Source: a bacterium (GTDB lineage: Bacteria > Sysuimicrobiota > Sysuimicrobiia > Sysuimicrobiales > Humicultoraceae). From it: a DNA stretch of 64,000 nt. The notes under the pieces were generated by a model. It had not been told where the DNA came from. It saw only the letters and a program-made list of their open reading frames with translations, and searched no databases. Numbering within the stretch: the first letter of the stretch is position 1; each line of letters opens with the position of its first letter. This document shows, piece by piece, positions 1 through 64,000 of this stretch. A program made the position numbers and the translations under genes. The DNA is taken from NCBI GenBank assembly GCA_041497675.1, contig JBGQGY010000001.1:32001-96000 (forward strand). The letters run 5' to 3'.

Positions 1-537
1 GCGCGTGTACGATCCGCGTACGCCGGCCGCCAGCCATCCGAGATCGCCGGTCTGCGGCCTGCGCGAGACCTGTACCATCGCGTCGGGGTCGATCCCACGA
101 AGCTCCGGCCGTCGTCGGAGGCACTGCTGCGGCGCGTGCTGCGCGGCGATGGGCTGCCGGTCATCAACTCGCTGGTAGACATCAACAATCTGTGCTCGCT
201 GGAGTTCCTGCTGCCCATCGGTCTGCACGATCTCGACGCGGCCCGCGGGGGACTGGTGCTGCGTGTGGGGCGCGCAGGCGAAGGTTACGACGCGATCGGG
301 AAGGGCGCATACAGCGTCGAAGGGCGCATCACCGCGGCCGACGATGTGGGACCGTGTGGCAGCCCGACCAGCGACTCGCAGCGAACGATGATCACGTTGA
401 CGACGCGGCGGTGTCTGATGATCATCTACGCGCCGCTGGGCCACCCGACCGCAGCGCTCGAGGCGCACGCTGCGACGGCGGCGGCGAGGATCATGCGGTT
501 CGCCGGCGGGGCGATCCTCCAAGCCCGGGTATTGTGA
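1..537 (+). CDS. B3/4 domain-containing protein (PheRS editing-domain-like), 5'-truncated by window edge
   Basis: Frame is open from position 1 (…VGVDPTKLRPSSEALLRRVLRG-LP-INSLVDINNLCS…PIGLHDLD…GSPTSDS), a motif set typical of stand-alone B3/4 proteins. Confidence 0.8.
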   Translation, partial: ARVRSAYAGRQPSEIAGLRPARDLYHRVGVDPTKLRPSSEALLRRVLRGDGLPVINSLVDINNLCSLEFLLPIGLHDLDAARGGLVLRVGRAGEGYDAIGKGAYSVEGRITAADDVGPCGSPTSDSQRTMITLTTRRCLMIIYAPLGHPTAALEAHAATAAARIMRFAGGAILQARVL

Positions 538-540
538 GGA

Positions 541-1383
541 TCACGCTTTCCACTTGATGCTGCAACCTTTTGGCGGCGTCGCCGACGTCGCCGGGTCGCG
601 CCCCGACAGCAGGGCGTCAACGGCGTCCCGCAGGTAGCGATGGGTGACCGCGGCTGGGTCTTCCATGTTGTCGTCCGGCGCGCCGTGGTAGCGCAGCACA
701 CGCTCGCGGTCGAACAGAAAGATTTCGGGTGTGCGGGTGGCGCCGAACGTCTTCGCCACTTCTTGAGTTTCGTCGAACAGATAGGGGAACGGGTAGGCTT
801 TCTCCCTCGCGCGTGTCTGCATGGCCGGGAACGAATCATCCGGGAAGGCCACCGGGTCGTTGCTGCTGATCATGACGAACCGGACGCCGCGGCCCGCGTA
901 TTCACGTTGCAGGGCGATCATCCGATCCTCCCACGCTTTCACGTAGGGGCAATGATTGCACCAGAACACCACGCCCAGGACAGGGGCGGCGGCAAGCTGT
1001 TCCGAGGATACGGTCGAGCCGTCCGTGGCGGGAAGGCTGAATGACAGGAGCCGTTCGCGGAGTCCCAGTGGCATCATGATCCTCCTGAGCGCCTGCCGGA
1101 TCATCACGACCGTCGGCAGTGGGGAGAGGCGGTCGGCCTCAGTGCGGTACGTCCGGCAGGTCAACATGGCCGAACCCTGCACGCCCTCCGGCTGCAGGTC
1201 GATGCCGTCGAAGCGGATCGTCGGCGATCCCGGAAACCGATGACGATCGGCGTCGGCCTGTGAGTCGACGCGGATGACCTCGACGGCATCATCGACGCCT
1301 TCCGCGCGCAGCACGTCACGGAGCCGCGCCAGGGCCTCCGGATGTGAAGGACAATCTTGCCAGTACAGGAATTCAATCTTCAT
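541..1383 (-). CDS. Two-domain thioredoxin-fold protein: N-terminal DF-family/DUF2703-like domain plus C-terminal PRX-like/AhpC-TSA thioredoxin domain
   Basis: Start MKIEFLYWQDCPSH…FPGSPTIR…TCRTY; second domain WCNHCPYV…SSND…YPFPYLFDETQEVAKTFGATRTPE…GCSIKW. Confidence 0.8.
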   Translation of the reverse strand: MKIEFLYWQDCPSHPEALARLRDVLRAEGVDDAVEVIRVDSQADADRHRFPGSPTIRFDGIDLQPEGVQGSAMLTCRTYRTEADRLSPLPTVVMIRQALRRIMMPLGLRERLLSFSLPATDGSTVSSEQLAAAPVLGVVFWCNHCPYVKAWEDRMIALQREYAGRGVRFVMISSNDPVAFPDDSFPAMQTRAREKAYPFPYLFDETQEVAKTFGATRTPEIFLFDRERVLRYHGAPDDNMEDPAAVTHRYLRDAVDALLSGRDPATSATPPKGCSIKWKA

Positions 1384-1491
1384 GATGCGGGCCTCGTTCT
1401 CCCGCTGCCTGTACAACGGTCGGCAACCCCGCTCGTCTTCCCACTCTCGACTCCTGCGGGTGGGGCGGTAGGAGGCACGCGCATCGCGACA

Positions 1492-1719
1492 GTGACCAGC
1501 CGCTTCCTCAGGGTCGTGGTGACCACGCACTACCAGCCTCGGACCGATGTCGAGCGCTGGCAGATTCAGGATCGGGTGGTCTTGCGTCTGGAGCGGCTGG
1601 GATATGAGGGGCGACCGCGGTTCTTCGAGGCCTCGGGCGGCCGTCTGGCGTTCCGCGTATGGCTCGGCCTGAAGCCCTCCCCCGATATCCTCAGAAGACT
1701 CCAGACGATCGACCAATGA
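1492..1719 (+). CDS. Small hypothetical protein (start uncertain)
   Basis: GGAGG at ~1471 upstream; ORF ends with an ATGA overlap onto the next ORF; no recognisable motif. Confidence 0.4.
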   Translation: MTSRFLRVVVTTHYQPRTDVERWQIQDRVVLRLERLGYEGRPRFFEASGGRLAFRVWLGLKPSPDILRRLQTIDQ

Positions 1720-2009
1720 CTGCCGCGCCCTCACCGCTCGAAGGACTGTTGGGTCTGGCCGGCGCCGTGCTGGTCTTTGCGGCCTGCGCCGCCGTAGGCG
1801 GCCTAGCCGCCGCATTCGCCACGGCCAGGCCGCGGCTGCGGGGGCCAAGGCGTCTGGTGGTCTACGGCGTGCTCTGCGGTGTGTTCCTCGCGATGGGGAT
1901 CGCGCTGACACGCAGCGAGGCGCGCGCCGTGGTCTGTGGATTCGCCATTCTGCCGTTCGTCGTGGGGTTCGTGATGGCGCGCGTTGATCTCCGCCGGCAG
2001 GCGGGGTGA
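1716..2009 (+). CDS. Small hypothetical membrane protein (~3 TM)
   Basis: MTAAPSPLEGLLGLAGAVLVF…; three hydrophobic stretches; ATGA translational coupling. Confidence 0.55.
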   Translation: MTAAPSPLEGLLGLAGAVLVFAACAAVGGLAAAFATARPRLRGPRRLVVYGVLCGVFLAMGIALTRSEARAVVCGFAILPFVVGFVMARVDLRRQAG

Positions 2010-2013
2010 GCCG

Positions 2014-2814
2014 CTATCGCGGCTGGCAGTTGAGGCAGTGGTTGGTGACTTGAAGCACCATTGTGCCGTAGACCCGGCCCAGACCGGCGATCTCGCTCGT
2101 CCCATTACTGGTGACCTCGCGCCAGAACGGCCGTCCCTCGATCGTGACAAACGTCAACCGGCTGCCGACCTGGCCCCAGTCGTAGAACAGCGTGATCTGA
2201 TGGACAACACCGGTGTCGTCGACGACGGTCCTCATGGCGTACGGCGGACCCGGTCGCACGATCTGCTGACGCTGGCTTGGGGCGAAGAGCCACTTGGCGA
2301 ACGCGCGCCGTGCCGTCTGGTCCTTGAGCAGCGCCTGCTGGTGATATTTCGTCATGATCTCGGTAATGATGTCCTGGCGCACGGCGCCGAGCACGTACCT
2401 GCCGTCGTTGCGATCCTCTTGGAGAAAGATGTCCAGCGTGGGCACGAACTCGGCCACCCTCTGCTCGTTTTCGATGATACTGGTCAGGATGGATCGGACG
2501 GCTCCGGAAAACGGCCGGACCAGAAAGGGGAGGTCGAGCCGGGTGATGGTGGCTTTCCGTATCCGTGGCTGTCCGTTGGCCGATCGCGACTCGAAGAGCG
2601 TGCCCACAGCGTGCACAGGAACCTGCCCGGTGGACAACGCCATGTTCAAGCGAGCCGTGAAGTCTGCCGTGAGCGTGTACGGGAGGGTGTTGGGCTCGGT
2701 GATGACCTTGGCCAGCAGGCTGTCGACGGTGACGTCTTGGGCCCCTGCCACGCCGACACACACGAGCACACAGACACACAACATCATCGCCTTCCGGCAG
2801 GCGACGGTGCACAT
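2014..2814 (-). CDS. Hypothetical exported protein
   Basis: Signal-peptide-like N-terminus (…LCVCVLVCVGVAGA-QD); TATAAT 9 nt upstream of the ATG. Confidence 0.65.
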   Translation of the reverse strand: MCTVACRKAMMLCVCVLVCVGVAGAQDVTVDSLLAKVITEPNTLPYTLTADFTARLNMALSTGQVPVHAVGTLFESRSANGQPRIRKATITRLDLPFLVRPFSGAVRSILTSIIENEQRVAEFVPTLDIFLQEDRNDGRYVLGAVRQDIITEIMTKYHQQALLKDQTARRAFAKWLFAPSQRQQIVRPGPPYAMRTVVDDTGVVHQITLFYDWGQVGSRLTFVTIEGRPFWREVTSNGTSEIAGLGRVYGTMVLQVTNHCLNCQPR

Positions 2815-2917
2815 AATAGAGCTATTATAGCGCACCCACCGTAGGGGGGAAGGGAGGGCGCGCCGCGACCTGGGCATAACATGGAGTGACCGGTCGGGGG
2901 CGCGAAGGGCGGCCAAC

Positions 2918-3724
2918 ATGCGGTACACGGATGCCGATCTGAGGTTTCTGGCGCTGGCGCTGTGGCGAGACGACCCGGCGGCCGCGGAGGAACGACTGCG
3001 GGAATGGCGCGCCGGGCCACAAGCCGTGGACGCCTGCCTGGATGACGAACGGGTCTTCAACGCGCTGACCGCCGACGATCGCGCGGTCATCGCGTTGTCA
3101 CCGCGCTTCCTGTTTACCCTGCTGCTGCGCCGGATCCGGCGAGACTTGGCGTCGATTCCGTACACGGTGGAACGGATTGAACGGGATGGCCGACTGGTCG
3201 TGTTCGATGCGGGAATCGTCCACCACATGCTCGAGAACGATGACATCTTCGCCTATCTGGTCGAACTGCTCGTATCGTTCGAGCGGGCGGAGACCCTGAC
3301 GGTCCGGCGGGCCACCCCGCCGGGAGGGTTGAGGCGTCTGTCGACCATGAGCATCGAAGACATGGTCGAACTGGCCGGGTTGGTCGATCAACCGCTCCGC
3401 CCGATGGTCTTCCGCCGGATCGGCGACATCGCATTGTTCACCACCTCGCTCTTCCCCGATGCGTTGCAGCACGGCCGGCGTCCGGCGGCGACCTCGGCGT
3501 ACGCGCGGCCACCGATACGCCGGTGGCGTCTGGAAGACTACGAGGAGGAAGGACGCACATTCTATCGGCTCGCCTCAGAAAACCTGCAGTCGAGCCAACC
3601 GGGGCTTGCCCGCGTTCTCGCGCGGCTTGCCTCCGACTTCGCGCTCGCCCGCAAACCGCTTCACGTGCTGAGTGAACGGTATATGGTCTGGGCGCGTCCG
3701 CACTGGCGGCAGACGCCCTCCTAA
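2918..3724 (+). CDS. Conserved hypothetical protein
   Basis: 268-aa ORF with globular composition; RRIGDIALFTTSLFPD and EEEGRTFYRLA motifs look family-conserved; function not recognised. Confidence 0.7.
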   Translation: MRYTDADLRFLALALWRDDPAAAEERLREWRAGPQAVDACLDDERVFNALTADDRAVIALSPRFLFTLLLRRIRRDLASIPYTVERIERDGRLVVFDAGIVHHMLENDDIFAYLVELLVSFERAETLTVRRATPPGGLRRLSTMSIEDMVELAGLVDQPLRPMVFRRIGDIALFTTSLFPDALQHGRRPAATSAYARPPIRRWRLEDYEEEGRTFYRLASENLQSSQPGLARVLARLASDFALARKPLHVLSERYMVWARPHWRQTPS

Positions 3725-3772
3725 CGCCCCCTCATCCGCACAAGTCGTGCCGGCGGTGGTACGATGTCGCCG

Positions 3773-5134
3773 ATGCTCAAACGCGATGACAGGATCGTGG
3801 TGGCCGTTGAGCGGCTGGCCTACGGCGGGCGTGGGGTCGCCCGGGTCAACGGCCAGGTCGTCTTCATCGTCGGCGCTGCGCCGGGTGACGTCGTTCGCGC
3901 ACGGGTGACGCGGGCCCGGCGATCGTACGCGGAGGCCGATGCCGACGCGATCGAACGTGCTTCCGCGGATCGGGTGACCCCGCGGTGTCCCCACTTTGGA
4001 ACCTGCGGCGGGTGCGGGTGGCAGCACATCGCCTATCCGGCCCAAGCGGCCGCAAAGGAAGAGTTCATCCGCGAGGCCCTGAGGCACCTCGGCGGCATCT
4101 CGGACGCCACTGTGCGCCCTATTGTTGGCGCGACCGATCCCTGGTACTACCGGAACAAGATGGAGTTTTCGTTTCACCCCGAGGGCACGCTGGGGTTGCA
4201 CCGGCGTGGGGAGTGGAACCGGATCGTGCCGGTGGAGTCCTGCTACCTGCAGTCTGATACGTCGATTGCGCTGGTACGGGCCGTGCGCGCGTTTGCGCGG
4301 CAGTCGGGGCTGCCGCCGTACGATCCAAGCACGCGCACAGGCTTTCTGCGCTCGTTGGTGATCCGCGAGGGACGCGCGACCGGCGACCGTCTGGTGGGCC
4401 TGCTGACCGGACCCGGCGCATTTCCCGCGGCCCAGGCGTTCATCGATGTCGTGCGGCAGGCCGCCCCAGACGTGACCGGGATCATCCGCGGCATCGTGGC
4501 CGGCGCATCAGACGGTGCGCCGATCACCGACATGGAGTCGCTCGAGGGACGCCCATTTCTTGAGGACGTCTTGGCCGGACTTCGGTTTCGGATCGGTCTC
4601 GATGCGTTCTTCCAGACGAACACGGTCCAGGCGGGCGCCATGGTCGAGTACGTGGTGCAGCGGGCGGAGCCGCTCGCGGGGCAGCCGGCGATCGACCTGT
4701 ACTGCGGCGTCGGGACGTTCTCGCTGGCGCTGGGGCGCGCGGGCGCCCGCGTGACGGGTATCGAGGTGGTCCAGGCTTCGATCGACGCGGCGAGGATGAA
4801 CGCCGACCTCAACGGGCTCGGCGGCCTGACGTTCATCAGCGGCGATGCGCGCGTCGCGCTGCCGGCCGCCGCGGCGCCGGTCGGGACGCCCGCGGTGCTC
4901 GTGCTGGATCCGCCCAGGGGCGGGGCCGGCGGCAAGGTGATGCGGAAGATCGGGCGCACCGGCGCCCGGCGCGTCATCTACGTCTCGTGCAACCCGACGA
5001 CGCTGGCGCCCGACCTGCGGGAATTACTGCCTTTTGGCTATCGTCTGATCGATGTGCAACCGTTCGATCTGTTTCCACACACCTATCACGTCGAGGCCGT
5101 CGCGGTCCTCGATCGGCAGGAGGGGACGACGTGA
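3773..5134 (+). CDS. rlmD: 23S rRNA (uracil-C5)-methyltransferase RlmD/RumA
   Basis: TRAM domain, CPHFGTCGGC Fe-S motif, YRNKMEFSF, FFQTN, DLYCGVG, LDPPRGG, YVSCNP, DLFPHTYHVE; start placed at ATG 3773 (ORF track gives 3764). Confidence 0.93.
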   Translation: MLKRDDRIVVAVERLAYGGRGVARVNGQVVFIVGAAPGDVVRARVTRARRSYAEADADAIERASADRVTPRCPHFGTCGGCGWQHIAYPAQAAAKEEFIREALRHLGGISDATVRPIVGATDPWYYRNKMEFSFHPEGTLGLHRRGEWNRIVPVESCYLQSDTSIALVRAVRAFARQSGLPPYDPSTRTGFLRSLVIREGRATGDRLVGLLTGPGAFPAAQAFIDVVRQAAPDVTGIIRGIVAGASDGAPITDMESLEGRPFLEDVLAGLRFRIGLDAFFQTNTVQAGAMVEYVVQRAEPLAGQPAIDLYCGVGTFSLALGRAGARVTGIEVVQASIDAARMNADLNGLGGLTFISGDARVALPAAAAPVGTPAVLVLDPPRGGAGGKVMRKIGRTGARRVIYVSCNPTTLAPDLRELLPFGYRLIDVQPFDLFPHTYHVEAVAVLDRQEGTT

Positions 5135-5694
5135 GCGTCATCCAGGCGATCAAGACACGGCGAAGTACTCCGAAGCTGCGGCCCGATCCGGTGCCGCGCG
5201 AGGCGCTGGAGCAGATGCTCGAGGCGGCGGTCTGGGCGCCCAACCACCGGCTGACGGAGCCGTGGCGGTTCTACGTGATCACGAGTGAAGATGCCAAGCG
5301 GCGGTTCGCGGAGATCCGCCGTCGGCTCCGCGCGTCGGCATTCCCGAATCCTGATGCGCCGGAGGCGCAGAAGGCGCTGGAGCGGATCACACAGGACACG
5401 ATGGCCACGCCCGCGCTGATCGTGGTGACCGTCCATCAGGCGGAGAATGAAGAGCAGCGGGAAGAGGACGTTGCCGCGACGTTCATGGCGATCCAGAACC
5501 TGATGCTGGCCGGCGTCGAGTTGAGCGTCGGCACCTACATGCGCACCGGCCCGATCATGCGCGACCCGGATCTACGCGCTCTGTTGAAGGTGGAAGACGA
5601 CCGGCGCATCGTCGCCATCATCCACGCCGGTCACACGTCGGACGTCCCGCAGAAGCGGCGTACGCCGGCGGCCGAAAAGACGGTCTGGTTGTAA
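5131..5694 (+). CDS. Nitroreductase family protein (YdjA-like)
   Basis: IKTRRS…LEAAVWAPNHRLTEPWRF…AIQNLMLA; GTG start overlapping the rlmD stop, AGGAGG RBS. Confidence 0.88.
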   Translation: MSVIQAIKTRRSTPKLRPDPVPREALEQMLEAAVWAPNHRLTEPWRFYVITSEDAKRRFAEIRRRLRASAFPNPDAPEAQKALERITQDTMATPALIVVTVHQAENEEQREEDVAATFMAIQNLMLAGVELSVGTYMRTGPIMRDPDLRALLKVEDDRRIVAIIHAGHTSDVPQKRRTPAAEKTVWL

Positions 5695-5703
5695 GGTGAT
5701 CGA

Positions 5704-6279
5704 CTAGCGCGGCGGGGTCGACACGATCCAGCGGCCGTAGAACTCCTCGTCGGTCATCTGGCTCTTGAGCCACCGGTCGACCTCCGGGACCGTGACGGCG
5801 ACGGTGGCGGCGATCCGACCGCTCGGCAATGCGACGCGCACGGTGATCGTATCGAGGGCCAGCTGAGGGTTCGCGCCGGGGCCGAGGATCCGCACGATCT
5901 CCGGCCGCAGCGACACCAGACGCCCGTCGGTCGTGGTGCGATAGAGGATATCGGCGCGGCGGGCGCCGCCGCGGGCGCGACGGTCGGTGATGGCCAGCCC
6001 GAGGATCTTGAACCCCTGACCCTCAAGCGCCTTCTTGTAGGTCGTCGACAGCTCGCGGTCGAGCTCGGGTTCATGCGACGAGGACGCCTGCGGGGCCGGC
6101 GGTGAGGTGGGCGCGCCCGGCGCCCGCGGAACGGCCGGCGACGCCGAGGGCCGGCCGCGATTGATGAGCGGCGACAGATCGGGTGAACCCGGCGTCTTGA
6201 TGAAGCGCTGATAGCCGACGACGGCGACGACCACCACCGCCAGTGCCACAACGATCCGCGTGCTCCAATTCACAGCCAT
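5704..6279 (-). CDS. Hypothetical membrane-anchored protein with Pro-rich linker
   Basis: N-terminal TM (IVVALAVVVVAVVGY), Pro/Ala-rich linker, C-terminal globular domain. Confidence 0.65.
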   Translation of the reverse strand: MAVNWSTRIVVALAVVVVAVVGYQRFIKTPGSPDLSPLINRGRPSASPAVPRAPGAPTSPPAPQASSSHEPELDRELSTTYKKALEGQGFKILGLAITDRRARGGARRADILYRTTTDGRLVSLRPEIVRILGPGANPQLALDTITVRVALPSGRIAATVAVTVPEVDRWLKSQMTDEEFYGRWIVSTPPR

Positions 6280-6362
6280 AGATGTTCGGCGTGACCCTGA
6301 CGCGTTCCTCACCGCCGACGGTACGGGCAGGAGGCCCGGTGGGCGCCGCGAAGGTTTGCGGA

Positions 6363-7379
6363 ATGCCGCGACCCCGCGTCTACGTTGCCCGCCGGATCCC
6401 CGGGCCCGGTCTCGAGCTGGTGCGCCGTGAGGCGGACGTCGCCGTCTGGCCGACCGACGAAGTGCCTCCGCCGCGCGACGTATTGATACAGGAAGCCGCC
6501 GCCTCCGACGGGATCATCTCGCTGCTCACGGACCGCATCGACGGTCAGTTGCTCGACGCCGCGCCGCGGCTGCGGGTCGTCAGCAACTACGCCGTGGGGT
6601 TTGACAACATCGACGTCGGCGCGGCCACCTCTCGTGGCGTCGTGATCACCAACACGCCGGGCGTCCTGACCGAGACGGTGGCCGATTTCACCATGGCGCT
6701 GATGCTCGCCACGGCACGTCGCGTCGTGGAGGGCGACAAGTTTACGCGCGCCGGCCGCTGGAAGAGCTGGGAGCCGATGCTGCTGCTCGGGCCGGACGTC
6801 TACGGGGCCACCCTCGGTCTGGTGGGGTTTGGCCGCATCGGCGCGTCGGTCGCGCGCCGCGCACGCGGGTTTGGCATGCGGATTCTCTACTATGACGTCG
6901 TTCGCCGCCAGGATCTGGAATCCGAACTCGGGATCGAGTTCGCGTCGTTCGAGGACGTCCTGCGGCAGGCCGACTTTGTCAGCGTGCACACGCCGCTGAC
7001 GCCGGAGACCCGGCATCTGATCAGCGGGCCGCAGTTCCGTCTCATGAAGAAGACCGCCGTGCTCGTCAATACTGCGCGGGGACCGATCGTCGACCCCGAC
7101 GCCCTCTACCAGGCCCTGTCGTCCGGGCAGATCTGGGGGGCGGGTCTCGATGTGTTCGAGGTCGAGCCGGTGCCCAAGGATCACCCGCTGCTGACCCTTG
7201 AGAACATCATTGTGGTCCCACACATCGCGAGTGCGAGCGTCGAGACGCGCACCAAGATGGCGAACATGGCGGTCGAGAACCTGCTCGCGGCGCTCGCCGG
7301 CCGCAAGCCGCCACACCTGGTGAACCCCGACGTCTGGGACCGGCGGCGTGGCGTGGGAGAGAGGAGCCACGACGGATGA
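6363..7379 (+). CDS. D-2-hydroxyacid dehydrogenase (glyoxylate/D-glycerate reductase, GyaR-like)
   Basis: [59 protein letters not shown]. Confidence 0.92.
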
Positions 7380-8212
7380 GGCGTCCACGGACGGCGCTGG
7401 TCTTACTGGTGGTCGTTGCGGCGCTCGCGCTGTTTTTCCGCTCGCGCCAGCCACGCGAGGCGTCGGCCCCGCAGCCGCGGACCCCGGCCCCGCAGACAGC
7501 ACCGGCACCCGTGCCGGATCTCGGCGGGCGGGAGATCAAGATCGGCAGCGACACGACGTATCCGCCGTTCGAAGTCGTGGACGCCGACAAGACCATCGTC
7601 GGGTTCGATCCCGACATGATGGATGAGATCTGCAAGCGGGCCCACTGCAAGCCGAAGTTCACCACGACGGCATGGGGAGGCATTTTCGTCGCGCTGTCGC
7701 AGGGCCAGTTCGACGCGGTCGCGTCCGGCGTCACCATCAACGATGAGCGGCGGAAGACGGTCGATTTTAGCGAGCCGTATCTTCGGTACGGCCAGGTCGT
7801 GCTCGTGCGCGCCGATGAGTCGGCGATCGACGGTGTTGACGGGCTGCGCGGCCGTACGGTGGGCGTCCAGACGGGGACGACCAACGACGACAAGGCCACC
7901 GCGTTGCAGCGTGAGGGAAAGGTCGGCACGGTTCGCCGCTACGACAACTTTGCGCTCGTGGTGAAGGCGTTGCTCAACAAGGATATCGACGCGGTGGTGA
8001 TCGACAGTTTTGCCGCCGATGGGTTCATCCAGCTCCATCAGGGTCAGTTGAAGAAGGTGGGCCCGCCGTTCACCAGCGAGGCCCTTGGGATCGCGCTCAA
8101 ACAGGGCGAGGCGACGCTCAAGCCGGCCTTTGACGCGGCGCTCGCGCAGATGAAGGCCGACGGGACGCTCGACGCGCTCTACAAGAAATGGTTCGTGGAA
8201 CACCCCCCCTAA
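7376..8212 (+). CDS. Polar amino-acid ABC transporter substrate-binding protein (family 3)
   Basis: [53 protein letters not shown]. Confidence 0.9.
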
Positions 8213-8241
8213 GCCGTAAGCGCGCGTGTAACGGCGACGCC

Positions 8242-8271
8242 TTGCGTTGCCTCAGGCAGCCTCCGTATAAT
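8242..8271 (+). promoter_or_regulatory. Sigma70-type promoter for tRNA-Val
   Basis: TTGCGT-N18-TATAAT, ending 12 nt upstream of the tRNA. Confidence 0.55.
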
Positions 8272-8283
8272 GAATGGCGCATT

Positions 8284-8358
8284 GGGCGCTTAGCTCAGGG
8301 GTAGAGCACCATCCTGACGCGATGGGGGTCGCAGGTTCAAATCCTGCAGCGCCCACCA
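8284..8358 (+). tRNA. tRNA-Val(GAC)
   Basis: Cloverleaf: acceptor GGGCGCT/AGCGCCC, D-arm GCTC/GAGC, anticodon stem CCATC/GATGG with loop CT-GAC-GC, T-arm GCAGG-TTCAAAT-CCTGC, encoded CCA. Confidence 0.96.
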
Positions 8359-8397
8359 ACAACCGAACAATCGTTCGCTGCGACAGATGCGAGAGTT

Positions 8398-8434
8398 CAA
8401 AGAAACGACCGTGCGCGAAACGGTCGTTCTTTTG
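8398..8434. terminator. Probable bidirectional intrinsic terminator
   Basis: AAAGAAACGACCGT-gcgcgaa-ACGGTCGTTCTTTT between the convergent tRNA and SnoaL-like gene. Confidence 0.7.
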
Positions 8435-8494
8435 TCGTCAGTCCATTCTCCAGGTACGGGATGAGCGATCCACGAGCCCTTCCTCGGGTAGATT

Positions 8495-8882
8495 CTAGAA
8501 CATCGTATTGGTGTTTGCGGCGGTTTCCGGGACTTCCTTCGAGGACGTCCCAATGCTCGACAATCTTGCCGTTCTCCAGTCGGAAGATGTCGATTACAGC
8601 CATCCCGCGGTCCCCTGGTTGTCGCACGAAATGGCTGTGCTGAACGACTAGGTCCCCTTCCGCGACCTGCCGCTTGATCGTGACCTGCAACTGGGGGAAC
8701 GCGCCTGCAAAGCCGCGTACGACCTGGATGAACGGCTCCGGTCCATCGCCTGCTTGGGGATTGTGCTGCCGGTAGTACGGGCCGATGTACCGCTTCACCG
8801 CATCTTCCGGCCGCCCTTGGTTGATGGCGAGTTCGCAAAACTCACGGACGATCCGCTTGTTCGCGTCTAGCTGGCCATTCAT
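8495..8882 (-). pseudogene. SnoaL/NTF2-like (ester cyclase family) protein with a frameshift near the C-terminus
   Basis: NKRIVREF…YRQHNP…DG…AEGDLV…DIFRLENGKIVEHWDVL; the family-like tail EVPETAANTNTMF* lies in another frame after one extra base at ~8538. Confidence 0.7.
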
Positions 8883-9043
8883 GGTTGTCCCTCCATAACT
8901 AGGGTAGGAGTCTTGCTCTCTTCTGGCGTGTTACTCTCCAAACGATGCATACTTATCGTAGGAGAGCAAAAGGAGTGCTACAAAGCGTGAGAAATCAGGT
9001 CCACACCGGATGGATTCCGGCGTCCTCCCATCGATAATGGTCC

Positions 9044-9080
9044 TTAGGGCGTCCTAATCAATCTCGTTAGGAGGTCCTCA
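9044..9080 (+). promoter_or_regulatory. Tandem DtxR/SirR/MntR-type operator boxes upstream of feoB
   Basis: TTAGG-gcgt-CCTAA (9044-9057) and TTAGG-aggt-CCTCA (9067-9080), just downstream of a GATAAT -10 (9033-9038). Confidence 0.7.
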
Positions 9081-9101
9081 GGGTCGGAACCGGAGGACGT
9101 C

Positions 9102-11084
9102 ATGTCAGGTTGTCACGATGTCGCGACTGTTGAGGCGGGCACGAATTCCCGGTTGCCGAGCGTTGCGCTGCTCGGGCACCACAACGTCGGCAAGTCCGTT
9201 TTATTTCAGCGCCTGACCGGCCGATTTGCCTCCGTCGCCAACTACCCGGGAACCACGGTGGAGGTCGCCCAGGGCACGTCGCGCGCGTTGGGCGGCATTC
9301 CGGTATTTGACACCCCAGGCGTCCTGGGGTTTCCCGCACGCTCAGAGGACGAGCAGGCCACGACTCGGGTGCTCCTTTTCGAGCCGCTGAAGGCGATCGT
9401 GCAGGTCGGCGACGCGAAGAACCTCCGGCGCACGCTGCTGCTGACCGTCCAACTCGCCGAGATGGGCGTGCCGTTGGTCCTGGCGTTAAACATGATGGAC
9501 GAAGCCGGAGCGCGCGGCGTGCGCGTGGAGAGCGAGCGCTTGAGTCAGCGGCTCGGCCTTCCCGTGCTGCAGACTGTCGCCATCACCGGCACCGGCGTGG
9601 ACGCGCTCGCCGGCGCGGTGTGTGAGGTAGGCCTGCCGCGGCTGCACCTGACCTACGGTGCGGAGATCGAGGACGCGCTGGCCGAGATCGGCCCGCAACT
9701 GCCGCCTGCGCCGATCTCGCCGCGGGCACTGGCGCTGCTGTGGCTGAGCCGCGACCACGTGATCGAGTCGTGGGCGGCGGAGCGGCTCGACAACGAGGTG
9801 TACCGGCGTCTCGTGGCGCGCCGCGAGGCGCTGCAGCTGTCCTTCACGGGGCCGATTGCCGAAGTCATCCAGCGCGCCCGTCTCGCTTGGGTCGCCGCGG
9901 TTGCCGCCTCGGTCATCACAGCCGAGGGAAACTGGTGGACCGGTCTGGGAGCGACGCTGGGACGGCTGGCCGCGCACCCGCTGTGGGGGCTGCCGATTCT
10001 TGCCGGTGTGTTGTACGGGGTGTACTGGTTCGTGGGCGTCTTCGGCGCCGGGACCCTTGTTGGTCTCCTGGAGGAACAGCTCTTCGGCGAGATCCTCAAC
10101 CCTCGCATCACGGCGTGGGTGGGCCGGGTCATTCCGATCAAGGTGGCTGCCGACTTCTTGGTCGGCGAGTACGGGCTCTGGACGATGGGCATGACCTATG
10201 CCCTGGCGCTCATCCTGCCCATCGTCACGACGTTCTTCGCCGTGTTCGGTGTGCTTGAGGACTCGGGATACCTACCCCGCCTCGCTGTGCTGAGCAACCG
10301 GATCTTTCGTGTGCTCGGTCTCAACGGGAAGGCGGTGCTTCCCATGGTGCTCGGCCTGGGCTGCGTGACCATGGCCACCCTCACGACGAGAATCCTGGAG
10401 AGCCGCCGTGACCGTCTCCTGGTGATCCTGCTGCTCGCGCTGGCTGTGCCCTGTTCGGCGCAGCTCGGCGTGGTGATGGGCATGCTGGCCAGCATCTCGC
10501 TCGCAGCGACGATGATCTGGGGTGGCGTGATTGGGCTCGTGCTGCTGGCGGTGGGATGGCTCGCCGCGCGCTTGGTGCCAGGGGAGCGGTCGTTTCTCGT
10601 GCTGGAGTTGCCGCCGCTGCGACGCCCGTCGCTCGCCGGGGTGGCGGCAAAGACCGCTGCGCGGCTTGAGTGGTATCTGAAGGAAGCCTTGCCGCTCTTT
10701 CTCGCCGGCTCGGCGCTCGTGTTCCTCATGGATCGGGTGGGAGCGCTGCCGGCGCTCACCCGGGCCGCGGAGCCGCTCGTCACCGGATGGTTGGGGCTTC
10801 CTCCTCAGGCGAGCGCGGCATTCCTGATGGGCTTCCTGCGGCGCGACTTCGGGGCCACCGGCCTGTTCGCCCTAGAGTCGCAGGGACTGCTGACGCCGCT
10901 GCAGGTCGTGGTGGCGATGGTCACCATCACCTTGTTCATCCCCTGTTTCGCCAGCGTGCTGATCATCGCCAAGGAGCGCGGGTCCCGGACCGCGGCGGCG
11001 GTGACGGCGCTGGTCTTTCCGCTGGCGTTCGTGGTGGGTGGCGTGCTGTACAGAATCCTCGGCGCGCTGGGGTGGGGCTCGTGA
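9102..11084 (+). CDS. feoB: Ferrous iron transporter FeoB
   Basis: G1 GHHNVGKS, VANYPGTTVE, DTPG, LNMMDEA, LEDSGYLPR, gate motifs LGLGC/VPCSAQ/IPCFA; GGAGGA RBS. Confidence 0.95.
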   Translation: MSGCHDVATVEAGTNSRLPSVALLGHHNVGKSVLFQRLTGRFASVANYPGTTVEVAQGTSRALGGIPVFDTPGVLGFPARSEDEQATTRVLLFEPLKAIVQVGDAKNLRRTLLLTVQLAEMGVPLVLALNMMDEAGARGVRVESERLSQRLGLPVLQTVAITGTGVDALAGAVCEVGLPRLHLTYGAEIEDALAEIGPQLPPAPISPRALALLWLSRDHVIESWAAERLDNEVYRRLVARREALQLSFTGPIAEVIQRARLAWVAAVAASVITAEGNWWTGLGATLGRLAAHPLWGLPILAGVLYGVYWFVGVFGAGTLVGLLEEQLFGEILNPRITAWVGRVIPIKVAADFLVGEYGLWTMGMTYALALILPIVTTFFAVFGVLEDSGYLPRLAVLSNRIFRVLGLNGKAVLPMVLGLGCVTMATLTTRILESRRDRLLVILLLALAVPCSAQLGVVMGMLASISLAATMIWGGVIGLVLLAVGWLAARLVPGERSFLVLELPPLRRPSLAGVAAKTAARLEWYLKEALPLFLAGSALVFLMDRVGALPALTRAAEPLVTGWLGLPPQASAAFLMGFLRRDFGATGLFALESQGLLTPLQVVVAMVTITLFIPCFASVLIIAKERGSRTAAAVTALVFPLAFVVGGVLYRILGALGWGS

Positions 11085-11557
11085 GGGTACCCCTGATGAC
11101 TTGCTCGATGTGCGGCCATGTCTACGATCCAGCCGACGCGCAGGCTTGCGCTGCGTGCCCGCTGCACACAGGCTGCGCAATGACGTGCTGCCCGGCGTGC
11201 GGGTACACCGCGGTCGACCCCAACCGGTCCACGCTCGCGCGTTGGTTCGCCGGCATCTTCGGCGGGCACACGATTGTGGGTCGGACCGGTACGCACGGGA
11301 CGGAGTGGGACGGTCCGCGGCCCGACCTCATGCTTGCCGACCTATCTCCCGGCGACGAAGCTAGCGTGGTGGACTTCGAGGGGCCCGCCGCGGATAGGCG
11401 CGCGCAGTTGCAGGCGTATGGGCTCGTGCCGGGCCGCCGGCTGCGCGTCGTTCAACAGCGACCGGTTACGGTACTGCTGGTGGATCACACCGAGCTTGCC
11501 ATTGAAGGGGATCTGGCCCGAGGTATCAGGGTGCAACGGCCGGCACTAACCGCGTGA
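11081..11557 (+). CDS. feoA: FeoA-domain protein with N-terminal 8-Cys metal-binding domain
   Basis: C-terminal LADLSPGDEASVV…LQAYGLVPGRRLRVVQQRPVTVLLVDHTELAI (FeoA SH3-like); N-terminal CxxC…CxxC…C…CCxxC; GTGA overlap with the feoB stop. Confidence 0.8.
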   Translation: MRVPLMTCSMCGHVYDPADAQACAACPLHTGCAMTCCPACGYTAVDPNRSTLARWFAGIFGGHTIVGRTGTHGTEWDGPRPDLMLADLSPGDEASVVDFEGPAADRRAQLQAYGLVPGRRLRVVQQRPVTVLLVDHTELAIEGDLARGIRVQRPALTA

Positions 11558-11815
11558 GCGAACGCTCGCGAGATTCGTTAGGTCTTCCATTCGTGCGGTA
11601 TCTCGAGTCACCGAGCCGTGCGAGGGAGCGCATCACGTGCCGGTTGCTTTTCCAGCATCAGTTCGACTAGAGTGGACCTGCGTTACGGGCGCGCTAGTCG
11701 CTGGCGCGCGCCGACTGGGACTGTTCGCTCTTAAGCGCCAGGTTGGAAGATCTCTGATCAGGTCCACCAGATTTTCCCCCCGCATACGAGTCGCTAAGAG
11801 AGGCACGCAATCGTC

Positions 11816-12781
11816 ATGACACGTCTGTATCCAGAGATCGAACCGTACGAACATGGCATGTTGGAGGTGGGTGACGGCAACCGCGTGTACTGGGAGACAT
11901 GCGGCGATCCTCGCGGCAAGCCGGCCGTCGTCTTGCACGGTGGTCCGGGTTCGGGATGTGTGGAGTGGCACCGCAGGCTATTCGATCCCACTGCCTATCG
12001 CGTCGTGTTGTTCGATCAGCGAGGCTGCGGGCGAAGCACGCCACACGCAAGCGCCCCCGATACGGACCTGGCGAGCAACCACACCGCACACCTGATCGCG
12101 GACATTGAACTGTTGCGTCAACACCTGGATGTCGACCGATGGTTGGCATTCGGCGGATCCTGGGGCAGCACGTTGGCGCTCGCCTACGCCGAAACGTATC
12201 CGGATCGGGTCACGGAGATGATCTTGTTTGGTGTGACGACCGGACGCCACAGCGAGTTTGACTGGACGTTCCGTGGCGGTGTAGCCGTCTTTTTCCCCGA
12301 GCAATGGGACCGTCTCCGCGCTGCCGTGCCGGTCGCCAAACGAGACGGCGATCTCGTCGAGGCCTACCACCGATTGCTGAACGATCCCGACCACACGGTC
12401 CGCCGGCAAGCCGCCGAGGCCTGGTGCATGTGGGAATCGGCGACACCCGCGTGGCCTCCGACGACTGGACTCGCCGAACGATTCACCAATCCCACCTTTG
12501 CGATGGCGTTTGCGCGCATCGTGACCCACTACGTCCGGCACAATGCATGGCTGGAAGACGGGCGCTTGCTCCGCGACGCCGGCTCGCTGGCCGGAATCCC
12601 CGGGACACTGGTGAACGGACGCTTTGATTTTCAAGCACCGATCGCCAACGCGTGGGAGCTCAAGCGCGTGTGGCCACGCGCCGAGCTCGTGATCGTTGAC
12701 GACGCTGGCCACGGCGCCAAGCACCCGGGCCTCACCCAAGAACTGATCCGCGCCACCGACCAATTCGCAAGGCTCCGATAG
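11816..12781 (+). CDS. pip: Proline iminopeptidase (prolyl aminopeptidase, S33)
   Basis: LYPEIEPY, LHGGPGSG, FDQRGCGRSTP, FGGSWGSTLAL, ARIVTHY, DAGH. Confidence 0.93.
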   Translation: MTRLYPEIEPYEHGMLEVGDGNRVYWETCGDPRGKPAVVLHGGPGSGCVEWHRRLFDPTAYRVVLFDQRGCGRSTPHASAPDTDLASNHTAHLIADIELLRQHLDVDRWLAFGGSWGSTLALAYAETYPDRVTEMILFGVTTGRHSEFDWTFRGGVAVFFPEQWDRLRAAVPVAKRDGDLVEAYHRLLNDPDHTVRRQAAEAWCMWESATPAWPPTTGLAERFTNPTFAMAFARIVTHYVRHNAWLEDGRLLRDAGSLAGIPGTLVNGRFDFQAPIANAWELKRVWPRAELVIVDDAGHGAKHPGLTQELIRATDQFARLR

Positions 12782-12862
12782 GGTATGATGGTAACCGTGC
12801 CGGTCATATCGGGAGAGGATGTCGGGAACTCGGTCCGGACCGAGTTGGGCACCGGTGCGTCT

Positions 12863-14620
<1,758 letters not shown>

Positions 14621-14639
14621 CGACCCAGGAGGGGATACG

Positions 14640-15023
14640 ATGAAGTACCGCTTTCATCACATCCACGTGATCTGCCGCGACCTGCCGGCCAGTGAGGCGT
14701 TCTTCGCGAACGACCTGGGGGCCACGCTTGTTGAGCGCCGCAAGTTTGGGACTGCCGATGGAGCGATCATCGACCTCGACGGGACGCGCATCTACCTCCG
14801 CGCGCGCCGGGAGGGCGACGCCATCACGGGTGACTCCACCAACGCGCGGTTTGGTTACGACCATATCGGACTTCAGGTCGACGACCTCGATGCCGCGTAC
14901 AAGGCCCTGTCAGGGAAAGGGTACGTCTTTTTCATGCCTCCCCAGCAGCAAGGGGACATGCGGATCGCGTTTCTCAAAGGACCGGACAACATCACCATCG
15001 AGCTCCTCCAACCCCTCGGCTGA
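14640..15023 (+). CDS. VOC/glyoxalase family protein
   Basis: FHHIHV…DL…FF…LG, YDHIGLQVDDLDA, IAFLKGPDNITIELLQ; AGGAGG RBS. Confidence 0.88.
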   Translation: MKYRFHHIHVICRDLPASEAFFANDLGATLVERRKFGTADGAIIDLDGTRIYLRARREGDAITGDSTNARFGYDHIGLQVDDLDAAYKALSGKGYVFFMPPQQQGDMRIAFLKGPDNITIELLQPLG

Positions 15024-15041
15024 CTATCGCTTCAATTTCCC

Positions 15042-15833
15042 TCAGTCGAGCGCCTCGTCCTTGACGGGAACAGTGTAGTTGAGTCCGAGCCGACCGCCGT
15101 CGGCGTAGATGGTCTGGCTGGTGACATAGCTCGCATCCGCCGAGGCGAGGAAGCAGGCGACGGCGGCGATCTCATCTGGGTCGCCGATGCGCCCGAGCGG
15201 CGTGCGCGTGAGCAGCCGGCGTTTTGCCTCTTTATCGGTCGCCACGGCCTGCAGGATTTCGGTCTGGATGGAGCCGGGGCCGATGGCGTTCACCCGAATG
15301 CCGAACGGCGCGAGCGACAGCGCCATGACCTTCGTGAGTTGGTCGAGCCCGCCCTTGGACACGCAATACGGCACCTGGTTGGGAATCGCGACGACGGCAT
15401 TAATGGAACTCATGTTGATGATCGTGCCGGGAGGCCTGCCCGCCTTCACCTGCGCCACCATCTGTCGTGCCGCCGCCTGACCGACCAGGAACGCCCCCTT
15501 GAGGTTGGTCCGGAGTACGCGATCGAAGTCGGCTTCTGAGACGTCGAGAAAATCGGCGGAATGGACGATGCCGGCGTTGTTGACGAGGATGTCGACACCG
15601 CCCAGCGCCGATGCCCCAGCGACCAGCCTGCGCGCCTGGCCCGCGTCACCCACGTCGGTCATGATGAAGCGGCAGCGGTCGCCGAGCGCGGCCGCACTGG
15701 CCTCGCCGGTCTTCTGGTCGATGTCGCCGATGACGACCCTAGCGCCTTCCGCGACGTAGCGCTTGGCAATCGCAAATCCGATCCCGCGCGCCCCGCCGGT
15801 GACGATCGCGATCTTGTTGTCGAGTTTGCCCAT
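15042..15833 (-). CDS. Short-chain dehydrogenase/reductase (SDR)
   Basis: TGGARGIG, NNAG, NMSS, YCVSK, RVNAIGPG. Confidence 0.93.
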   Translation of the reverse strand: MGKLDNKIAIVTGGARGIGFAIAKRYVAEGARVVIGDIDQKTGEASAAALGDRCRFIMTDVGDAGQARRLVAGASALGGVDILVNNAGIVHSADFLDVSEADFDRVLRTNLKGAFLVGQAAARQMVAQVKAGRPPGTIINMSSINAVVAIPNQVPYCVSKGGLDQLTKVMALSLAPFGIRVNAIGPGSIQTEILQAVATDKEAKRRLLTRTPLGRIGDPDEIAAVACFLASADASYVTSQTIYADGGRLGLNYTVPVKDEALD

Positions 15834-15933
15834 GGGAATCTCAGTTCAAGACCCGTATTGCGCGCACCTTGTGGCGGCGTGAAACGGCCGCCCGGTCACA
15901 GGAGCCGGTGCACGCCGGACGAATTGAAGGTGC

Positions 15934-16608
15934 ATGGAATTCTATGACGTCATGCGTACGACGTTTTCCGCGCGTGAGTTCACCGCGGATCCGCTCCCAG
16001 ATGACACCCTCTTCAAGATCCTGAACGTCGCCCGATTCGCGCCCAGCGGCGGCAATCGGCAGGGGTGGCGCGTGGTGGTCGTGCGCGATCGCGCCACGCG
16101 TGAGGCGATCGCCGCGCTGAACGCCCCAACCGCCAGACGCTATATGGCGCAGGTGCATGCCGGCGAGAACCCCTGGAACACCATCGATCCCACGACGGTT
16201 GACGCGGCGACCATCGAGCAGACGCGGGTGCCGGCGCGGATGACCGAGCCGCTGCTCACGGCGCCGGCGGTCCTCATCCTCTGCGTCGATCTCAAGGTGG
16301 TGGCGTCGACGGATCAATATTTGAAACGGGTCGGCATCGTCAGCGGGGCGTCGATCTATCCCTTTGCGTGGAGCATCCTGCTGGCCGCGCGGCACGAGGG
16401 GTTTGGAGGCACCATCACCACGCTCGCGATCGCGCAGGAACCGCAACTGCAGTCGCTCCTGGGTATCCCCCCGCACGTCGCCGTATGCGCCATCATGCCG
16501 CTCGGCCGTCCGGTGCGCCAGCTGAGGCGGCTCAAGCGGAAGGCGGTCCCGGAATTTGCGATGCTCGAGCGCTGGGGTGGTCCGCCGCTGAACGTGGCCA
16601 GGCGCTGA
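15934..16608 (+). CDS. Nitroreductase family protein
   Basis: RTTFSAREF…ARFAPSGGNRQGWRVVVV…GASIYP…LLAARHEGFG. Confidence 0.88.
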   Translation: MEFYDVMRTTFSAREFTADPLPDDTLFKILNVARFAPSGGNRQGWRVVVVRDRATREAIAALNAPTARRYMAQVHAGENPWNTIDPTTVDAATIEQTRVPARMTEPLLTAPAVLILCVDLKVVASTDQYLKRVGIVSGASIYPFAWSILLAARHEGFGGTITTLAIAQEPQLQSLLGIPPHVAVCAIMPLGRPVRQLRRLKRKAVPEFAMLERWGGPPLNVARR

Positions 16609-16626
16609 TCCAGCGGATCTTCGGGT

Positions 16627-17571
16627 ATGGGGACGTATCTGCTCAAACGTCTACTGGGAAGCCTGCCGCTGATGCTGGGCGTCTCCATGCTCGTCTTTGG
16701 CATCCTCCAGGCCATGCCGGGCGGCCCCCTGGCGGTCTACCTGGACAATCCCTTCATCACCGGCAAAGACCTGGCCCTGCTCAAGCACCAGCTCGGTCTC
16801 GACCAGCCGGTGCACGTCCAGTACGTCAAGTGGTTTAGCGCCTTTCTGACCGGCCAATGGGGGATCAGCTTTTCGTCGGGCGAACCCGTGGCCAAACTTA
16901 TCAGCGCCCGGTTGCCCGCGACCGTTCTCCTGATGGGCACCGCCTTCGTCATTGCCACGATCTTTTCGGTCACGACAGGCGTGTACAGCGCCGTCCGACA
17001 CTACTCTGCCTTCGACTATAGTGTGACCGTCTTCTCACTCCTCGGGATCTCCATGCCGGTCTTCTGGTTTGGACTGATGCTGCAGCTACTGCTGGCCGTT
17101 CACCTCGGATGGCTACCCGTGGCCGGTTTTGGAGAGGCCGGGAACGTGGCGGACATCGTCCGTCATCTCGTTCTGCCGGCGACCGTGCTGTCGCTGCTGA
17201 GCGCCGGACGGTGGAGCCGGTACACGCGGGCGGGCGTCCTCGAGGTCCTCAGCCAAGACTACGTCCGCACCGCGCGGGCGAAGGGACTTCCGGAACGGGC
17301 GGTCATCTTTCGCCACGCGCTACGGACGAGTCTGACACCGGTCGTGACCATCATGGCGCTGGACCTCGCGGGGCTGTTCTCCGGCGCGGTGGTGACCGAG
17401 ACGGTGTTTGCCTGGCCGGGGATGGGGAGTCTTCTGATCCAATCGGTCTCGAAGGTGGACTACCCTGCCATCCTGGCGATCCTGATGGTCAGCTCGTTCG
17501 CCATCGTCCTGTCGAACCTACTCGCGGATGTGAGCTACAGCCTGCTCGACCCCAGGATCGTGTACCGCTAA
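16627..17571 (+). CDS. Peptide/nickel ABC transporter permease (DppB/OppB-like)
   Basis: LGLDQP, ISMPVFWFG, EVLSQDYVRTARAKGL, ETVFAWPGMG, LLDPRI. Confidence 0.93.
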   Translation: MGTYLLKRLLGSLPLMLGVSMLVFGILQAMPGGPLAVYLDNPFITGKDLALLKHQLGLDQPVHVQYVKWFSAFLTGQWGISFSSGEPVAKLISARLPATVLLMGTAFVIATIFSVTTGVYSAVRHYSAFDYSVTVFSLLGISMPVFWFGLMLQLLLAVHLGWLPVAGFGEAGNVADIVRHLVLPATVLSLLSAGRWSRYTRAGVLEVLSQDYVRTARAKGLPERAVIFRHALRTSLTPVVTIMALDLAGLFSGAVVTETVFAWPGMGSLLIQSVSKVDYPAILAILMVSSFAIVLSNLLADVSYSLLDPRIVYR

Positions 17572-17576
17572 CTGTT

Positions 17577-18446
17577 ATGAGCGCACACGTGGTTGCCACT
17601 CTCACCTCCAGTCTGTACGCCGACGCGTGGAAACGGTTCGTCAGGCACCGCCTCGCCTTGGGGGGACTGGTCGTCCTGTTGATCCTTGGAGGGGCCGCGC
17701 TGGGGGCGCCCATCCTCGCACGCTACGCGCCAAATCAGCTTGACCTCCGCAACATGGGGTCGCCGCCGTCGCGCGCACACTGGTTTGGCACCGACGACCT
17801 GGGGCGGGATGAATTCAGCCGATCGCTGCATGCGGGCCGTGTGTCGCTCTCCATCGGGATATTGAGCGCTTCGGTAGCCGCGCTCGTCGGCACCACTGTT
17901 GGGGCCTTCGCAGGATATTATGGGGGCATCGTGGAAAGCGCGCTGATGCGACTGGTGGACGTGGTGTTGTCCGTGCCGCCGCTTCCCCTCGTGATAGTCC
18001 TGTCGGCCATCACCAAGCCGACGCCCCTGATCCTGATTCTGATCATCGCCGGCATCGGGTGGATGGGGACGGCGCGCTTGGTGCGGAGTTCGCTGCTCAC
18101 GATCCGAGAGGGGGAGTACGTCGAAGCCGCCCGGGCGATGGGATGCAGCAGTCTGCGCATCATCCTCCGGCACGCACTACCGAACTGTCTTGCCCCGGTG
18201 ATCGTCGCGGGTACGCTCGCGGTCGGCAATGCGATCATCACTGAGTCGGTGCTGTCGTATCTCGGGGTTGGGGTGCAACCACCGACGGCGACCTGGGGGA
18301 ACATGCTCAAGAACGCGCAGTCGACGATGACGACCAGGCCGTGGTTGGCGATCTTCCCTGGGTTGTTCATCATGCTCAGCCTCCTCAGCGTGAATGCACT
18401 GGGTGATGGCCTGCGTGATGCGCTCGATGTCCGCTTGAAGACGTAG
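17577..18446 (+). CDS. Peptide/nickel ABC transporter permease (DppC/OppC-like)
   Basis: HWFGTDDLGRD, EYVEAARAMG, RHALPN, ESVLSYLGVG, NALGDGLRDALD. Confidence 0.93.
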   Translation: MSAHVVATLTSSLYADAWKRFVRHRLALGGLVVLLILGGAALGAPILARYAPNQLDLRNMGSPPSRAHWFGTDDLGRDEFSRSLHAGRVSLSIGILSASVAALVGTTVGAFAGYYGGIVESALMRLVDVVLSVPPLPLVIVLSAITKPTPLILILIIAGIGWMGTARLVRSSLLTIREGEYVEAARAMGCSSLRIILRHALPNCLAPVIVAGTLAVGNAIITESVLSYLGVGVQPPTATWGNMLKNAQSTMTTRPWLAIFPGLFIMLSLLSVNALGDGLRDALDVRLKT

Positions 18447-18472
18447 TGTCTATCCGAAGGGGGGCACGGACG

Positions 18473-20092
18473 GTGTCGAGATCCTACGCGCGTGGACGAT
18501 GGCTCAGCCTACCGTTGGTCATCGCGCTATTGGCGATGGTCGTGACGATGGGTGGGCCGGGGGCGATCGGCGCCCCGAGGGACGACGAGGTGGTGGTGGC
18601 ATTCGACAAAGAGCCCGACACGCTCAACCCATACTCCACCAATACATTGTCGGCCAAGGAGCTCAACGTCGTCGAAGGGTTTCATGTCACAAACGACAAC
18701 ATGCAGCACGTCCCGCGCATCGTGCAGCGGGTTCCCTCGCTGACCAACGCCGGTCTGACGATGACTGCCGGCAAGATGACGGTGACCTGGAGGCTCAAAC
18801 CCGACCAGAAGTGGAGCGACGGGAAGCCCGTGACCTCGGCCGACGCGGAGTTTACGTACAAGACCATGACCGACCCGACGTTTCGGGTGGATAGTCGGGC
18901 CGGGTGGCCGGTTATCGAGTCCGTCAGGACCCCGGACCCATTAACCGTTGTCGTGGCGTTCAAAGAACATTACGCGGCGTACCGAGATCTGTTCAGGTAC
19001 CTCCTGCCAAAGCACGTTCTCGAGGGGAAAGACCTGAATACGTTTTCGGAGTACAACCGCTCTCCGGTCACCACCGCGCCCTTTATGGTTCAGCAGTGGG
19101 TGCCCGGGCAGTTCATCGTGTTGGTCGCCAACCCCAACTACCGCGGGGCGGCGCAGGGTCTTCCCCACTTCAAGAAGATGACCTGGCGGTTTGTGCCGGA
19201 TGCGAACACACGGATGAACATGCTCAAGGCGGGCGAGGTCCAGATCGCGTGGGCGGTGCCGTTTGATCAGATCAAGGCGTTGCAGGCGATCTCCCGGCTG
19301 AAGGTCGTCGTCCACCCGCTGAATGCGTGGATGCACTTTGACTTTAACCTCCGGAAACCGATGTTCCAGGACGTGCGGATGCGGCAGGCGGTCGCTTACG
19401 CGATCGACAAAGAAGCCATCGTGACTCAGGTGCTGGGCGGACTCGGGAAACCGGCCGGTCCTCCCATGACGCCGCTGTCATGGGCATACAATCCCAATGC
19501 GTACAGCCAGTACAAATTCGACCTCGCCAAAGCCAGACAGTTGGTGGCCGAGGCCGGATGGCGACCGGGTCCCGACGGCATTCTTCAAAAGGACGGCAAA
19601 CCGTTTACCTTCGACAATTGCCACAACATCGGCGATGCGACGCAGGAGCGCGTGCAGCAGGTCATCCAGGCCATGCTTCGACAGATCGGTATGAATATGG
19701 AAATTCGAAACTTTTCCCCAACGGTGTACGGTGGGATCCGGTTCCGGGGCGAGTGCGACACGCTCTTTCACCGCTGGATCGTCCCCGCAACGCCGGTGCT
19801 CTCGATCTTCTACGCCGCCGACGCCACGCCGCCGAACGGGCTCAACCAGGTCTTTTACATCAACGCCGAGATCACGGATATTATCAAGGAGGCTGAAGGC
19901 ACCGTCGATCAGCCGAAGGCCAAAGCGTTGTTCTGGCGGGCCCAGGAGATTCTGGCGCGCGACTTGCCGACAATCCCGATCTACTACCTGGTGGGGGCGC
20001 AGGCGACGACAACGCGGCTGACCGGGCTCGTGGGCAACCCGACCAACGACGGCGACGGCTGGAACTCAGAAGTATGGAAGATGGGGCCCTAG
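18473..20092 (+). CDS. Peptide/nickel ABC transporter substrate-binding protein (family 5)
   Basis: EPDTLNP, KWSDGKPVTSAD, DVRMRQAVAYAIDK, AQEILARDLPTIP; signal peptide; start could be 18446. Confidence 0.92.
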   Translation: MSRSYARGRWLSLPLVIALLAMVVTMGGPGAIGAPRDDEVVVAFDKEPDTLNPYSTNTLSAKELNVVEGFHVTNDNMQHVPRIVQRVPSLTNAGLTMTAGKMTVTWRLKPDQKWSDGKPVTSADAEFTYKTMTDPTFRVDSRAGWPVIESVRTPDPLTVVVAFKEHYAAYRDLFRYLLPKHVLEGKDLNTFSEYNRSPVTTAPFMVQQWVPGQFIVLVANPNYRGAAQGLPHFKKMTWRFVPDANTRMNMLKAGEVQIAWAVPFDQIKALQAISRLKVVVHPLNAWMHFDFNLRKPMFQDVRMRQAVAYAIDKEAIVTQVLGGLGKPAGPPMTPLSWAYNPNAYSQYKFDLAKARQLVAEAGWRPGPDGILQKDGKPFTFDNCHNIGDATQERVQQVIQAMLRQIGMNMEIRNFSPTVYGGIRFRGECDTLFHRWIVPATPVLSIFYAADATPPNGLNQVFYINAEITDIIKEAEGTVDQPKAKALFWRAQEILARDLPTIPIYYLVGAQATTTRLTGLVGNPTNDGDGWNSEVWKMGP

Positions 20093-20095
20093 CAG

Positions 20096-21172
20096 ATGGC
20101 GAAGATCGCGATCGTCGGCTGTGGTGGAATCGGGGGTCTGGCCGGATTCTACATGGCCCAGGCGGGCGAGTCTGTCGTCTTTGTCGACCAGAACGCCGAC
20201 CATGTCCGGGCGATCCGCGACCGCGGCCTCTCCGTGAACGGCGTGTACGGGCCGATGTCCATTGGTCCCCAGCGCTCGTACACGCCAAGTGAGATTCCCG
20301 AACCGCTCGACGGGCTGATCTTTCTCGCATGCAAATCGCAGCACACGGCCGCGGCCGTCCCGCCGTTACTACGGTATCTGACCCCACAGACGTGCATTAT
20401 CTCGCTTCAGAACGGCATGAACGAAGACACGATTGCCGACGTCGTCGGGCGTGAGCGCACGATGGGCGCCCTGCCCGACTACGGCGGCGCGTACCTCAAC
20501 CCGGGCGTGCTCGAAGCGGTCCACGAGGGAACGGTGTACGTGGGTGAGCTCGACGGTCAAGTCACCGACCGCGCGCGCGAGGCCGCCCGCCTCCTAGGGA
20601 TCGGCCGGAACAAATGCGAGCTGCTCAACGACATCGTGGGACGTCTGTGGACGAAGCAGGTCTACAATTCACAGGTGGTCACGACGGCCCTCATCGATGG
20701 GACGGTCGTCCAGGTGTTGGGAAACAAGAAAGTTCAACGTGTGTCGATCGCCCTGGTGCGGGAGGCGATCCGTGTGTCAGATGCCGCCGGTGTGCGTCTG
20801 CACCCAGACCGCTGGTTCACGCCGGACCTGTACCGTGCGGATACCCCCGAGGCGACACAGCAGCTCCTGGCCGCGTTTGACCGGCTCGTCGAGCACCTAG
20901 GGGGCCACCAGGTCGGCGAAGGGCCGGGCGGCTACACGTACGTGAAGAAAGCCAGCGGGATTCATTGGGATATCGTCTACCGCAGGCGCAAGAGTGAGGC
21001 GGCCCACCTGACGGTGGTGTGTGTGGCCGACCGGTATGGCGTGAAAGTGCCGTTGAACACTCGTCTGATCGAGTTGATCGAAGAGATCGAGGACGGCAAG
21101 CGCACGCTCGGGTGGCACAACGTCGACGAGCTGACGGCCTACGCGGAGACTCTGGGCAAAGCGCTCCGCTAA
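20096..21172 (+). CDS. Ketopantoate reductase (PanE/ApbA) family oxidoreductase
   Basis: IVGCGGIGG, ACKS, SLQNGM, GELDG, LWTK (catalytic Lys), RRKSE (catalytic Glu). Confidence 0.85.
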   Translation: MAKIAIVGCGGIGGLAGFYMAQAGESVVFVDQNADHVRAIRDRGLSVNGVYGPMSIGPQRSYTPSEIPEPLDGLIFLACKSQHTAAAVPPLLRYLTPQTCIISLQNGMNEDTIADVVGRERTMGALPDYGGAYLNPGVLEAVHEGTVYVGELDGQVTDRAREAARLLGIGRNKCELLNDIVGRLWTKQVYNSQVVTTALIDGTVVQVLGNKKVQRVSIALVREAIRVSDAAGVRLHPDRWFTPDLYRADTPEATQQLLAAFDRLVEHLGGHQVGEGPGGYTYVKKASGIHWDIVYRRRKSEAAHLTVVCVADRYGVKVPLNTRLIELIEEIEDGKRTLGWHNVDELTAYAETLGKALR

Positions 21173-22413
21173 GGACTCTTGTAGACGACGCCGTCCTTCA
21201 TCACCAGCCGGACGCGCTGCGGGTCGGCCACGACCGAGATATCGGCTAGCGGGTCGCCATCGATCAAGATCAGGTCGGCCAGGCGCCCCGGTTCTAGGGT
21301 GCCGAGGACATCGCCCATCCCAAGCACCTGAGCGCCCATCTTCGTCGACGCGACAATTGACTGCATGGGCGTCATGCCCGCCTGCACCATGTAAACGAGT
21401 TCGCGGGTGTTTTGGGCATGCCCCAGCGCGCCCGCATCGGTGCCCATGGCGATCTTCACGCCGAGGTCGAGCGCCCGTTTGAAGTTGCGACGCTGCACGT
21501 CGAAGACCGGGGGCAGCTTCGCCGCCGTGTACGCGGGCAGCGAGTGCGGGTCGCGGTCCAGCCGCTCCTTCATGCGATGGGTGACGCTGAGGGTGGGCAC
21601 GAGCCAGATGCCCAGGCGCACCATCCGCTCCAAGTCTTCCTCGTCGGCCACGGCCGCGTGCTCAATGGAATCCACGCGCGCCTCCAGGCAGATCTTCAAC
21701 CCCTCACCGCCGTGGGCGTGGACCAGCACGGGTTTGCCGGCGGCATGCGCCTCATCCACCATGGCCCGCAGCTCTTCGAGGGTGAACTGTCTGGTCGTCG
21801 GGCCGCCCCGTGGAGAGCCGACGCCCCCGGTCGTCGCAATCTTGATACAGTCCGCCCCGGCGCGGATGACCTCACGAACCTTGCGCCGGCACGCGTCGGC
21901 GCCGTCGGCCGTGCCGTCGGGGATGCCGGGCAGCCGCGGAAAGTCCGAGGAGAGCCCGCAGGGCTGCATCAGGTCGCCGTGACCGCCGGTCTGCGTGATG
22001 ATCACCAGGCTGATGACCAGCCGCGGGCCGGGGGTGACGCCCTGTTCGACGGCCATCTTGACCCCGAGGTCGACGCCCGCCGCGTCGCGGAACGCCGTGA
22101 CGCCGGTCATGAGCGTTTCGGTCGCCCAGCGTCCGACCTGGAGAACCGCCAGACTCGGGGCGGTGTTCATACGCTGTTTGATATCCAATCCCAGATGGGC
22201 CAGGTGATCGTGGCAGTCGATGATGCCCGGCATCGCGGTGAGCGACGGGTAATCATAGACCTTGAGCCGATCACCCGCTGCCTGGAGCGACGCCGAGGGT
22301 CTAACGTCGCTGATCGTGTTGCCTTCGATCGTCAGGGCCATATTGCGCGCCGGCGGCACCCCGGTGCCGTCGATCAGTTGTCCGACCTTGATCACCATGG
22401 CGGTGCCCGTCAT
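21169..22413 (-). CDS. Metal-dependent amidohydrolase (Xaa-Pro dipeptidase-like subgroup)
   Basis: PGIIDCHDH, TGGHGD, IKIATTGG, VHAHG, SIEH, MGTDAG, GRLADLI. Confidence 0.92.
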   Translation of the reverse strand: MTGTAMVIKVGQLIDGTGVPPARNMALTIEGNTISDVRPSASLQAAGDRLKVYDYPSLTAMPGIIDCHDHLAHLGLDIKQRMNTAPSLAVLQVGRWATETLMTGVTAFRDAAGVDLGVKMAVEQGVTPGPRLVISLVIITQTGGHGDLMQPCGLSSDFPRLPGIPDGTADGADACRRKVREVIRAGADCIKIATTGGVGSPRGGPTTRQFTLEELRAMVDEAHAAGKPVLVHAHGGEGLKICLEARVDSIEHAAVADEEDLERMVRLGIWLVPTLSVTHRMKERLDRDPHSLPAYTAAKLPPVFDVQRRNFKRALDLGVKIAMGTDAGALGHAQNTRELVYMVQAGMTPMQSIVASTKMGAQVLGMGDVLGTLEPGRLADLILIDGDPLADISVVADPQRVRLVMKDGVVYKSP

Positions 22414-22533
22414 CTATGCGCCCTCCCGTCATGCGTCCGCGATTCGATGCTGCCGGCGCATGTATTCCCCGCAAGACTTCGTGGGCCTCTTGGAGAAATC
22501 ACCGTTGCGAATACTCTCAGCGGGAGGTCTGCG

Positions 22534-23328
22534 ATGCGCAAGTGGAATCTGGCCCTGATGAACTCTGGTGAGATTGGTGCGATCGTCAAAGAGCACTCGC
22601 TGCTGCTGGTCCCGGTTGGCTGCGTCGAGCAGCACGGACCCGTCGGGTTCACCGGCGCCGACACGTATCTTGCAGAATACGTGTGCCACCGGGCGGCTGA
22701 GAGACTCGACGATGTGTACGTGACGCCGCCGTTGTGGTTTGGGTACACGCCCTACACCAGTTTCGCGGGGACGGTGAGCCTGCGTCTGGCGACCTTGGAG
22801 GCCGTCGTCCAGGACGTCGTGGAAGGGTATCTGGCGCACGGGTTCCGTCACATCGTCATTGTCAACAACCATGGACCAAACGAGGCGGCGATCGAGCCCG
22901 TGGCGGCGAGGGTGCGGCGGCAGCACGGGGTGGTGCTCGGCGTGCTCTATCCGTGGCGACTGGCTAATCACGTGTCGGCGGATCTATACCCGGATACCCG
23001 CGCCGTCTTCGGCCACGGTGGCGAGCCGACGATTTCTGTCATGATGGCGCTCTCACCCGGAACGATCGACCCGTCGCCTCCCGGGGCGCGCGGCTACGTG
23101 AGTCCGGAAGGCCCGTTCCAGGTCACGTCGTACCGAGCGGCCCGGTTCGGCGGTTTTGAGATCGGGTTGTTCAACGAAGCGTCACACGTGCTTCCCAGCG
23201 GGGCCAGCGGGGACTGGACCGTGGCGTCCGAGGAGCGCGGCCGCGAGATTCTCCGACGCATGGTAGACTACGCGTTGCAGTTCCTGCCCGCGTTTTTGCG
23301 TCTGAGCCGCGAGCGCCGCCGCCCCTAG
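22534..23328 (+). CDS. Creatininase family amidohydrolase
   Basis: PVGCVEQHG…D, FAGTVSL, VNNHGPN, GHGGEPT, ASEERG; GGAGG RBS before ATG 22534. Confidence 0.88.
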   Translation: MRKWNLALMNSGEIGAIVKEHSLLLVPVGCVEQHGPVGFTGADTYLAEYVCHRAAERLDDVYVTPPLWFGYTPYTSFAGTVSLRLATLEAVVQDVVEGYLAHGFRHIVIVNNHGPNEAAIEPVAARVRRQHGVVLGVLYPWRLANHVSADLYPDTRAVFGHGGEPTISVMMALSPGTIDPSPPGARGYVSPEGPFQVTSYRAARFGGFEIGLFNEASHVLPSGASGDWTVASEERGREILRRMVDYALQFLPAFLRLSRERRRP

Positions 23329-24725
23329 GCCGCGGGTTCCTCCGGAGGGAACTTCAGGGCCGCGATCTCGATGCCGGCCTCGGTGGGATCGACCGACTGC
23401 ACGATGTGTCTGGTGTGATGTTCCTCGAGGTCCAGATCGGACACCACCTCGGGCGGGGTGGCCTGCGGGTCGATCACGCTGACGAGCGGGCGAGCGGGGC
23501 TGCTGCGGCCCGGCCGGCGGACCACGGCGAGGGTGCCTCCGTCCAGACGGACCAGAGTACCCACCGGGTAGACGCCCATCTCCTGCAAGAAGATCCTCGC
23601 CAGCGTGGGGTCATAGAGCGTTCCCGCGCCCGCCAGGATGAGCCGCATGGCCTCTTCGGGGGTGTGGGGCCGGCGGTAGACCCGCCGAGACGTTGTCGCG
23701 GCGTCGAATACGTCTGCGATCTGTACGAGGCGCGCGAGCAGGTGCGGACGGGGTTTGGTGCTGATGCGCGGGTATCCCGACAGGTCGTAGTTGGCGTGGT
23801 GCTCGAACGCGACGACCATCGTCAGCTTTGACGGGCCCGCGAGCCCGCGCAGCATCTCCGCCCCAAGGATCGGGTGCTGCTGGATGATGGTCCGCTCGTC
23901 GTCGGTGAGTTTGCCGACCTTGTTGAGGATCTCGTGGGGGATGCGCGTCTTGCCGATGTCATGCATCAATGCCGCGACGCCGAGCGTGGCCATCTGGTCG
24001 CGGCTGAACGCCAACCGCGGCGCCATGAACAGCGCCAGGATGCCCACGTTGACCGAGTGATGCGCCGTGTCTGCGTCATAGTTCTTGATGGTGGCGGCGC
24101 GCATGAGGCTCAGCGGGTCTTTGGTGAGGATGTCGACGAGTGAATCCACGACAACGCGGGCTTTGTGCAAGTTGAGGGCGCCGTTGCCCGCCGCCTGCGA
24201 GTAGAGTTCGTCGATGACGCGCAGCCCGGCGCGGTAGGCGTCGGTCGGCTCAACCTTGAGCGCGGCCCGCGCCGTGACCGGGTTTGCCTCGGTAGCCCCC
24301 ACGGAGAGGTAGCGGATCCCGCGGTGGTCGAGGTACGCGGCGGCCCCGCCCATCTGTTGCACCTCAGCGACCGGCATGCAGAGCATGTCGACGAAATGGC
24401 GCAACTCGTGCAACTCCACGCCGCGGCGGATTTCGAGCGACAGAATGGAGCGTCGCCTGAACTCACCGAGGAGTGAGGCCAGCTGGAGACTTTCCTCGAG
24501 TAATATGGTGTTGTCCACAAAAAATGTCTCTTCATGGATAAAGATTCCAATTAATGGGCGGTCGGCCAGCAACGCCGTGACCAACTGATACGCGTCCGCG
24601 ACGAAGCGGTCGATGACCCGATGGGTGCGGCCGTAGAGCGCCGCGGTTCGGCGGATCCGCGAGAGCGCGCGCAAGACTTCAACCGGTCGCTCGCGCACAA
24701 TGGGGTTGAACGCGGGGTCGGTCAC
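23325..24725 (-). CDS. HD-GYP domain phosphodiesterase (putative c-di-GMP PDE) with unassigned N-terminal domain
   Basis: HHSVNV, MHDIGK, LNKVGKLT, QHPILG, EHHANYDLSGYP, IADVFDA, C-terminal YPVGTLVRL. Confidence 0.88.
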   Translation of the reverse strand: MTDPAFNPIVRERPVEVLRALSRIRRTAALYGRTHRVIDRFVADAYQLVTALLADRPLIGIFIHEETFFVDNTILLEESLQLASLLGEFRRRSILSLEIRRGVELHELRHFVDMLCMPVAEVQQMGGAAAYLDHRGIRYLSVGATEANPVTARAALKVEPTDAYRAGLRVIDELYSQAAGNGALNLHKARVVVDSLVDILTKDPLSLMRAATIKNYDADTAHHSVNVGILALFMAPRLAFSRDQMATLGVAALMHDIGKTRIPHEILNKVGKLTDDERTIIQQHPILGAEMLRGLAGPSKLTMVVAFEHHANYDLSGYPRISTKPRPHLLARLVQIADVFDAATTSRRVYRRPHTPEEAMRLILAGAGTLYDPTLARIFLQEMGVYPVGTLVRLDGGTLAVVRRPGRSSPARPLVSVIDPQATPPEVVSDLDLEEHHTRHIVQSVDPTEAGIEIAALKFPPEEPAA

Positions 24726-26731
24726 GTGGGTCGCGCCTGCATGCTGGCAGCCGGAGGCATGCGGTCGGGCGCCCCGTCGAAGGCCTGGATCGTGGCGACG
24801 GCCTCCCCGGCCAGGCGCCGGAGGGTGCGGGGCCGTCGCCCGAAGGCGAGCCGGTGTTGGGAGAATCGAACCAGCGCGGGGATCGCGTCTTTGGCGCGCG
24901 ACCGCGCCAAAGACGCGATAATCTCCTGCTTGAGGGCAAAGGTCAACTGCATCGGGTCGAGCCGCGCCAGCAAGTGGAGCAACTTCGGCAGGGAGAGCAG
25001 CACCGCGGTGTCGCTCATCGAGAGGACGACCTTGAGACGGATCCGCCCATCGACGTCGTCGAGCAGCTTGGCCAGTAGCGCGTTGGCCTCCTGCCCGCCG
25101 ATGCTGGCAAGGGCGGCTACGGCCTCGCTGCGAACACGGTGGTCGCGATGCGAGGCGAGCCGCGCGATGTGACCCATCCCCCGAGGATCGCCCAGACGAC
25201 CCAAGATGTATGCGACGTTACGCGCCAGATACCAACGCCCATCGGTCGCGAAGAATCCCACGTCGTCGATGCGATCGCGGGCCAGGGTCACGATGATGTC
25301 GCAGAGCATTCGCCGAGTCCCGGCACGCAACTCCTCACCAAGGATCATCATCAGCGGCGCAACGATGCGACTGCCCAGCAGCGACAGACACAGTCGAAGC
25401 TCTTCCTCCACCGGGGTGCCGCGGCCGTTCCACAGCGTCTCCACCATCGTATTGAGGAGGCGGGTTTTCGCCACCCCATCCGTGAGATCCGCCACCGCGC
25501 GCTCGTGAGCCGGCGTCTTGGCGGCGCCGTCCCGAAGGCCTTGCAGCACGACCCGCAGCAGCGAGAAATCTTCCTGCCCGACGAGCCACGGGAGGTACTC
25601 ATCGACTGATCGGATCGTGCCCACGATCTCTGACTCATCCGCCTGGTTGCGAAACATGTCGACGAGCGTGCCGATGACCTCGCGGGCGACGGAGGCCTCG
25701 TCCGTGCCCTCCATCTCGATGCGGATGCTTTCTGGCGGTCCGTCATCGGCCGGGCGCCCCGCCGGGAGGGGCAGGGAGGTGGACCCCGCGACCGCCGTCT
25801 GCGGCTGCTGCGCGTGCAGGATTTGCATCTCCGGGTCCAAAGCCAGCAGGTCGCCCGGACCCTCGCCCCCGCTGCTTTCGAGCGAGTTACGGGGCACAAT
25901 CCCGACCAGTCTCTGCTCGGACAGATGGTCCAGTAGCACCCGGGCCATCGCATCGTTGCTCCCCGGCGCGGTCAGCGTGCGCTGCAGCGGCATCCGAACC
26001 GGGTCCTCGAGCAGGAGGATGGCCGCGGCGAGGTGGCTGTAGAACTGCTCGCGGTCTTCGCTGGACTGGGTCGCGATGATGCGATCGAGGTTCTTGACGA
26101 CGTCGTACAGCGTCTGACTCCAGTCGAGGTGCTGGTCGTCGGCCGCGTTCCCCAGCATCGTCCGCAATTGCTCGAACAGTCCGCCAATCGCACCGGGGCC
26201 GGACCTCAGGATGTCGACGACAAACTGATGATTTTCGGCGGTCAGTTCCTGGCCGTCGCCCATCAGGTCCCACAACGCGCCCCACGACTCGTCCTGCGGC
26301 GCGGCGCCCACGGCGAGAACGATCTCCATGACCCTGATCGTCTGCACACCTGCCCGGCGCATGCCTCCGGCGATACCCCCGGACCCTTCGAGACTCACCC
26401 GGTCTTGTCTGACGATGGTCAAGAACGTCGTGATCTCCTGGGCGGTCACACCGGGGAGGACCGCGAAGCCGATGACCTTTCTGGCGTACAGGTGGAGGGC
26501 CAGGCTGGCCGACGTGGCATCCTTGAACGTCGCCTCGTTGACCTGGAACGACCGGCGGGATACCCGAACGGTGAACGGTCCGTTTGTCTCGATGTAGGTA
26601 TGCAGCCCGGCGAGGACCTCGCCAATCGCCCGGTCCGTGACCGGGCTCGGGGGCGGATAGAGGGTGTAGGTCTTGAGAGCGACGGCAAAACGTCGCAGGA
26701 TGGCGCTCGCCGCGGATGCCTTTGAGTCCAT
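24722..26731 (-). CDS. HEAT/PBS-lyase repeat protein with unassigned N-terminal domain
   Basis: C-terminal repeats WYLARNVAYILGRLG, HRDHRVRSEAVAALASIG, LDDVDGRIRLKVV; 4-nt overlap with the HD-GYP gene. Confidence 0.8.
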   Translation of the reverse strand: MDSKASAASAILRRFAVALKTYTLYPPPSPVTDRAIGEVLAGLHTYIETNGPFTVRVSRRSFQVNEATFKDATSASLALHLYARKVIGFAVLPGVTAQEITTFLTIVRQDRVSLEGSGGIAGGMRRAGVQTIRVMEIVLAVGAAPQDESWGALWDLMGDGQELTAENHQFVVDILRSGPGAIGGLFEQLRTMLGNAADDQHLDWSQTLYDVVKNLDRIIATQSSEDREQFYSHLAAAILLLEDPVRMPLQRTLTAPGSNDAMARVLLDHLSEQRLVGIVPRNSLESSGGEGPGDLLALDPEMQILHAQQPQTAVAGSTSLPLPAGRPADDGPPESIRIEMEGTDEASVAREVIGTLVDMFRNQADESEIVGTIRSVDEYLPWLVGQEDFSLLRVVLQGLRDGAAKTPAHERAVADLTDGVAKTRLLNTMVETLWNGRGTPVEEELRLCLSLLGSRIVAPLMMILGEELRAGTRRMLCDIIVTLARDRIDDVGFFATDGRWYLARNVAYILGRLGDPRGMGHIARLASHRDHRVRSEAVAALASIGGQEANALLAKLLDDVDGRIRLKVVLSMSDTAVLLSLPKLLHLLARLDPMQLTFALKQEIIASLARSRAKDAIPALVRFSQHRLAFGRRPRTLRRLAGEAVATIQAFDGAPDRMPPAASMQARPT

Positions 26732-26735
26732 GGAG

Positions 26736-29321
26736 TTAGCCCGCGGTCACCACGCGGTCGCGTCCTTCTGCCTTCGCCCGGTAGAGGGCGGCGTCCGCGG
26801 CCTTGAGCACCTTTTCGCCGGTCGCCTCGTGGTCGGGGAAGACGGCGATGCCCAGCGAGAGGGTCACCGCTCCCAGGGACGTCCCTTGGTGCTCGACGGA
26901 CAGACGCGCGGCGGCCTGACGGATCCCCTCGGCCCGCGCCTGGGCGATATGGAGCGGCGCGCCCGGTAGGATCAGGGCGAACTCCTCGCCGCCGTACCGG
27001 CAGGCGATGTCCTCAGCGCGGATACCCTTTTGGAGCACGGTGGCGAGTGCCCGCAAGAGCGCGTCGCCCGCCGCGTGGCCGAAGGAGTCGTTGAATCGCT
27101 TGAAGTGGTCGAGATCCAGCATGATCACAGAAACGGGAATCCCCGCGCGGGACGCCCGCTGCAGCTCGCGTATCAGCGATTCCTCCATGTACCGCCGGTT
27201 GAACAGACCGGTGAGCGGGTCGCGGATCGACTGGTGGCGCAGCGTCTCTCGCAGCCGCAGGTTCGTAATGGCCAGTCCGATCTGTTCGGCGACCGCGCCG
27301 GCAAGCTGCTCGACGGATTCGCTCCAGATGTCTGGGTGATGAAGATCGATCCCCCGGATCGCGAGGTGCAACACTCCAAGGGAATCGCCCTGTGAGGCCA
27401 TCGGGATGCAGATGGTCGCATCCGGTGGGTGGGGCCCCAGGTGCGGGCAGGGAAGACCAGCGGTCGTCGACGTCCACGTGTGCCCCCGGCCCCGTCGGAC
27501 GGCCCAGCAGTCCTCAGGGACGAACACGTGCGGGGTCGGGGCCCCGTCGCCCCACGCCGTGACGGCCTCGAGCAGGTCGTTGGCCGGCGTCAGGATGTAC
27601 AGCGCACCCGACAGCTTGGGAAACAGCTGGGGGAGGAAGAGCGCGACCACCTTCGAGACCTCGTCTTGGTGCTGGCAGCCCAGCAGATATTCGGTCATCT
27701 CGCCAAGCAACGAAATCTCGCGGTTCCGCTGCTGGAGCTGACCGACCCACGCCGTGAGCTTTTCGTTGGCCTCACGGACGGCCTTCTCGGCCTGCTTACG
27801 CTCGGTCAGGTCGGTGATGATGGCGATGGAGCCGTGGTACTCGCCGTCCTTGATCCGTGGCACGGCCGTCACCAAGACGTCGATCACTTTGCCCCCGGCA
27901 CCCTTGAACCGGACGTCATACGTGTCGACGGCGCCCTCCCGTCGCCGGCCGCGCGCCGCCTTGATGACCGCGTGATCGTCTTCATAAACGAAGTCCATCG
28001 TGTTCTTGTACGTCAGCCGCTCCACGGGGTAGCCGAGCATGTCGGCGAGGGCAGGGTTGACGTACTCATAGCGCCCCTGCGCATCGGTGACCGCGAGCCC
28101 CTGCGCGATCGTGTTCATGACCTGCAGTGCGAAATCGCGCTGCGCGCGCAGCTCGCCATCGATGCGCTTGCGATCGGTGATGTCCTCGGCGATGCCCACG
28201 AATCCTGTGACCCTTGCATCTTTGTCGCGGATCGCGCCGGCCTGGGCCTGCACCCAGTGGATCTCGCCGTCTGGGCGTTGGAAGCGGAACTCCAGCGAGA
28301 ATTCGCGCCCTTCGCGCGTACACGTATCCCACCATGTGGAGACCAGCACGCGGTCGTCGGCGTGGATCGCCAGAGTCCAGCCGTCGCCAATGTTCTCGTC
28401 CAGACGGAGCCCGGTGATTTCTTGCCACTTGGCGTTGACGTACTCGCACCGCCCCGCCGGGTCCGTGTGGAAGATGCCCATCGGCGACGCGGCTGCCAGC
28501 GAGCGGAACCGTTCCTCACTCTGCCGCAGCGCCTCTTCAGCGAGGTGACGCGTTGAGATGTCCCGCGCGTGGGCCTGGAAGCCGGCGACGCGATCGCCGT
28601 CGAGTATCAAATGGACGTTTTGGCCCAGCCACGTCCGCCCGCCGCTCTTGGTCATCACCGGCAGTTCGAGGTATGAGGTCGGTGTTCGTTCGCTGATCTG
28701 CACGCGATAGAAGGCCCGCGCTTCCTTTCGGGCTTCGGGGGCGACCAGGTCGAGATAGTGACGGCCGACGCATTCCTCCGGAGAGAACCCCAGAACGCGC
28801 GTCACCACCGCATTCACAAACGTAAAGCGTCCTCGGTTGTCCGTCTGATAGATGATATCGGTGGCCTGTTCGATGAGGGTCTTGTAGCGGCTCTGGCTCT
28901 CCCGCAGCGCCTCCGCGGCTAGTCGCCGCTCCGTGATGTCGATCCCGAGTGAAATCGTGCCTGTGGCGCTGCCCCCGTCGCGCATCTCCCTGTTGTGCCA
29001 GGAAATGAACCGCTCCTCGCCCGAGCTGGTCAGGATGGGGCCTTCGAGTGAAGCCGGGATCCCGGCGGCGGCCCCGCGTGCGAACTGTTCCCACGCGTCG
29101 GGATACCGTGACCGCGGCACAAGGACTTCGAACCAGTCGCGACCCACCAGGTCGGCTGGGGCGTACCCGGTGATGCGCTCGGCTTCGTCGTTGGTCCAGA
29201 CGATCCGGCCGGCCGTGTCGAGTTGGATGACGATGACGTGGGCGTGCTGAATCAGATCCTGGGCTAGGGCCTGGACCTGCAGAGCCGGCTGTTGGCGTGG
29301 AAGGTTGGCAACCTCGCCCAT
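26736..29321 (-). CDS. Diguanylate cyclase with four PAS domains and a GAF domain
   Basis: Four PAS/PAC units (DITERR, DISTR, DITDRK, DLTERK), GAF, DPLTGLFNRR, DLDHFKRFND, I-site RAED and GGEEF; start 29321 chosen from an AAGGA RBS (29342 possible). Confidence 0.93.
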   Translation of the reverse strand: MGEVANLPRQQPALQVQALAQDLIQHAHVIVIQLDTAGRIVWTNDEAERITGYAPADLVGRDWFEVLVPRSRYPDAWEQFARGAAAGIPASLEGPILTSSGEERFISWHNREMRDGGSATGTISLGIDITERRLAAEALRESQSRYKTLIEQATDIIYQTDNRGRFTFVNAVVTRVLGFSPEECVGRHYLDLVAPEARKEARAFYRVQISERTPTSYLELPVMTKSGGRTWLGQNVHLILDGDRVAGFQAHARDISTRHLAEEALRQSEERFRSLAAASPMGIFHTDPAGRCEYVNAKWQEITGLRLDENIGDGWTLAIHADDRVLVSTWWDTCTREGREFSLEFRFQRPDGEIHWVQAQAGAIRDKDARVTGFVGIAEDITDRKRIDGELRAQRDFALQVMNTIAQGLAVTDAQGRYEYVNPALADMLGYPVERLTYKNTMDFVYEDDHAVIKAARGRRREGAVDTYDVRFKGAGGKVIDVLVTAVPRIKDGEYHGSIAIITDLTERKQAEKAVREANEKLTAWVGQLQQRNREISLLGEMTEYLLGCQHQDEVSKVVALFLPQLFPKLSGALYILTPANDLLEAVTAWGDGAPTPHVFVPEDCWAVRRGRGHTWTSTTAGLPCPHLGPHPPDATICIPMASQGDSLGVLHLAIRGIDLHHPDIWSESVEQLAGAVAEQIGLAITNLRLRETLRHQSIRDPLTGLFNRRYMEESLIRELQRASRAGIPVSVIMLDLDHFKRFNDSFGHAAGDALLRALATVLQKGIRAEDIACRYGGEEFALILPGAPLHIAQARAEGIRQAAARLSVEHQGTSLGAVTLSLGIAVFPDHEATGEKVLKAADAALYRAKAEGRDRVVTAG

Positions 29322-29435
29322 CCGTGCCGTCCTTTTTGGCATCCTGTAAAAAAGGTGTCGGGAGGTTATTCCCGTTTTGATGGAAGTTCAGGCCGCGCAC
29401 AGGACTCAGCGGCACATCGGAGAACACCCGTACCC

Positions 29436-30416
29436 GTGCCGCGCGGATCGCTCATGGCAGCAGGGCTGGTGGCCGCCGCGACGCTGCTGGCCGTCAGCCT
29501 GGCGGCTCCATCCCCCCACGCCGCGGGTCAGAGCCCCCGTGGCATCTATCTGACCGATCCGGGCAACGGCCGGATCGTCCGGCTCGCCGATCTCACCGGT
29601 GCGGGCTGGACGACGCTCAGTATGCAGTCTGCGCCGCCCGGGACCGGCCGGCAGTTCGCGTTCCAGTCGGGTATTGTGGTCGACGGCTCGGGCCGGATTT
29701 ACTTCTCCGACGTTACCAACTCACGCATCGTACGGGTCGACAACATCACGGGCGCGGGCTGGGTCACGTTTGGAAGCCGAGGCACCGGGCGCAACCAGTT
29801 CGACCTGCCGGCGGGCATTTCCGTCGATGCCACCGGCCGAATCTACATCGCGGACGCCAGCAACTCGCGGATCGTGCGTATCAATGATATGACCGGCGCC
29901 GGGTGGACGGCGCTGGGAAGCCGGGGCGCGGGACCCTCACAGTTCAACTTCCCGCAAGGCATCGCCGTGGACGGCGCCGGCCGGATCTACGTCGCGGATG
30001 CCATCAACGACCGCATCGTTCGTATCAATGATATGACCGGCGCCGGCTGGACGACCTTTGGCACGCTGGGAAGCGGCGCGCGGCAGCTCGAATTTCCCGC
30101 GTCCGTGGCGGTCGATGCATCAGGCCGTGTGTACGCCACCGACTCGAGCAACGACCGCGTCGTGCGGATCAATGACATGACCGGCGCGGGCTGGGCGACC
30201 TTCGGCAAGATCGGAACCGGGCCGGGCGAGTTCTCGTTTCCAACGGGTCTGGCGTTAGACGCCCAGGGTCGGTTGTACGTGACCGACGAGGTTCATCGCC
30301 TCGTGCGGTTCAACGACATGACCGGCGCCGGTTGGACGGCGCTCGGCAGTATGGGGAGCGGCGTCAATCAGTTTTCCTTCCCATCAGGGGTGTGTGCGGA
30401 TCCGTCCGGCCGGTGA
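29436..30416 (+). CDS. Secreted NHL-repeat six-bladed beta-propeller protein
   Basis: Signal peptide; six ~48-aa repeats F-x-x-P-x-GIAVD-x-x-GRIY-x-AD-x-x-N-x-RIVRINDMTGAGW; start uncertain (29436 or 29454). Confidence 0.85.
   Translation: MPRGSLMAAGLVAAATLLAVSLAAPSPHAAGQSPRGIYLTDPGNGRIVRLADLTGAGWTTLSMQSAPPGTGRQFAFQSGIVVDGSGRIYFSDVTNSRIVRVDNITGAGWVTFGSRGTGRNQFDLPAGISVDATGRIYIADASNSRIVRINDMTGAGWTALGSRGAGPSQFNFPQGIAVDGAGRIYVADAINDRIVRINDMTGAGWTTFGTLGSGARQLEFPASVAVDASGRVYATDSSNDRVVRINDMTGAGWATFGKIGTGPGEFSFPTGLALDAQGRLYVTDEVHRLVRFNDMTGAGWTALGSMGSGVNQFSFPSGVCADPSGR
29540..30400 (+). repeat. Intragenic tandem repeat, ~144-bp period, 6 copies
   Basis: ATCAATGATATGACCGGCGCCGG occurs at 29880 and 30024 (144 bp apart); degenerate copies in the other blades. 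Confidence 0.85.
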
Positions 30417-31145
30417 TCAGCGGAAGCCTGGAAGGGCGCGAAGAAGACCGGAGATCAATGCTGCGGTCGCGTCGAGGATCGGTTCCTGACGCGCGGCGCG
30501 CGGCAACTCGAAGTGCAACGCCCGCTCAATCATCTCGGTCGAGAAGATCCCAAGAGTCTTGGTGCATGTGGCCGTGAAGAACAGCTGATCGGCGGGTTCA
30601 ATCCGGAGGTCGAGCGCGGGGAACGACGGTGAGCGGCGGCGGACTGCGGCGAGGAGAAGTGGATAGGCCTCTTTCAGTGCCCACGCGTCGTTGGCACCCG
30701 TGCCCTTGGCGGCGACCTCAATGTCCTGCGCCGTGCGCGGTTCGGCGTTGCCGTGGATCTCGACGTAGAGGGGCAGGCGGGCGGTGCCCGCCGCCACCCG
30801 GACCAAGCGCACATAGGTCTCGTAGGCACTTCGTGCCCGCTCGGTCAGGGGTTCGTTGGGACACATGCGCCCCGCCCCCTCGGTTGGCCGGTTGACGTTG
30901 ATGCGAAGGCCGGGCGCGGTGCCACGGAAGACGATGTAGCCGGCATGAATCTGCGCCGCGGTGCTGATGGCGATCGGTGGCGTATTGATGTCATAGGTGC
31001 CGTGTGGCGCAGCGATCACGACGCCGGTGGCCGATACCAGGTATTCGAACACCCCATCTGCGGTCCGCACGACCTCCTGCGCGTGCGCCGGCGCCGGGGC
31101 CAGTGTCAGCACCAGCAGCAACGTCAAGACGCGCGTGGGGATCAT
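30417..31145 (-). CDS. Secreted hypothetical protein, possible Zn-hydrolase (N-formylglutamate amidohydrolase/PGA-hydrolase-like fold)
   Basis: Signal peptide (…APAHA-QE); motifs IAAPHG, VNRPTE, VEIHG, HFELP. Confidence 0.6.
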   Translation of the reverse strand: MIPTRVLTLLLVLTLAPAPAHAQEVVRTADGVFEYLVSATGVVIAAPHGTYDINTPPIAISTAAQIHAGYIVFRGTAPGLRINVNRPTEGAGRMCPNEPLTERARSAYETYVRLVRVAAGTARLPLYVEIHGNAEPRTAQDIEVAAKGTGANDAWALKEAYPLLLAAVRRRSPSFPALDLRIEPADQLFFTATCTKTLGIFSTEMIERALHFELPRAARQEPILDATAALISGLLRALPGFR

Positions 31146-31206
31146 CGCACACGGCCATTCGGGTTGCGTCGTGGAAGCCCCTTCGGGTCCCGAGAGGCGG
31201 CCGCGG

Positions 31207-31235
31207 TTGACACACGAGTGGTTCGTCTCTACGAT
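31207..31235 (+). promoter_or_regulatory. Sigma70 promoter of the thrS leader
   Basis: TTGACA-N17-TACGAT. Confidence 0.85.
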
Positions 31236-31242
31236 GGGTCGA

Positions 31243-31530
31243 GAGTTGCGTGGACGAGGACGAGTACGTCGTACGCCGACCAACCCTGATCGCCGGGGCG
31301 TGAGAGAGGCAGGGCCGATGGCTGAGAGCCCTGCCGGTCGGAACGGCGGAATACCCCCTCTGAGCAGCGCCGAACGGTCGTCGCCGACAACGATGACGCG
31401 GTAAGGCGCCGGGTGCGCCCGAGATCGCGCGGATAAGTGTCCGGCGCGCGCCGTGCACGAAGCGCGACCGGAAACGAGGGTGGAACCGCGGATGCCCGTC
31501 CCTTGAAGGGGCGGGCTGATGTGTTTTCTA
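31243..31530 (+). ncRNA. T-box riboswitch (Thr specifier) upstream of thrS
   Basis: AGTA, AGAGAG and GCTGAGAG stem-I motifs, specifier GAAT-ACC (31353-31355, Thr), T-box AACGAGGGTGGAACCGCG (~31473-31490), terminator hairpin GCCCGTCCCT-tga-AGGGGCGGGC. Confidence 0.93.
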
Positions 31531-31542
31531 GAGGAGGACAGG

Positions 31543-33462
31543 ATGGCGGAGATCAGCGTTCAACTGCCCGACGGGTCGCACCAGCAGGTGCCGGCCGGGA
31601 GCCCGGCGTCGGCGCTCGCCGAACGCCTCGGTCTGCGCGGCGTCGTGGCCGCCGTTGTGAACGGCCGGCCGCGCGATCTCGCGGCGCCGCTCGAACCCGA
31701 CGCGCGCGTCGAGTTTGTGACGTTTGAGGACCCGGCGGGTCGTGAAGTCTACTGGCATTCCACGGCGCACGTGATGGCGCAGGCCGTCAAGCAGCTCTTC
31801 CCGGAGGCGAGACTCGCGATCGGGCCGCCGATCGACGACGGATTCTACTACGATTTTGATATCGGTCGGCCGTTCAGCCCCGATGACTTGGAACGCATCG
31901 AGACACGCATGCGAGAGCTCGCCGTGGCCGACCAGCGCATCGAACGCACCGAGATCCCGCGCGACGACGCGCGCCGCGAGTTCGAGTCCCGGGGCGAGGT
32001 CTACAAGCTCGAACTGCTCCGCGATATTCCCGACGCCCGGCTGTCGTTCTATCGTCAGGACGGGTTTCAGGATATGTGCCGAGGGCCGCACCTGCCGCGC
32101 ACAGGTCTGATCAAGGCGATCAAACTCCTGTCGACGTCGGGCGCATACTGGCGGGGCGACGAGCACCAGCCGATGCTGCAACGCATCTACGGCGTCTCCT
32201 ATCCTGCGCAGGACCAACTTGACGCGCACCTGCACCGGCTCGAAGAGGCGCGGCGGCGCGATCACCGACGCATCGGGCGCGAGCTCGGTCTGTTTCAGAT
32301 CCTGCCCGAAGTTGGTCCAGGTCTGCCGTTGTGGCTGCCAAAGGGCGCCACGGTACGGCGGATCATCGAACGATACATCGTCGACCTGGAGATCGCCTCG
32401 GGGTACGAGCACGTGTACAGTCAGGAGATCGCGTCCTCGCAGCTGTACAAACTCTCAGGGCATTGGGACCACTATCGCGAGAACATGTACCCGCCGATGC
32501 AGATCGACAACGAAGAACTCGTGTTGCGGCCGATGAACTGTCCGCATCACATCATGATGTACAAGCATGCTCAGCACTCGTATCGTGACCTGCCCGTCCG
32601 TATCGCCGAATTGGGCAAGGTCTACCGGTACGAGCGGTCGGGCGTGCTGACGGGGCTGTCGCGGGTGCGCGGGATGACGATGAACGACGCGCACATCTTC
32701 ATGCGCCCCGATCAGATCAAAGACGAGATCATGGGCGTCATGCGGCTGATCCGGCAGGTCTACGCGGACTTCAAGATCGAGTCTGAGTGGTATCGGTTGT
32801 CGCTGCGGGACCCGACCGACAAGGAACACTTCATCGACAACGATGTGTTGTGGAATCTGGCGGAGGGGATGCTGCGCGACGCGCTGACGGAGATGGCTAC
32901 TCCGTTCAGGGAGGCGGTCGGCGAGGCCACGTTCTACGGACCCAAGATCGATGTGCAGGTCCCGACGGCCTTGGGCAAAGATGAGACGCTCTCGACGATC
33001 CAGCTCGACTTCTTGCTGCCGGAGCGGTTCGGTCTCGAGTACATCGGCGAGGACGGCGCCGCACACCGGCCGGTCATGATCCACCGGGCGGTGACGAGCA
33101 CGATGGAGCGCTGGGTGGCGCTGCTGATCGAGCAGTACGAGGGGCGGTTCCCGCTGTGGTTGGCTCCCGAGCAGGTCCGGGTCCTGCCGATCGCCGATCG
33201 TCACGCGGACTACGCGGCGCAGGTCAAGGGCCGGCTGACCGCTGCCGCGCTGCGGGCGGCGGTGGACGGCTCGAACCAGCGGATTTCCTATAAGATCCGC
33301 CAGGCGCAGGTCGAGCAAGTCCCGTACATGGCCGTGGTCGGGGATAAGGAAGCGGCGGCCGGCTCGGTCGCGGTGCGCAGCCGCTCGGCCGGCGACCTGG
33401 GACCGGTGTCACTGGAACAGTTCGTCGAACAGTTGTCGCAGGAAGTCGCCTCGAAAGCGTAG
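31543..33462 (+). CDS. thrS: Threonine--tRNA ligase
   Basis: TGS domain, HSTAHVMAQAV, DMCRGPH, GAYWRGD, RDHR, LRPMNCPHH, YRYERSG, FYGPKID, MIHRA; GAGGAGG RBS. Confidence 0.97.
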   Translation: MAEISVQLPDGSHQQVPAGSPASALAERLGLRGVVAAVVNGRPRDLAAPLEPDARVEFVTFEDPAGREVYWHSTAHVMAQAVKQLFPEARLAIGPPIDDGFYYDFDIGRPFSPDDLERIETRMRELAVADQRIERTEIPRDDARREFESRGEVYKLELLRDIPDARLSFYRQDGFQDMCRGPHLPRTGLIKAIKLLSTSGAYWRGDEHQPMLQRIYGVSYPAQDQLDAHLHRLEEARRRDHRRIGRELGLFQILPEVGPGLPLWLPKGATVRRIIERYIVDLEIASGYEHVYSQEIASSQLYKLSGHWDHYRENMYPPMQIDNEELVLRPMNCPHHIMMYKHAQHSYRDLPVRIAELGKVYRYERSGVLTGLSRVRGMTMNDAHIFMRPDQIKDEIMGVMRLIRQVYADFKIESEWYRLSLRDPTDKEHFIDNDVLWNLAEGMLRDALTEMATPFREAVGEATFYGPKIDVQVPTALGKDETLSTIQLDFLLPERFGLEYIGEDGAAHRPVMIHRAVTSTMERWVALLIEQYEGRFPLWLAPEQVRVLPIADRHADYAAQVKGRLTAAALRAAVDGSNQRISYKIRQAQVEQVPYMAVVGDKEAAAGSVAVRSRSAGDLGPVSLEQFVEQLSQEVASKA

Positions 33463-33478
33463 GTCCTCGCGCGAACAA

Positions 33479-33516
33479 CGGGCGGGGATGCCGTCGCTGG
33501 CGGCGTTCCCCGCTCG
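33479..33516 (+). terminator. GC-rich stem-loop after thrS (possible terminator, no U-tract)
   Basis: cgggcggggatgccgtc-gct-ggcggcgttccccgctcg. Confidence 0.45.
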
Positions 33517-33565
33517 AGTGACTTGACCCCCTACAACGCCGCCGTAGTGCGCCGATCTTTGAGGT

Positions 33566-36034
33566 GTGAGAGAGAAGCTGCGCGCGGGTGCATTCGTGAA
33601 CCACAAGAGTTCGGGTTACGTGGCACCGGCCGTCTGGCTCGCCGTGGCGTTCGCTGGCGGGATCGTCCTCACCGAAAACGCTCCTGACGTTTCGGGCTGG
33701 GTCTGGCCGGCGGTCGTCGGTGCGGGTCTGCTCGGCTGTTCCGGCCTGATGGTGCGAACGCGTCCTCTGGCGTTGCTTGTGGCCGTTGTGGCCTTTGGTC
33801 TCCTAGGGATGGCCGACGCGGGATTCCACGTCGCGTCCCAGCCCACGTGGCCGCCTGCCGCCGACGGGCAGATCCTTACCGCCGCCGGCGTCGTGCGGTC
33901 TCCACCCGAACCGGCCGGGTCGGGCTGGCGCGCGGTGGTTGACCTGACCGCCATCGAGTCGGCGGCGCCGGACGCCGGCGGCGTCCGTGGATCGGTGCGG
34001 GTCGCCGGTCGCGGCGATCCGCCGCGCATCGACGTGGGGGATCGCGTGCGGCTCCGCGGTTGGTTCCGGGAGGGCCGGCCGCCGGGGAACCCCGGTGAAC
34101 GCTCGGAGCGCGATGCCCTGAGGCGGCGCGGACTCTCGGGGACGATCAGCATGGGCGGCGGGTCCGTCGAGGTCATCGGGCGCGGCTCGTGGTCGGTCCA
34201 GCGCGCGATCGCCGCGATCAGACGCCGGATCGTGGACGCCGTCATGCGCGCCCTGCCCCCGCCGGACAACGGGTTGCTGCTCAGCCTGCTGCTGGGTATC
34301 GACGGCTTCATCGCGCCCGACCTCTACCGCGAGTTCGCTCGCGCCGGGCTCGTCCACCTCATGGTGGTGTCGGGCGCGCAGGTAGCCATTGTGGCCGGCG
34401 CCGTCGCGGCCGCGGCACGGATGGGCCGGCTCTCCCGTGGAGCCTCCGCCGCGATCACCGGCGCCGGGATCGCCACGTTTGCGGTGATGGTTGGGTGGGC
34501 GCCATCCATCGGGCGCGCGGTGGTGATGGGCGCGATCGGTCTCGCCGGCGTCGTGCTTGGGCGGCCTCGTGATCGCGGCGCCACGATCGCGGCCGGCGCG
34601 TTAGTGCTGTTGGCGTTGAACCCACCCGTGCTCTTCGACATCGGGTTTCAACTTTCGTTCGCCGCGACCTGGGGGCTGTTGTTCGCCGCCCCGGCTCTGC
34701 GCCGGCAGATCGGGGCCTGGACGGCGCCTCTTGGCCGTGTCGGCCGGCACCTGGCCGACGCCGTAAGCGTGACCCTGGGTGCGCACCTGGCCGTCACACC
34801 CCTGCTGGCCGCGCACTTCCAGACGCTCCCGCTGGCGGGGCTCGTCGCCAACGTGCTGGCCGTGCCGCTGATCGCGGTCCTCGTGCCGGCGGGGTTTGTC
34901 CTGCTCCCGCCGGTCGTGGCTGTGGATACTGCCGGGCCGTGGCTGCTCAGTTTGCTGCGGCCGGCGCTCGCGGCCCTCTTGTGGATCACCCACGTGTTCG
35001 CGCGGTCCTCGTGGGCAGCCCTGGTCACGCCACCGGTGCCCCCCGTGATTGTCGCGGCCTGGTACGCGCTCCTGGGCGGCGGCATCGCGGTGGCCTCCGG
35101 CGGGTGGAACCTGCCGCGATGGCGGCGGACACTAGCGGCAACGGCGGGGATCGTCGTGTTCTCCGCGTGGCATCTCGGCGCGATCCATCCGCCGCCGGTG
35201 GTGATCGTCACCGCGCTCGACGTGGGTCAAGGCGACGCCATCCTCATTCAGACCCCGGGGGGCCGGACGGTCTTGATCGACGGAGGAGGTGAACCCGGCG
35301 CTGCCCGAAGCGGGTGGGACATTGGGCAGATGCGCGTCGTGCCGGCGCTGCGCCGCGCGGGGGTGCGGCGGCTGGACATCGTCCTCCTGTCGCATCCCCA
35401 CGAGGACCACGTTGGAGGACTGCCTGCGGTGATGGAGAACTTCTCGGTCGGACTCGTGCTGGATCCCGGCGTCCCGCATCCATCACCGTCGTACCTGCGC
35501 CTGCTCCGCATGACCGAAGCCGGGCGGATTGCCTACCGGAAGGCCAGGGAAGGACAACGCATCGACCTGGGCGCCGGGACATGGCTGTCGATCCTGTACC
35601 CTCCAGAATTCCCTCCAACGCTGGACGGTGATCCCGTCCACGCGCGATCGGTCATGGCCCGGTTGACCTACGGGCGCACGGCGGTGCTGTTTGCGGGCGA
35701 CATCGAGGGACCGGTCGAGCGATACCTGGTCGATCGAGGCGTCCTGCAGCAGAGTCAGGTCTTGAAAGTGGGACACCACGGCAGCAAGACGTCGACCACC
35801 CCGCTGTTGCTCGCGCACGTACGGCCGCAGATCGCGGTCATCTCCGTCGGCGCCGGCAACAGTTTCGGACACCCCCACCAGTGGACGCTCGATGCGCTGG
35901 AGGCGATCGGGGCCGTCGTCTATCGCACCGATCACGACGGCGCGGTTCGGGTCACGAGCGACGGATCGACGGTTCGGGTGGAGACCACCCGCGCGACTGA
36001 GCAGCGAGGCGCCGGTCGTGCGCGGTTTCGTTGA
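33566..36034 (+). CDS. comEC: DNA internalization competence protein ComEC/Rec2
   Basis: OB/DUF4131, AGLVHLMVVSGAQV, GFQLSFAAT, LDVGQGDAILI, SHPHEDHVGG, LKVGHHGS, GNSFGHPH; exact start uncertain. Confidence 0.93.
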   Translation: MREKLRAGAFVNHKSSGYVAPAVWLAVAFAGGIVLTENAPDVSGWVWPAVVGAGLLGCSGLMVRTRPLALLVAVVAFGLLGMADAGFHVASQPTWPPAADGQILTAAGVVRSPPEPAGSGWRAVVDLTAIESAAPDAGGVRGSVRVAGRGDPPRIDVGDRVRLRGWFREGRPPGNPGERSERDALRRRGLSGTISMGGGSVEVIGRGSWSVQRAIAAIRRRIVDAVMRALPPPDNGLLLSLLLGIDGFIAPDLYREFARAGLVHLMVVSGAQVAIVAGAVAAAARMGRLSRGASAAITGAGIATFAVMVGWAPSIGRAVVMGAIGLAGVVLGRPRDRGATIAAGALVLLALNPPVLFDIGFQLSFAATWGLLFAAPALRRQIGAWTAPLGRVGRHLADAVSVTLGAHLAVTPLLAAHFQTLPLAGLVANVLAVPLIAVLVPAGFVLLPPVVAVDTAGPWLLSLLRPALAALLWITHVFARSSWAALVTPPVPPVIVAAWYALLGGGIAVASGGWNLPRWRRTLAATAGIVVFSAWHLGAIHPPPVVIVTALDVGQGDAILIQTPGGRTVLIDGGGEPGAARSGWDIGQMRVVPALRRAGVRRLDIVLLSHPHEDHVGGLPAVMENFSVGLVLDPGVPHPSPSYLRLLRMTEAGRIAYRKAREGQRIDLGAGTWLSILYPPEFPPTLDGDPVHARSVMARLTYGRTAVLFAGDIEGPVERYLVDRGVLQQSQVLKVGHHGSKTSTTPLLLAHVRPQIAVISVGAGNSFGHPHQWTLDALEAIGAVVYRTDHDGAVRVTSDGSTVRVETTRATEQRGAGRARFR

Positions 36035-36233
36035 CCGCATCGCCGACGGTGTCGCGGTCGTCCTGCTCGAGGGCGGCGGGCGTGCATATCTTCCGGCCGG
36101 TCATCTACCGCGTGAGACCCAGGCCGGCAGCCTCATTGAGGTGACCATTTCGGCATTGGGGCCGATGCCGGCCGGCGAGGTCGCAGACTTGATCGAGCGT
36201 CTGCAGTCAGGCGAGCACCACCACCATGGGTAA
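36018..36233 (+). CDS. DUF3006 family small protein
   Basis: VDRIADGVAVVLLE…LP…G motif; typical position after comEC. Confidence 0.7.
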   Translation: MRGFVDRIADGVAVVLLEGGGRAYLPAGHLPRETQAGSLIEVTISALGPMPAGEVADLIERLQSGEHHHHG

Positions 36234-37212
36234 CCGTCCGACGCTGATCATCGGTGAAGAAGACTTCCTGGCGGAAGAGGCGCTGGGCCGTCTGATCGGT
36301 CAGACGCTGCCCGACGAAGATCGCAGTCTCAACCTCGACGTGCTCGACGGCAGCACGCCAATCGGCGAGATCCTCACGCGGCTCGATACCGCACCGTTTT
36401 TTGGTCCTGCGCGCGTCGTCGTGGTCCGCAGGCTCGAAGCCATGCGTGAAGCCGACCACGACGCGCTGGTCGCCTATCTGGACCGAGGTGACGCCCCGAC
36501 GGTCGCGCTATTTGTGGCGCGAGAGCTCGATCGTCGGCGGCGATTGTTTCTCACGTTTCGCAAGGCGGCCACGATCGTCGAGTGCCGGCCGTTGCCGCCG
36601 CGCGATCTCCCGTCGTGGGTCGCAGGCCGGTTCAAAGTGGTGGGCAAGCGCACCGCGCCGGGTGCCGCGGAGAGTCTGACGGCTCTCTCCGGCGGGAATC
36701 TGCGCGATCTCGATCACGAGGTCGCGAAGGTCGCGACCTACGTTGGTGACCGACCGGTGGTGACGATTGCCGACGTCGAGGCGATTGCCACGAGGCTTGG
36801 GGAGGCGTCCATCTTTACGCTCGTTGACGCAGTGGGCGGTCGCGACGCGGCGATGGCGCTCGTGGCGCTGAACGACATCCTCTCGACGCATGAACCGTTG
36901 CAGGTGCTGTTCATGATCGCGCGGCAATTTCGCCTGATCCTGCGCGCGCAGCAGTTGGGTGCCAAGGGCGTGCCCGCGTCGACGCTATCTGAGCAGTTGT
37001 CGATTCACCCGTTTGTCGCCAGAAAGATCAGCGAGCAGGCACGTGGGTATCGGGACCCGCAATTCCCGGGGATCTTTGTCGCCCTGGAGGGTGCCGACCG
37101 CGCCATTAAGACGGGCAGCAAGCCACGGCTGGTGCTGGAGATCTTGATTGTGCGGCTGTGTGACGCGGAGCGCGCCGGTGATCGACGCCCGCCCGCGGCC
37201 TGGGTAGGCTAG
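36226..37212 (+). CDS. holA: DNA polymerase III subunit delta
   Basis: GEEDFL, LNLDVLDG, TAPFFG, EVAKVATY, IFTLVDAV, IARQFR, HPFVARK, DRAIKTG. Confidence 0.92.
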   Translation: MGNRPTLIIGEEDFLAEEALGRLIGQTLPDEDRSLNLDVLDGSTPIGEILTRLDTAPFFGPARVVVVRRLEAMREADHDALVAYLDRGDAPTVALFVARELDRRRRLFLTFRKAATIVECRPLPPRDLPSWVAGRFKVVGKRTAPGAAESLTALSGGNLRDLDHEVAKVATYVGDRPVVTIADVEAIATRLGEASIFTLVDAVGGRDAAMALVALNDILSTHEPLQVLFMIARQFRLILRAQQLGAKGVPASTLSEQLSIHPFVARKISEQARGYRDPQFPGIFVALEGADRAIKTGSKPRLVLEILIVRLCDAERAGDRRPPAAWVG

Positions 37213-37451
37213 CCTTGGGCGGCCTTCAGGCGGCGCATGAGCCGGGACTTCCGGCGCGCCGCGGTGTTCGGATGGATAATACCGTGCGCGGCTGCCTTGT
37301 CGATCGCCGCTTGCGCTTCGGGCACCTGTTCCGCTTTTGTGTGCCCGGTCCGCAGCAGCGTTTTGATCCGCGACCTGACCCCGGCGTTCGCCTCGCGGCG
37401 CCTGGCCGACGTGCGCAGGTGTTTGAGTCCCGACTTGGTGCGTTTTGCCAC
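37209..37451 (-). CDS. rpsT: 30S ribosomal protein S20
   Basis: AKRTKSGLK…RSRIKT…IDKAA-GIIHPNTAARRKSRL; GGAGG RBS before GTG. Confidence 0.93.
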   Translation of the reverse strand: MAKRTKSGLKHLRTSARRREANAGVRSRIKTLLRTGHTKAEQVPEAQAAIDKAAAHGIIHPNTAARRKSRLMRRLKAAQG

Positions 37452-37549
37452 GATGGAACCTCCCGCAGCCGCGCTCGTGACGCGGCGATCCCGCGGCATT
37501 CTAGCATGTCACCCCGGCAGGGACAAGCGCTGATCGGACTCCGGCACCC

Positions 37550-39112
37550 ATGACGGGCACCGTGCGTCTGGCTCGCGCCGCGACGCTGCTGGCCGCCGCG
37601 ACGGTCGCGAGCCGCGCGCTGGGACTCGTGCGGGAGGTGGTGGTAGCGGCCCTCTTCGGCGCATCGGACGCCAAGGCCGCCTACGTCATTGGGTACTACG
37701 TCCCATTCTTCGTGCAGAGGCTCCTGATCGGCGGCACGCTCAGCATCGTGCTGATTCCGACGCTGGCCGATGTCATCGCGCGTCGCGACGAGGAAGAGTT
37801 AGGCCGCGTCACGTCCTACCTGTTTACCGCGGTCGTCCTCCTGGGCGTGGTGATGGTGGCCGTGGGGGAGCTGGTCGCGCCGTGGCTCATCCAGCTGGCG
37901 GCGCCGGGTTTTGCGGCGCGTCCCGGACAGTTCGAGCTGACCACCTCGCTCACACGGATCAACTTCCTGGCGATGTTCTTTCTGGCGCTCGCCATTTTTG
38001 CGACCGCCTACCTGCAGGCCCTGCAGCGGTTTGTGGCTCCCGCGATCGCGCCGCTCGTGTTCAACGTGGTGACGATCGCCGGCACGGTGTGGTTGGGGCC
38101 TCGTTTGGGGATCGTCGGGCTGGCGGTCGCCTGGGTGGCGGGAGCGGCGGCGCAGTTCCTGGCGCAGGCCCCCGCGCTGTATCGTCAAGGTTTTCGGTTT
38201 CATCTGGCGCTTGCCTGGAATCACCCGGCCATCAGGACGGTGGGCCGTCTTGCGTTGCCCGCGATGTTCGGCCTCGCCATCGTAGAGATCAACGCCTACG
38301 TCGACAGGCTGTTCGCGTCGTTGCTGTCCCCGACACCCGGTGTCAACGCCGTCGCGGCGCTCGACTACGCATTCGAAGTCGTGCAGGCGCCCGTGGGCAT
38401 CCTGGCGATCTCAGTCGCCACTGTGCTTTTCCCCGGGATGAGCCAGATCGCCGCCGCAGGGGATCGCGTGAAGCTCAGACAGACCACGTCGCTGGGGCTG
38501 CGTAGCCTGCTGTTGGTGGTGGTGCCCGTGTCCGCCGCGTTGGTCGGTTTCGCGCGGCCGCTCGTGGAGCTCGTCTTCCAGCGAGGGGAGTTCGGGCCCG
38601 CGGCGACAACAACGGTGGCCGACTGTCTGGCCGCGTTTGCCGTCGGGCTGGTGCCCATGGCCATCTACTACGTGATCACGCGAACGTTCTACGCCATGCA
38701 GGACATGCGCACGCCGGTGACCATTGGCGCGGCGATGATCGCGCTCAACGCTATCCTCGACTACGTCTTGATGCAGGTGATGGGCGTGGCCGGCGTCGCG
38801 CTGGCCACGGCCCTGGTGACGTTTGTCAACGTGGGTCTGCTGATCGCCGCGCTGCAGCGGCGCGTCGGAGGGCTGGAAGGCCGGCGGATCGCCTCCACCG
38901 CGGCGCGCGTGATCCTCGCGACCGGGGTGGCGTTTGGGGCCGCGGTCCTCGTCTTGCGGGTCGTGCAGGCGGGGCCCGCGTCAACGATGCTCGACCGGCT
39001 GCTCGTCCTCGGCACCGGAATGGGGACGGCCGCCATCACCTATCTGGCGGCGTGTGTCCTGCTGCGGGTGGAGGAATTGAGCCTCTTGAAAGACCTGATC
39101 CGCCGGCGCTGA
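37550..39112 (+). CDS. murJ: Lipid II flippase MurJ (MviN)
   Basis: SRALGLVRE…FGA, DRLFAS, TVLFP-MS, FQRGEF, RTFYAMQDMRTP. Confidence 0.92.
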   Translation: MTGTVRLARAATLLAAATVASRALGLVREVVVAALFGASDAKAAYVIGYYVPFFVQRLLIGGTLSIVLIPTLADVIARRDEEELGRVTSYLFTAVVLLGVVMVAVGELVAPWLIQLAAPGFAARPGQFELTTSLTRINFLAMFFLALAIFATAYLQALQRFVAPAIAPLVFNVVTIAGTVWLGPRLGIVGLAVAWVAGAAAQFLAQAPALYRQGFRFHLALAWNHPAIRTVGRLALPAMFGLAIVEINAYVDRLFASLLSPTPGVNAVAALDYAFEVVQAPVGILAISVATVLFPGMSQIAAAGDRVKLRQTTSLGLRSLLLVVVPVSAALVGFARPLVELVFQRGEFGPAATTTVADCLAAFAVGLVPMAIYYVITRTFYAMQDMRTPVTIGAAMIALNAILDYVLMQVMGVAGVALATALVTFVNVGLLIAALQRRVGGLEGRRIASTAARVILATGVAFGAAVLVLRVVQAGPASTMLDRLLVLGTGMGTAAITYLAACVLLRVEELSLLKDLIRRR

Positions 39113-39174
39113 CTATCGGGAGTCTGCGCGGCGGCCGGAGCGTGGGCCCTGTGGATCGGTCGCGGACAGTTTTC

Positions 39175-39204
39175 TTGACACCCGAAAATCGCCGGTGATA
39201 CGCT
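39175..39204 (+). promoter_or_regulatory. Sigma70 promoter of the hrcA operon
   Basis: TTGACA-N18-TACGCT with TGn extension. Confidence 0.7.
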
Positions 39205-39211
39205 TTGAGCG

Positions 39212-39238
39212 TTAGCACTCTCGAGCGGAGAGTGCCAA
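39212..39238 (+). promoter_or_regulatory. CIRCE element (HrcA operator)
   Basis: TTAGCACTC-N9-GAGTGCCAA, one mismatch to the consensus, directly before hrcA. Confidence 0.95.
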
Positions 39239-39257
39239 CCGTAGGGGGCAAACGGGA

Positions 39258-40048
39258 ATGGTGGAGCTCGACGAACGCAAGCGAGCGATCCTGTGCGCCG
39301 TCGTGGAGGAGTACACGCGGTCGGCGGAGCCGGTGGGGTCAGAGCACCCGCTGGTCCGTGACCGGCTGCGCGTCAGCCCTGCCACAATCCGAAGCGCGAT
39401 GGCCGGGTTGGAGGAGATGGGGCTCCTGACGCATCCTCACACGTCCGCCGGGCGCATGCCCACCGATCGCGGATACCGAACCTACGTCGACATGCTCCTC
39501 GACGGCGAGCCATTGTCGTCCCCTGACCGACAAACGATTCGCCGCAAGATTGACGACGTGGCGGCCGAACCGACCGGTGCCGCAGGGCAGGCGGCGCGGG
39601 TCCTGGCCTCGGTGACCCAGTACCCGTCGGTCGTCGCGTCCCCTGGTTTGCAGAACCAGATCTTTCGCTCGCTTCACCTCGTGCCCTTCGGGGCGCGGAA
39701 AGTGCTCGCCGTCATTGCGACCAACTCGGGCACGTTGCGGGGGCAGGCACTCGATCTGCCCGACGACGTGGAGCCGGAAGACCTCGAGCGGCTCTCCGGC
39801 GAGATTGCGCGCTGGCCGAGGTGCTGGCCGGCGCGCCGCGACAGGGGCTGTGGATCTCAACTGGAGCCGAGAACCGTTGCGAGGAACTGCAGGCCTGCAG
39901 CCTGATCATGGCCGCCTTTGAGTGTGGTGATCAGATGGTCGGCACCGTGGGCATCGTCGGCCCGACGCGGATGCGGTACCGTCAGGCCCTGACCGCCGTG
40001 CGCTACGTGGCCGATCGACTCAGCCAGGTGCTGCGAGTCCTTGAGTAG
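39258..40048 (+). pseudogene. hrcA: Heat-inducible transcription repressor HrcA, internally deleted and frameshifted as given
   Basis: N-terminus LDERKRAIL…AEPVGS…SPATIR…HTSAGRMPTDRGYR; C-terminus GAEN…CSLI…GIVGPTRMRY is in a different frame from ~39809; total ~264 aa. Confidence 0.85.
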
Positions 40049-41162
40049 TCCCCGGTCGGCCCGCGACCTCTACGAAATCCTTGGCGTCGAGCGCGGCGCG
40101 ACACAAGATGAGATCAAAGCGGCCTACCGCCGTCTGGCGCGCGAGACCCACCCCGACGTCCGCCGCGATGATCCTCACGCCACGGAGCGCTTCAAGGAAG
40201 TGAACGAAGCCTACGCCGTCCTGAGCGATCCGGATAAGCGCGACGACTATGATCGGTACGGGCAGGTTGGCCGGGGTGGGTCCTCTGATCCCTTCCAAGG
40301 TCCCGTTGGGCCGTTCGGCGACTTGTTCGACCTGTTCTTCGGTGGGCACGCCGCGTCCGCGCGGCCCGACCGCTCGGGCCCAGAGCGCGGCTCGGACCTA
40401 CGGCTCGACATCGAGCTCACGCTCGAGGAGGTGGCCTCCGGTGTCGAACGTCAGGTGACCGCCGGGCGGCTCGAGACGTGCCCAGCGTGTTTTGGTACGG
40501 GGGCCGAGCGAGGCGCGACCCCGGAGCGATGCCCGACGTGCCAGGGGGCCGGTGAAGTCCGCCGGACGCAGCGCACGGTGCTTGGCCACATGACGCAGAT
40601 CGGGTCGTGCCCGCAGTGCAGCGGCACGGGCACGTACATCGCCAAACCGTGTGCGAAGTGCCGGGGCGCGGGCCGGCTGGAGACGCGGCGCGAGGTGACG
40701 GTCTCGGTGCCGGCCGGGGTTGAGCATGGGATGCACCTGCGTCTGGCGAGTGAGGGCGAAGCCGGGGCGCGCGGCGGCGCACGAGGCGATCTGTTTGTCG
40801 TCATCCACGTGAAGCCCCATGAGATCTTTGAACGGCGCGGGACCGATCTGTCCTGCGAGGTAAAAGTATCGATGGTCCAGGCGGCGATCGGTGACGAGAT
40901 CCGCATCCCGACGCTCACCGGCGAAGCGACGCTGACCGTGCCCCCGGGTACGCAGCCGGGCGCGAGGCTCACGATGCGGGGTCAGGGGTTGCCGGGGGTG
41001 CGCGGCGGTCGCGGCGACCTGCACGCGGCGATCCGCGTTGAGATCCCGCGCAACCTGACGGCCGAGCAGCGTGCACTGCTGCAGGAGTTCGGCGGGCTGC
41101 GCGCTGATCGTCCGGGCAAGCGCAAGACGGTCCTGAAGAAAGTCAAAGACCTGCTGCAGTAA
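40041..41162 (+). CDS. dnaJ: Chaperone DnaJ
   Basis: J domain with HPD, G/F region, four CxxCxGxG zinc-finger repeats. Confidence 0.96.
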   Translation: MSSPRSARDLYEILGVERGATQDEIKAAYRRLARETHPDVRRDDPHATERFKEVNEAYAVLSDPDKRDDYDRYGQVGRGGSSDPFQGPVGPFGDLFDLFFGGHAASARPDRSGPERGSDLRLDIELTLEEVASGVERQVTAGRLETCPACFGTGAERGATPERCPTCQGAGEVRRTQRTVLGHMTQIGSCPQCSGTGTYIAKPCAKCRGAGRLETRREVTVSVPAGVEHGMHLRLASEGEAGARGGARGDLFVVIHVKPHEIFERRGTDLSCEVKVSMVQAAIGDEIRIPTLTGEATLTVPPGTQPGARLTMRGQGLPGVRGGRGDLHAAIRVEIPRNLTAEQRALLQEFGGLRADRPGKRKTVLKKVKDLLQ

Positions 41163-41166
41163 CCCC

Positions 41167-42051
41167 GTGCGGTGGATTGAAGTGTCCGTGGACGCGACCC
41201 GATCGTGGGTAGAAGCGGTGGGGGACGCGCTCCTGCAGTACTGCCCGCAAGGGTTCTCGGAGAGCGCAGCCGGCCGGGCGGGTCACCGCCTGCTCCGCGC
41301 CTACCTCCCCACAGGGGTGGATGGTCGCGCGAGATTGCGGTTGCTCCGGCGAGCGGTCGTCAGGTTGGCGGGTCGACCACGCGTGCGGGCACGCGTGGTG
41401 CATGATGCGGGATGGGCGGCGCTGTGGAAGATCCACGCGCACCCGTTCCGGGTCGGGCGTGTCCTGATCCAGCCCAGCGGGGGGACGGTTCACGCGGATC
41501 GTCACGGCGACGGTCGAGCGGCCGGCGGTGCCGCTCACGTCGTGGTCAGGCTCGACCCCGGTATGGCCTTCGGCAGCGGTGAGCATGCCTCGACGCAGTT
41601 GTGTCTGTCGGCGATCGACCGGTTTGTCACACGCCGATCGGTGCTGATCGACCTCGGAACCGGATCGGGGATTCTGGCGATCGCCGCCGCGCGGTTCGGG
41701 GCGCGTCGCGTGCTGGCGATCGACAACGACCCGCTTGCGGTGGCCGTCGCACGCGCAAACGTCAGGCGAAACGGTGTCGCGCGCCGGGTCACGGTGCGCC
41801 GCGGGGAGGGGCTGGCGGGGGTTCGGCGCCGCGCCGACCTCATCGTGGCGAATCTGACAGCGGACATCTTGCCCGGGGTGTTGGACGACGTCGCGCGGTG
41901 TCTCGTCCCCGGCGGCGGGTTCGTCGCGTCGGGGTTCGGCAGCCCGCGGGTCGCGGAGGTCCGACGGCGCATTCGGGCGGCCGGGCTGCGCGTGGTGGCC
42001 ACACGGCGCGTGCGTGGATGGTGCGCTGTGCACGCGGCCAGCAGGCCATGA
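41167..42051 (+). CDS. prmA: Ribosomal protein L11 methyltransferase
   Basis: DPGMAFGSGEHASTQLCL, DLGTGSGILAIAA, IDND, VANL; position after dnaJ. Confidence 0.9.
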   Translation: MRWIEVSVDATRSWVEAVGDALLQYCPQGFSESAAGRAGHRLLRAYLPTGVDGRARLRLLRRAVVRLAGRPRVRARVVHDAGWAALWKIHAHPFRVGRVLIQPSGGTVHADRHGDGRAAGGAAHVVVRLDPGMAFGSGEHASTQLCLSAIDRFVTRRSVLIDLGTGSGILAIAAARFGARRVLAIDNDPLAVAVARANVRRNGVARRVTVRRGEGLAGVRRRADLIVANLTADILPGVLDDVARCLVPGGGFVASGFGSPRVAEVRRRIRAAGLRVVATRRVRGWCAVHAASRP

Positions 42052-42797
42052 GCGCGGCCGAGTCCCCCCGGGTCCGGAGGCGCTTTTTCGCACCTGCGGC
42101 GGCCCTCGACAGTGAGCGGGTCGTTTTTCTGCCGCGGGAGGCGCATCACATCGCGCACGTGCTGCGGCTGCGGCCCGGCGCGCGACTGGTCGCGTTCGAC
42201 GGCGCGCGTGAGGTTGACGTCGAGCTCGACACCGTGAGCCCTGAGGTCGTGGCGCGGCGCCTCGGCACCCCGGCCCCGTCGCGGCGACCGATTGAGATCG
42301 CATTGCTGCAGGGCGTCGCGCGCGGTCCGAGGATGGATCTCGTCGTCCGCATGGCCACGGAGATCGGGATCTCCGCGATCCATCCGGTGCTGACGAGCCG
42401 CGCCGTGGCCGATCCGGCACCCGCCCGTGTGGACCGGTGGCGCCGGATCGCGCTGGAATCCGCCCGCCAGTGTGGACGCGCCGATCTGCCGGACATTCAT
42501 CCTCCGGCGAGTCTCAGCGAATCGCTCGCGGCCCTCGGCCCGGTGGATCTCTTGTTGGTCCCCTGGGAAGAGGAGTCGCGGCCGATTGGGACGGTGCTGG
42601 CCGACCGCGCGTGTGCGACCGTCGCCGTGGTCATCGGGCCCGAGGGCGGTTTGACTCTGGGAGAGGTCGACCTCGCACGGCGCGCCGGGGGCGAGACAGT
42701 GTCTCTCGGGCCCTTGATCCTGCGCACGGAGACCGCCGGGCTCGTGGCGGCGGCGATGATCATCTACGAGCGTCTGCTCCGCCCCGCGCCACGGTAG
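42048..42797 (+). CDS. rsmE: 16S rRNA m3U1498 methyltransferase RsmE
   Basis: HIAHVLRL, ATEIG, ESARQCGR, IGPEGGLT, SLGPLILRTETA. Confidence 0.93.
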   Translation: MSAAESPRVRRRFFAPAAALDSERVVFLPREAHHIAHVLRLRPGARLVAFDGAREVDVELDTVSPEVVARRLGTPAPSRRPIEIALLQGVARGPRMDLVVRMATEIGISAIHPVLTSRAVADPAPARVDRWRRIALESARQCGRADLPDIHPPASLSESLAALGPVDLLLVPWEEESRPIGTVLADRACATVAVVIGPEGGLTLGEVDLARRAGGETVSLGPLILRTETAGLVAAAMIIYERLLRPAPR

Positions 42798-42806
42798 GCT
42801 ACACCA

Positions 42807-42844
42807 GTTGCATTTCCATGCACCGGTATGTATAATCATACCAT
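42807..42844 (+). promoter_or_regulatory. Tandem ARG boxes overlapping the arg operon promoter
   Basis: gtTGCATttccATGCAcc (42807-42824) + 2 bp + taTGTATaatcATACCat (42827-42844); embedded TTGCAT-N17-TATAAT. Confidence 0.85.
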
Positions 42845-42845
42845 T

Positions 42846-43883
42846 ATGCCAATCCGTGTCAGCATCATTGGAGCCTCCGGATATGGTGGTGGGGAGCTCG
42901 TGCGACTGCTCGTCGGCCACCCCGAGGTGCGCCTCGTGCACCTGACCGCCGAGAGCCGCAAGGCCGAGCCCTACGGCGAGGTCTTTCCGAACCTGCGCGG
43001 GTTCGTCTCGCACGTCACCGAAGAAGCCAACCTCGAAGCCATCGGGGCCGACTCTGACGTCGTCTTCTTCGCGCTCCCCAACGGCATGCCGATGACGATG
43101 GCGCCGAAGTTGGGCTCCAAGGTGAAGATCGTCGATCTCGGCGCCGACTTCCGGTTGAAGAATCTCGCCACGTACAAGCAGTGGTACAAGGCCGATCATG
43201 CCTGCCCGGACCTGTTGTCGGAGTCCGTCTACGGCCAGCCGGAACTCCACCGCGAGGAGATCAAGAGCGCCCGCGTCATCGGCAACCCGGGCTGTTATCC
43301 AACGGCGGCCCTGATCGCCATCGCCCCGTATGTCCAGGCCAACGTCGTCGAGCGCAACGACATCATCGTCGACGCCAAGTCCGGCGTGTCGGGTGCCGGG
43401 CGAGGCGCCTCGATGGGCGTGCACTTCTCCGAAGTGAACGAGAATGTCAAACCCTATAACGTGGCCGCGCACCGGCACGGCCCGGAAATGGAGCAAGAAG
43501 TCGCAGCGCTGGCCGGGGCGCCAATGACCGTCACGTTCACGCCGCATCTGATTCCGATGACGCGCGGCATCCTGGCGACGGTCTACATGCGTCTGGTGCA
43601 CTCCATGACCACCGCTGAGGCCGAGGGTGTCCTGCTGGAAGCGTACGCACACGAACCGTTCGTGCGGGTGCTACCGGGTGGTCTCCCGGAGACCAAAGCC
43701 ACGTTTGGATCGAACTACTGCGACGTGGCGGTGCGCGTCGATCCGCGCGGCAAGGTGTTGATCGTCATGGCCGCCATCGACAACCTGGTCAAGGGTGCGT
43801 CGGGCCAGGCGATCCAGAACATGAACCTGATGTGTGGGGTGTCCGAGCGCACGGGGATCGATCGCCCGCCGATCTACCCGTAG
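42846..43883 (+). CDS. argC: N-acetyl-gamma-glutamyl-phosphate reductase
   Basis: GASGYGGGEL, GNPGCYPT, DAKSGVSGAG, HRH-PE, IDNLVKGASGQAIQNMN. Confidence 0.96.
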   Translation: MPIRVSIIGASGYGGGELVRLLVGHPEVRLVHLTAESRKAEPYGEVFPNLRGFVSHVTEEANLEAIGADSDVVFFALPNGMPMTMAPKLGSKVKIVDLGADFRLKNLATYKQWYKADHACPDLLSESVYGQPELHREEIKSARVIGNPGCYPTAALIAIAPYVQANVVERNDIIVDAKSGVSGAGRGASMGVHFSEVNENVKPYNVAAHRHGPEMEQEVAALAGAPMTVTFTPHLIPMTRGILATVYMRLVHSMTTAEAEGVLLEAYAHEPFVRVLPGGLPETKATFGSNYCDVAVRVDPRGKVLIVMAAIDNLVKGASGQAIQNMNLMCGVSERTGIDRPPIYP

Positions 43884-43907
43884 CGAAGAAAGGACGGAGA
43901 GACGCCG

Positions 43908-45125
43908 ATGGCGATCTTGCGGCACCAGGTGACGGCCATGGAGGGCACCGTGACCACGCCGCGCGGGTTTCGCGCAGCGGGGATTCACTGCGGCATCAAA
44001 CCGGAGAAGCCCGACCTGGCGCTGATCGTCTCCGACGCGCCCGCGCCGGCCGCCGGCATGTTCACGCAGATCAAGACACGCTCCGCGCCGGTGATTATCA
44101 ACGAGATGAAGTTGAAGAGCGGCCGGGCGCAGGCGGTGATCATCAACAGCGGGAACGCCAACGCCGCCACGGGGGAGCGAGGGTTCGCCGACGCGCGCAC
44201 GATGTGCGCCGCCGCGGCGAAGGCCTTGGGCATCACCGACGACCTGGTGCTCGTCGCCAGCACGGGGGTGATCGGGCGGCCGCTCCCGATCGAGAAGATC
44301 ACCACGGCCGTGCCGTCGCTGGTGGCAGCCCTGGGCTCGGACGGGATGACCGCCGCGCGCGCCATCCTGACGACCGACGCCTTTGCAAAGACTGCCGCCG
44401 CCGAAGTCGACCTGGGCGACCGCACGATCAGGATCGGCGGCATCGCCAAAGGGGCGGGGATGATCCATCCGAACATGGCGACGATGATCGCCGTGATCAC
44501 GACCGACGCCGCAGTCGAGCCGGTCGTCCTGCGGACGGCGGTACGGGCCGCGGTGGGGAAAACGTTCAACTGTATCAGCGTGGACGGCGACACCTCGACA
44601 AGCGACAGCGTCTTCCTCCTGGCGAACGGAGCCTCAGGCAGCGCGCCGATGACCGCCGAAGACGACCGCTACGCGGCCTTCGTGGCCGGGCTCACGCACG
44701 TCGCGGGCCGGCTGGCGCGGCTGATCGTTGAGGATGGCGAGGGGACGACCCGATTGATCGAGGTCACGGTGCGCGGCGCCCGGTCCGACGCCGATGCGCG
44801 GTTGGCGGGGCGGACGGTCATGAGCTCAATGCTCGTGAAGACGATGTTTTACGGCGCCGAGCTCAACTGGGGGCGGATCACCGCCGCGGTGGGCCGTAGC
44901 GGCGCGGACGTGGATCCCGATCGTCTGGGCGTCGCGATCGGCGATGTCTGGATCGTGAAGAACGGGGTCGGCGTCCCCGCGGTCTACGCGCAGGCCGAAC
45001 CCCTGCTGCGCGAGAAAGAGGTGCGCGTCACGATCGACCTCGGGCTGGGTGACGGGACGTTTACCGGGTGGACCAACGATCTGGGCGAGACATACGTGAA
45101 GATCAACAGCGGGTATCTCACGTGA
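43908..45125 (+). CDS. argJ: Glutamate N-acetyltransferase/ornithine acetyltransferase
   Basis: NSGNANAATG, STGVIG, KGAGMIHPNMAT, VDGDTST, EDGEG. Confidence 0.96.
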   Translation: MAILRHQVTAMEGTVTTPRGFRAAGIHCGIKPEKPDLALIVSDAPAPAAGMFTQIKTRSAPVIINEMKLKSGRAQAVIINSGNANAATGERGFADARTMCAAAAKALGITDDLVLVASTGVIGRPLPIEKITTAVPSLVAALGSDGMTAARAILTTDAFAKTAAAEVDLGDRTIRIGGIAKGAGMIHPNMATMIAVITTDAAVEPVVLRTAVRAAVGKTFNCISVDGDTSTSDSVFLLANGASGSAPMTAEDDRYAAFVAGLTHVAGRLARLIVEDGEGTTRLIEVTVRGARSDADARLAGRTVMSSMLVKTMFYGAELNWGRITAAVGRSGADVDPDRLGVAIGDVWIVKNGVGVPAVYAQAEPLLREKEVRVTIDLGLGDGTFTGWTNDLGETYVKINSGYLT

Positions 45126-46039
45126 TCACGTCACCGGCGATCGATCTGGCCACCGAGGCCCGGTTGATCGCCGCGGGGGTTCGGTATGCCGCCGCGTGGC
45201 GGGGGAAGACCGTCGTCATCAAGTACGGCGGCAGCGTACTCGATGCCGGTGCCGCGGGCACGGTGATCGAAGACCTGGTGTTGCTGAAGGGTGCAGGGGT
45301 GAACCCCGTTCTCGTGCACGGCGGCGGTCCTGAGATCACCAAGATGCTCGAACGGGTCGGCAAAGAAGCGCGATTCGTCAACGGTCTGCGCGTGACGGAC
45401 GCCGAGACGATGGAAATCGTCGAAATGGTGCTTGCGGGGCGGACCAACAAGGCCATGGTGACGATGATCGGCACCGCGGGCGGCAGCGCCGTGGGACTGT
45501 CCGGCAAAGACGCCGGCCTGCTGCGCGCCCGCAAGTTGACCGGTCCGGTCGATCTGGGTTTCGTCGGCGAGGTCACCGACGTGCACCCCGAGGTGATCCA
45601 CACCATCAGTGCGACCGGACACATCCCGGTGATCGCGTCAATCGGCATCGGGCCCGAGGGCGAGAGTCTAAATTTGAACGCCGATCATGCCGCCGGCGCG
45701 CTCGCCGCGGCCGTCGGTGCGAGCAAGCTGATCATCCTGACAGACGTACGCGGCGTCATGCGGACCGATGGCGCCACCATGTCGCTGATTTCAAACTTGA
45801 CCGCGGCGGAGGCGCGACGCCTGATCGCCGACGGCACGGTGTCACGTGGGATGATCCCCAAAGTCGAGGCCTGTCTCATGGCCATCGAACGGGGCGTCCC
45901 GAGCGCGCACGTCATCGGGACCGAGGTGCCGCACGCGTTGCTTCTCGAACTGTTCACCGAAGAGGGTGTGGGCACGATGATCACCGCCGGGCCTGTGGGG
46001 TCGGCCGGCGGAGCATCGATCTCCGGAGGTGCGAGATGA
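45122..46039 (+). CDS. argB: Acetylglutamate kinase
   Basis: VIKYGG, VHGGGPEI, GLRVTD, GLSGKD, NLNAD, GMIPKV, ELFTEEGVGT. Confidence 0.95.
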   Translation: MITSPAIDLATEARLIAAGVRYAAAWRGKTVVIKYGGSVLDAGAAGTVIEDLVLLKGAGVNPVLVHGGGPEITKMLERVGKEARFVNGLRVTDAETMEIVEMVLAGRTNKAMVTMIGTAGGSAVGLSGKDAGLLRARKLTGPVDLGFVGEVTDVHPEVIHTISATGHIPVIASIGIGPEGESLNLNADHAAGALAAAVGASKLIILTDVRGVMRTDGATMSLISNLTAAEARRLIADGTVSRGMIPKVEACLMAIERGVPSAHVIGTEVPHALLLELFTEEGVGTMITAGPVGSAGGASISGGAR

Positions 46040-47256
46040 CGACGGCCGATGTGATCGCCATGGCGGACCAGTACCTGTTGTCGAACTACCGGCGGGCGCC
46101 CATTGCGTTCTCGCACGGCCAGGGGGTGTGGTTGTTCGATCTGGAGGGCCGGCGCTATCTAGATTTCATCGGCGGGATCGCCGTCAGCGCGCTCGGTCAC
46201 AACCATCCCAGACTGGTGGCGGCGATCCAGACCCAGGCGGCGAAGGTGCTCCATGTCTCCAACCTGTTTCAGATCCCTGAACAGGCCGCGCTGGCGAAAT
46301 GGCTGGTTGACCACTCCGTGTTCGACAAGGCCTTCTTTTGTAACAGCGGCGCGGAGGCGATCGAGGGGGCCATCAAACTGTCCCGTCGGTGGGGCCGACG
46401 CGACGGCCGCGATCGGTTCGAGATCATCGTGGCGCAGCACTCGTTCCACGGCCGCACGATTGGCGCCCTGGCGGCGACGATGCAGCCGAAGTACCAGCAG
46501 CCGTTTGCGCCGCTGGTGCCGGGGTTCGTGGGCGTGCCGTTCAACGACATGGATGCGATCCCCGGTGCGACCACGGGCCGCACCGTCGCGATCATGCTCG
46601 AACCGGTACAGGGCGAAGGCGGCATCGTGCCCGCCACACCCGCGTATTTGCAGAGCGTCCGCGAGTGGTGTGACGCTCACGACCTGTTGCTGATCCTTGA
46701 CGAAGTCCAGACCGGGATCGGCCGCACCGGCACGCTGTTTGCGTACGAGCAGTACGGCATGGAGCCCGATGTGGTCGCCCTGGCGAAGGGGCTCGGCGGG
46801 GGCGTGCCCATCGGCGCGTTGCTGATGAAAGAGCACGCCGCGGCGTTGGGCCCCGGTGATCACGGCACGACGTTTGGCGGCAACCCGCTGGCGTGCGCCG
46901 CCGCGCTGGCCGTCTTGAACACCATCGCCGACGATCGCCTGGCCGAGAACGCGGCGACCATGGGCGAACGATTCACCGCGGGGCTGCAGCGGCTCGTGGA
47001 GCGCGGGGTTGCCAAGGGCGTGCGCGGCCGCGGCCTGCTGCTGGCCCTCGAACTCAACGGCGAGGCGGCGCCGGTTGTGGACCGGTGTCGTGAGGCCGGG
47101 TTGCTCGCAAACGCGGTGCAGGCGAACGCGCTGCGGTTTGCCCCGCCGCTGACCGTCCAGGCGGCGGAGATCGATCAGGCGCTGGCGATCGTCGAACAGG
47201 TGCTGGTGGCCCAGGGGACGCAGACGGAGTCGGTCCGGAGCACGGCAACGCATTGA
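46036..47256 (+). CDS. argD: Acetylornithine aminotransferase
   Basis: FFCNSGAEA, SFHGRT, EPVQGEGG, DEVQTG-GRTG, AKGLGGG, HGTTFGGNPLA. Confidence 0.95.
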   Translation: MTTADVIAMADQYLLSNYRRAPIAFSHGQGVWLFDLEGRRYLDFIGGIAVSALGHNHPRLVAAIQTQAAKVLHVSNLFQIPEQAALAKWLVDHSVFDKAFFCNSGAEAIEGAIKLSRRWGRRDGRDRFEIIVAQHSFHGRTIGALAATMQPKYQQPFAPLVPGFVGVPFNDMDAIPGATTGRTVAIMLEPVQGEGGIVPATPAYLQSVREWCDAHDLLLILDEVQTGIGRTGTLFAYEQYGMEPDVVALAKGLGGGVPIGALLMKEHAAALGPGDHGTTFGGNPLACAAALAVLNTIADDRLAENAATMGERFTAGLQRLVERGVAKGVRGRGLLLALELNGEAAPVVDRCREAGLLANAVQANALRFAPPLTVQAAEIDQALAIVEQVLVAQGTQTESVRSTATH

Positions 47257-47298
47257 CGCCGCATCGTTGACATAGCAGAGAGAAGCGAGGGGAGCAGA

Positions 47299-48531
47299 GT
47301 GATGACGGTGAAGACGGTCGCCCTAGGGTATTCCGGCGGGCTCGATACCTCGTGCGCCATTCCCTGGCTGCGCGAGACGTACGGGTGCCAGGTGCTTGCG
47401 GTCATCGTGGACGTCGGGCAAGGCGAAGACCTGGATGCCGTCCGCAAGAAGGCCGTGGCCAGCGGCGCGTCGGCCGCGTTTGTGGTCGACGTCCGGCGCC
47501 CGTTTGTGACCGACTACATCGTCCCGATGGTCCAGGCGGGGGCCGTGTACGAGGGCCGGTACCTGTTGGGGACCGCACTGGCGCGGCCGCTGATTGCCAA
47601 GACGCAGGTCGAAGTGGCGCTGGCCGAAGGCGCCGACGGGGTGGCTCACGGCTGCACCGGGAAGGGCAACGATCAGGTGCGTTTTGAGCTTGCCTACCAG
47701 GCCCTCGCGCCGCAGCTCAAAATCATCGCGCCCTGGCGCGAGTGGCACATCAAGGGGCGTGAGCAGGCCATCGACTACGCGAACGCGCACGGCGTGCCGG
47801 TCGCGGCGACCACGGCGAAGCCGTACAGCGTCGACCGCAACCTGTGGCACTGCAGCAGTGAGGCCGGGATTCTCGAAGACATCTGGGCCGAGCCGCCTGC
47901 CGATCTCTATCAGTACACGGCGGATCCCCAAACGGCGCCGGACGACCCCGCCTACATCGAGATCGAGTTCGAGGCGGGCGTGCCGGTGGGGCTGGGCGGC
48001 CAGCGCCTTGATGCCCTGACGCTCATGGACCGGTTGAATGAGGCGGGGGCCCGGCATGGAGTCGGCCGCATCGACATGGTCGAAAATCGGCTGGTCGGGA
48101 TGAAGACGCGCGGCGTCTATGAGACCCCGGGTGGCACGATCCTGACCACCGCGCACCGCGACCTCGAGGCCATCACGATCGAGCGCGAGTGCGCGCACTA
48201 CAAGATGCTCATCGGTCAGCGCTACGCGGAACTGATCTACTACGGTCAGTGGTTTTCTCCGCTGCGCCAAGCGTTCGACGCCTTCGTGGCCTCGACACAG
48301 CGCACGGCGACCGGGACGGTCCGGGTGAAGCTGTTCAAGGGAAGCGCGATGGCCGTCGGACGCCAGGCGCCGGACTCGCTGTACAACGCCGAGCTGGCGA
48401 CCTTTGGCGAGGACTCGGTCTACGATCAGCGCGAGGCTCAGGGCTTCATCAACCTGTGGGGTCTTCCGACCAAGGTGTTTGCGAACGCGAACCCCCAGCT
48501 GATTCGGTCGTTGCGTGAGCGGGTCAAGTAA
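47299..48531 (+). CDS. argG: Argininosuccinate synthase
   Basis: YSGGLDTS, HGCTGKGNDQVRFE, YSVDRNLW, ENRLVGMKTRGVYETPG. Confidence 0.97.
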   Translation: MMTVKTVALGYSGGLDTSCAIPWLRETYGCQVLAVIVDVGQGEDLDAVRKKAVASGASAAFVVDVRRPFVTDYIVPMVQAGAVYEGRYLLGTALARPLIAKTQVEVALAEGADGVAHGCTGKGNDQVRFELAYQALAPQLKIIAPWREWHIKGREQAIDYANAHGVPVAATTAKPYSVDRNLWHCSSEAGILEDIWAEPPADLYQYTADPQTAPDDPAYIEIEFEAGVPVGLGGQRLDALTLMDRLNEAGARHGVGRIDMVENRLVGMKTRGVYETPGGTILTTAHRDLEAITIERECAHYKMLIGQRYAELIYYGQWFSPLRQAFDAFVASTQRTATGTVRVKLFKGSAMAVGRQAPDSLYNAELATFGEDSVYDQREAQGFINLWGLPTKVFANANPQLIRSLRERVK

Positions 48532-49993
48532 GCCGGCCGGCAAATTCCGGATGTGGGGCGGGCGGTTCGCCGCCGAGCCGGATGCCCGTGCCCTGGCGCT
48601 GCTGGTCTCGCTGCCGGTCGACCGCAGGTTGCTGCGCTGGGATCTGCTGGGGAGTCTGGGGCACGTGATTGCCCTCGGCGAGGCGCGGGTGATCCCCTCA
48701 CGCGCCGCCGCCGATCTGGCCGCGGAGCTCCGGCGGATGCTGCAGGAAGCGGACGCGGGTTCACTCGTCCCCGAAGAGGGATACGAAGACATCCACTCAT
48801 TCGTCGAGGCCACATTGGTCGAGCGCGTGGGCGCGGTCGCCGGCTGGCTGCACACGGGACGCAGCCGAAACGATCAGGTGGTCACGGCGTTTCGCTTGGC
48901 GCTCAAGCACGAGATCCGTCGCACCTTGCACGGCGTCGCGGGGTTGCAGGAACGATTGCTCGAACGGGCGCAGGAGATGAGGGCGGTCATGTTGCCGTCC
49001 TATACGCACATGCAGCGGGCCCAGCCGGTGGTGCTGGCGCACCTGTGGCTCGCGTACTTCTGGATGCTGTCACGCGACGCGGGCCGCCTGCAGGATGCCT
49101 ATCGAAGACTCGACGTGCTGCCGCTGGGGTCCGGTGCGATTGCCGGTACCGGCTTTCCCGTCGACCGCGCGCGGCAGGCCGCGTTGCTGGGCTTCGCCCA
49201 GGTGAGTGAGAACAGCGTGGACGCGACCGGTGACCGCGACTTTGCCCTGGAAGCCGTCGCGGCCGCGAGCGGGTTGCTCGTACACCTCTCGCGATGGGCC
49301 GAAGAACTCGTGTTGTGGATGACGAAGGAATTCGAGTTTGCCAGTCTGCCCGACTCCATCATGACCGGCAGCAGCCTGATGCCCCAGAAGAAGAACCCCG
49401 ATCTGTTGGAGCTCGTACGGGCGCAGGCCGGGGTGGCACTGGGCTCGCTGGTCACCCTGGCGACGGTGATGAAAGGGATCCCGCTAGGGTACAACCGCGA
49501 TCTTCAGGAAGACAAGGCACCCACGTTCGCCGCGTTTCGGGCCGCGATGTTCGCGCTCGAAGCGATGAGTCTCGTCGTCGAGACCATCGCGATCCGGTCT
49601 GACCGCATGGCGGCGGCGCTGCGTGGCGGGTTCCTGACGGCTACCGAGGTCGCCGACTACCTGGTGCGGCGTGGGGTACCGTTCAGGGAGGCGCACGGGC
49701 TGGCCGGCAAAGTGGTTCTTGCCGCCGAAGCGGCGGGGTGTGAACTGTGGGAACTGCCGCTGGACGCCTACCGGCGGGTGTCTCCGTTGTTCGACGACGA
49801 TGTCCTTCAGGCCGTGACACCCGAGGGCGCTGTGGCTGCGAAGGACGTCCCGGGTGGTACCGCGCCCCGCCGCGTTGGTGAGGCCCTCGACGCGGCCAGG
49901 GCAGGGTGCGCGGTCGGACGGGCCTGGTGCGACAAGGCCGAAGCCGACTACGTGGCCGCTGAGACACGGCTGCTCGCGGCGGTTCCCGGTTAG
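48515..49993 (+). CDS. argH: Argininosuccinate lyase
   Basis: MWGGRF, EDIH, LHTGRSRNDQ, YTHMQRAQP, GSSLMPQKKNPD, YNRDLQEDK; start 48515 or 48551. Confidence 0.96.
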   Translation: MSGSSKPAGKFRMWGGRFAAEPDARALALLVSLPVDRRLLRWDLLGSLGHVIALGEARVIPSRAAADLAAELRRMLQEADAGSLVPEEGYEDIHSFVEATLVERVGAVAGWLHTGRSRNDQVVTAFRLALKHEIRRTLHGVAGLQERLLERAQEMRAVMLPSYTHMQRAQPVVLAHLWLAYFWMLSRDAGRLQDAYRRLDVLPLGSGAIAGTGFPVDRARQAALLGFAQVSENSVDATGDRDFALEAVAAASGLLVHLSRWAEELVLWMTKEFEFASLPDSIMTGSSLMPQKKNPDLLELVRAQAGVALGSLVTLATVMKGIPLGYNRDLQEDKAPTFAAFRAAMFALEAMSLVVETIAIRSDRMAAALRGGFLTATEVADYLVRRGVPFREAHGLAGKVVLAAEAAGCELWELPLDAYRRVSPLFDDDVLQAVTPEGAVAAKDVPGGTAPRRVGEALDAARAGCAVGRAWCDKAEADYVAAETRLLAAVPG

Positions 49994-50004
49994 CGGCACG
50001 TCCG

Positions 50005-50457
50005 ATGCGATCACGCGATCGTCTGATCCTCGACATCATCGCCCAGCGGCCGATCGGCACACAGGACGATTTGGTCGAGGCGTTGAGAAGCACGGGGATT
50101 GAGGTCACACAGGCGACCGTTTCCCGGGACATCAGGCGTCTCGGCCTGATCAAGGTGCCGGCTGGCGGCGGGGCGTATCGCTATCAGGCGCCCAACGCGG
50201 CGCGGCCGCAGGCACGCGAAGTCGAGGGCCGGCTGAGACGGGCGTTTGATGACTACGTGGAGAGCATCGACGAGGGAAGCGGGCTCATCCTGGTCAAAAC
50301 CGCCTCGGGCAGCGCGGGGACGGTCGCGGAAGCCATCGACGAGATGAGCTGGAAAGAGGTCGTGGGCACCGTCGCCGGCGACAATACCATCATTATCGTG
50401 TCACGGCGGCCGGCGATGCGGGCGGCCGTGCTCGCCCGGCTCCGCGGTTTGCTCTGA
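50005..50457 (+). CDS. argR: Arginine repressor
   Basis: TQDDLV, VTQATVSRDI, GTVAGDNT. Confidence 0.93.
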   Translation: MRSRDRLILDIIAQRPIGTQDDLVEALRSTGIEVTQATVSRDIRRLGLIKVPAGGGAYRYQAPNAARPQAREVEGRLRRAFDDYVESIDEGSGLILVKTASGSAGTVAEAIDEMSWKEVVGTVAGDNTIIIVSRRPAMRAAVLARLRGLL

Positions 50458-50549
50458 GGCTGGGGGAACAGGCTGCCGGGACGTCGCCGTCGGCGCGGGG
50501 AGGTAGGCCATTCGGTGGCGCCGAACGTCGTCAAGAATAGGAGGACGGA

Positions 50550-51545
50550 TTGACCCAGCCAGGTGAGCATGAGGCCACGATAGCCTTGCCGCCAGGCTCC
50601 GCTGCGGTGGCGGTCCTTGGGCAGCAGGATGCGGTGTTGGACCTCGTCGAGAAGGAACTCGGCACGCGGTTGCTGGTCCGCGGTGACACCCTGGTCGTTC
50701 GGGGCGATCCGGAGCAGGTTGAAGCCACGGTCAGGCTGTTCGACCGTCTGGCGACGATCACGAGGAGCGGGCGGACGCTGACGACCGGGGAGGTGCGGCG
50801 CGCGCTGCGGAACGACCCCAGCCCGCTGGCGTTTGAGGTCACGAGCGCCGCCACGGACGTGCTGTTGATGACGACCGGCGGCAAGCCGATTGTGCCCCGG
50901 ACGGCCGGCCAGCACGCGTACGTCCAGGGCATCAAGACCCACGATCTGACCTTTGCGATCGGCCCGGCCGGAACGGGGAAGACCTACCTGGCTGTGACGA
51001 TGGCCGTGGTGGCGCTTCGCGCGAGGGCCGTGCAACGGATCGTGCTGACACGCCCGGCGGTGGAGGCCGGTGAGAAGCTGGGGTTCCTGCCCGGTGACAT
51101 CGCCGCCAAGGTCGATCCGTATTTGCGACCGCTGTACGACGCGCTCTACGAGATGGTCGGCCCCGAGCGGTTCAGCCGTCTCGCCGAACGCGGCATCATC
51201 GAAGTCGTCCCCCTCGCCTTCATGCGGGGTCGCACGCTCAACGACGCCTTCATCATCCTCGACGAGGCACAAAACACGACGCGCGAACAGATGAAGATGT
51301 TCCTCACTCGCATGGGGTTTGGTTCGAAGGTGGTCGTGACCGGCGACATCACGCAGATCGACCTGCCCCGCGACCGCACGTCGGGTCTGGTGGAGGCGCG
51401 GGACGTCTTCGCCGGTCTCGAAGGAATCGCGTTCGTGACCCTCTCCGAGGTCGATGTCGTCCGCCACGAGATGGTGCAGACGATCGTGCGGGCCTACGAG
51501 CGGTTTGAGACCTCCCGCGGCGGAGGTGGAGGGGTGACGCCGTGA
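50550..51545 (+). CDS. phoH: PhoH family ATPase (YbeZ-like)
   Basis: GPAGTGKTYLA, RPAVEAGEKLGFLPGD, PLAFMRGRTL, LDEAQN, GDITQIDLP; AGGAGG RBS before TTG. Confidence 0.95.
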   Translation: MTQPGEHEATIALPPGSAAVAVLGQQDAVLDLVEKELGTRLLVRGDTLVVRGDPEQVEATVRLFDRLATITRSGRTLTTGEVRRALRNDPSPLAFEVTSAATDVLLMTTGGKPIVPRTAGQHAYVQGIKTHDLTFAIGPAGTGKTYLAVTMAVVALRARAVQRIVLTRPAVEAGEKLGFLPGDIAAKVDPYLRPLYDALYEMVGPERFSRLAERGIIEVVPLAFMRGRTLNDAFIILDEAQNTTREQMKMFLTRMGFGSKVVVTGDITQIDLPRDRTSGLVEARDVFAGLEGIAFVTLSEVDVVRHEMVQTIVRAYERFETSRGGGGGVTP

Positions 51546-53641
51546 GACCCAGGCTGGTCGGACCCCTGGCCTCACGGGTTCGCTCCCCCTGGGTCCGCCG
51601 GATGTTCATCGGTGGGGTCATCCTCGTGTTGCTCACCATCATTATCGGCGTGGACTACCTGCCACCCCGCCTCGTCCTGATTGACGGTCAGCCCAGTCCG
51701 GCAGACATCGAGGCGCCTCGCACCGTGGAGTTCGTGGATCAAAACAGGACCGCGGCGCTGCGGACGGAGGCCGTGAGGTCGGTGCCCGCGGTCATGCGGC
51801 CGGTGCCCGCGCAGGTCGCGGCGGCGCGCGCCGCCGCGGAGCAGATCTTTTCGGCGATCGACGCCGCCCGCAGCCACCCGTCGGGGTCGATGGCCGAGCG
51901 GATCGACACCATCCGCAAAGCCGCGGGGCTACCGCTTTCCGATCTGGCCGCCGGCACGGCGGCGACGGCGCCGAAGGCGGGATTTGCCGCGGCGCGCCAG
52001 GCTGCGGTCAACGCGGTCGACAGCGCCCTGGCGGAAGGCGTCCGCGCCGATGACCTGGCGATGGCCCGTGAACGGGTGCGCGGGACGGTGCGGAGAGGTT
52101 CGCTCGCCCCCGGGCTGGGGGCGCTGGCGGCCGAAGTCGGCGTGGCGGTCGTGCGGCCGACGCTCGAAGTCGATGAAGCTCGGACCGCGGAGCGCCGGCA
52201 GAGCGCCGCCGATCTCGTCCCGCCGGTCCGCACCCGGGTGCAGCGGGGTCAAAGCATCCTGCGCAAGGGCGACGTGATCACCCCCACGCACCTGGCCATG
52301 CTGTCGGCGGTCGGCGTCTACCCGCCGCGCGTGACCTGGGCCGCAGTCGGGGGCGTCGCGGCCGTCGTCGCGCTGTTGCTGTTCGTGACGGCGATTTATC
52401 TGTGGCAGGTCCAGCCAGAGATCTGGGCCGCCGATCGCGCCCTGGTGTTGTGGGGCGTGGTGGTGGTTGGGACGATCTTCGTCTCGCAGGCCGTCGACGC
52501 GCCACGGTTCAACCCGTACCTGATGCCGGCCGCGGCGGGATCGATGTTGATCGGGATCCTGATGCGCCCGCGTCTGGCGATGTTCTCCTCCGCGGTGCTG
52601 GCGCTCCTGGTGGGTCTGGCCTCCGGGCGGATCTTCGCGCCGGTGGTCGTCGCGTTCACCGGAGGACTCGTCGGTGTGTTTGCGACCCGCCAGATCCACC
52701 GCCGGTCCGATTTCGGCATGGCCGGCCTCCTCGTCGGTCTGACCAGCGCCGCTGCGTCGCTCGCCGCCGGTCTTGTCGATGGGCTGGCCCTGCCCGAGAT
52801 CGCGGGCCGCGCGGCGTGGGCGATGGGTAACGGTCTGCTCAGCGGGATCATCACCATCGGGGTCCTGCCGTTTCTTGAACAGCTCTTCGGGCTCGTCACG
52901 CCGATCAAGCTGCTGGAGCTGGCGAATCCGGCGCATCCGCTCTTGCGGCGGCTGCAGTTGGAAGCGCCGGGCACCTATCATCACAGCATCATGGTCGGCA
53001 ATCTGGCCGAAGCCGCCGCGGAGGCCGTCGGCGCCGACGCGCTGCTGGTTCGTGTCGGCACGTATTACCACGACATCGGTAAACTGCGGCGGCCGGCGTT
53101 CTTTGTCGAAAACCAGATGGGCATCGACAACCCGCACGAGAAGATGACGCCGAGTCTCTCGGCGCTAACCGTGGGCGCCCATGTGCGCGACGGGCTGGAC
53201 CTGGCGCGCGAGTCGAGGCTGCCTGAAGCCATTGCCGCGTTTATCCCCCAGCACCACGGCACGGCCCTGATGGCGTACTTTTTCCATCAGGCGCTCGAAC
53301 GGGGCGATGCGCTCGATGAGGGGGCGTTTCGATACGAGGGGCCCAAACCGCAGACGCGCGAAACCGCCATTGTCATGCTGGCCGACGCCGTAGAAGCCAC
53401 GGTGCGCTCGCTGACCCGGCCGACCCCGGATCGGGTCGATGAGGTGGTGCGCCGGCTGATCCGGGAGAAACTCGAGGACGGGCAGCTCGACGAAAGCCCG
53501 CTGACATTTCGCGATCTCGACAAGATCGCGGCCGCGTTCGTCCGCATCCAGACCGGGATGCTGCACCCCAGGCTCGAGTATCCTGATCTCGAGCGGGAGT
53601 TGAGCCGGCGGCGACGCGACCGCGTCGGCCGGGCGCGATAA
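51542..53641 (+). CDS. pgpH: 7TM-HD phosphohydrolase (PgpH-like c-di-AMP phosphodiesterase)
   Basis: Extracellular domain + 7 TM + EAPGTYHHS, YYHDIGK, FFVENQ, QHHGT, MLADAVEA. Confidence 0.88.
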   Translation: MRPRLVGPLASRVRSPWVRRMFIGGVILVLLTIIIGVDYLPPRLVLIDGQPSPADIEAPRTVEFVDQNRTAALRTEAVRSVPAVMRPVPAQVAAARAAAEQIFSAIDAARSHPSGSMAERIDTIRKAAGLPLSDLAAGTAATAPKAGFAAARQAAVNAVDSALAEGVRADDLAMARERVRGTVRRGSLAPGLGALAAEVGVAVVRPTLEVDEARTAERRQSAADLVPPVRTRVQRGQSILRKGDVITPTHLAMLSAVGVYPPRVTWAAVGGVAAVVALLLFVTAIYLWQVQPEIWAADRALVLWGVVVVGTIFVSQAVDAPRFNPYLMPAAAGSMLIGILMRPRLAMFSSAVLALLVGLASGRIFAPVVVAFTGGLVGVFATRQIHRRSDFGMAGLLVGLTSAAASLAAGLVDGLALPEIAGRAAWAMGNGLLSGIITIGVLPFLEQLFGLVTPIKLLELANPAHPLLRRLQLEAPGTYHHSIMVGNLAEAAAEAVGADALLVRVGTYYHDIGKLRRPAFFVENQMGIDNPHEKMTPSLSALTVGAHVRDGLDLARESRLPEAIAAFIPQHHGTALMAYFFHQALERGDALDEGAFRYEGPKPQTRETAIVMLADAVEATVRSLTRPTPDRVDEVVRRLIREKLEDGQLDESPLTFRDLDKIAAAFVRIQTGMLHPRLEYPDLERELSRRRRDRVGRAR

Positions 53642-53666
53642 CCCCTCCGCCGCGCCCGGTCCGCGC

Positions 53667-54101
53667 ATGCTGATCGAGGTCACGACGAGGGGGGCGCGGC
53701 ACGGGATTCCCCAACGATGGCTTGCCGGTGTGGGGCGTTCGGCCATGCTGGCGGCACGGTGCCCGCGGCAGTCGCGGATCGAAGTTGCCCTGGTCGGTGA
53801 CACGGTCATGGCCCGCCTCAACTGGCGGTTCCTGCGGCACCGCGGGGCGACCGACGTCATCACGTTTCCCGCCGGTGCGGGGTCCAAAGATGGGGTGCTT
53901 GGGGAAATTGTCATTTCAGTAGACCACGCGCGCCGGCAGGCGCGCCGCTACGGCCACTCGGTTCGCCGCGAAGTCGCGTTGTTGCTCGTGCACGGCATCC
54001 TGCACCTGCGGGGCCATGACGATCGAACGCCCCGAGGGGCGGTCGGGATGCACAAGCGGACCGAAGCCATCCTCAAGCGAATTCTGGTGCGGAGACGTTG
54101 A
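53667..54101 (+). CDS. ybeY: rRNA maturation endoribonuclease YbeY
   Basis: LNWRF, TDVITF, LGEIVIS, VHGILHLRGHDD. Confidence 0.9.
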   Translation: MLIEVTTRGARHGIPQRWLAGVGRSAMLAARCPRQSRIEVALVGDTVMARLNWRFLRHRGATDVITFPAGAGSKDGVLGEIVISVDHARRQARRYGHSVRREVALLLVHGILHLRGHDDRTPRGAVGMHKRTEAILKRILVRRR

Positions 54102-54589
54102 CGGTGCGGCACAGCCTGTGGCAATCTTTTCGATTCGCGGGCCGCGGACTCCAAGAAGCGGTCTGGTCGCAGCGCAACATGCGCGTGCACGTGGCGCTGG
54201 CCGCGGTGGTGACCGTGATGGCGGTGTGGCTCGACCTGCCGGCGGCCGAAGCCGTGGCCCTGGTGATCGCGATGGCCGTGGTGCTCGCGGCCGAACTGTT
54301 CAACTCCGCCCTCGAAATACTGGTGGATCTGGTCGTCGGTGAGCAGTATCACGTGCTGGCGGGCCGCGCGAAGGATATCGGCGCGGCGGCGGTCCTCGTG
54401 ACGGCCGCTGGGGCCGCGATCGCGGGCCTGCTGGTCCTGGGCCGGCGGGTTGTGGCTGGGATCAGTGGAAGTTCGTTCGACGCGCTCCTGTTTGGTCGCG
54501 CCGGCGCCCTGGCGCTCGTGCTCGCGCTCGTGGTGGTCGTGCTCCGGCGGCCCGAGCGATGTCCCGCCGATCACGGAGGGGTTCGGTGA
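54098..54589 (+). CDS. dgkA: Diacylglycerol/undecaprenol kinase (DgkA family)
   Basis: SFRFA-GL, QRNMRVH, ELFNSALE-LVD, AKDIGAAAVL. Confidence 0.9.
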   Translation: MTVRHSLWQSFRFAGRGLQEAVWSQRNMRVHVALAAVVTVMAVWLDLPAAEAVALVIAMAVVLAAELFNSALEILVDLVVGEQYHVLAGRAKDIGAAAVLVTAAGAAIAGLLVLGRRVVAGISGSSFDALLFGRAGALALVLALVVVVLRRPERCPADHGGVR

Positions 54590-56604
54590 CGCCGTCGGGG
54601 GATAGGGAGCAGGCAGCCGCGCTTCCCGTCCGGCCGGTTGCCGAGGTGGCGACGGAAGACGTCGAGCGCATGCTCGGTGAGGCTGAGGCCGAGTACGGCT
54701 ATCGTCGGCTGGACGGTTCTTGGGCGAAGCTCGTCAGTCTGATCGCCGGCGGCATGGCCCTCTTTCACCTTCTCACCGCGCGTTTCGGCACGTTGGAAGC
54801 GGTGCGACAGCGAAGCGGGCACGTCGTCTTCGTGATGGCGCTCGTCTATCTGCTCTATCCGATGCGGCGCCGCGACGCCATGACGTCTCGGATCCGATTC
54901 ATTGACGTGCTGTTTGCCATCGTCGCCGCGATCCCCATGCTCTATGTGTTCGTCAACCACAGGGAGCTGGCGCTACGGGCCGGCAATCTCAATCGCACCG
55001 ACCTGATCGTCGGCGTGGTGGGCATCGTGATGGTGCTCGAAGCCGGCCGCCGGCTGATGGCCGTGCTGCCGGCCATTGCGGCGGCCGCGCTGCTCTATCC
55101 ATTCGTTGGCCAGTATCTGCCCGGCGCGCTGGCCATTGCCAAGATCTCGCCGGAGCGTGTCATCGAGCACATGTTCTTCACCACCGAGGGCATCTTTGGG
55201 ATCCCGATCGGTGTCTCGGCCACGTTTGTCTTCCTGTTCGTGCTGCTGGGCGCGTTTCTCGAACGCACGGGGTTGGGGCAGTTGTTCGTGGACATCGCGA
55301 TGGCGCTGGCCGGGTGGATGACCGGCGGACCGGCGAAGGTGTCGGTGCTGTCCAGCGCCTTCATTGGGACGGTGTCGGGCAGCTCCGTGGCCAACGTGGT
55401 CGCCGACGGCGTCTTTAACATCCCGTTGATGAAACGGCTCGGGTATGCGCCCCGGTTCGCGGCCGGGGTCGAGGCGGCCACGTCCGTGGGCGGGCAGCTG
55501 GTCCCGCCGGTGATGGGCGCCGCCGCGTTCGTGATGGCCGAGTTCCTCGGCGTCCCGTACCTCACGATCGCGAAGGCCGCTGCGATCCCCGCGGCCCTCT
55601 ACTACTTGTCACTGGGGTTCATCATTCATTTCGAAGCCAAACGGCTGGGGCTGGCCGGGGTGCCGCGGAGCCAGTTGCCGCGGCTGGGGCCGATCCTGGT
55701 GCGCCGGTTCTACCTCGTCATCCCGCTGGCGTTCTTAGTCGGCTCGCTGCTCCATGGAGATAGCCCCCTGCGCGCGGCATTTTGGGGCATCATGTGGTCG
55801 GCCGGTGTGCACATCATCACCTGCGCGCTCGAACGCCGGCTGTGGGATTGGCCGGCCGACATCTGGAGCACGCTGGTGCACGGCACGCGGCTGGCGCTCT
55901 CGGTCGCGGTGGCCTGCGCGGTGGTCGGGATCTTCATCGGTGTGATGACATTGTCCGGGTTGGGGCTGGCGTTCGTGAGCATTACGATCAAGCTCGGCGC
56001 CGGCAACCTCTTCCTGACGCTCGTGATGGTCATGATCGCCTGCACCATTATCGGCTCGGGCATCCCGACCACCGCGACGTACATCATCCTGGCCGCCATT
56101 GCGGCGCCGGCGCTCACCCAGGCACCATTCCACGTGCTGCCACTGGCCGCTCACCTGTTCATCTTCTACTATGGTGTGATTGCCGACATTACGCCCCCGG
56201 ACGCGCTGGCCGCGTATGCGGCGGCCGCCATCGCCAAGACGGACCCATTCGCCACCGGCTGGACGGCCACGCGTCTGGCGCTTGCCGGCATCATCGTGCC
56301 GTTTGTCTTCGTCTACTCGCCGACGATCCTGCTCCAGGGCGCGGCGCTGGACGAGATTGTCTTGACGGCCGCGACGGCGCTCGTCGGGACCGTGGCGCTG
56401 GCGGCTGCCGTGTCGGGGTATTTCTTTGCGCCGGCGACGTGGTTCGAACGCGGCGTCTTGGTCGCCGCGGCGCTGGCCCTGATCTTCAGCGAACCCGTCG
56501 GCGACGTGATCGGCGTCGCCCTGATGGTCTTGATCGCCATGAAGCAGATCGTCAGACGCAGACACGGTCGCCCGATCCCACCGGCAGCAGGAGTCAGCCG
56601 CTGA
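54559..56604 (+). CDS. TRAP transporter fused (4TM/12TM) permease
   Basis: TEGIFGIP, GGPAKV, GSSVANV, EAATSVGGQLVPPVMGAAAF, GIPTTATY, ADITPP; start 54559 or 54586. Confidence 0.92.
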   Translation: MSRRSRRGSVTPSGDREQAAALPVRPVAEVATEDVERMLGEAEAEYGYRRLDGSWAKLVSLIAGGMALFHLLTARFGTLEAVRQRSGHVVFVMALVYLLYPMRRRDAMTSRIRFIDVLFAIVAAIPMLYVFVNHRELALRAGNLNRTDLIVGVVGIVMVLEAGRRLMAVLPAIAAAALLYPFVGQYLPGALAIAKISPERVIEHMFFTTEGIFGIPIGVSATFVFLFVLLGAFLERTGLGQLFVDIAMALAGWMTGGPAKVSVLSSAFIGTVSGSSVANVVADGVFNIPLMKRLGYAPRFAAGVEAATSVGGQLVPPVMGAAAFVMAEFLGVPYLTIAKAAAIPAALYYLSLGFIIHFEAKRLGLAGVPRSQLPRLGPILVRRFYLVIPLAFLVGSLLHGDSPLRAAFWGIMWSAGVHIITCALERRLWDWPADIWSTLVHGTRLALSVAVACAVVGIFIGVMTLSGLGLAFVSITIKLGAGNLFLTLVMVMIACTIIGSGIPTTATYIILAAIAAPALTQAPFHVLPLAAHLFIFYYGVIADITPPDALAAYAAAAIAKTDPFATGWTATRLALAGIIVPFVFVYSPTILLQGAALDEIVLTAATALVGTVALAAAVSGYFFAPATWFERGVLVAAALALIFSEPVGDVIGVALMVLIAMKQIVRRRHGRPIPPAAGVSR

Positions 56605-56615
56605 CCGCAAGACGC

Positions 56616-57089
56616 GTGATGCTCGCAGCGGTCGCAGTGGCCGCGGTCGCATCGGCCGCGGCCCTCTTACTTGTCGAACGAACCGGCGTCACACTACGCG
56701 TCGTCGATTCCGAGACCGGCCGGGTCCTGTGGAGTCTGGTGGCAGCCACCGGGCAGCGGCTTGAGCTCCGCTACACGCACTCCGTCGAGCGCACGCCGAT
56801 CATTGAGGAATACCGCGCCGAGCCCGACGGACTCTGGTTCGAGTCGATGCGGTTCTACTCACAGGGCGCCGGATTGCCGACCGAAGGGTACGTGCGCGAG
56901 GGGAAGGCCTTCGTCTTGCGGGCCCGCCGGAAGGTGGGGGTGCTGAGCGTCAGGGTGTCGTCTGTCGCGGGGCACCAGCTGATGGTTGGGGACCAAGGTC
57001 TCGATCTGGTCGCGCTGGCACGGGAAGGCGCCGCGCTGGCGATCGAGAGCCGCCCGGGTCCGCTGCGGTTGCGCCGCACGCGGCGCTGA
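56616..57089 (+). CDS. DUF1850 family protein (TAXI-TRAP associated)
   Basis: LRYTHSVERTPIIEEY…GAGLP; adjacent to the fused TRAP permease. Confidence 0.82.
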   Translation: MMLAAVAVAAVASAAALLLVERTGVTLRVVDSETGRVLWSLVAATGQRLELRYTHSVERTPIIEEYRAEPDGLWFESMRFYSQGAGLPTEGYVREGKAFVLRARRKVGVLSVRVSSVAGHQLMVGDQGLDLVALAREGAALAIESRPGPLRLRRTRR

Positions 57090-57111
57090 GCGCCGCGCCC
57101 CGGCGGCCGTA

Positions 57112-57120
57112 TGGTATAAT
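57112..57120 (+). promoter_or_regulatory. Extended -10 promoter
   Basis: TGGTATAAT ~55 nt upstream of the CNNM gene. Confidence 0.6.
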
Positions 57121-57173
57121 TTTCATTGACTCCGCAGGGCCGCCCCTGGCCCCAAAGGTAGGCAACACGTTCC

Positions 57174-58454
57174 TTGGATGCCACAAGCCATGCTCGTGAA
57201 CTGGTCATGCTGGCTCTGCTGCTGCTGGCCTCGGCGTTCTTTTCGGCTGCCGAGACGGCGATCTTCTCCGCCAATCGCCTGAAGCTGCGCCATCAAAAGG
57301 AAGCAGGCAGCCGGCGCGCGGGCGTCGTGCTCAGCCTGCTCGAGAACCCGGCGCGATTGCTTTCTACCATTCTGGTCGGCAACAACATCATCAACACCGG
57401 CGCGGCCGTTGTGGCCACCGCGACCCTGGTGAAGCTGTTCGGGCAGGACCGCGGTTCACTCTATGCCTTCATCACCGTGACGGTGCTCCTGCTGATCTTT
57501 GGCGAGATCACTCCCAAAACCGTCGCCGCGCACAGCGGCGACCGCCTGGCCATCGTGGTCGCGCGGCCGATTCTCTGGATCTCATGGATCCTCTCACCGA
57601 TCATTCGGCTCCTCTCGCTTGTGACGAATCTCCTGACGGCGCCATTCGGCGCGCACGTCCGGCCCGACGCCCCGATGGTGACCGAAGAAGAGATCCAGTT
57701 GATGGTGCGGATGGGCGAGGAGCAAGGCGTGCTCGAGCAGGAAGAGCGCGAGATGATCCACTCGATCATCGATTTCGGCGACACCCTGGTCAGAGAGGTG
57801 ATGACCCCGCGCATCGATATCGTGTCTGTTGAGGCGGACGAGCCGGTCGACTCGGTCCTCGAAGTGATCCGGACCCACGGACACTCACGGGTGCCGGTCT
57901 ACCACGAGACCGTCGATCAGATCGTCGGTGTGATCCACGTCAAGGATCTGCTGACGGCGTTTCGCGGCGGGCGCCTCACGGGGACGGCGCGGGCCTACGC
58001 GCGCCCAGCGTACTTCGTGCCGGAGAGCAAGCGGTTGGACGAGTTGTTCAAGGACATGCGGCGCAAGAAAGCCCATATGGCGATCGTGGTCGACGAGTAC
58101 GGGGGCACCGCGGGCATCGTGACGATCGAAGACCTGCTCGAAGAGATCGTCGGCCCGATTCAGGACGAGTACGACGTTGAGGAGCCTCCGATCAAACACC
58201 TCAACGATCGGACCGCGGTCGTCGACGGCAAGATGCACCTTGAGGAAGTCAACGCGGCGCTGGACCTGGCGCTGCCGATTGGCGATGTCGATTCGCTGGG
58301 TGGGTTTGTGTACAGTCTGCTCGGGCACGTGCCCGACCAGGGCGAGCGCGTCCAATACGACGGCGTTGAACTGTCGGTCGAGCGCGTGGACGGCAACCGC
58401 ATCTCGCAGGTGAGGATCACAAAAGCCGAGCCGGCGGCCGCCGTCGACGAATAA
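57174..58454 (+). CDS. Hemolysin/CNNM (CorB/CorC-HlyC) family transporter: DUF21 + CBS pair + CorC domain
   Basis: [67 protein letters not shown]. Confidence 0.93.
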   Translation: [426 protein letters not shown]

Positions 58455-59077
58455 TGCGTCACCACCTCCGTACGTGGCTCATCGCGGGCTTGCTCGTGGT
58501 GTTGCCGCTGGCCGTGACGGTGCTGGTCCTGCTGGCGATGTTCCGCTTCCTGGACAGCCTGCTGGGCCCGTTTGTCACAGCAGCACTGGGCACCGCCATT
58601 CCCGGTCTGGGTCTCATCGCCGGTATCGTGCTGATCCTGGTGACCGGGGCGCTGGCGAGCAATTTCGTCGGACGACGCGTCGTGGACGTGTTTCATCGCC
58701 TGATGCTGCGGATCCCGCTTGCGCGGGTCATCTATGCCGCCACGAAACAGCTAGCCGATGCCGTGTTTGTCCAGAGCCGGGGTGGGTTCAAGGGCGCGGT
58801 ATTGGTCGAGTGGCCTCGCCAGGGAGTGTACACTATTGGCTTCGTCACGGGCGAGACACGAGGCGAGGCCGAGCGGCAGACGAGCGAGCGCCTCGTGAAC
58901 GTCTTTGTGATGACCACGCCCAATCCGACAACGGGTTTTCTGTGCCTCGTGCCGGAGAGCCAGCTCATTCCGATGAATATGAGTATGGAAGACGCCCTCA
59001 AGATGATGGTTTCCGGCGGCCTGGTCTCCCCGCGAGTGCCCGCCGAGCAGGCGCAGAGGCTCGTGCGGCGCGAGTGA
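58454..59077 (+). CDS. DUF502 family membrane protein
   Basis: AGLLVVLP, RIPLARVIY, VLVEWP, TPNPTTGFL, VSGG. Confidence 0.88.
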   Translation: MRHHLRTWLIAGLLVVLPLAVTVLVLLAMFRFLDSLLGPFVTAALGTAIPGLGLIAGIVLILVTGALASNFVGRRVVDVFHRLMLRIPLARVIYAATKQLADAVFVQSRGGFKGAVLVEWPRQGVYTIGFVTGETRGEAERQTSERLVNVFVMTTPNPTTGFLCLVPESQLIPMNMSMEDALKMMVSGGLVSPRVPAEQAQRLVRRE

Positions 59078-59526
59078 ATAGCCCAGGTCGATCGAGCGAC
59101 GGTCACTCTCTGACGACAGCCCGGGTGCGGGCGCTTGTGCGGGCCGCGCGGCAGGCCCGCGGCCGTGCCTACGCGCCCTACTCCCGGTTCCCAGTGGGGG
59201 CAGCGGTGCTCACAGCCTCCGGGGCGATCCACTCTGGTTCGAATGTCGAAAACGCCTCGTACGGTCTGTCGATGTGCGCCGAGCGGGCGGCGATCCATCG
59301 GGCGGTCGCCGAGGGGCACCGGCGGCTGAGGGCGGTCGCGGTCGTCGGAGGCCGCGCGGGGGTGCTACCGTGCGGCGCCTGCCGGCAGGTGATGCACGAA
59401 TTTGGAGTCGAGCATGTGATTGTCGCCGGGCTGTCCGGTGCGCCCCGGTTCTTCACCCTCGCGGAGTTGCTCGGTCACGCCTTTGGTCCCGCCGATCTTC
59501 GCGCCGCCGGCCGCGGCTGGCGCTAG
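59074..59526 (+). CDS. cdd: Cytidine deaminase
   Basis: AYAPYSRFPVGAA, NVENASYG, CAERAA, PCGACRQ. Confidence 0.95.
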   Translation: MNSPGRSSDGHSLTTARVRALVRAARQARGRAYAPYSRFPVGAAVLTASGAIHSGSNVENASYGLSMCAERAAIHRAVAEGHRRLRAVAVVGGRAGVLPCGACRQVMHEFGVEHVIVAGLSGAPRFFTLAELLGHAFGPADLRAAGRGWR

Positions 59527-59545
59527 CCGCGTTCCGGCGATTTTC

Positions 59546-59575
59546 TTGACGCTCTCGCGCCGCGCCCAGTATAGT
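59546..59575 (+). promoter_or_regulatory. Sigma70 promoter upstream of the MgtE-like/Nramp pair
   Basis: TTGACG-N18-TATAGT. Confidence 0.65.
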
Positions 59576-59636
59576 TAGTCAATAGCGAACGCGATGTGGT
59601 GAGCGTGGGGACGTCGGACACCGCGGGAGCGGGATC

Positions 59637-60923
59637 GTGTATGTCACGTCGATGCCCTTCAGCCGGCTCCTGGGTAGGCAGGTGCTTGACGCGAGCGGCT
59701 TTGCGCTCGGGCGTCTCGCGGACCTGGCTGCCGAAGTGCACCTCACGCGACCGCGGATCGTGGGTCTGCTGCTCGACGTCGACCGTCCCCGCGTAGCCCT
59801 CATTCCCTGGAGCACCGTTCGCTCGATCGATCCGGTCGTCACGCTCGAGAAAGATCGCGCCGCGCTTCAACCACGCCCGTTGCAGCCAAACGAGATCCCC
59901 CTGCGTGAGGCCCTGCTGGATAAACAGGTGGTCGATATACGTGGGCTACGGGTCGTGAAGGTCAATGATCTGTTTCTCTCGTCGAGCAACGGCGAGCTGT
60001 TCCTGACCGGTGTCGACGTCGGGGCGACCGGTTTGCTGCGCCGCCTAGGGGCGGAACAGCCCGTGCGATGGCTGTTCGGCCGGATGGGACGCCCCCTCAC
60101 CGATCAGGCGCTCCCCTGGACGTACGTGGCCGCGTTGGGCGGGCCTGTCACGCCGCTGAAGCTATCGATCTCACGCGAGCGCCTGCAGGCGATCCACCCC
60201 GCCGACTTGGCCGAATTGCTCGAAGAGATGGACCGCGAGGAGCGCGTGGAGGTCATGTCGGCGCTCAGCCACGAGGACGCGGCGGAGGTCCTCGAAGCGG
60301 CAGAACCCGAGGTGCAGGCCAATATCGTGCGTTCGCTGCCGGCCGACCGCGCGTCGGACATCCTCGAAGAGATGGAAGCCGACGTCGCGGCCGACGTCCT
60401 GGGCGAACTGCCGCAGGAGACGGCCAGCGAGCTGATCGTCCGCATGGAGCCCGAAGCCGGGGCCGAAGTCACCCGCCTGATGGCGTACCCGCCGAATTCC
60501 GCCGGCGGGCGCATGGCGCTCAACTTCATCGCGATCCCCGATACGTGCACCGCCGAGCAGACGATCGCGCGGCTGCGCGGGCTCGCACCCGATGCCGAGA
60601 CGATCTACTACCTCTACGTCACGGATACGGACGGCCGTCTGGTGGGCGTGCTCTCGCTGCGCGGTCTGCTCATTGCGGATCCAAAAACGTTGGTAGCGCA
60701 AATCATGACACGGGACGTGGTGGGCATACGAGCAGACGAAAGTGACGAAGCCGCGGTGGCGGCCTTGATGAAGTACGATCTGCTCGCCGTCCCGGTGCTC
60801 GACGCCGACCACCGGCTGCTGGGCATTGTCACAGTCGATGACCTGATGGACTTGATGGTGGAGCGGGTCGGTGGCCGGACGCCGCGGCGGCTCGACCGCA
60901 TCCGGCGGGTAGCGAAGGAGTAG
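59637..60923 (+). CDS. Soluble MgtE-like protein (PRC-barrels + MgtE N-terminal + CBS pair, no TM domain)
   Basis: LLDKQVVDIRG-RVVKVND, HPADLAELLE, AGGRM, TIYYLYV, YDLLAVPV, GIVTVDD; ends without hydrophobic helices. Confidence 0.88.
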   Translation: MYVTSMPFSRLLGRQVLDASGFALGRLADLAAEVHLTRPRIVGLLLDVDRPRVALIPWSTVRSIDPVVTLEKDRAALQPRPLQPNEIPLREALLDKQVVDIRGLRVVKVNDLFLSSSNGELFLTGVDVGATGLLRRLGAEQPVRWLFGRMGRPLTDQALPWTYVAALGGPVTPLKLSISRERLQAIHPADLAELLEEMDREERVEVMSALSHEDAAEVLEAAEPEVQANIVRSLPADRASDILEEMEADVAADVLGELPQETASELIVRMEPEAGAEVTRLMAYPPNSAGGRMALNFIAIPDTCTAEQTIARLRGLAPDAETIYYLYVTDTDGRLVGVLSLRGLLIADPKTLVAQIMTRDVVGIRADESDEAAVAALMKYDLLAVPVLDADHRLLGIVTVDDLMDLMVERVGGRTPRRLDRIRRVAKE

Positions 60924-60930
60924 GCCCGGA

Positions 60931-62163
60931 GTGCGCTGGCTAAGGCGTCGGTGGGCGGGTCTCGCGCTCTTTCTGTCTGTGGCCGGTCCAGGGATCATCA
61001 CCGCGTCGGTGGACAACGACGCGAACGGTATCGCCACGTACTCTATCGCCGGCGCCCACTATGGTTACGCGCTGCTGTGGACCCTGCCCCTGGCGACTAT
61101 CGCCCTCATCGTCATCCAGGAAATGAACGCCCGTATGGGCGCCGTGACCGGTCTGGGTCTGGCCGATCTCATCCGCGAACAGTTCGGCGTACGGACAACG
61201 GCCGCCATCATGGCGGTGCTGCTGCTCGCGAACTGGGCCAACACGATCGGCGACTTCGCCGGCGTCGCCGGGAGCCTGGAGATCTTTCACCTGCCGCGGC
61301 TGATCGGCGTGCCGATCGTGGCGGTCGCCGTCGGCGTGCTCGTGTTCCGCGGGGGCTACCGGCTCATTGAGCGGATCTTTCTCGTCGCGTCGGCGCTCTT
61401 CATCTTGTATGCGATCTCGGCGGTGCTCGCCAAACCCCAGTGGGGGACGGTGCTCCGGGCGGCCGTCGTGCCGTCCCTGCGGCTCGATTCCGGGTACATT
61501 GTGTTGTTGATCGCCCTGATCGGCACAACGATTGCGCCGTGGATGCAGTTCTATCAACAGGCGGCGGTTGTCGACAAAGGGCTGACCGCCGAGGATTTGC
61601 GCCTCGAGCGCTGGGATGTCATCCTGGGCGCCCTCGTCACGGCCCTAGTCGCCGGCTCGATTATCATTGCCACCGCGGCGACGCTCTTCCCCCATGGGAT
61701 CCAGGTGCAGCGCGCCGAAGATGCCGCCCGCGCGCTCGCGCCGCTGGCCGGCACCTACGCGTCGCTCCTGTTCGCGCTGGGACTGCTGAATGCGGCCATC
61801 TTTTCGGTGGCGATCATTCCCCTGTCGAGCGCCTATGCGATCTGTGAGGCCTTCGGCTGGGAGGCCGGGCTCGACCGCACCGTCGCGGAGGCGCCGGTCT
61901 TCTACGGTCTCTTTCTCGCCGTACTGGTGACGAGCGCGCTCGTCGTCCTCTGGCCGGGTCTGCCGCTGGTGCGGGTGATGGTGGCGTCTCAAGCCCTCAA
62001 CGGCATCCTGCTGCCGGCCGTGTTGGTGATCATGTTGAGACTGGTGAACGACCGGCGGCTGATGGGGCGCAAGGTGAACAGTTCCGGGGCCAACGCCGTC
62101 GCGGTGGCCACGTCAGCAATCCTCATCCTCCTGACGCTGGTCTTGCTCGTGAAGAGCCTGTAG
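60931..62163 (+). CDS. Nramp-family (NRMT-like) divalent metal transporter
   Basis: GPGIITASVDNDANGIATYS-AGA-YGY-LLW, QEMNARMG, GTTIAPWMQFYQ, SQALNG. Confidence 0.88.
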   Translation: MRWLRRRWAGLALFLSVAGPGIITASVDNDANGIATYSIAGAHYGYALLWTLPLATIALIVIQEMNARMGAVTGLGLADLIREQFGVRTTAAIMAVLLLANWANTIGDFAGVAGSLEIFHLPRLIGVPIVAVAVGVLVFRGGYRLIERIFLVASALFILYAISAVLAKPQWGTVLRAAVVPSLRLDSGYIVLLIALIGTTIAPWMQFYQQAAVVDKGLTAEDLRLERWDVILGALVTALVAGSIIIATAATLFPHGIQVQRAEDAARALAPLAGTYASLLFALGLLNAAIFSVAIIPLSSAYAICEAFGWEAGLDRTVAEAPVFYGLFLAVLVTSALVVLWPGLPLVRVMVASQALNGILLPAVLVIMLRLVNDRRLMGRKVNSSGANAVAVATSAILILLTLVLLVKSL

Positions 62164-62169
62164 GGTCGG

Positions 62170-62937
62170 ATGGGACTGTACAAGATCGAAGGCATCGTCC
62201 TGCGGCGCCGGTCCTTCGGTGAGGCCGATCGTCTGGTGACGGTACTCACTAGGGACCGCGGCAAACTGACCGTAATTGCCAAGGGGGCGCGGCGGCCGCG
62301 CAGCCGGCTAGGTGGTCGCCTCGAGCCGCCGACACGGTTCAGGGCGCTGGTGGCCGAGGGCCGGACACTCGACGTGATCTCGCAGGTTGACGTGATCGAT
62401 GCACATCCGCAGTTGCGCACCGGGTTGGAGCGCATGGGTCTGACCAACATCGCGCTCGAAATGGCGGATCGGGCTCTTGCCGACCGGCACCCGCATCCAG
62501 ACGTCTACGGTCTGCTGACCGAGGTCCTGGCACTCCTGAACGCCGGGGTCGGCGAGTTGGCCCCGGTGTGGTTCGCGGCCAGGCTGCTCGTCCTGACGGG
62601 CCACCGGCCGTCCGTGGATCAATGTATGGTCTGCGGCCGCCGGATCCGTGGCCCGGCGGGCTGGAGCGCCGTCCTCGGCGGGTGCGTGGATTCGGGGTGC
62701 CGCGGGCGGGACCCCCACGCGATGCCGCTCTCGAGCGGGGCGGTCGCGCTCCTCCGGTTCCTGCTCGATGCCCGGCCCCCGGCGGTCCGGCGCGTCCATC
62801 CGGGGCCGCCGTGCAAGACCGAGCTGGGGCGGGCGCTTCAGGTCTACGCTGAGGTCACCTGGGATACCCGGCTCCGGGCGCCGGCGGTCGTGAGCCGCCT
62901 GCTCCGGACTGAAGAAGCCCGCGCTGTGGTATATTGA
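62170..62937 (+). CDS. recO: DNA repair protein RecO
   Basis: EGIVLR-FGEADRLVTVLTRDRGK-AKGARRPRSRL, CxxC zinc motif. Confidence 0.93.
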   Translation: MGLYKIEGIVLRRRSFGEADRLVTVLTRDRGKLTVIAKGARRPRSRLGGRLEPPTRFRALVAEGRTLDVISQVDVIDAHPQLRTGLERMGLTNIALEMADRALADRHPHPDVYGLLTEVLALLNAGVGELAPVWFAARLLVLTGHRPSVDQCMVCGRRIRGPAGWSAVLGGCVDSGCRGRDPHAMPLSSGAVALLRFLLDARPPAVRRVHPGPPCKTELGRALQVYAEVTWDTRLRAPAVVSRLLRTEEARAVVY

Positions 62938-62956
62938 GAAACAGGAGGTGTCGGGT

Positions 62957-63217
62957 ATGGAGATCGACCTCGATCGCGCGCGTCGGGCGCTCATTGACTT
63001 GGGAGCCGCGTTGTCCGAAGCGCGCGGGGTGGTGCAAATGGGACCGGGCTCGGTGGTTCGGGTGAAGACCGAGTCGGACGTGATCGAACTGCCGGTCTCG
63101 TGGGCCGTGGCCGGGTTGGTGGCGTTTGCCGCGGCCGCGCTGATTTCAGCGATGCCGACACCGACGATCCGTCGCCGCGTGCGCGAGCGTGAAGAGGAGC
63201 CGCTGGGGATCGGATGA
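62957..63217 (+). CDS. Small hypothetical membrane protein
   Basis: AGGAGG RBS; TGGTATATT extended -10 overlapping the recO end; one TM segment. Confidence 0.6.
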   Translation: MEIDLDRARRALIDLGAALSEARGVVQMGPGSVVRVKTESDVIELPVSWAVAGLVAFAAAALISAMPTPTIRRRVREREEEPLGIG

Positions 63218-63260
63218 CGTCTGCGCGGCGAGCGCTTCGGGTGCGTGTGTACGATACAGG

Positions 63261-63288
63261 ACCGCGTCCCACGAGGGGACGCGGTTTC
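63261..63288 (+). terminator. Stem-loop, probable intrinsic terminator
   Basis: ACCGCGTCCC-acgag-GGGACGCGGT-TTC. Confidence 0.55.
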
Positions 63289-63335
63289 GTCATCTCCCAG
63301 GGCATGCGGGCAGTGGATGACGGCGGAGTGATCGG

Positions 63336-64000
63336 GTGAGGATACTCGTCATTGGCGGTACGCAGTTTTTCGGGCGGGAGATCGTCCGCCTGTTTCTGGA
63401 GCGCGGCGATGAGGTGACTGTCTACAGCCGCGGCCGGCGAAAGCCCGAGTGGCCCAGACCGGTTGGGCACGTGCAGGGCGATCGCACCGATCACGCCGGG
63501 TTCGTGGCCACGTTCCGGGATCGGACGTTCGATGCGGTCATCGACAACATCGCGTATGTTGCCGCCGATGTCGACGCCGCGGTGGAGGCGTTTGCCGGTC
63601 GTGTGCAGAGGTACGTGTTCACGTCGACGGGATCGGTGTATGCGAGCGCGCAGCTCGACGCCGCGAGACTGCTCGCCCCGTTGTATGAAGATGACGCGGA
63701 CCTGGCCCTTCGGGCTGCTGAGCCCTACGGTGACGGGAAACGGGCGTGCGAGCAGGTTTTGCACGCCCGCGCCGGCCGGGATCGGGGTCTTCCCTTCACG
63801 ATCTTGAGGCCCCCCGTGGTGCAGGGCCCCAACGATCCGACCACCCGCGTGTGGTTCTACGTGCAGCGCATCGCCGATGGCGGCCCGATCCTGGCGCCGA
63901 GCGGATTCCCGACACCGGCGACCCGGCACGTCTACAGCGTCGACCTGTCCCGCGCGTACGTCGACGCGGTGCTCGGCCCCACGGCGATCGATCGGACGTA
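63336..64000 (+). CDS. NAD-dependent epimerase/dehydratase family protein, 3'-truncated by window edge
   Basis: Read by eye: VRILVIGGTQFFG…SRG…GDR…DAVIDN…YVFTSTGSVY…YGDGK…LRPPVV-GP. Confidence 0.85.
   Translation, partial: MRILVIGGTQFFGREIVRLFLERGDEVTVYSRGRRKPEWPRPVGHVQGDRTDHAGFVATFRDRTFDAVIDNIAYVAADVDAAVEAFAGRVQRYVFTSTGSVYASAQLDAARLLAPLYEDDADLALRAAEPYGDGKRACEQVLHARAGRDRGLPFTILRPPVVQGPNDPTTRVWFYVQRIADGGPILAPSGFPTPATRHVYSVDLSRAYVDAVLGPTAIDRT

Follow-up and report, generated by a model that had tools for sequence, protein, structure and literature searches.

HD-GYP proteins are the least understood of the c-di-GMP phosphodiesterases, and most of them carry undefined N-terminal regions. Local c-di-GMP modules with protein partners are represented by RpfG with its GGDEF/PilZ partners and by PdeR-DgcM-MlrA. 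The MASE domains are membrane domains. To our knowledge, no c-di-GMP module has been described that contains a HEAT-repeat subunit or a domain common to the enzyme and its partner. In Bd1817 and related proteins the HD-GYP part is preceded by DUF3391 (PF11871), which, according to the accessible parts of the two sources, spans aa 1-78 in Bd1817 (PMC3188283) and is built of 4-5 antiparallel strands and 1-2 helices (PMC12943098).

The stretch of DNA analysed here (64,000 nt, hereafter the window) contains a gene encoding a HEAT-repeat protein and a gene encoding an HD-GYP protein, located directly downstream of a PAS-GAF-GGDEF cyclase gene (Table 1). According to the junction sequence the cyclase stop is separated from the HEAT start by 4 nt. 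The HEAT stop codon TGA and the HD-GYP start codon GTG both lie within the tetranucleotide GTGA, which confirms the 4-nt gene overlap reported in the preliminary description and suggests that the translation of both genes may be coupled. The predicted cyclase matched the Pfam families PAS (E 6.4e-55, in four stretches), GAF_3 and GGDEF (PF00990; 170.6 bits, E 3e-50); its predicted active-site motif is GGEEF, read as RYGGEEF, with RAED five residues ahead.

Table 1. Positions of the genes and domains of the HEAT/HD-GYP locus in the window.
Feature	Position	Strand	Length and basis
Diguanylate cyclase gene	26736..29342	-	868 aa; ORF and translation, Pfam
HEAT-repeat partner gene	24722..26731	-	669 aa; ORF and translation, Pfam
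Shared N-terminal domain of HEAT protein, residues 10-139	26315..26704	-	hhalign
HEAT_2 repeat block, residues 496-571	25019..25246	-	Pfam
HD-GYP phosphodiesterase gene, GTG start	23325..24725	-	466 aa; ORF and translation, Pfam
Shared N-terminal domain of HD-GYP protein, residues 16-147	24285..24680	-	hhalign
HD_5 (HD-GYP) catalytic domain, residues 218-375	23601..24074	-	Pfam
GTGA, overlap of HEAT stop and HD-GYP start	24722..24725	-	4 nt; direct sequence reading

The HD-GYP protein is predicted to be a c-di-GMP phosphodiesterase, since it matches the HD_5 model (PF13487; 94.5 bits versus a cut-off of 27.2, E 7.7e-27) and possesses the HD dyad, the HH pair and the GYP motif. The corresponding residues H255, D256, H309, H310, G317, Y318 and P319 are invariant among 18 aligned family members, and the window protein contains the motifs MHDIGK and FEHHANYDLSGYP. 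In a search of the family profile against the PDB, the entries 4mcw, 5z7c, 4r8z, 9rbz, 9rc0 and 3tm8 matched only profile positions 211-396.

In the HEAT protein the shared domain is followed by about 330 residues without assignment and by C-terminal HEAT repeats, which were detected by HEAT_2 (PF13646; 48.1 bits versus a cut-off of 27.7, E 1.5e-12) and HEAT_PBS (PF03130; 22.2 bits versus 20.9). The detection of HEAT repeats only in Pfam and NCBIfam is consistent with its earlier designation as non-enzymatic as far as the assigned part is concerned, residues ~150-480 being without assignment. Its family comprised 17 proteins at E<=0.001, 15 of which were aligned with the window protein.

The N-terminal domain of both proteins

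One uncatalogued alpha/beta domain of approximately 130 residues is present at the N-terminus of both the HEAT and the HD-GYP protein. A BLASTP alignment of HEAT residues 11-134 with HD-GYP residues 17-142 recovered exactly the bounds previously aligned by eye (23/126 identical residues, 18%; one 2-residue gap; 22.3 bits), its E-value of 0.05 being that of one single comparison and marginal alone. Comparing the full-length families by hhalign (16 HEAT versus 18 HD-GYP sequences) identified the N-termini as the sole matching part (96.2%, E 2.7e-9, 130 columns), and the N-termini alone (11 versus 12 sequences) aligned over 128 columns with 97.9% and a significant E-value of 3.3e-13. A joint-profile search of the own genome resulted in six matches at E<=1 (E 8.8e-60 to 1.9e-37), all of them N-termini of HEAT or HD-GYP genes, including the HEAT copy (contig 58306-58731, corresponding to window 26306-26731; E 1.1e-54) and the HD-GYP copy (window 24276-24719; E 8.8e-60) of the window. 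The homology of the N-termini proposed in the preliminary description is thus established by the profile comparison and the joint profile.

The AlphaFold model of the HD-GYP N-domain (pLDDT 92.0, pTM 0.84) predicts two long helices, three strands, two helices, one strand, three helices and one strand. The motif LY-P-x-x-H-P is located between helices 1 and 2, a GG motif is near-invariant, and Y31, G126 and G127 are nearly invariant among 40 diverse members. Neither window N-terminus matched any Pfam family at E<=10, no Pfam or NCBIfam family was matched by more than 1/40 of the diverse members, and no match to the domain was found among the PDB sequences, in agreement with the preliminary description, in which the domain could not be assigned to a named family. 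Foldseek searches with the domain model revealed no clear structural neighbour, and the ESM Atlas yielded no usable match for the N-domain. PelD and GAF domains were rejected as fold relatives, their Foldseek matches (E about 0.7, TM about 0.2) being judged as noise.

Recurrence of the gene pair and spread of the domain

The HEAT gene followed by the HD-GYP gene represents a conserved, often overlapping gene pair which recurs across several phyla. The own genome encodes three such pairs, accounting for all six domain copies (three HEAT, three HD-GYP), and the domain is present on only 3/8 HD_5 proteins, namely those of the three pairs. In a scan of the phylum the domain was detected in 49/94 genomes, 39 of which contain at least one pair; among the matches listed, 122/150 belong to 62 same-strand pairs with a spacing of 1379-2197 nt, and 28/150 are unpaired, some of them at contig ends. 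The longer domain-bearing ORF is located upstream of the shorter one in 11/11 examined pairs, and HEAT_2 plus HD or HD_5 were confirmed by Pfam in 5/11. Judged by ORF coordinates, 4-nt overlaps also occur at four further loci (L039, L042, L046 and L043b). Outside the phylum, an Actinomycetota MAG also harbours a HEAT/HD-GYP pair, and among named genomes the domain was found at 14/80 HD-GYP loci, 13 of which contain two or more same-strand domain ORFs, with a HEAT_2 match in 13/14 upstream ORFs. The co-occurrence of the two genes is tight in the own genome, in its phylum and in other phyla.

The genes flanking the pair are not conserved. Over 11 pairs, the pairwise identities among the HEAT copies and those among the HD-GYP copies are correlated with r 0.953, a value reached by 0/5000 permutations and equally expected of any two genes with a common history of inheritance and duplication. 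The domain profile matched nothing in five genomes reached through loci related to a kinase-type carrier (Poribacteria, Elusimicrobia, Loosdrechtia, Thermoanaerobaculia, Omnitrophica), and no relative of the query P0001 was found on the genome contigs. A search for related loci with the alignment of the 16 full-length HEAT-family sequences likewise yielded no conserved stretch. A literature search for a described HEAT/HD-GYP pair identified none, the matches listed referring mostly to temperature or heat-stable factors. The common domain and the recurrence of the pair across phyla point to an unstudied two-protein signalling unit.

The domain is widespread (5461 representative clusters) and is mostly located N-terminal to HEAT repeats or HD-GYP, the co-occurring carriers described above. 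Rarer carriers are histidine kinases (PAS-HisKA-HATPase), an MshEN-T2SSE ATPase and a protein with two copies of the domain. A FastTree phylogeny of 141 domain sequences is grouped by architecture without two clean clades, requiring 6 label changes for HD (shuffled mean 19.0) and 23 for HEAT (shuffled mean 46.7), each with 0/500 shuffles as low.

The two-copy proteins, P0039 and the other members of its cluster, have lengths of 302-317 aa and are located on contigs of up to 57 kb. Scored with profiles of unequal depth (about 74 HEAT versus 19 HD sequences), the first copy is HEAT-like in 5/5 proteins and the second copy HD-like in 3/5, the HD preference being weak (4 to 13 bits). The predicted fold of P0039 consists of two confident domains (pLDDT 92.5) joined by a linker with pLDDT below 50, and shows no confident mutual packing of the two copies; with a pTM of 0.59 such a packing gains no support. 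A search for longer relatives of P0039 found none, which is weak evidence. The kinase carrier at L127, the only kinase-type locus read, carries the domain once and lacks a HEAT partner within 13 kb, indicating that the domain can work without a hetero-partner. At 79 loci related to the kinase-type carrier P0084 only the kinase part matched, and the domain was found in none.

Possible roles of the shared domain

We propose, with a probability of about 50%, that the shared domain is a homotypic contact module joining the HEAT protein to its cognate HD-GYP enzyme. The interpretation given in the preliminary description, heterodimerisation or a shared partner or ligand, is partly supported. In favour of the contact module are the homology of the domains, the coupling and order of the genes, the 3:3 copy number, the recurrence of the pair, the two-copy proteins and the co-divergence; it is weakened by the lack of predicted packing in P0039, the partnerless kinase at L127 and the 28/150 unpaired among the matches listed. 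The HEAT-repeat protein would bind the enzyme through the paired domain copies and act on it as a subunit with an accessory, regulatory or localising role, whereby c-di-GMP might be degraded locally and in a partner-specific manner. Where a cell encodes several paralogous pairs, the joint divergence of their domains would keep them separate, and the c-di-GMP degraded by the complex may originate from the cyclase of the putative operon. Equally compatible is a variant in which all carriers dimerise through the domain and mixed dimers with the HEAT protein switch the enzyme.

Alternatively, the domain may be a cytoplasmic sensor by which both proteins independently perceive the same small molecule or cellular state; one of them would derive from the other by sensor duplication plus fusion, which together with a common pathway would account for their vicinity. 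Its position always N-terminal to signalling outputs (HD-GYP, PAS-HisKA-HATPase, MshEN-T2SSE) is the usual place of a sensor, the near-invariant Y31, G126 and G127 might form a pocket, no HEAT partner is encoded close to the kinase carrier, and the N-terminal domains of HD-GYP proteins are expected to be sensors according to the available text of a census preprint (10.1101/2021.11.05.467447). However, the structure searches revealed no clear resemblance of the domain to a ligand-binding fold, a sensor would be odd on a protein whose only detectable output is HEAT repeats, and neither the strict adjacency and order of the two carriers nor the two-copy proteins are explained. We regard a sensory role as unlikely, at roughly one chance in four.

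Still less probable appears a role in docking, by which both proteins would be brought to a common third partner such as an MshEN-type pilus or secretion ATPase. Such a connection is indicated by the fusion of the domain with MshEN and T2SSE in P0174, by the T2SSE genes flanking both pairs at L043, and by the two-copy gene at L128, which is immediately followed by an MshEN-T2SSE gene and, at a greater distance, by T2SSF. The link was nevertheless found in only 3/77 scanned domain-bearing loci, although many of these are just about 3.4 kb long, none of the five MshEN genes of the own genome is located on the contigs of its three pairs, and adjacency does not equal binding.

It is very improbable that the domain is merely a divergent DUF3391 and nothing new. 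DUF3391 likewise precedes HD-GYP as an uncharacterised N-terminal domain (PDB 3TM8) and is of a similar length class, and many unannotated HD-GYP N-termini are possibly divergent DUF3391 according to the accessible part of PMC12943098. The catalytic parts are indeed homologous (3tm8, E 3.7e-11, profile positions 211-308), but the family profile aligned 3tm8 over this part only, PF11871 was matched at E<=10 by 0/40 members and by neither window N-terminus, and 3tm8 is absent among the Foldseek matches listed. A PF11871 scan of the own genome was empty, as were its control genomes, and carries no weight. Judged by the published descriptions as far as accessible, DUF3391 is beta-rich and about 78 residues long, whereas the model of the window domain shows two long N-terminal helices and a mixed alpha/beta part over about 130 residues; a paralogous copy on an adjoining HEAT protein goes unmentioned for DUF3391 in the same parts of PMC12943098 and PMC3188283. 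A chance or compositional likeness of unrelated N-termini, for which only the marginal pairwise BLASTP result and the G+C content of the genome (66%) speak, is practically negligible, being refuted by both hhalign comparisons and by the joint profile, which retrieved both families and nothing else in the genome, and opposed by the two-copy protein, both domains of which are predicted to fold to the topology of the window domain.

With regard to the homotypic contact module, a more comprehensive scenario is put forward tentatively and is somewhat less probable than even. Two-subunit c-di-GMP phosphodiesterases (HEAT plus HD-GYP) may form a widespread, undescribed class. A cell would possess several cognate pairs (three here), insulated from each other and kept specific by co-diverging domains as in two-component systems, and in some lineages the pairs would be wired to pilus or secretion ATPases of the MshEN type. 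Two-copy proteins and fusions with kinases or the ATPase would represent further uses of a new pairing module. If the complex of HEAT and HD-GYP proteins exists, it would introduce accessory subunits as a new principle of c-di-GMP turnover and offer a route to local signalling specificity. One undefined HD-GYP N-terminal region has in any case turned out to be a well-defined, widespread domain, common to an obligatory-looking HEAT-repeat neighbour across phyla, which at minimum provides a new domain family to catalogue and would annotate thousands of proteins.

Comparison with known systems

The best solved relative of the catalytic part is PmGH of Persephonella marina (PDB 4MCW/4MDZ/4ME4; E 9.2e-35, profile positions 227-396 aligned to chain positions 186-355), and its HD and GYP motif residues are also kept in the window enzyme. 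In contrast, the N-terminal region of PmGH remained unaligned, and 4mcw is absent among the Foldseek matches listed for the N-domain.

The HEAT protein resembles the PBS-lyase-type HEAT proteins such as NblB and CpcE in its C-terminal repeats, which match HEAT_2 and HEAT_PBS. Its matches to NblB and CpcE are weak (27.7 and 23.2 bits), the equivalog cut-offs being much higher (300 and 330 bits), and it differs from these proteins by the extra N-terminal domain, the unassigned middle region and a locus without phycobilisome context.

In comparison with the MASE domains, the window domain is modelled as a compact alpha/beta domain; in the available text of the preprint on MASE9-11 and other HD-GYP N-terminal domains the word HEAT occurs 0 times. 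The partnership proposed for the window, which is read from gene order only, is similar to the RpfG and PdeR-DgcM-MlrA modules in that the action of a c-di-GMP enzyme presumably requires a dedicated partner protein, and here a cyclase gene is present in the same row as well.

The HEAT/HD-GYP gene pair and its surroundings

The genes encoding the HEAT-repeat protein and the HD-GYP protein form a unit. In the window they follow a gene encoding a PAS(x4)-GAF-GGDEF protein head to tail on the minus strand, with the stop of the cyclase gene located 4 nt before the HEAT start, while the HEAT stop and the HD-GYP start have the sequence GTGA in common. The cyclase carries the motif GGEEF and, five residues ahead of it, an RxxD site. 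A cyclase upstream of the pair was encountered in the window locus only (1 of 11 pairs examined). Since the HD-GYP motif residues are unchanged across 18 family members, the window HD-GYP protein looks like an active enzyme based on its sequence.

Features of the gene pair and of related loci (window numbering unless a locus is named; L, loci; C, contigs; G, genomes)
Locus	Feature	Coordinates	Strand	Remark
Window	PAS(x4)-GAF-GGDEF protein (868 aa)	29342..26736	-	ORF, Pfam
Window	HEAT-repeat protein (669 aa)	26731..24722	-	HEAT_2 48.1 bits, residues 496-571
Window	HD-GYP protein (466 aa)	24725..23325	-	HD_5 E 7.7e-27, residues 218-375
Window	Divergent ORF	29292-30416	+	translation only
L007 (own genome G000, C9)	Second pair, HEAT	8669..6573	-	stop and start 3 nt apart
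L007	Second pair, HD-GYP	6569..5214	-
L008, L009 (ends of C128/C233)	Third pair, split	1822..2 (L008); 449..1807 (L009)	- (L008); + (L009)	profile matches
L043 (G055, C36)	Two back-to-back pairs	5264..1819; 7774..11417	-; +
L043	T2SSE ATPase genes	2-1717; 11579-13000		downstream one with MshEN domain
L128	Two-copy protein, stand-alone	2797-3702	+	directly upstream of MshEN-T2SSE gene
L128	MshEN-T2SSE gene	3810-5522	+	T2SSF gene farther downstream
L128	T2SSF gene	6752-8077	+
L127 (Victivallales MAG)	Kinase-type carrier	5189-7084	+	Pfam: HisKA only

The closest relative of the window HD-GYP protein (P0021, 482 aa; 96% identity in the 165 N-terminal residues and 95% in the whole protein) contains 16 additional residues in the unstructured leader ahead of the domain compared to the window N-terminus (24690-24725, minus strand), the leader of which looks like an in-frame length variant. 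According to its translation, the ORF divergent to the gene row encodes a protein that is hydrophobic in an N-terminal stretch and repeats a motif like NSRIVR(I/V)(N/D)DMTGAGW about seven times; these repeats presumably resemble NHL or beta-propeller repeats. In each of 24 public DNA runs with the label sediment metagenome, 56% or more of the words sampled from the stretch 23325-29342 are present, and two of these runs may derive from the source sample; RNA runs were not among the public-run matches listed.

The genome to which the window belongs harbours three such pairs, whose shared domains are at most about 43% identical between paralogues. Three of its eight HD_5 proteins bear the domain, exclusively the paired ones, and these have the lowest HD_5 scores of the eight. 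In a scan of the phylum, the domain was detected in 49 of 94 genomes: among the 150 listed matches (the total being 8 higher), 122 form 62 same-strand pairs with a spacing of 1379-2197 nt in 39 of these 49 genomes, including one pair apiece from the unpublished genomes G017 and G024. In all 11 pairs examined a long domain-bearing ORF is located upstream of a shorter one, and in five of them the presence of HEAT_2 together with HD or HD_5 was verified by Pfam; the neighbours outside the pair vary between loci. The order is conserved, start and stop frequently overlap, and in the window's genome HEAT and HD-GYP carriers occur in one-to-one numbers.

Outside the phylum the pair was detected in an Actinomycetota MAG. 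Furthermore, 14 of 80 HD-GYP loci of named genomes contain the domain, 13 of them with at least two same-strand domain ORFs, and HEAT_2 was matched by the upstream ORF in 13 of 14 cases (in 12 over the cut-off). The named carriers encountered are MAGs. The titles of the HD-GYP locus records name Gemmatimonadota, Methylomirabilales, Acidobacteriota, a "Deltaproteobacteria" MAG and Eisenbacteria; one source labels a relative of the window HD-GYP protein "Armatimonadota bacterium".

Homology and distribution of the N-terminal domain

The alignment of the two N-termini, previously drawn by eye, was recovered identically by BLASTP (HEAT residues 11-134 versus HD-GYP residues 17-142, 18% identity, one 2-residue gap) with an E-value of 0.05, which is marginal taken alone. 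Relatives were gathered for each protein (17 each at E<=0.001) and aligned. Comparison of the full-length family profiles resulted in a match confined to the N-termini (96.2%, E 2.7e-9), and the N-termini alone matched over 128 columns (97.9%, E 3.3e-13), which establishes their homology at the level of profile comparison. With a joint profile of both N-termini, exactly six matches at E<=1 were obtained from the window's own genome.

Among representative proteins the joint profile detected 5461 clusters at E<=0.001, 1072 of them at E<=1e-10. Pfam analysis covered 126 of the best 150, leaving out P0155, most of the short hits and two proteins that the HEAT family already comprised (P0012 and P0016). 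HEAT_2 was present in 76 of the 126 proteins, HD or HD_5 in 20 and HisKA in four (in P0084 only with additional PAS and HATPase_c), and 25 had no Pfam match. Rare fusions combine the domain with MshEN+T2SSE (P0174, 1040 aa; the only one among the proteins scanned) or, among the HEAT_2 carriers, follow the order GGDEF-AAA_16-two copies-HEAT (P0150, 1411 aa). Seven proteins contain two full copies, five of which comprise about 300 aa and nothing else. One of the two-copy proteins, P0039, is complete since its cluster members (302-317 aa) are located on contigs of up to 57 kb.

Possible role of the shared domain

The two domain copies may touch each other, and due to this contact the HEAT protein would act as a cognate subunit of the phosphodiesterase. 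The natural occurrence of two-copy proteins argues for such a contact; their first copy is HEAT-like in 5/5 and the second HD-like in 3/5 cases, with small margins and unequal profile depth. The domains of the HEAT and HD-GYP proteins co-diverge across 11 pairs with r 0.953, a value that none of 5000 permutations attained; shared inheritance alone would suffice for this. Against a contact, the predicted fold of a two-copy protein consists of two confident domains whose mutual arrangement is not confident (pLDDT 92.5, pTM 0.59), and a second copy was not found within 13 kb of the kinase-type carrier of L127. This carrier is flanked by a P-type ATPase gene upstream and a TPR/PMT_2 gene downstream.

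Instead of contacting each other, both proteins could use the domain as a cytoplasmic sensor, which fits its position in the proteins and its occurrence on kinases but appears rather unlikely to us. It is still less probable that the domain serves to anchor the two proteins to a third partner. This would fit a connection to MshEN-T2SSE ATPases that recurs in a minority of cases, namely in the fusion P0174, in the T2SSE genes flanking both pairs of L043 and in the position of the two-copy gene of L128. None of the five MshEN genes of the own genome, however, is located on the contigs of the pairs. The second pair of L043 is of a shorter type: its two domains start about 1.6 kb from each other, and its HD protein (374 aa) matches HD, not HD_5, at E<=1e-4.

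Comparison with known families

As in the preliminary description, the domain could not be assigned to a named family: Pfam gave no match for either window N-terminus even at E<=10, matching only the C-terminal HEAT repeats in the HEAT protein, and no Pfam or NCBIfam family was matched by more than one of 40 diverse members. Searches by fold did not reveal a clear neighbour. PDB sequence profiles yielded noise only (E about 1), and alignments of the full HD-GYP family profile to 4mcw, 5z7c, 4r8z, 9rbz, 9rc0 and 3tm8 were restricted to the catalytic part.

DUF3391 would be the obvious candidate, but its model does not match, and the N-terminal domain is very probably not DUF3391. In the parts of the sources considered, DUF3391 is described as beta-rich (PMC12943098) and the N-terminal domain of Bd1817, an HD-GYP protein with DUF3391, as aa 1-78 (PMC3188283), neither of which appears to fit the structure model. 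A counterpart for a HEAT partner with a paralogous domain copy was not found in the literature searched; the supplements of PMC12943098 and of a preprint on N-terminal domains of HD-GYP proteins (10.1101/2021.11.05.467447) may list further such domains.

The catalytic half shows nothing unusual for the HD-GYP family, and PmGH is its closest relative of solved structure. We regard the system as an HD-GYP enzyme that combines a novel, presumably regulatory domain with a probable dedicated partner.
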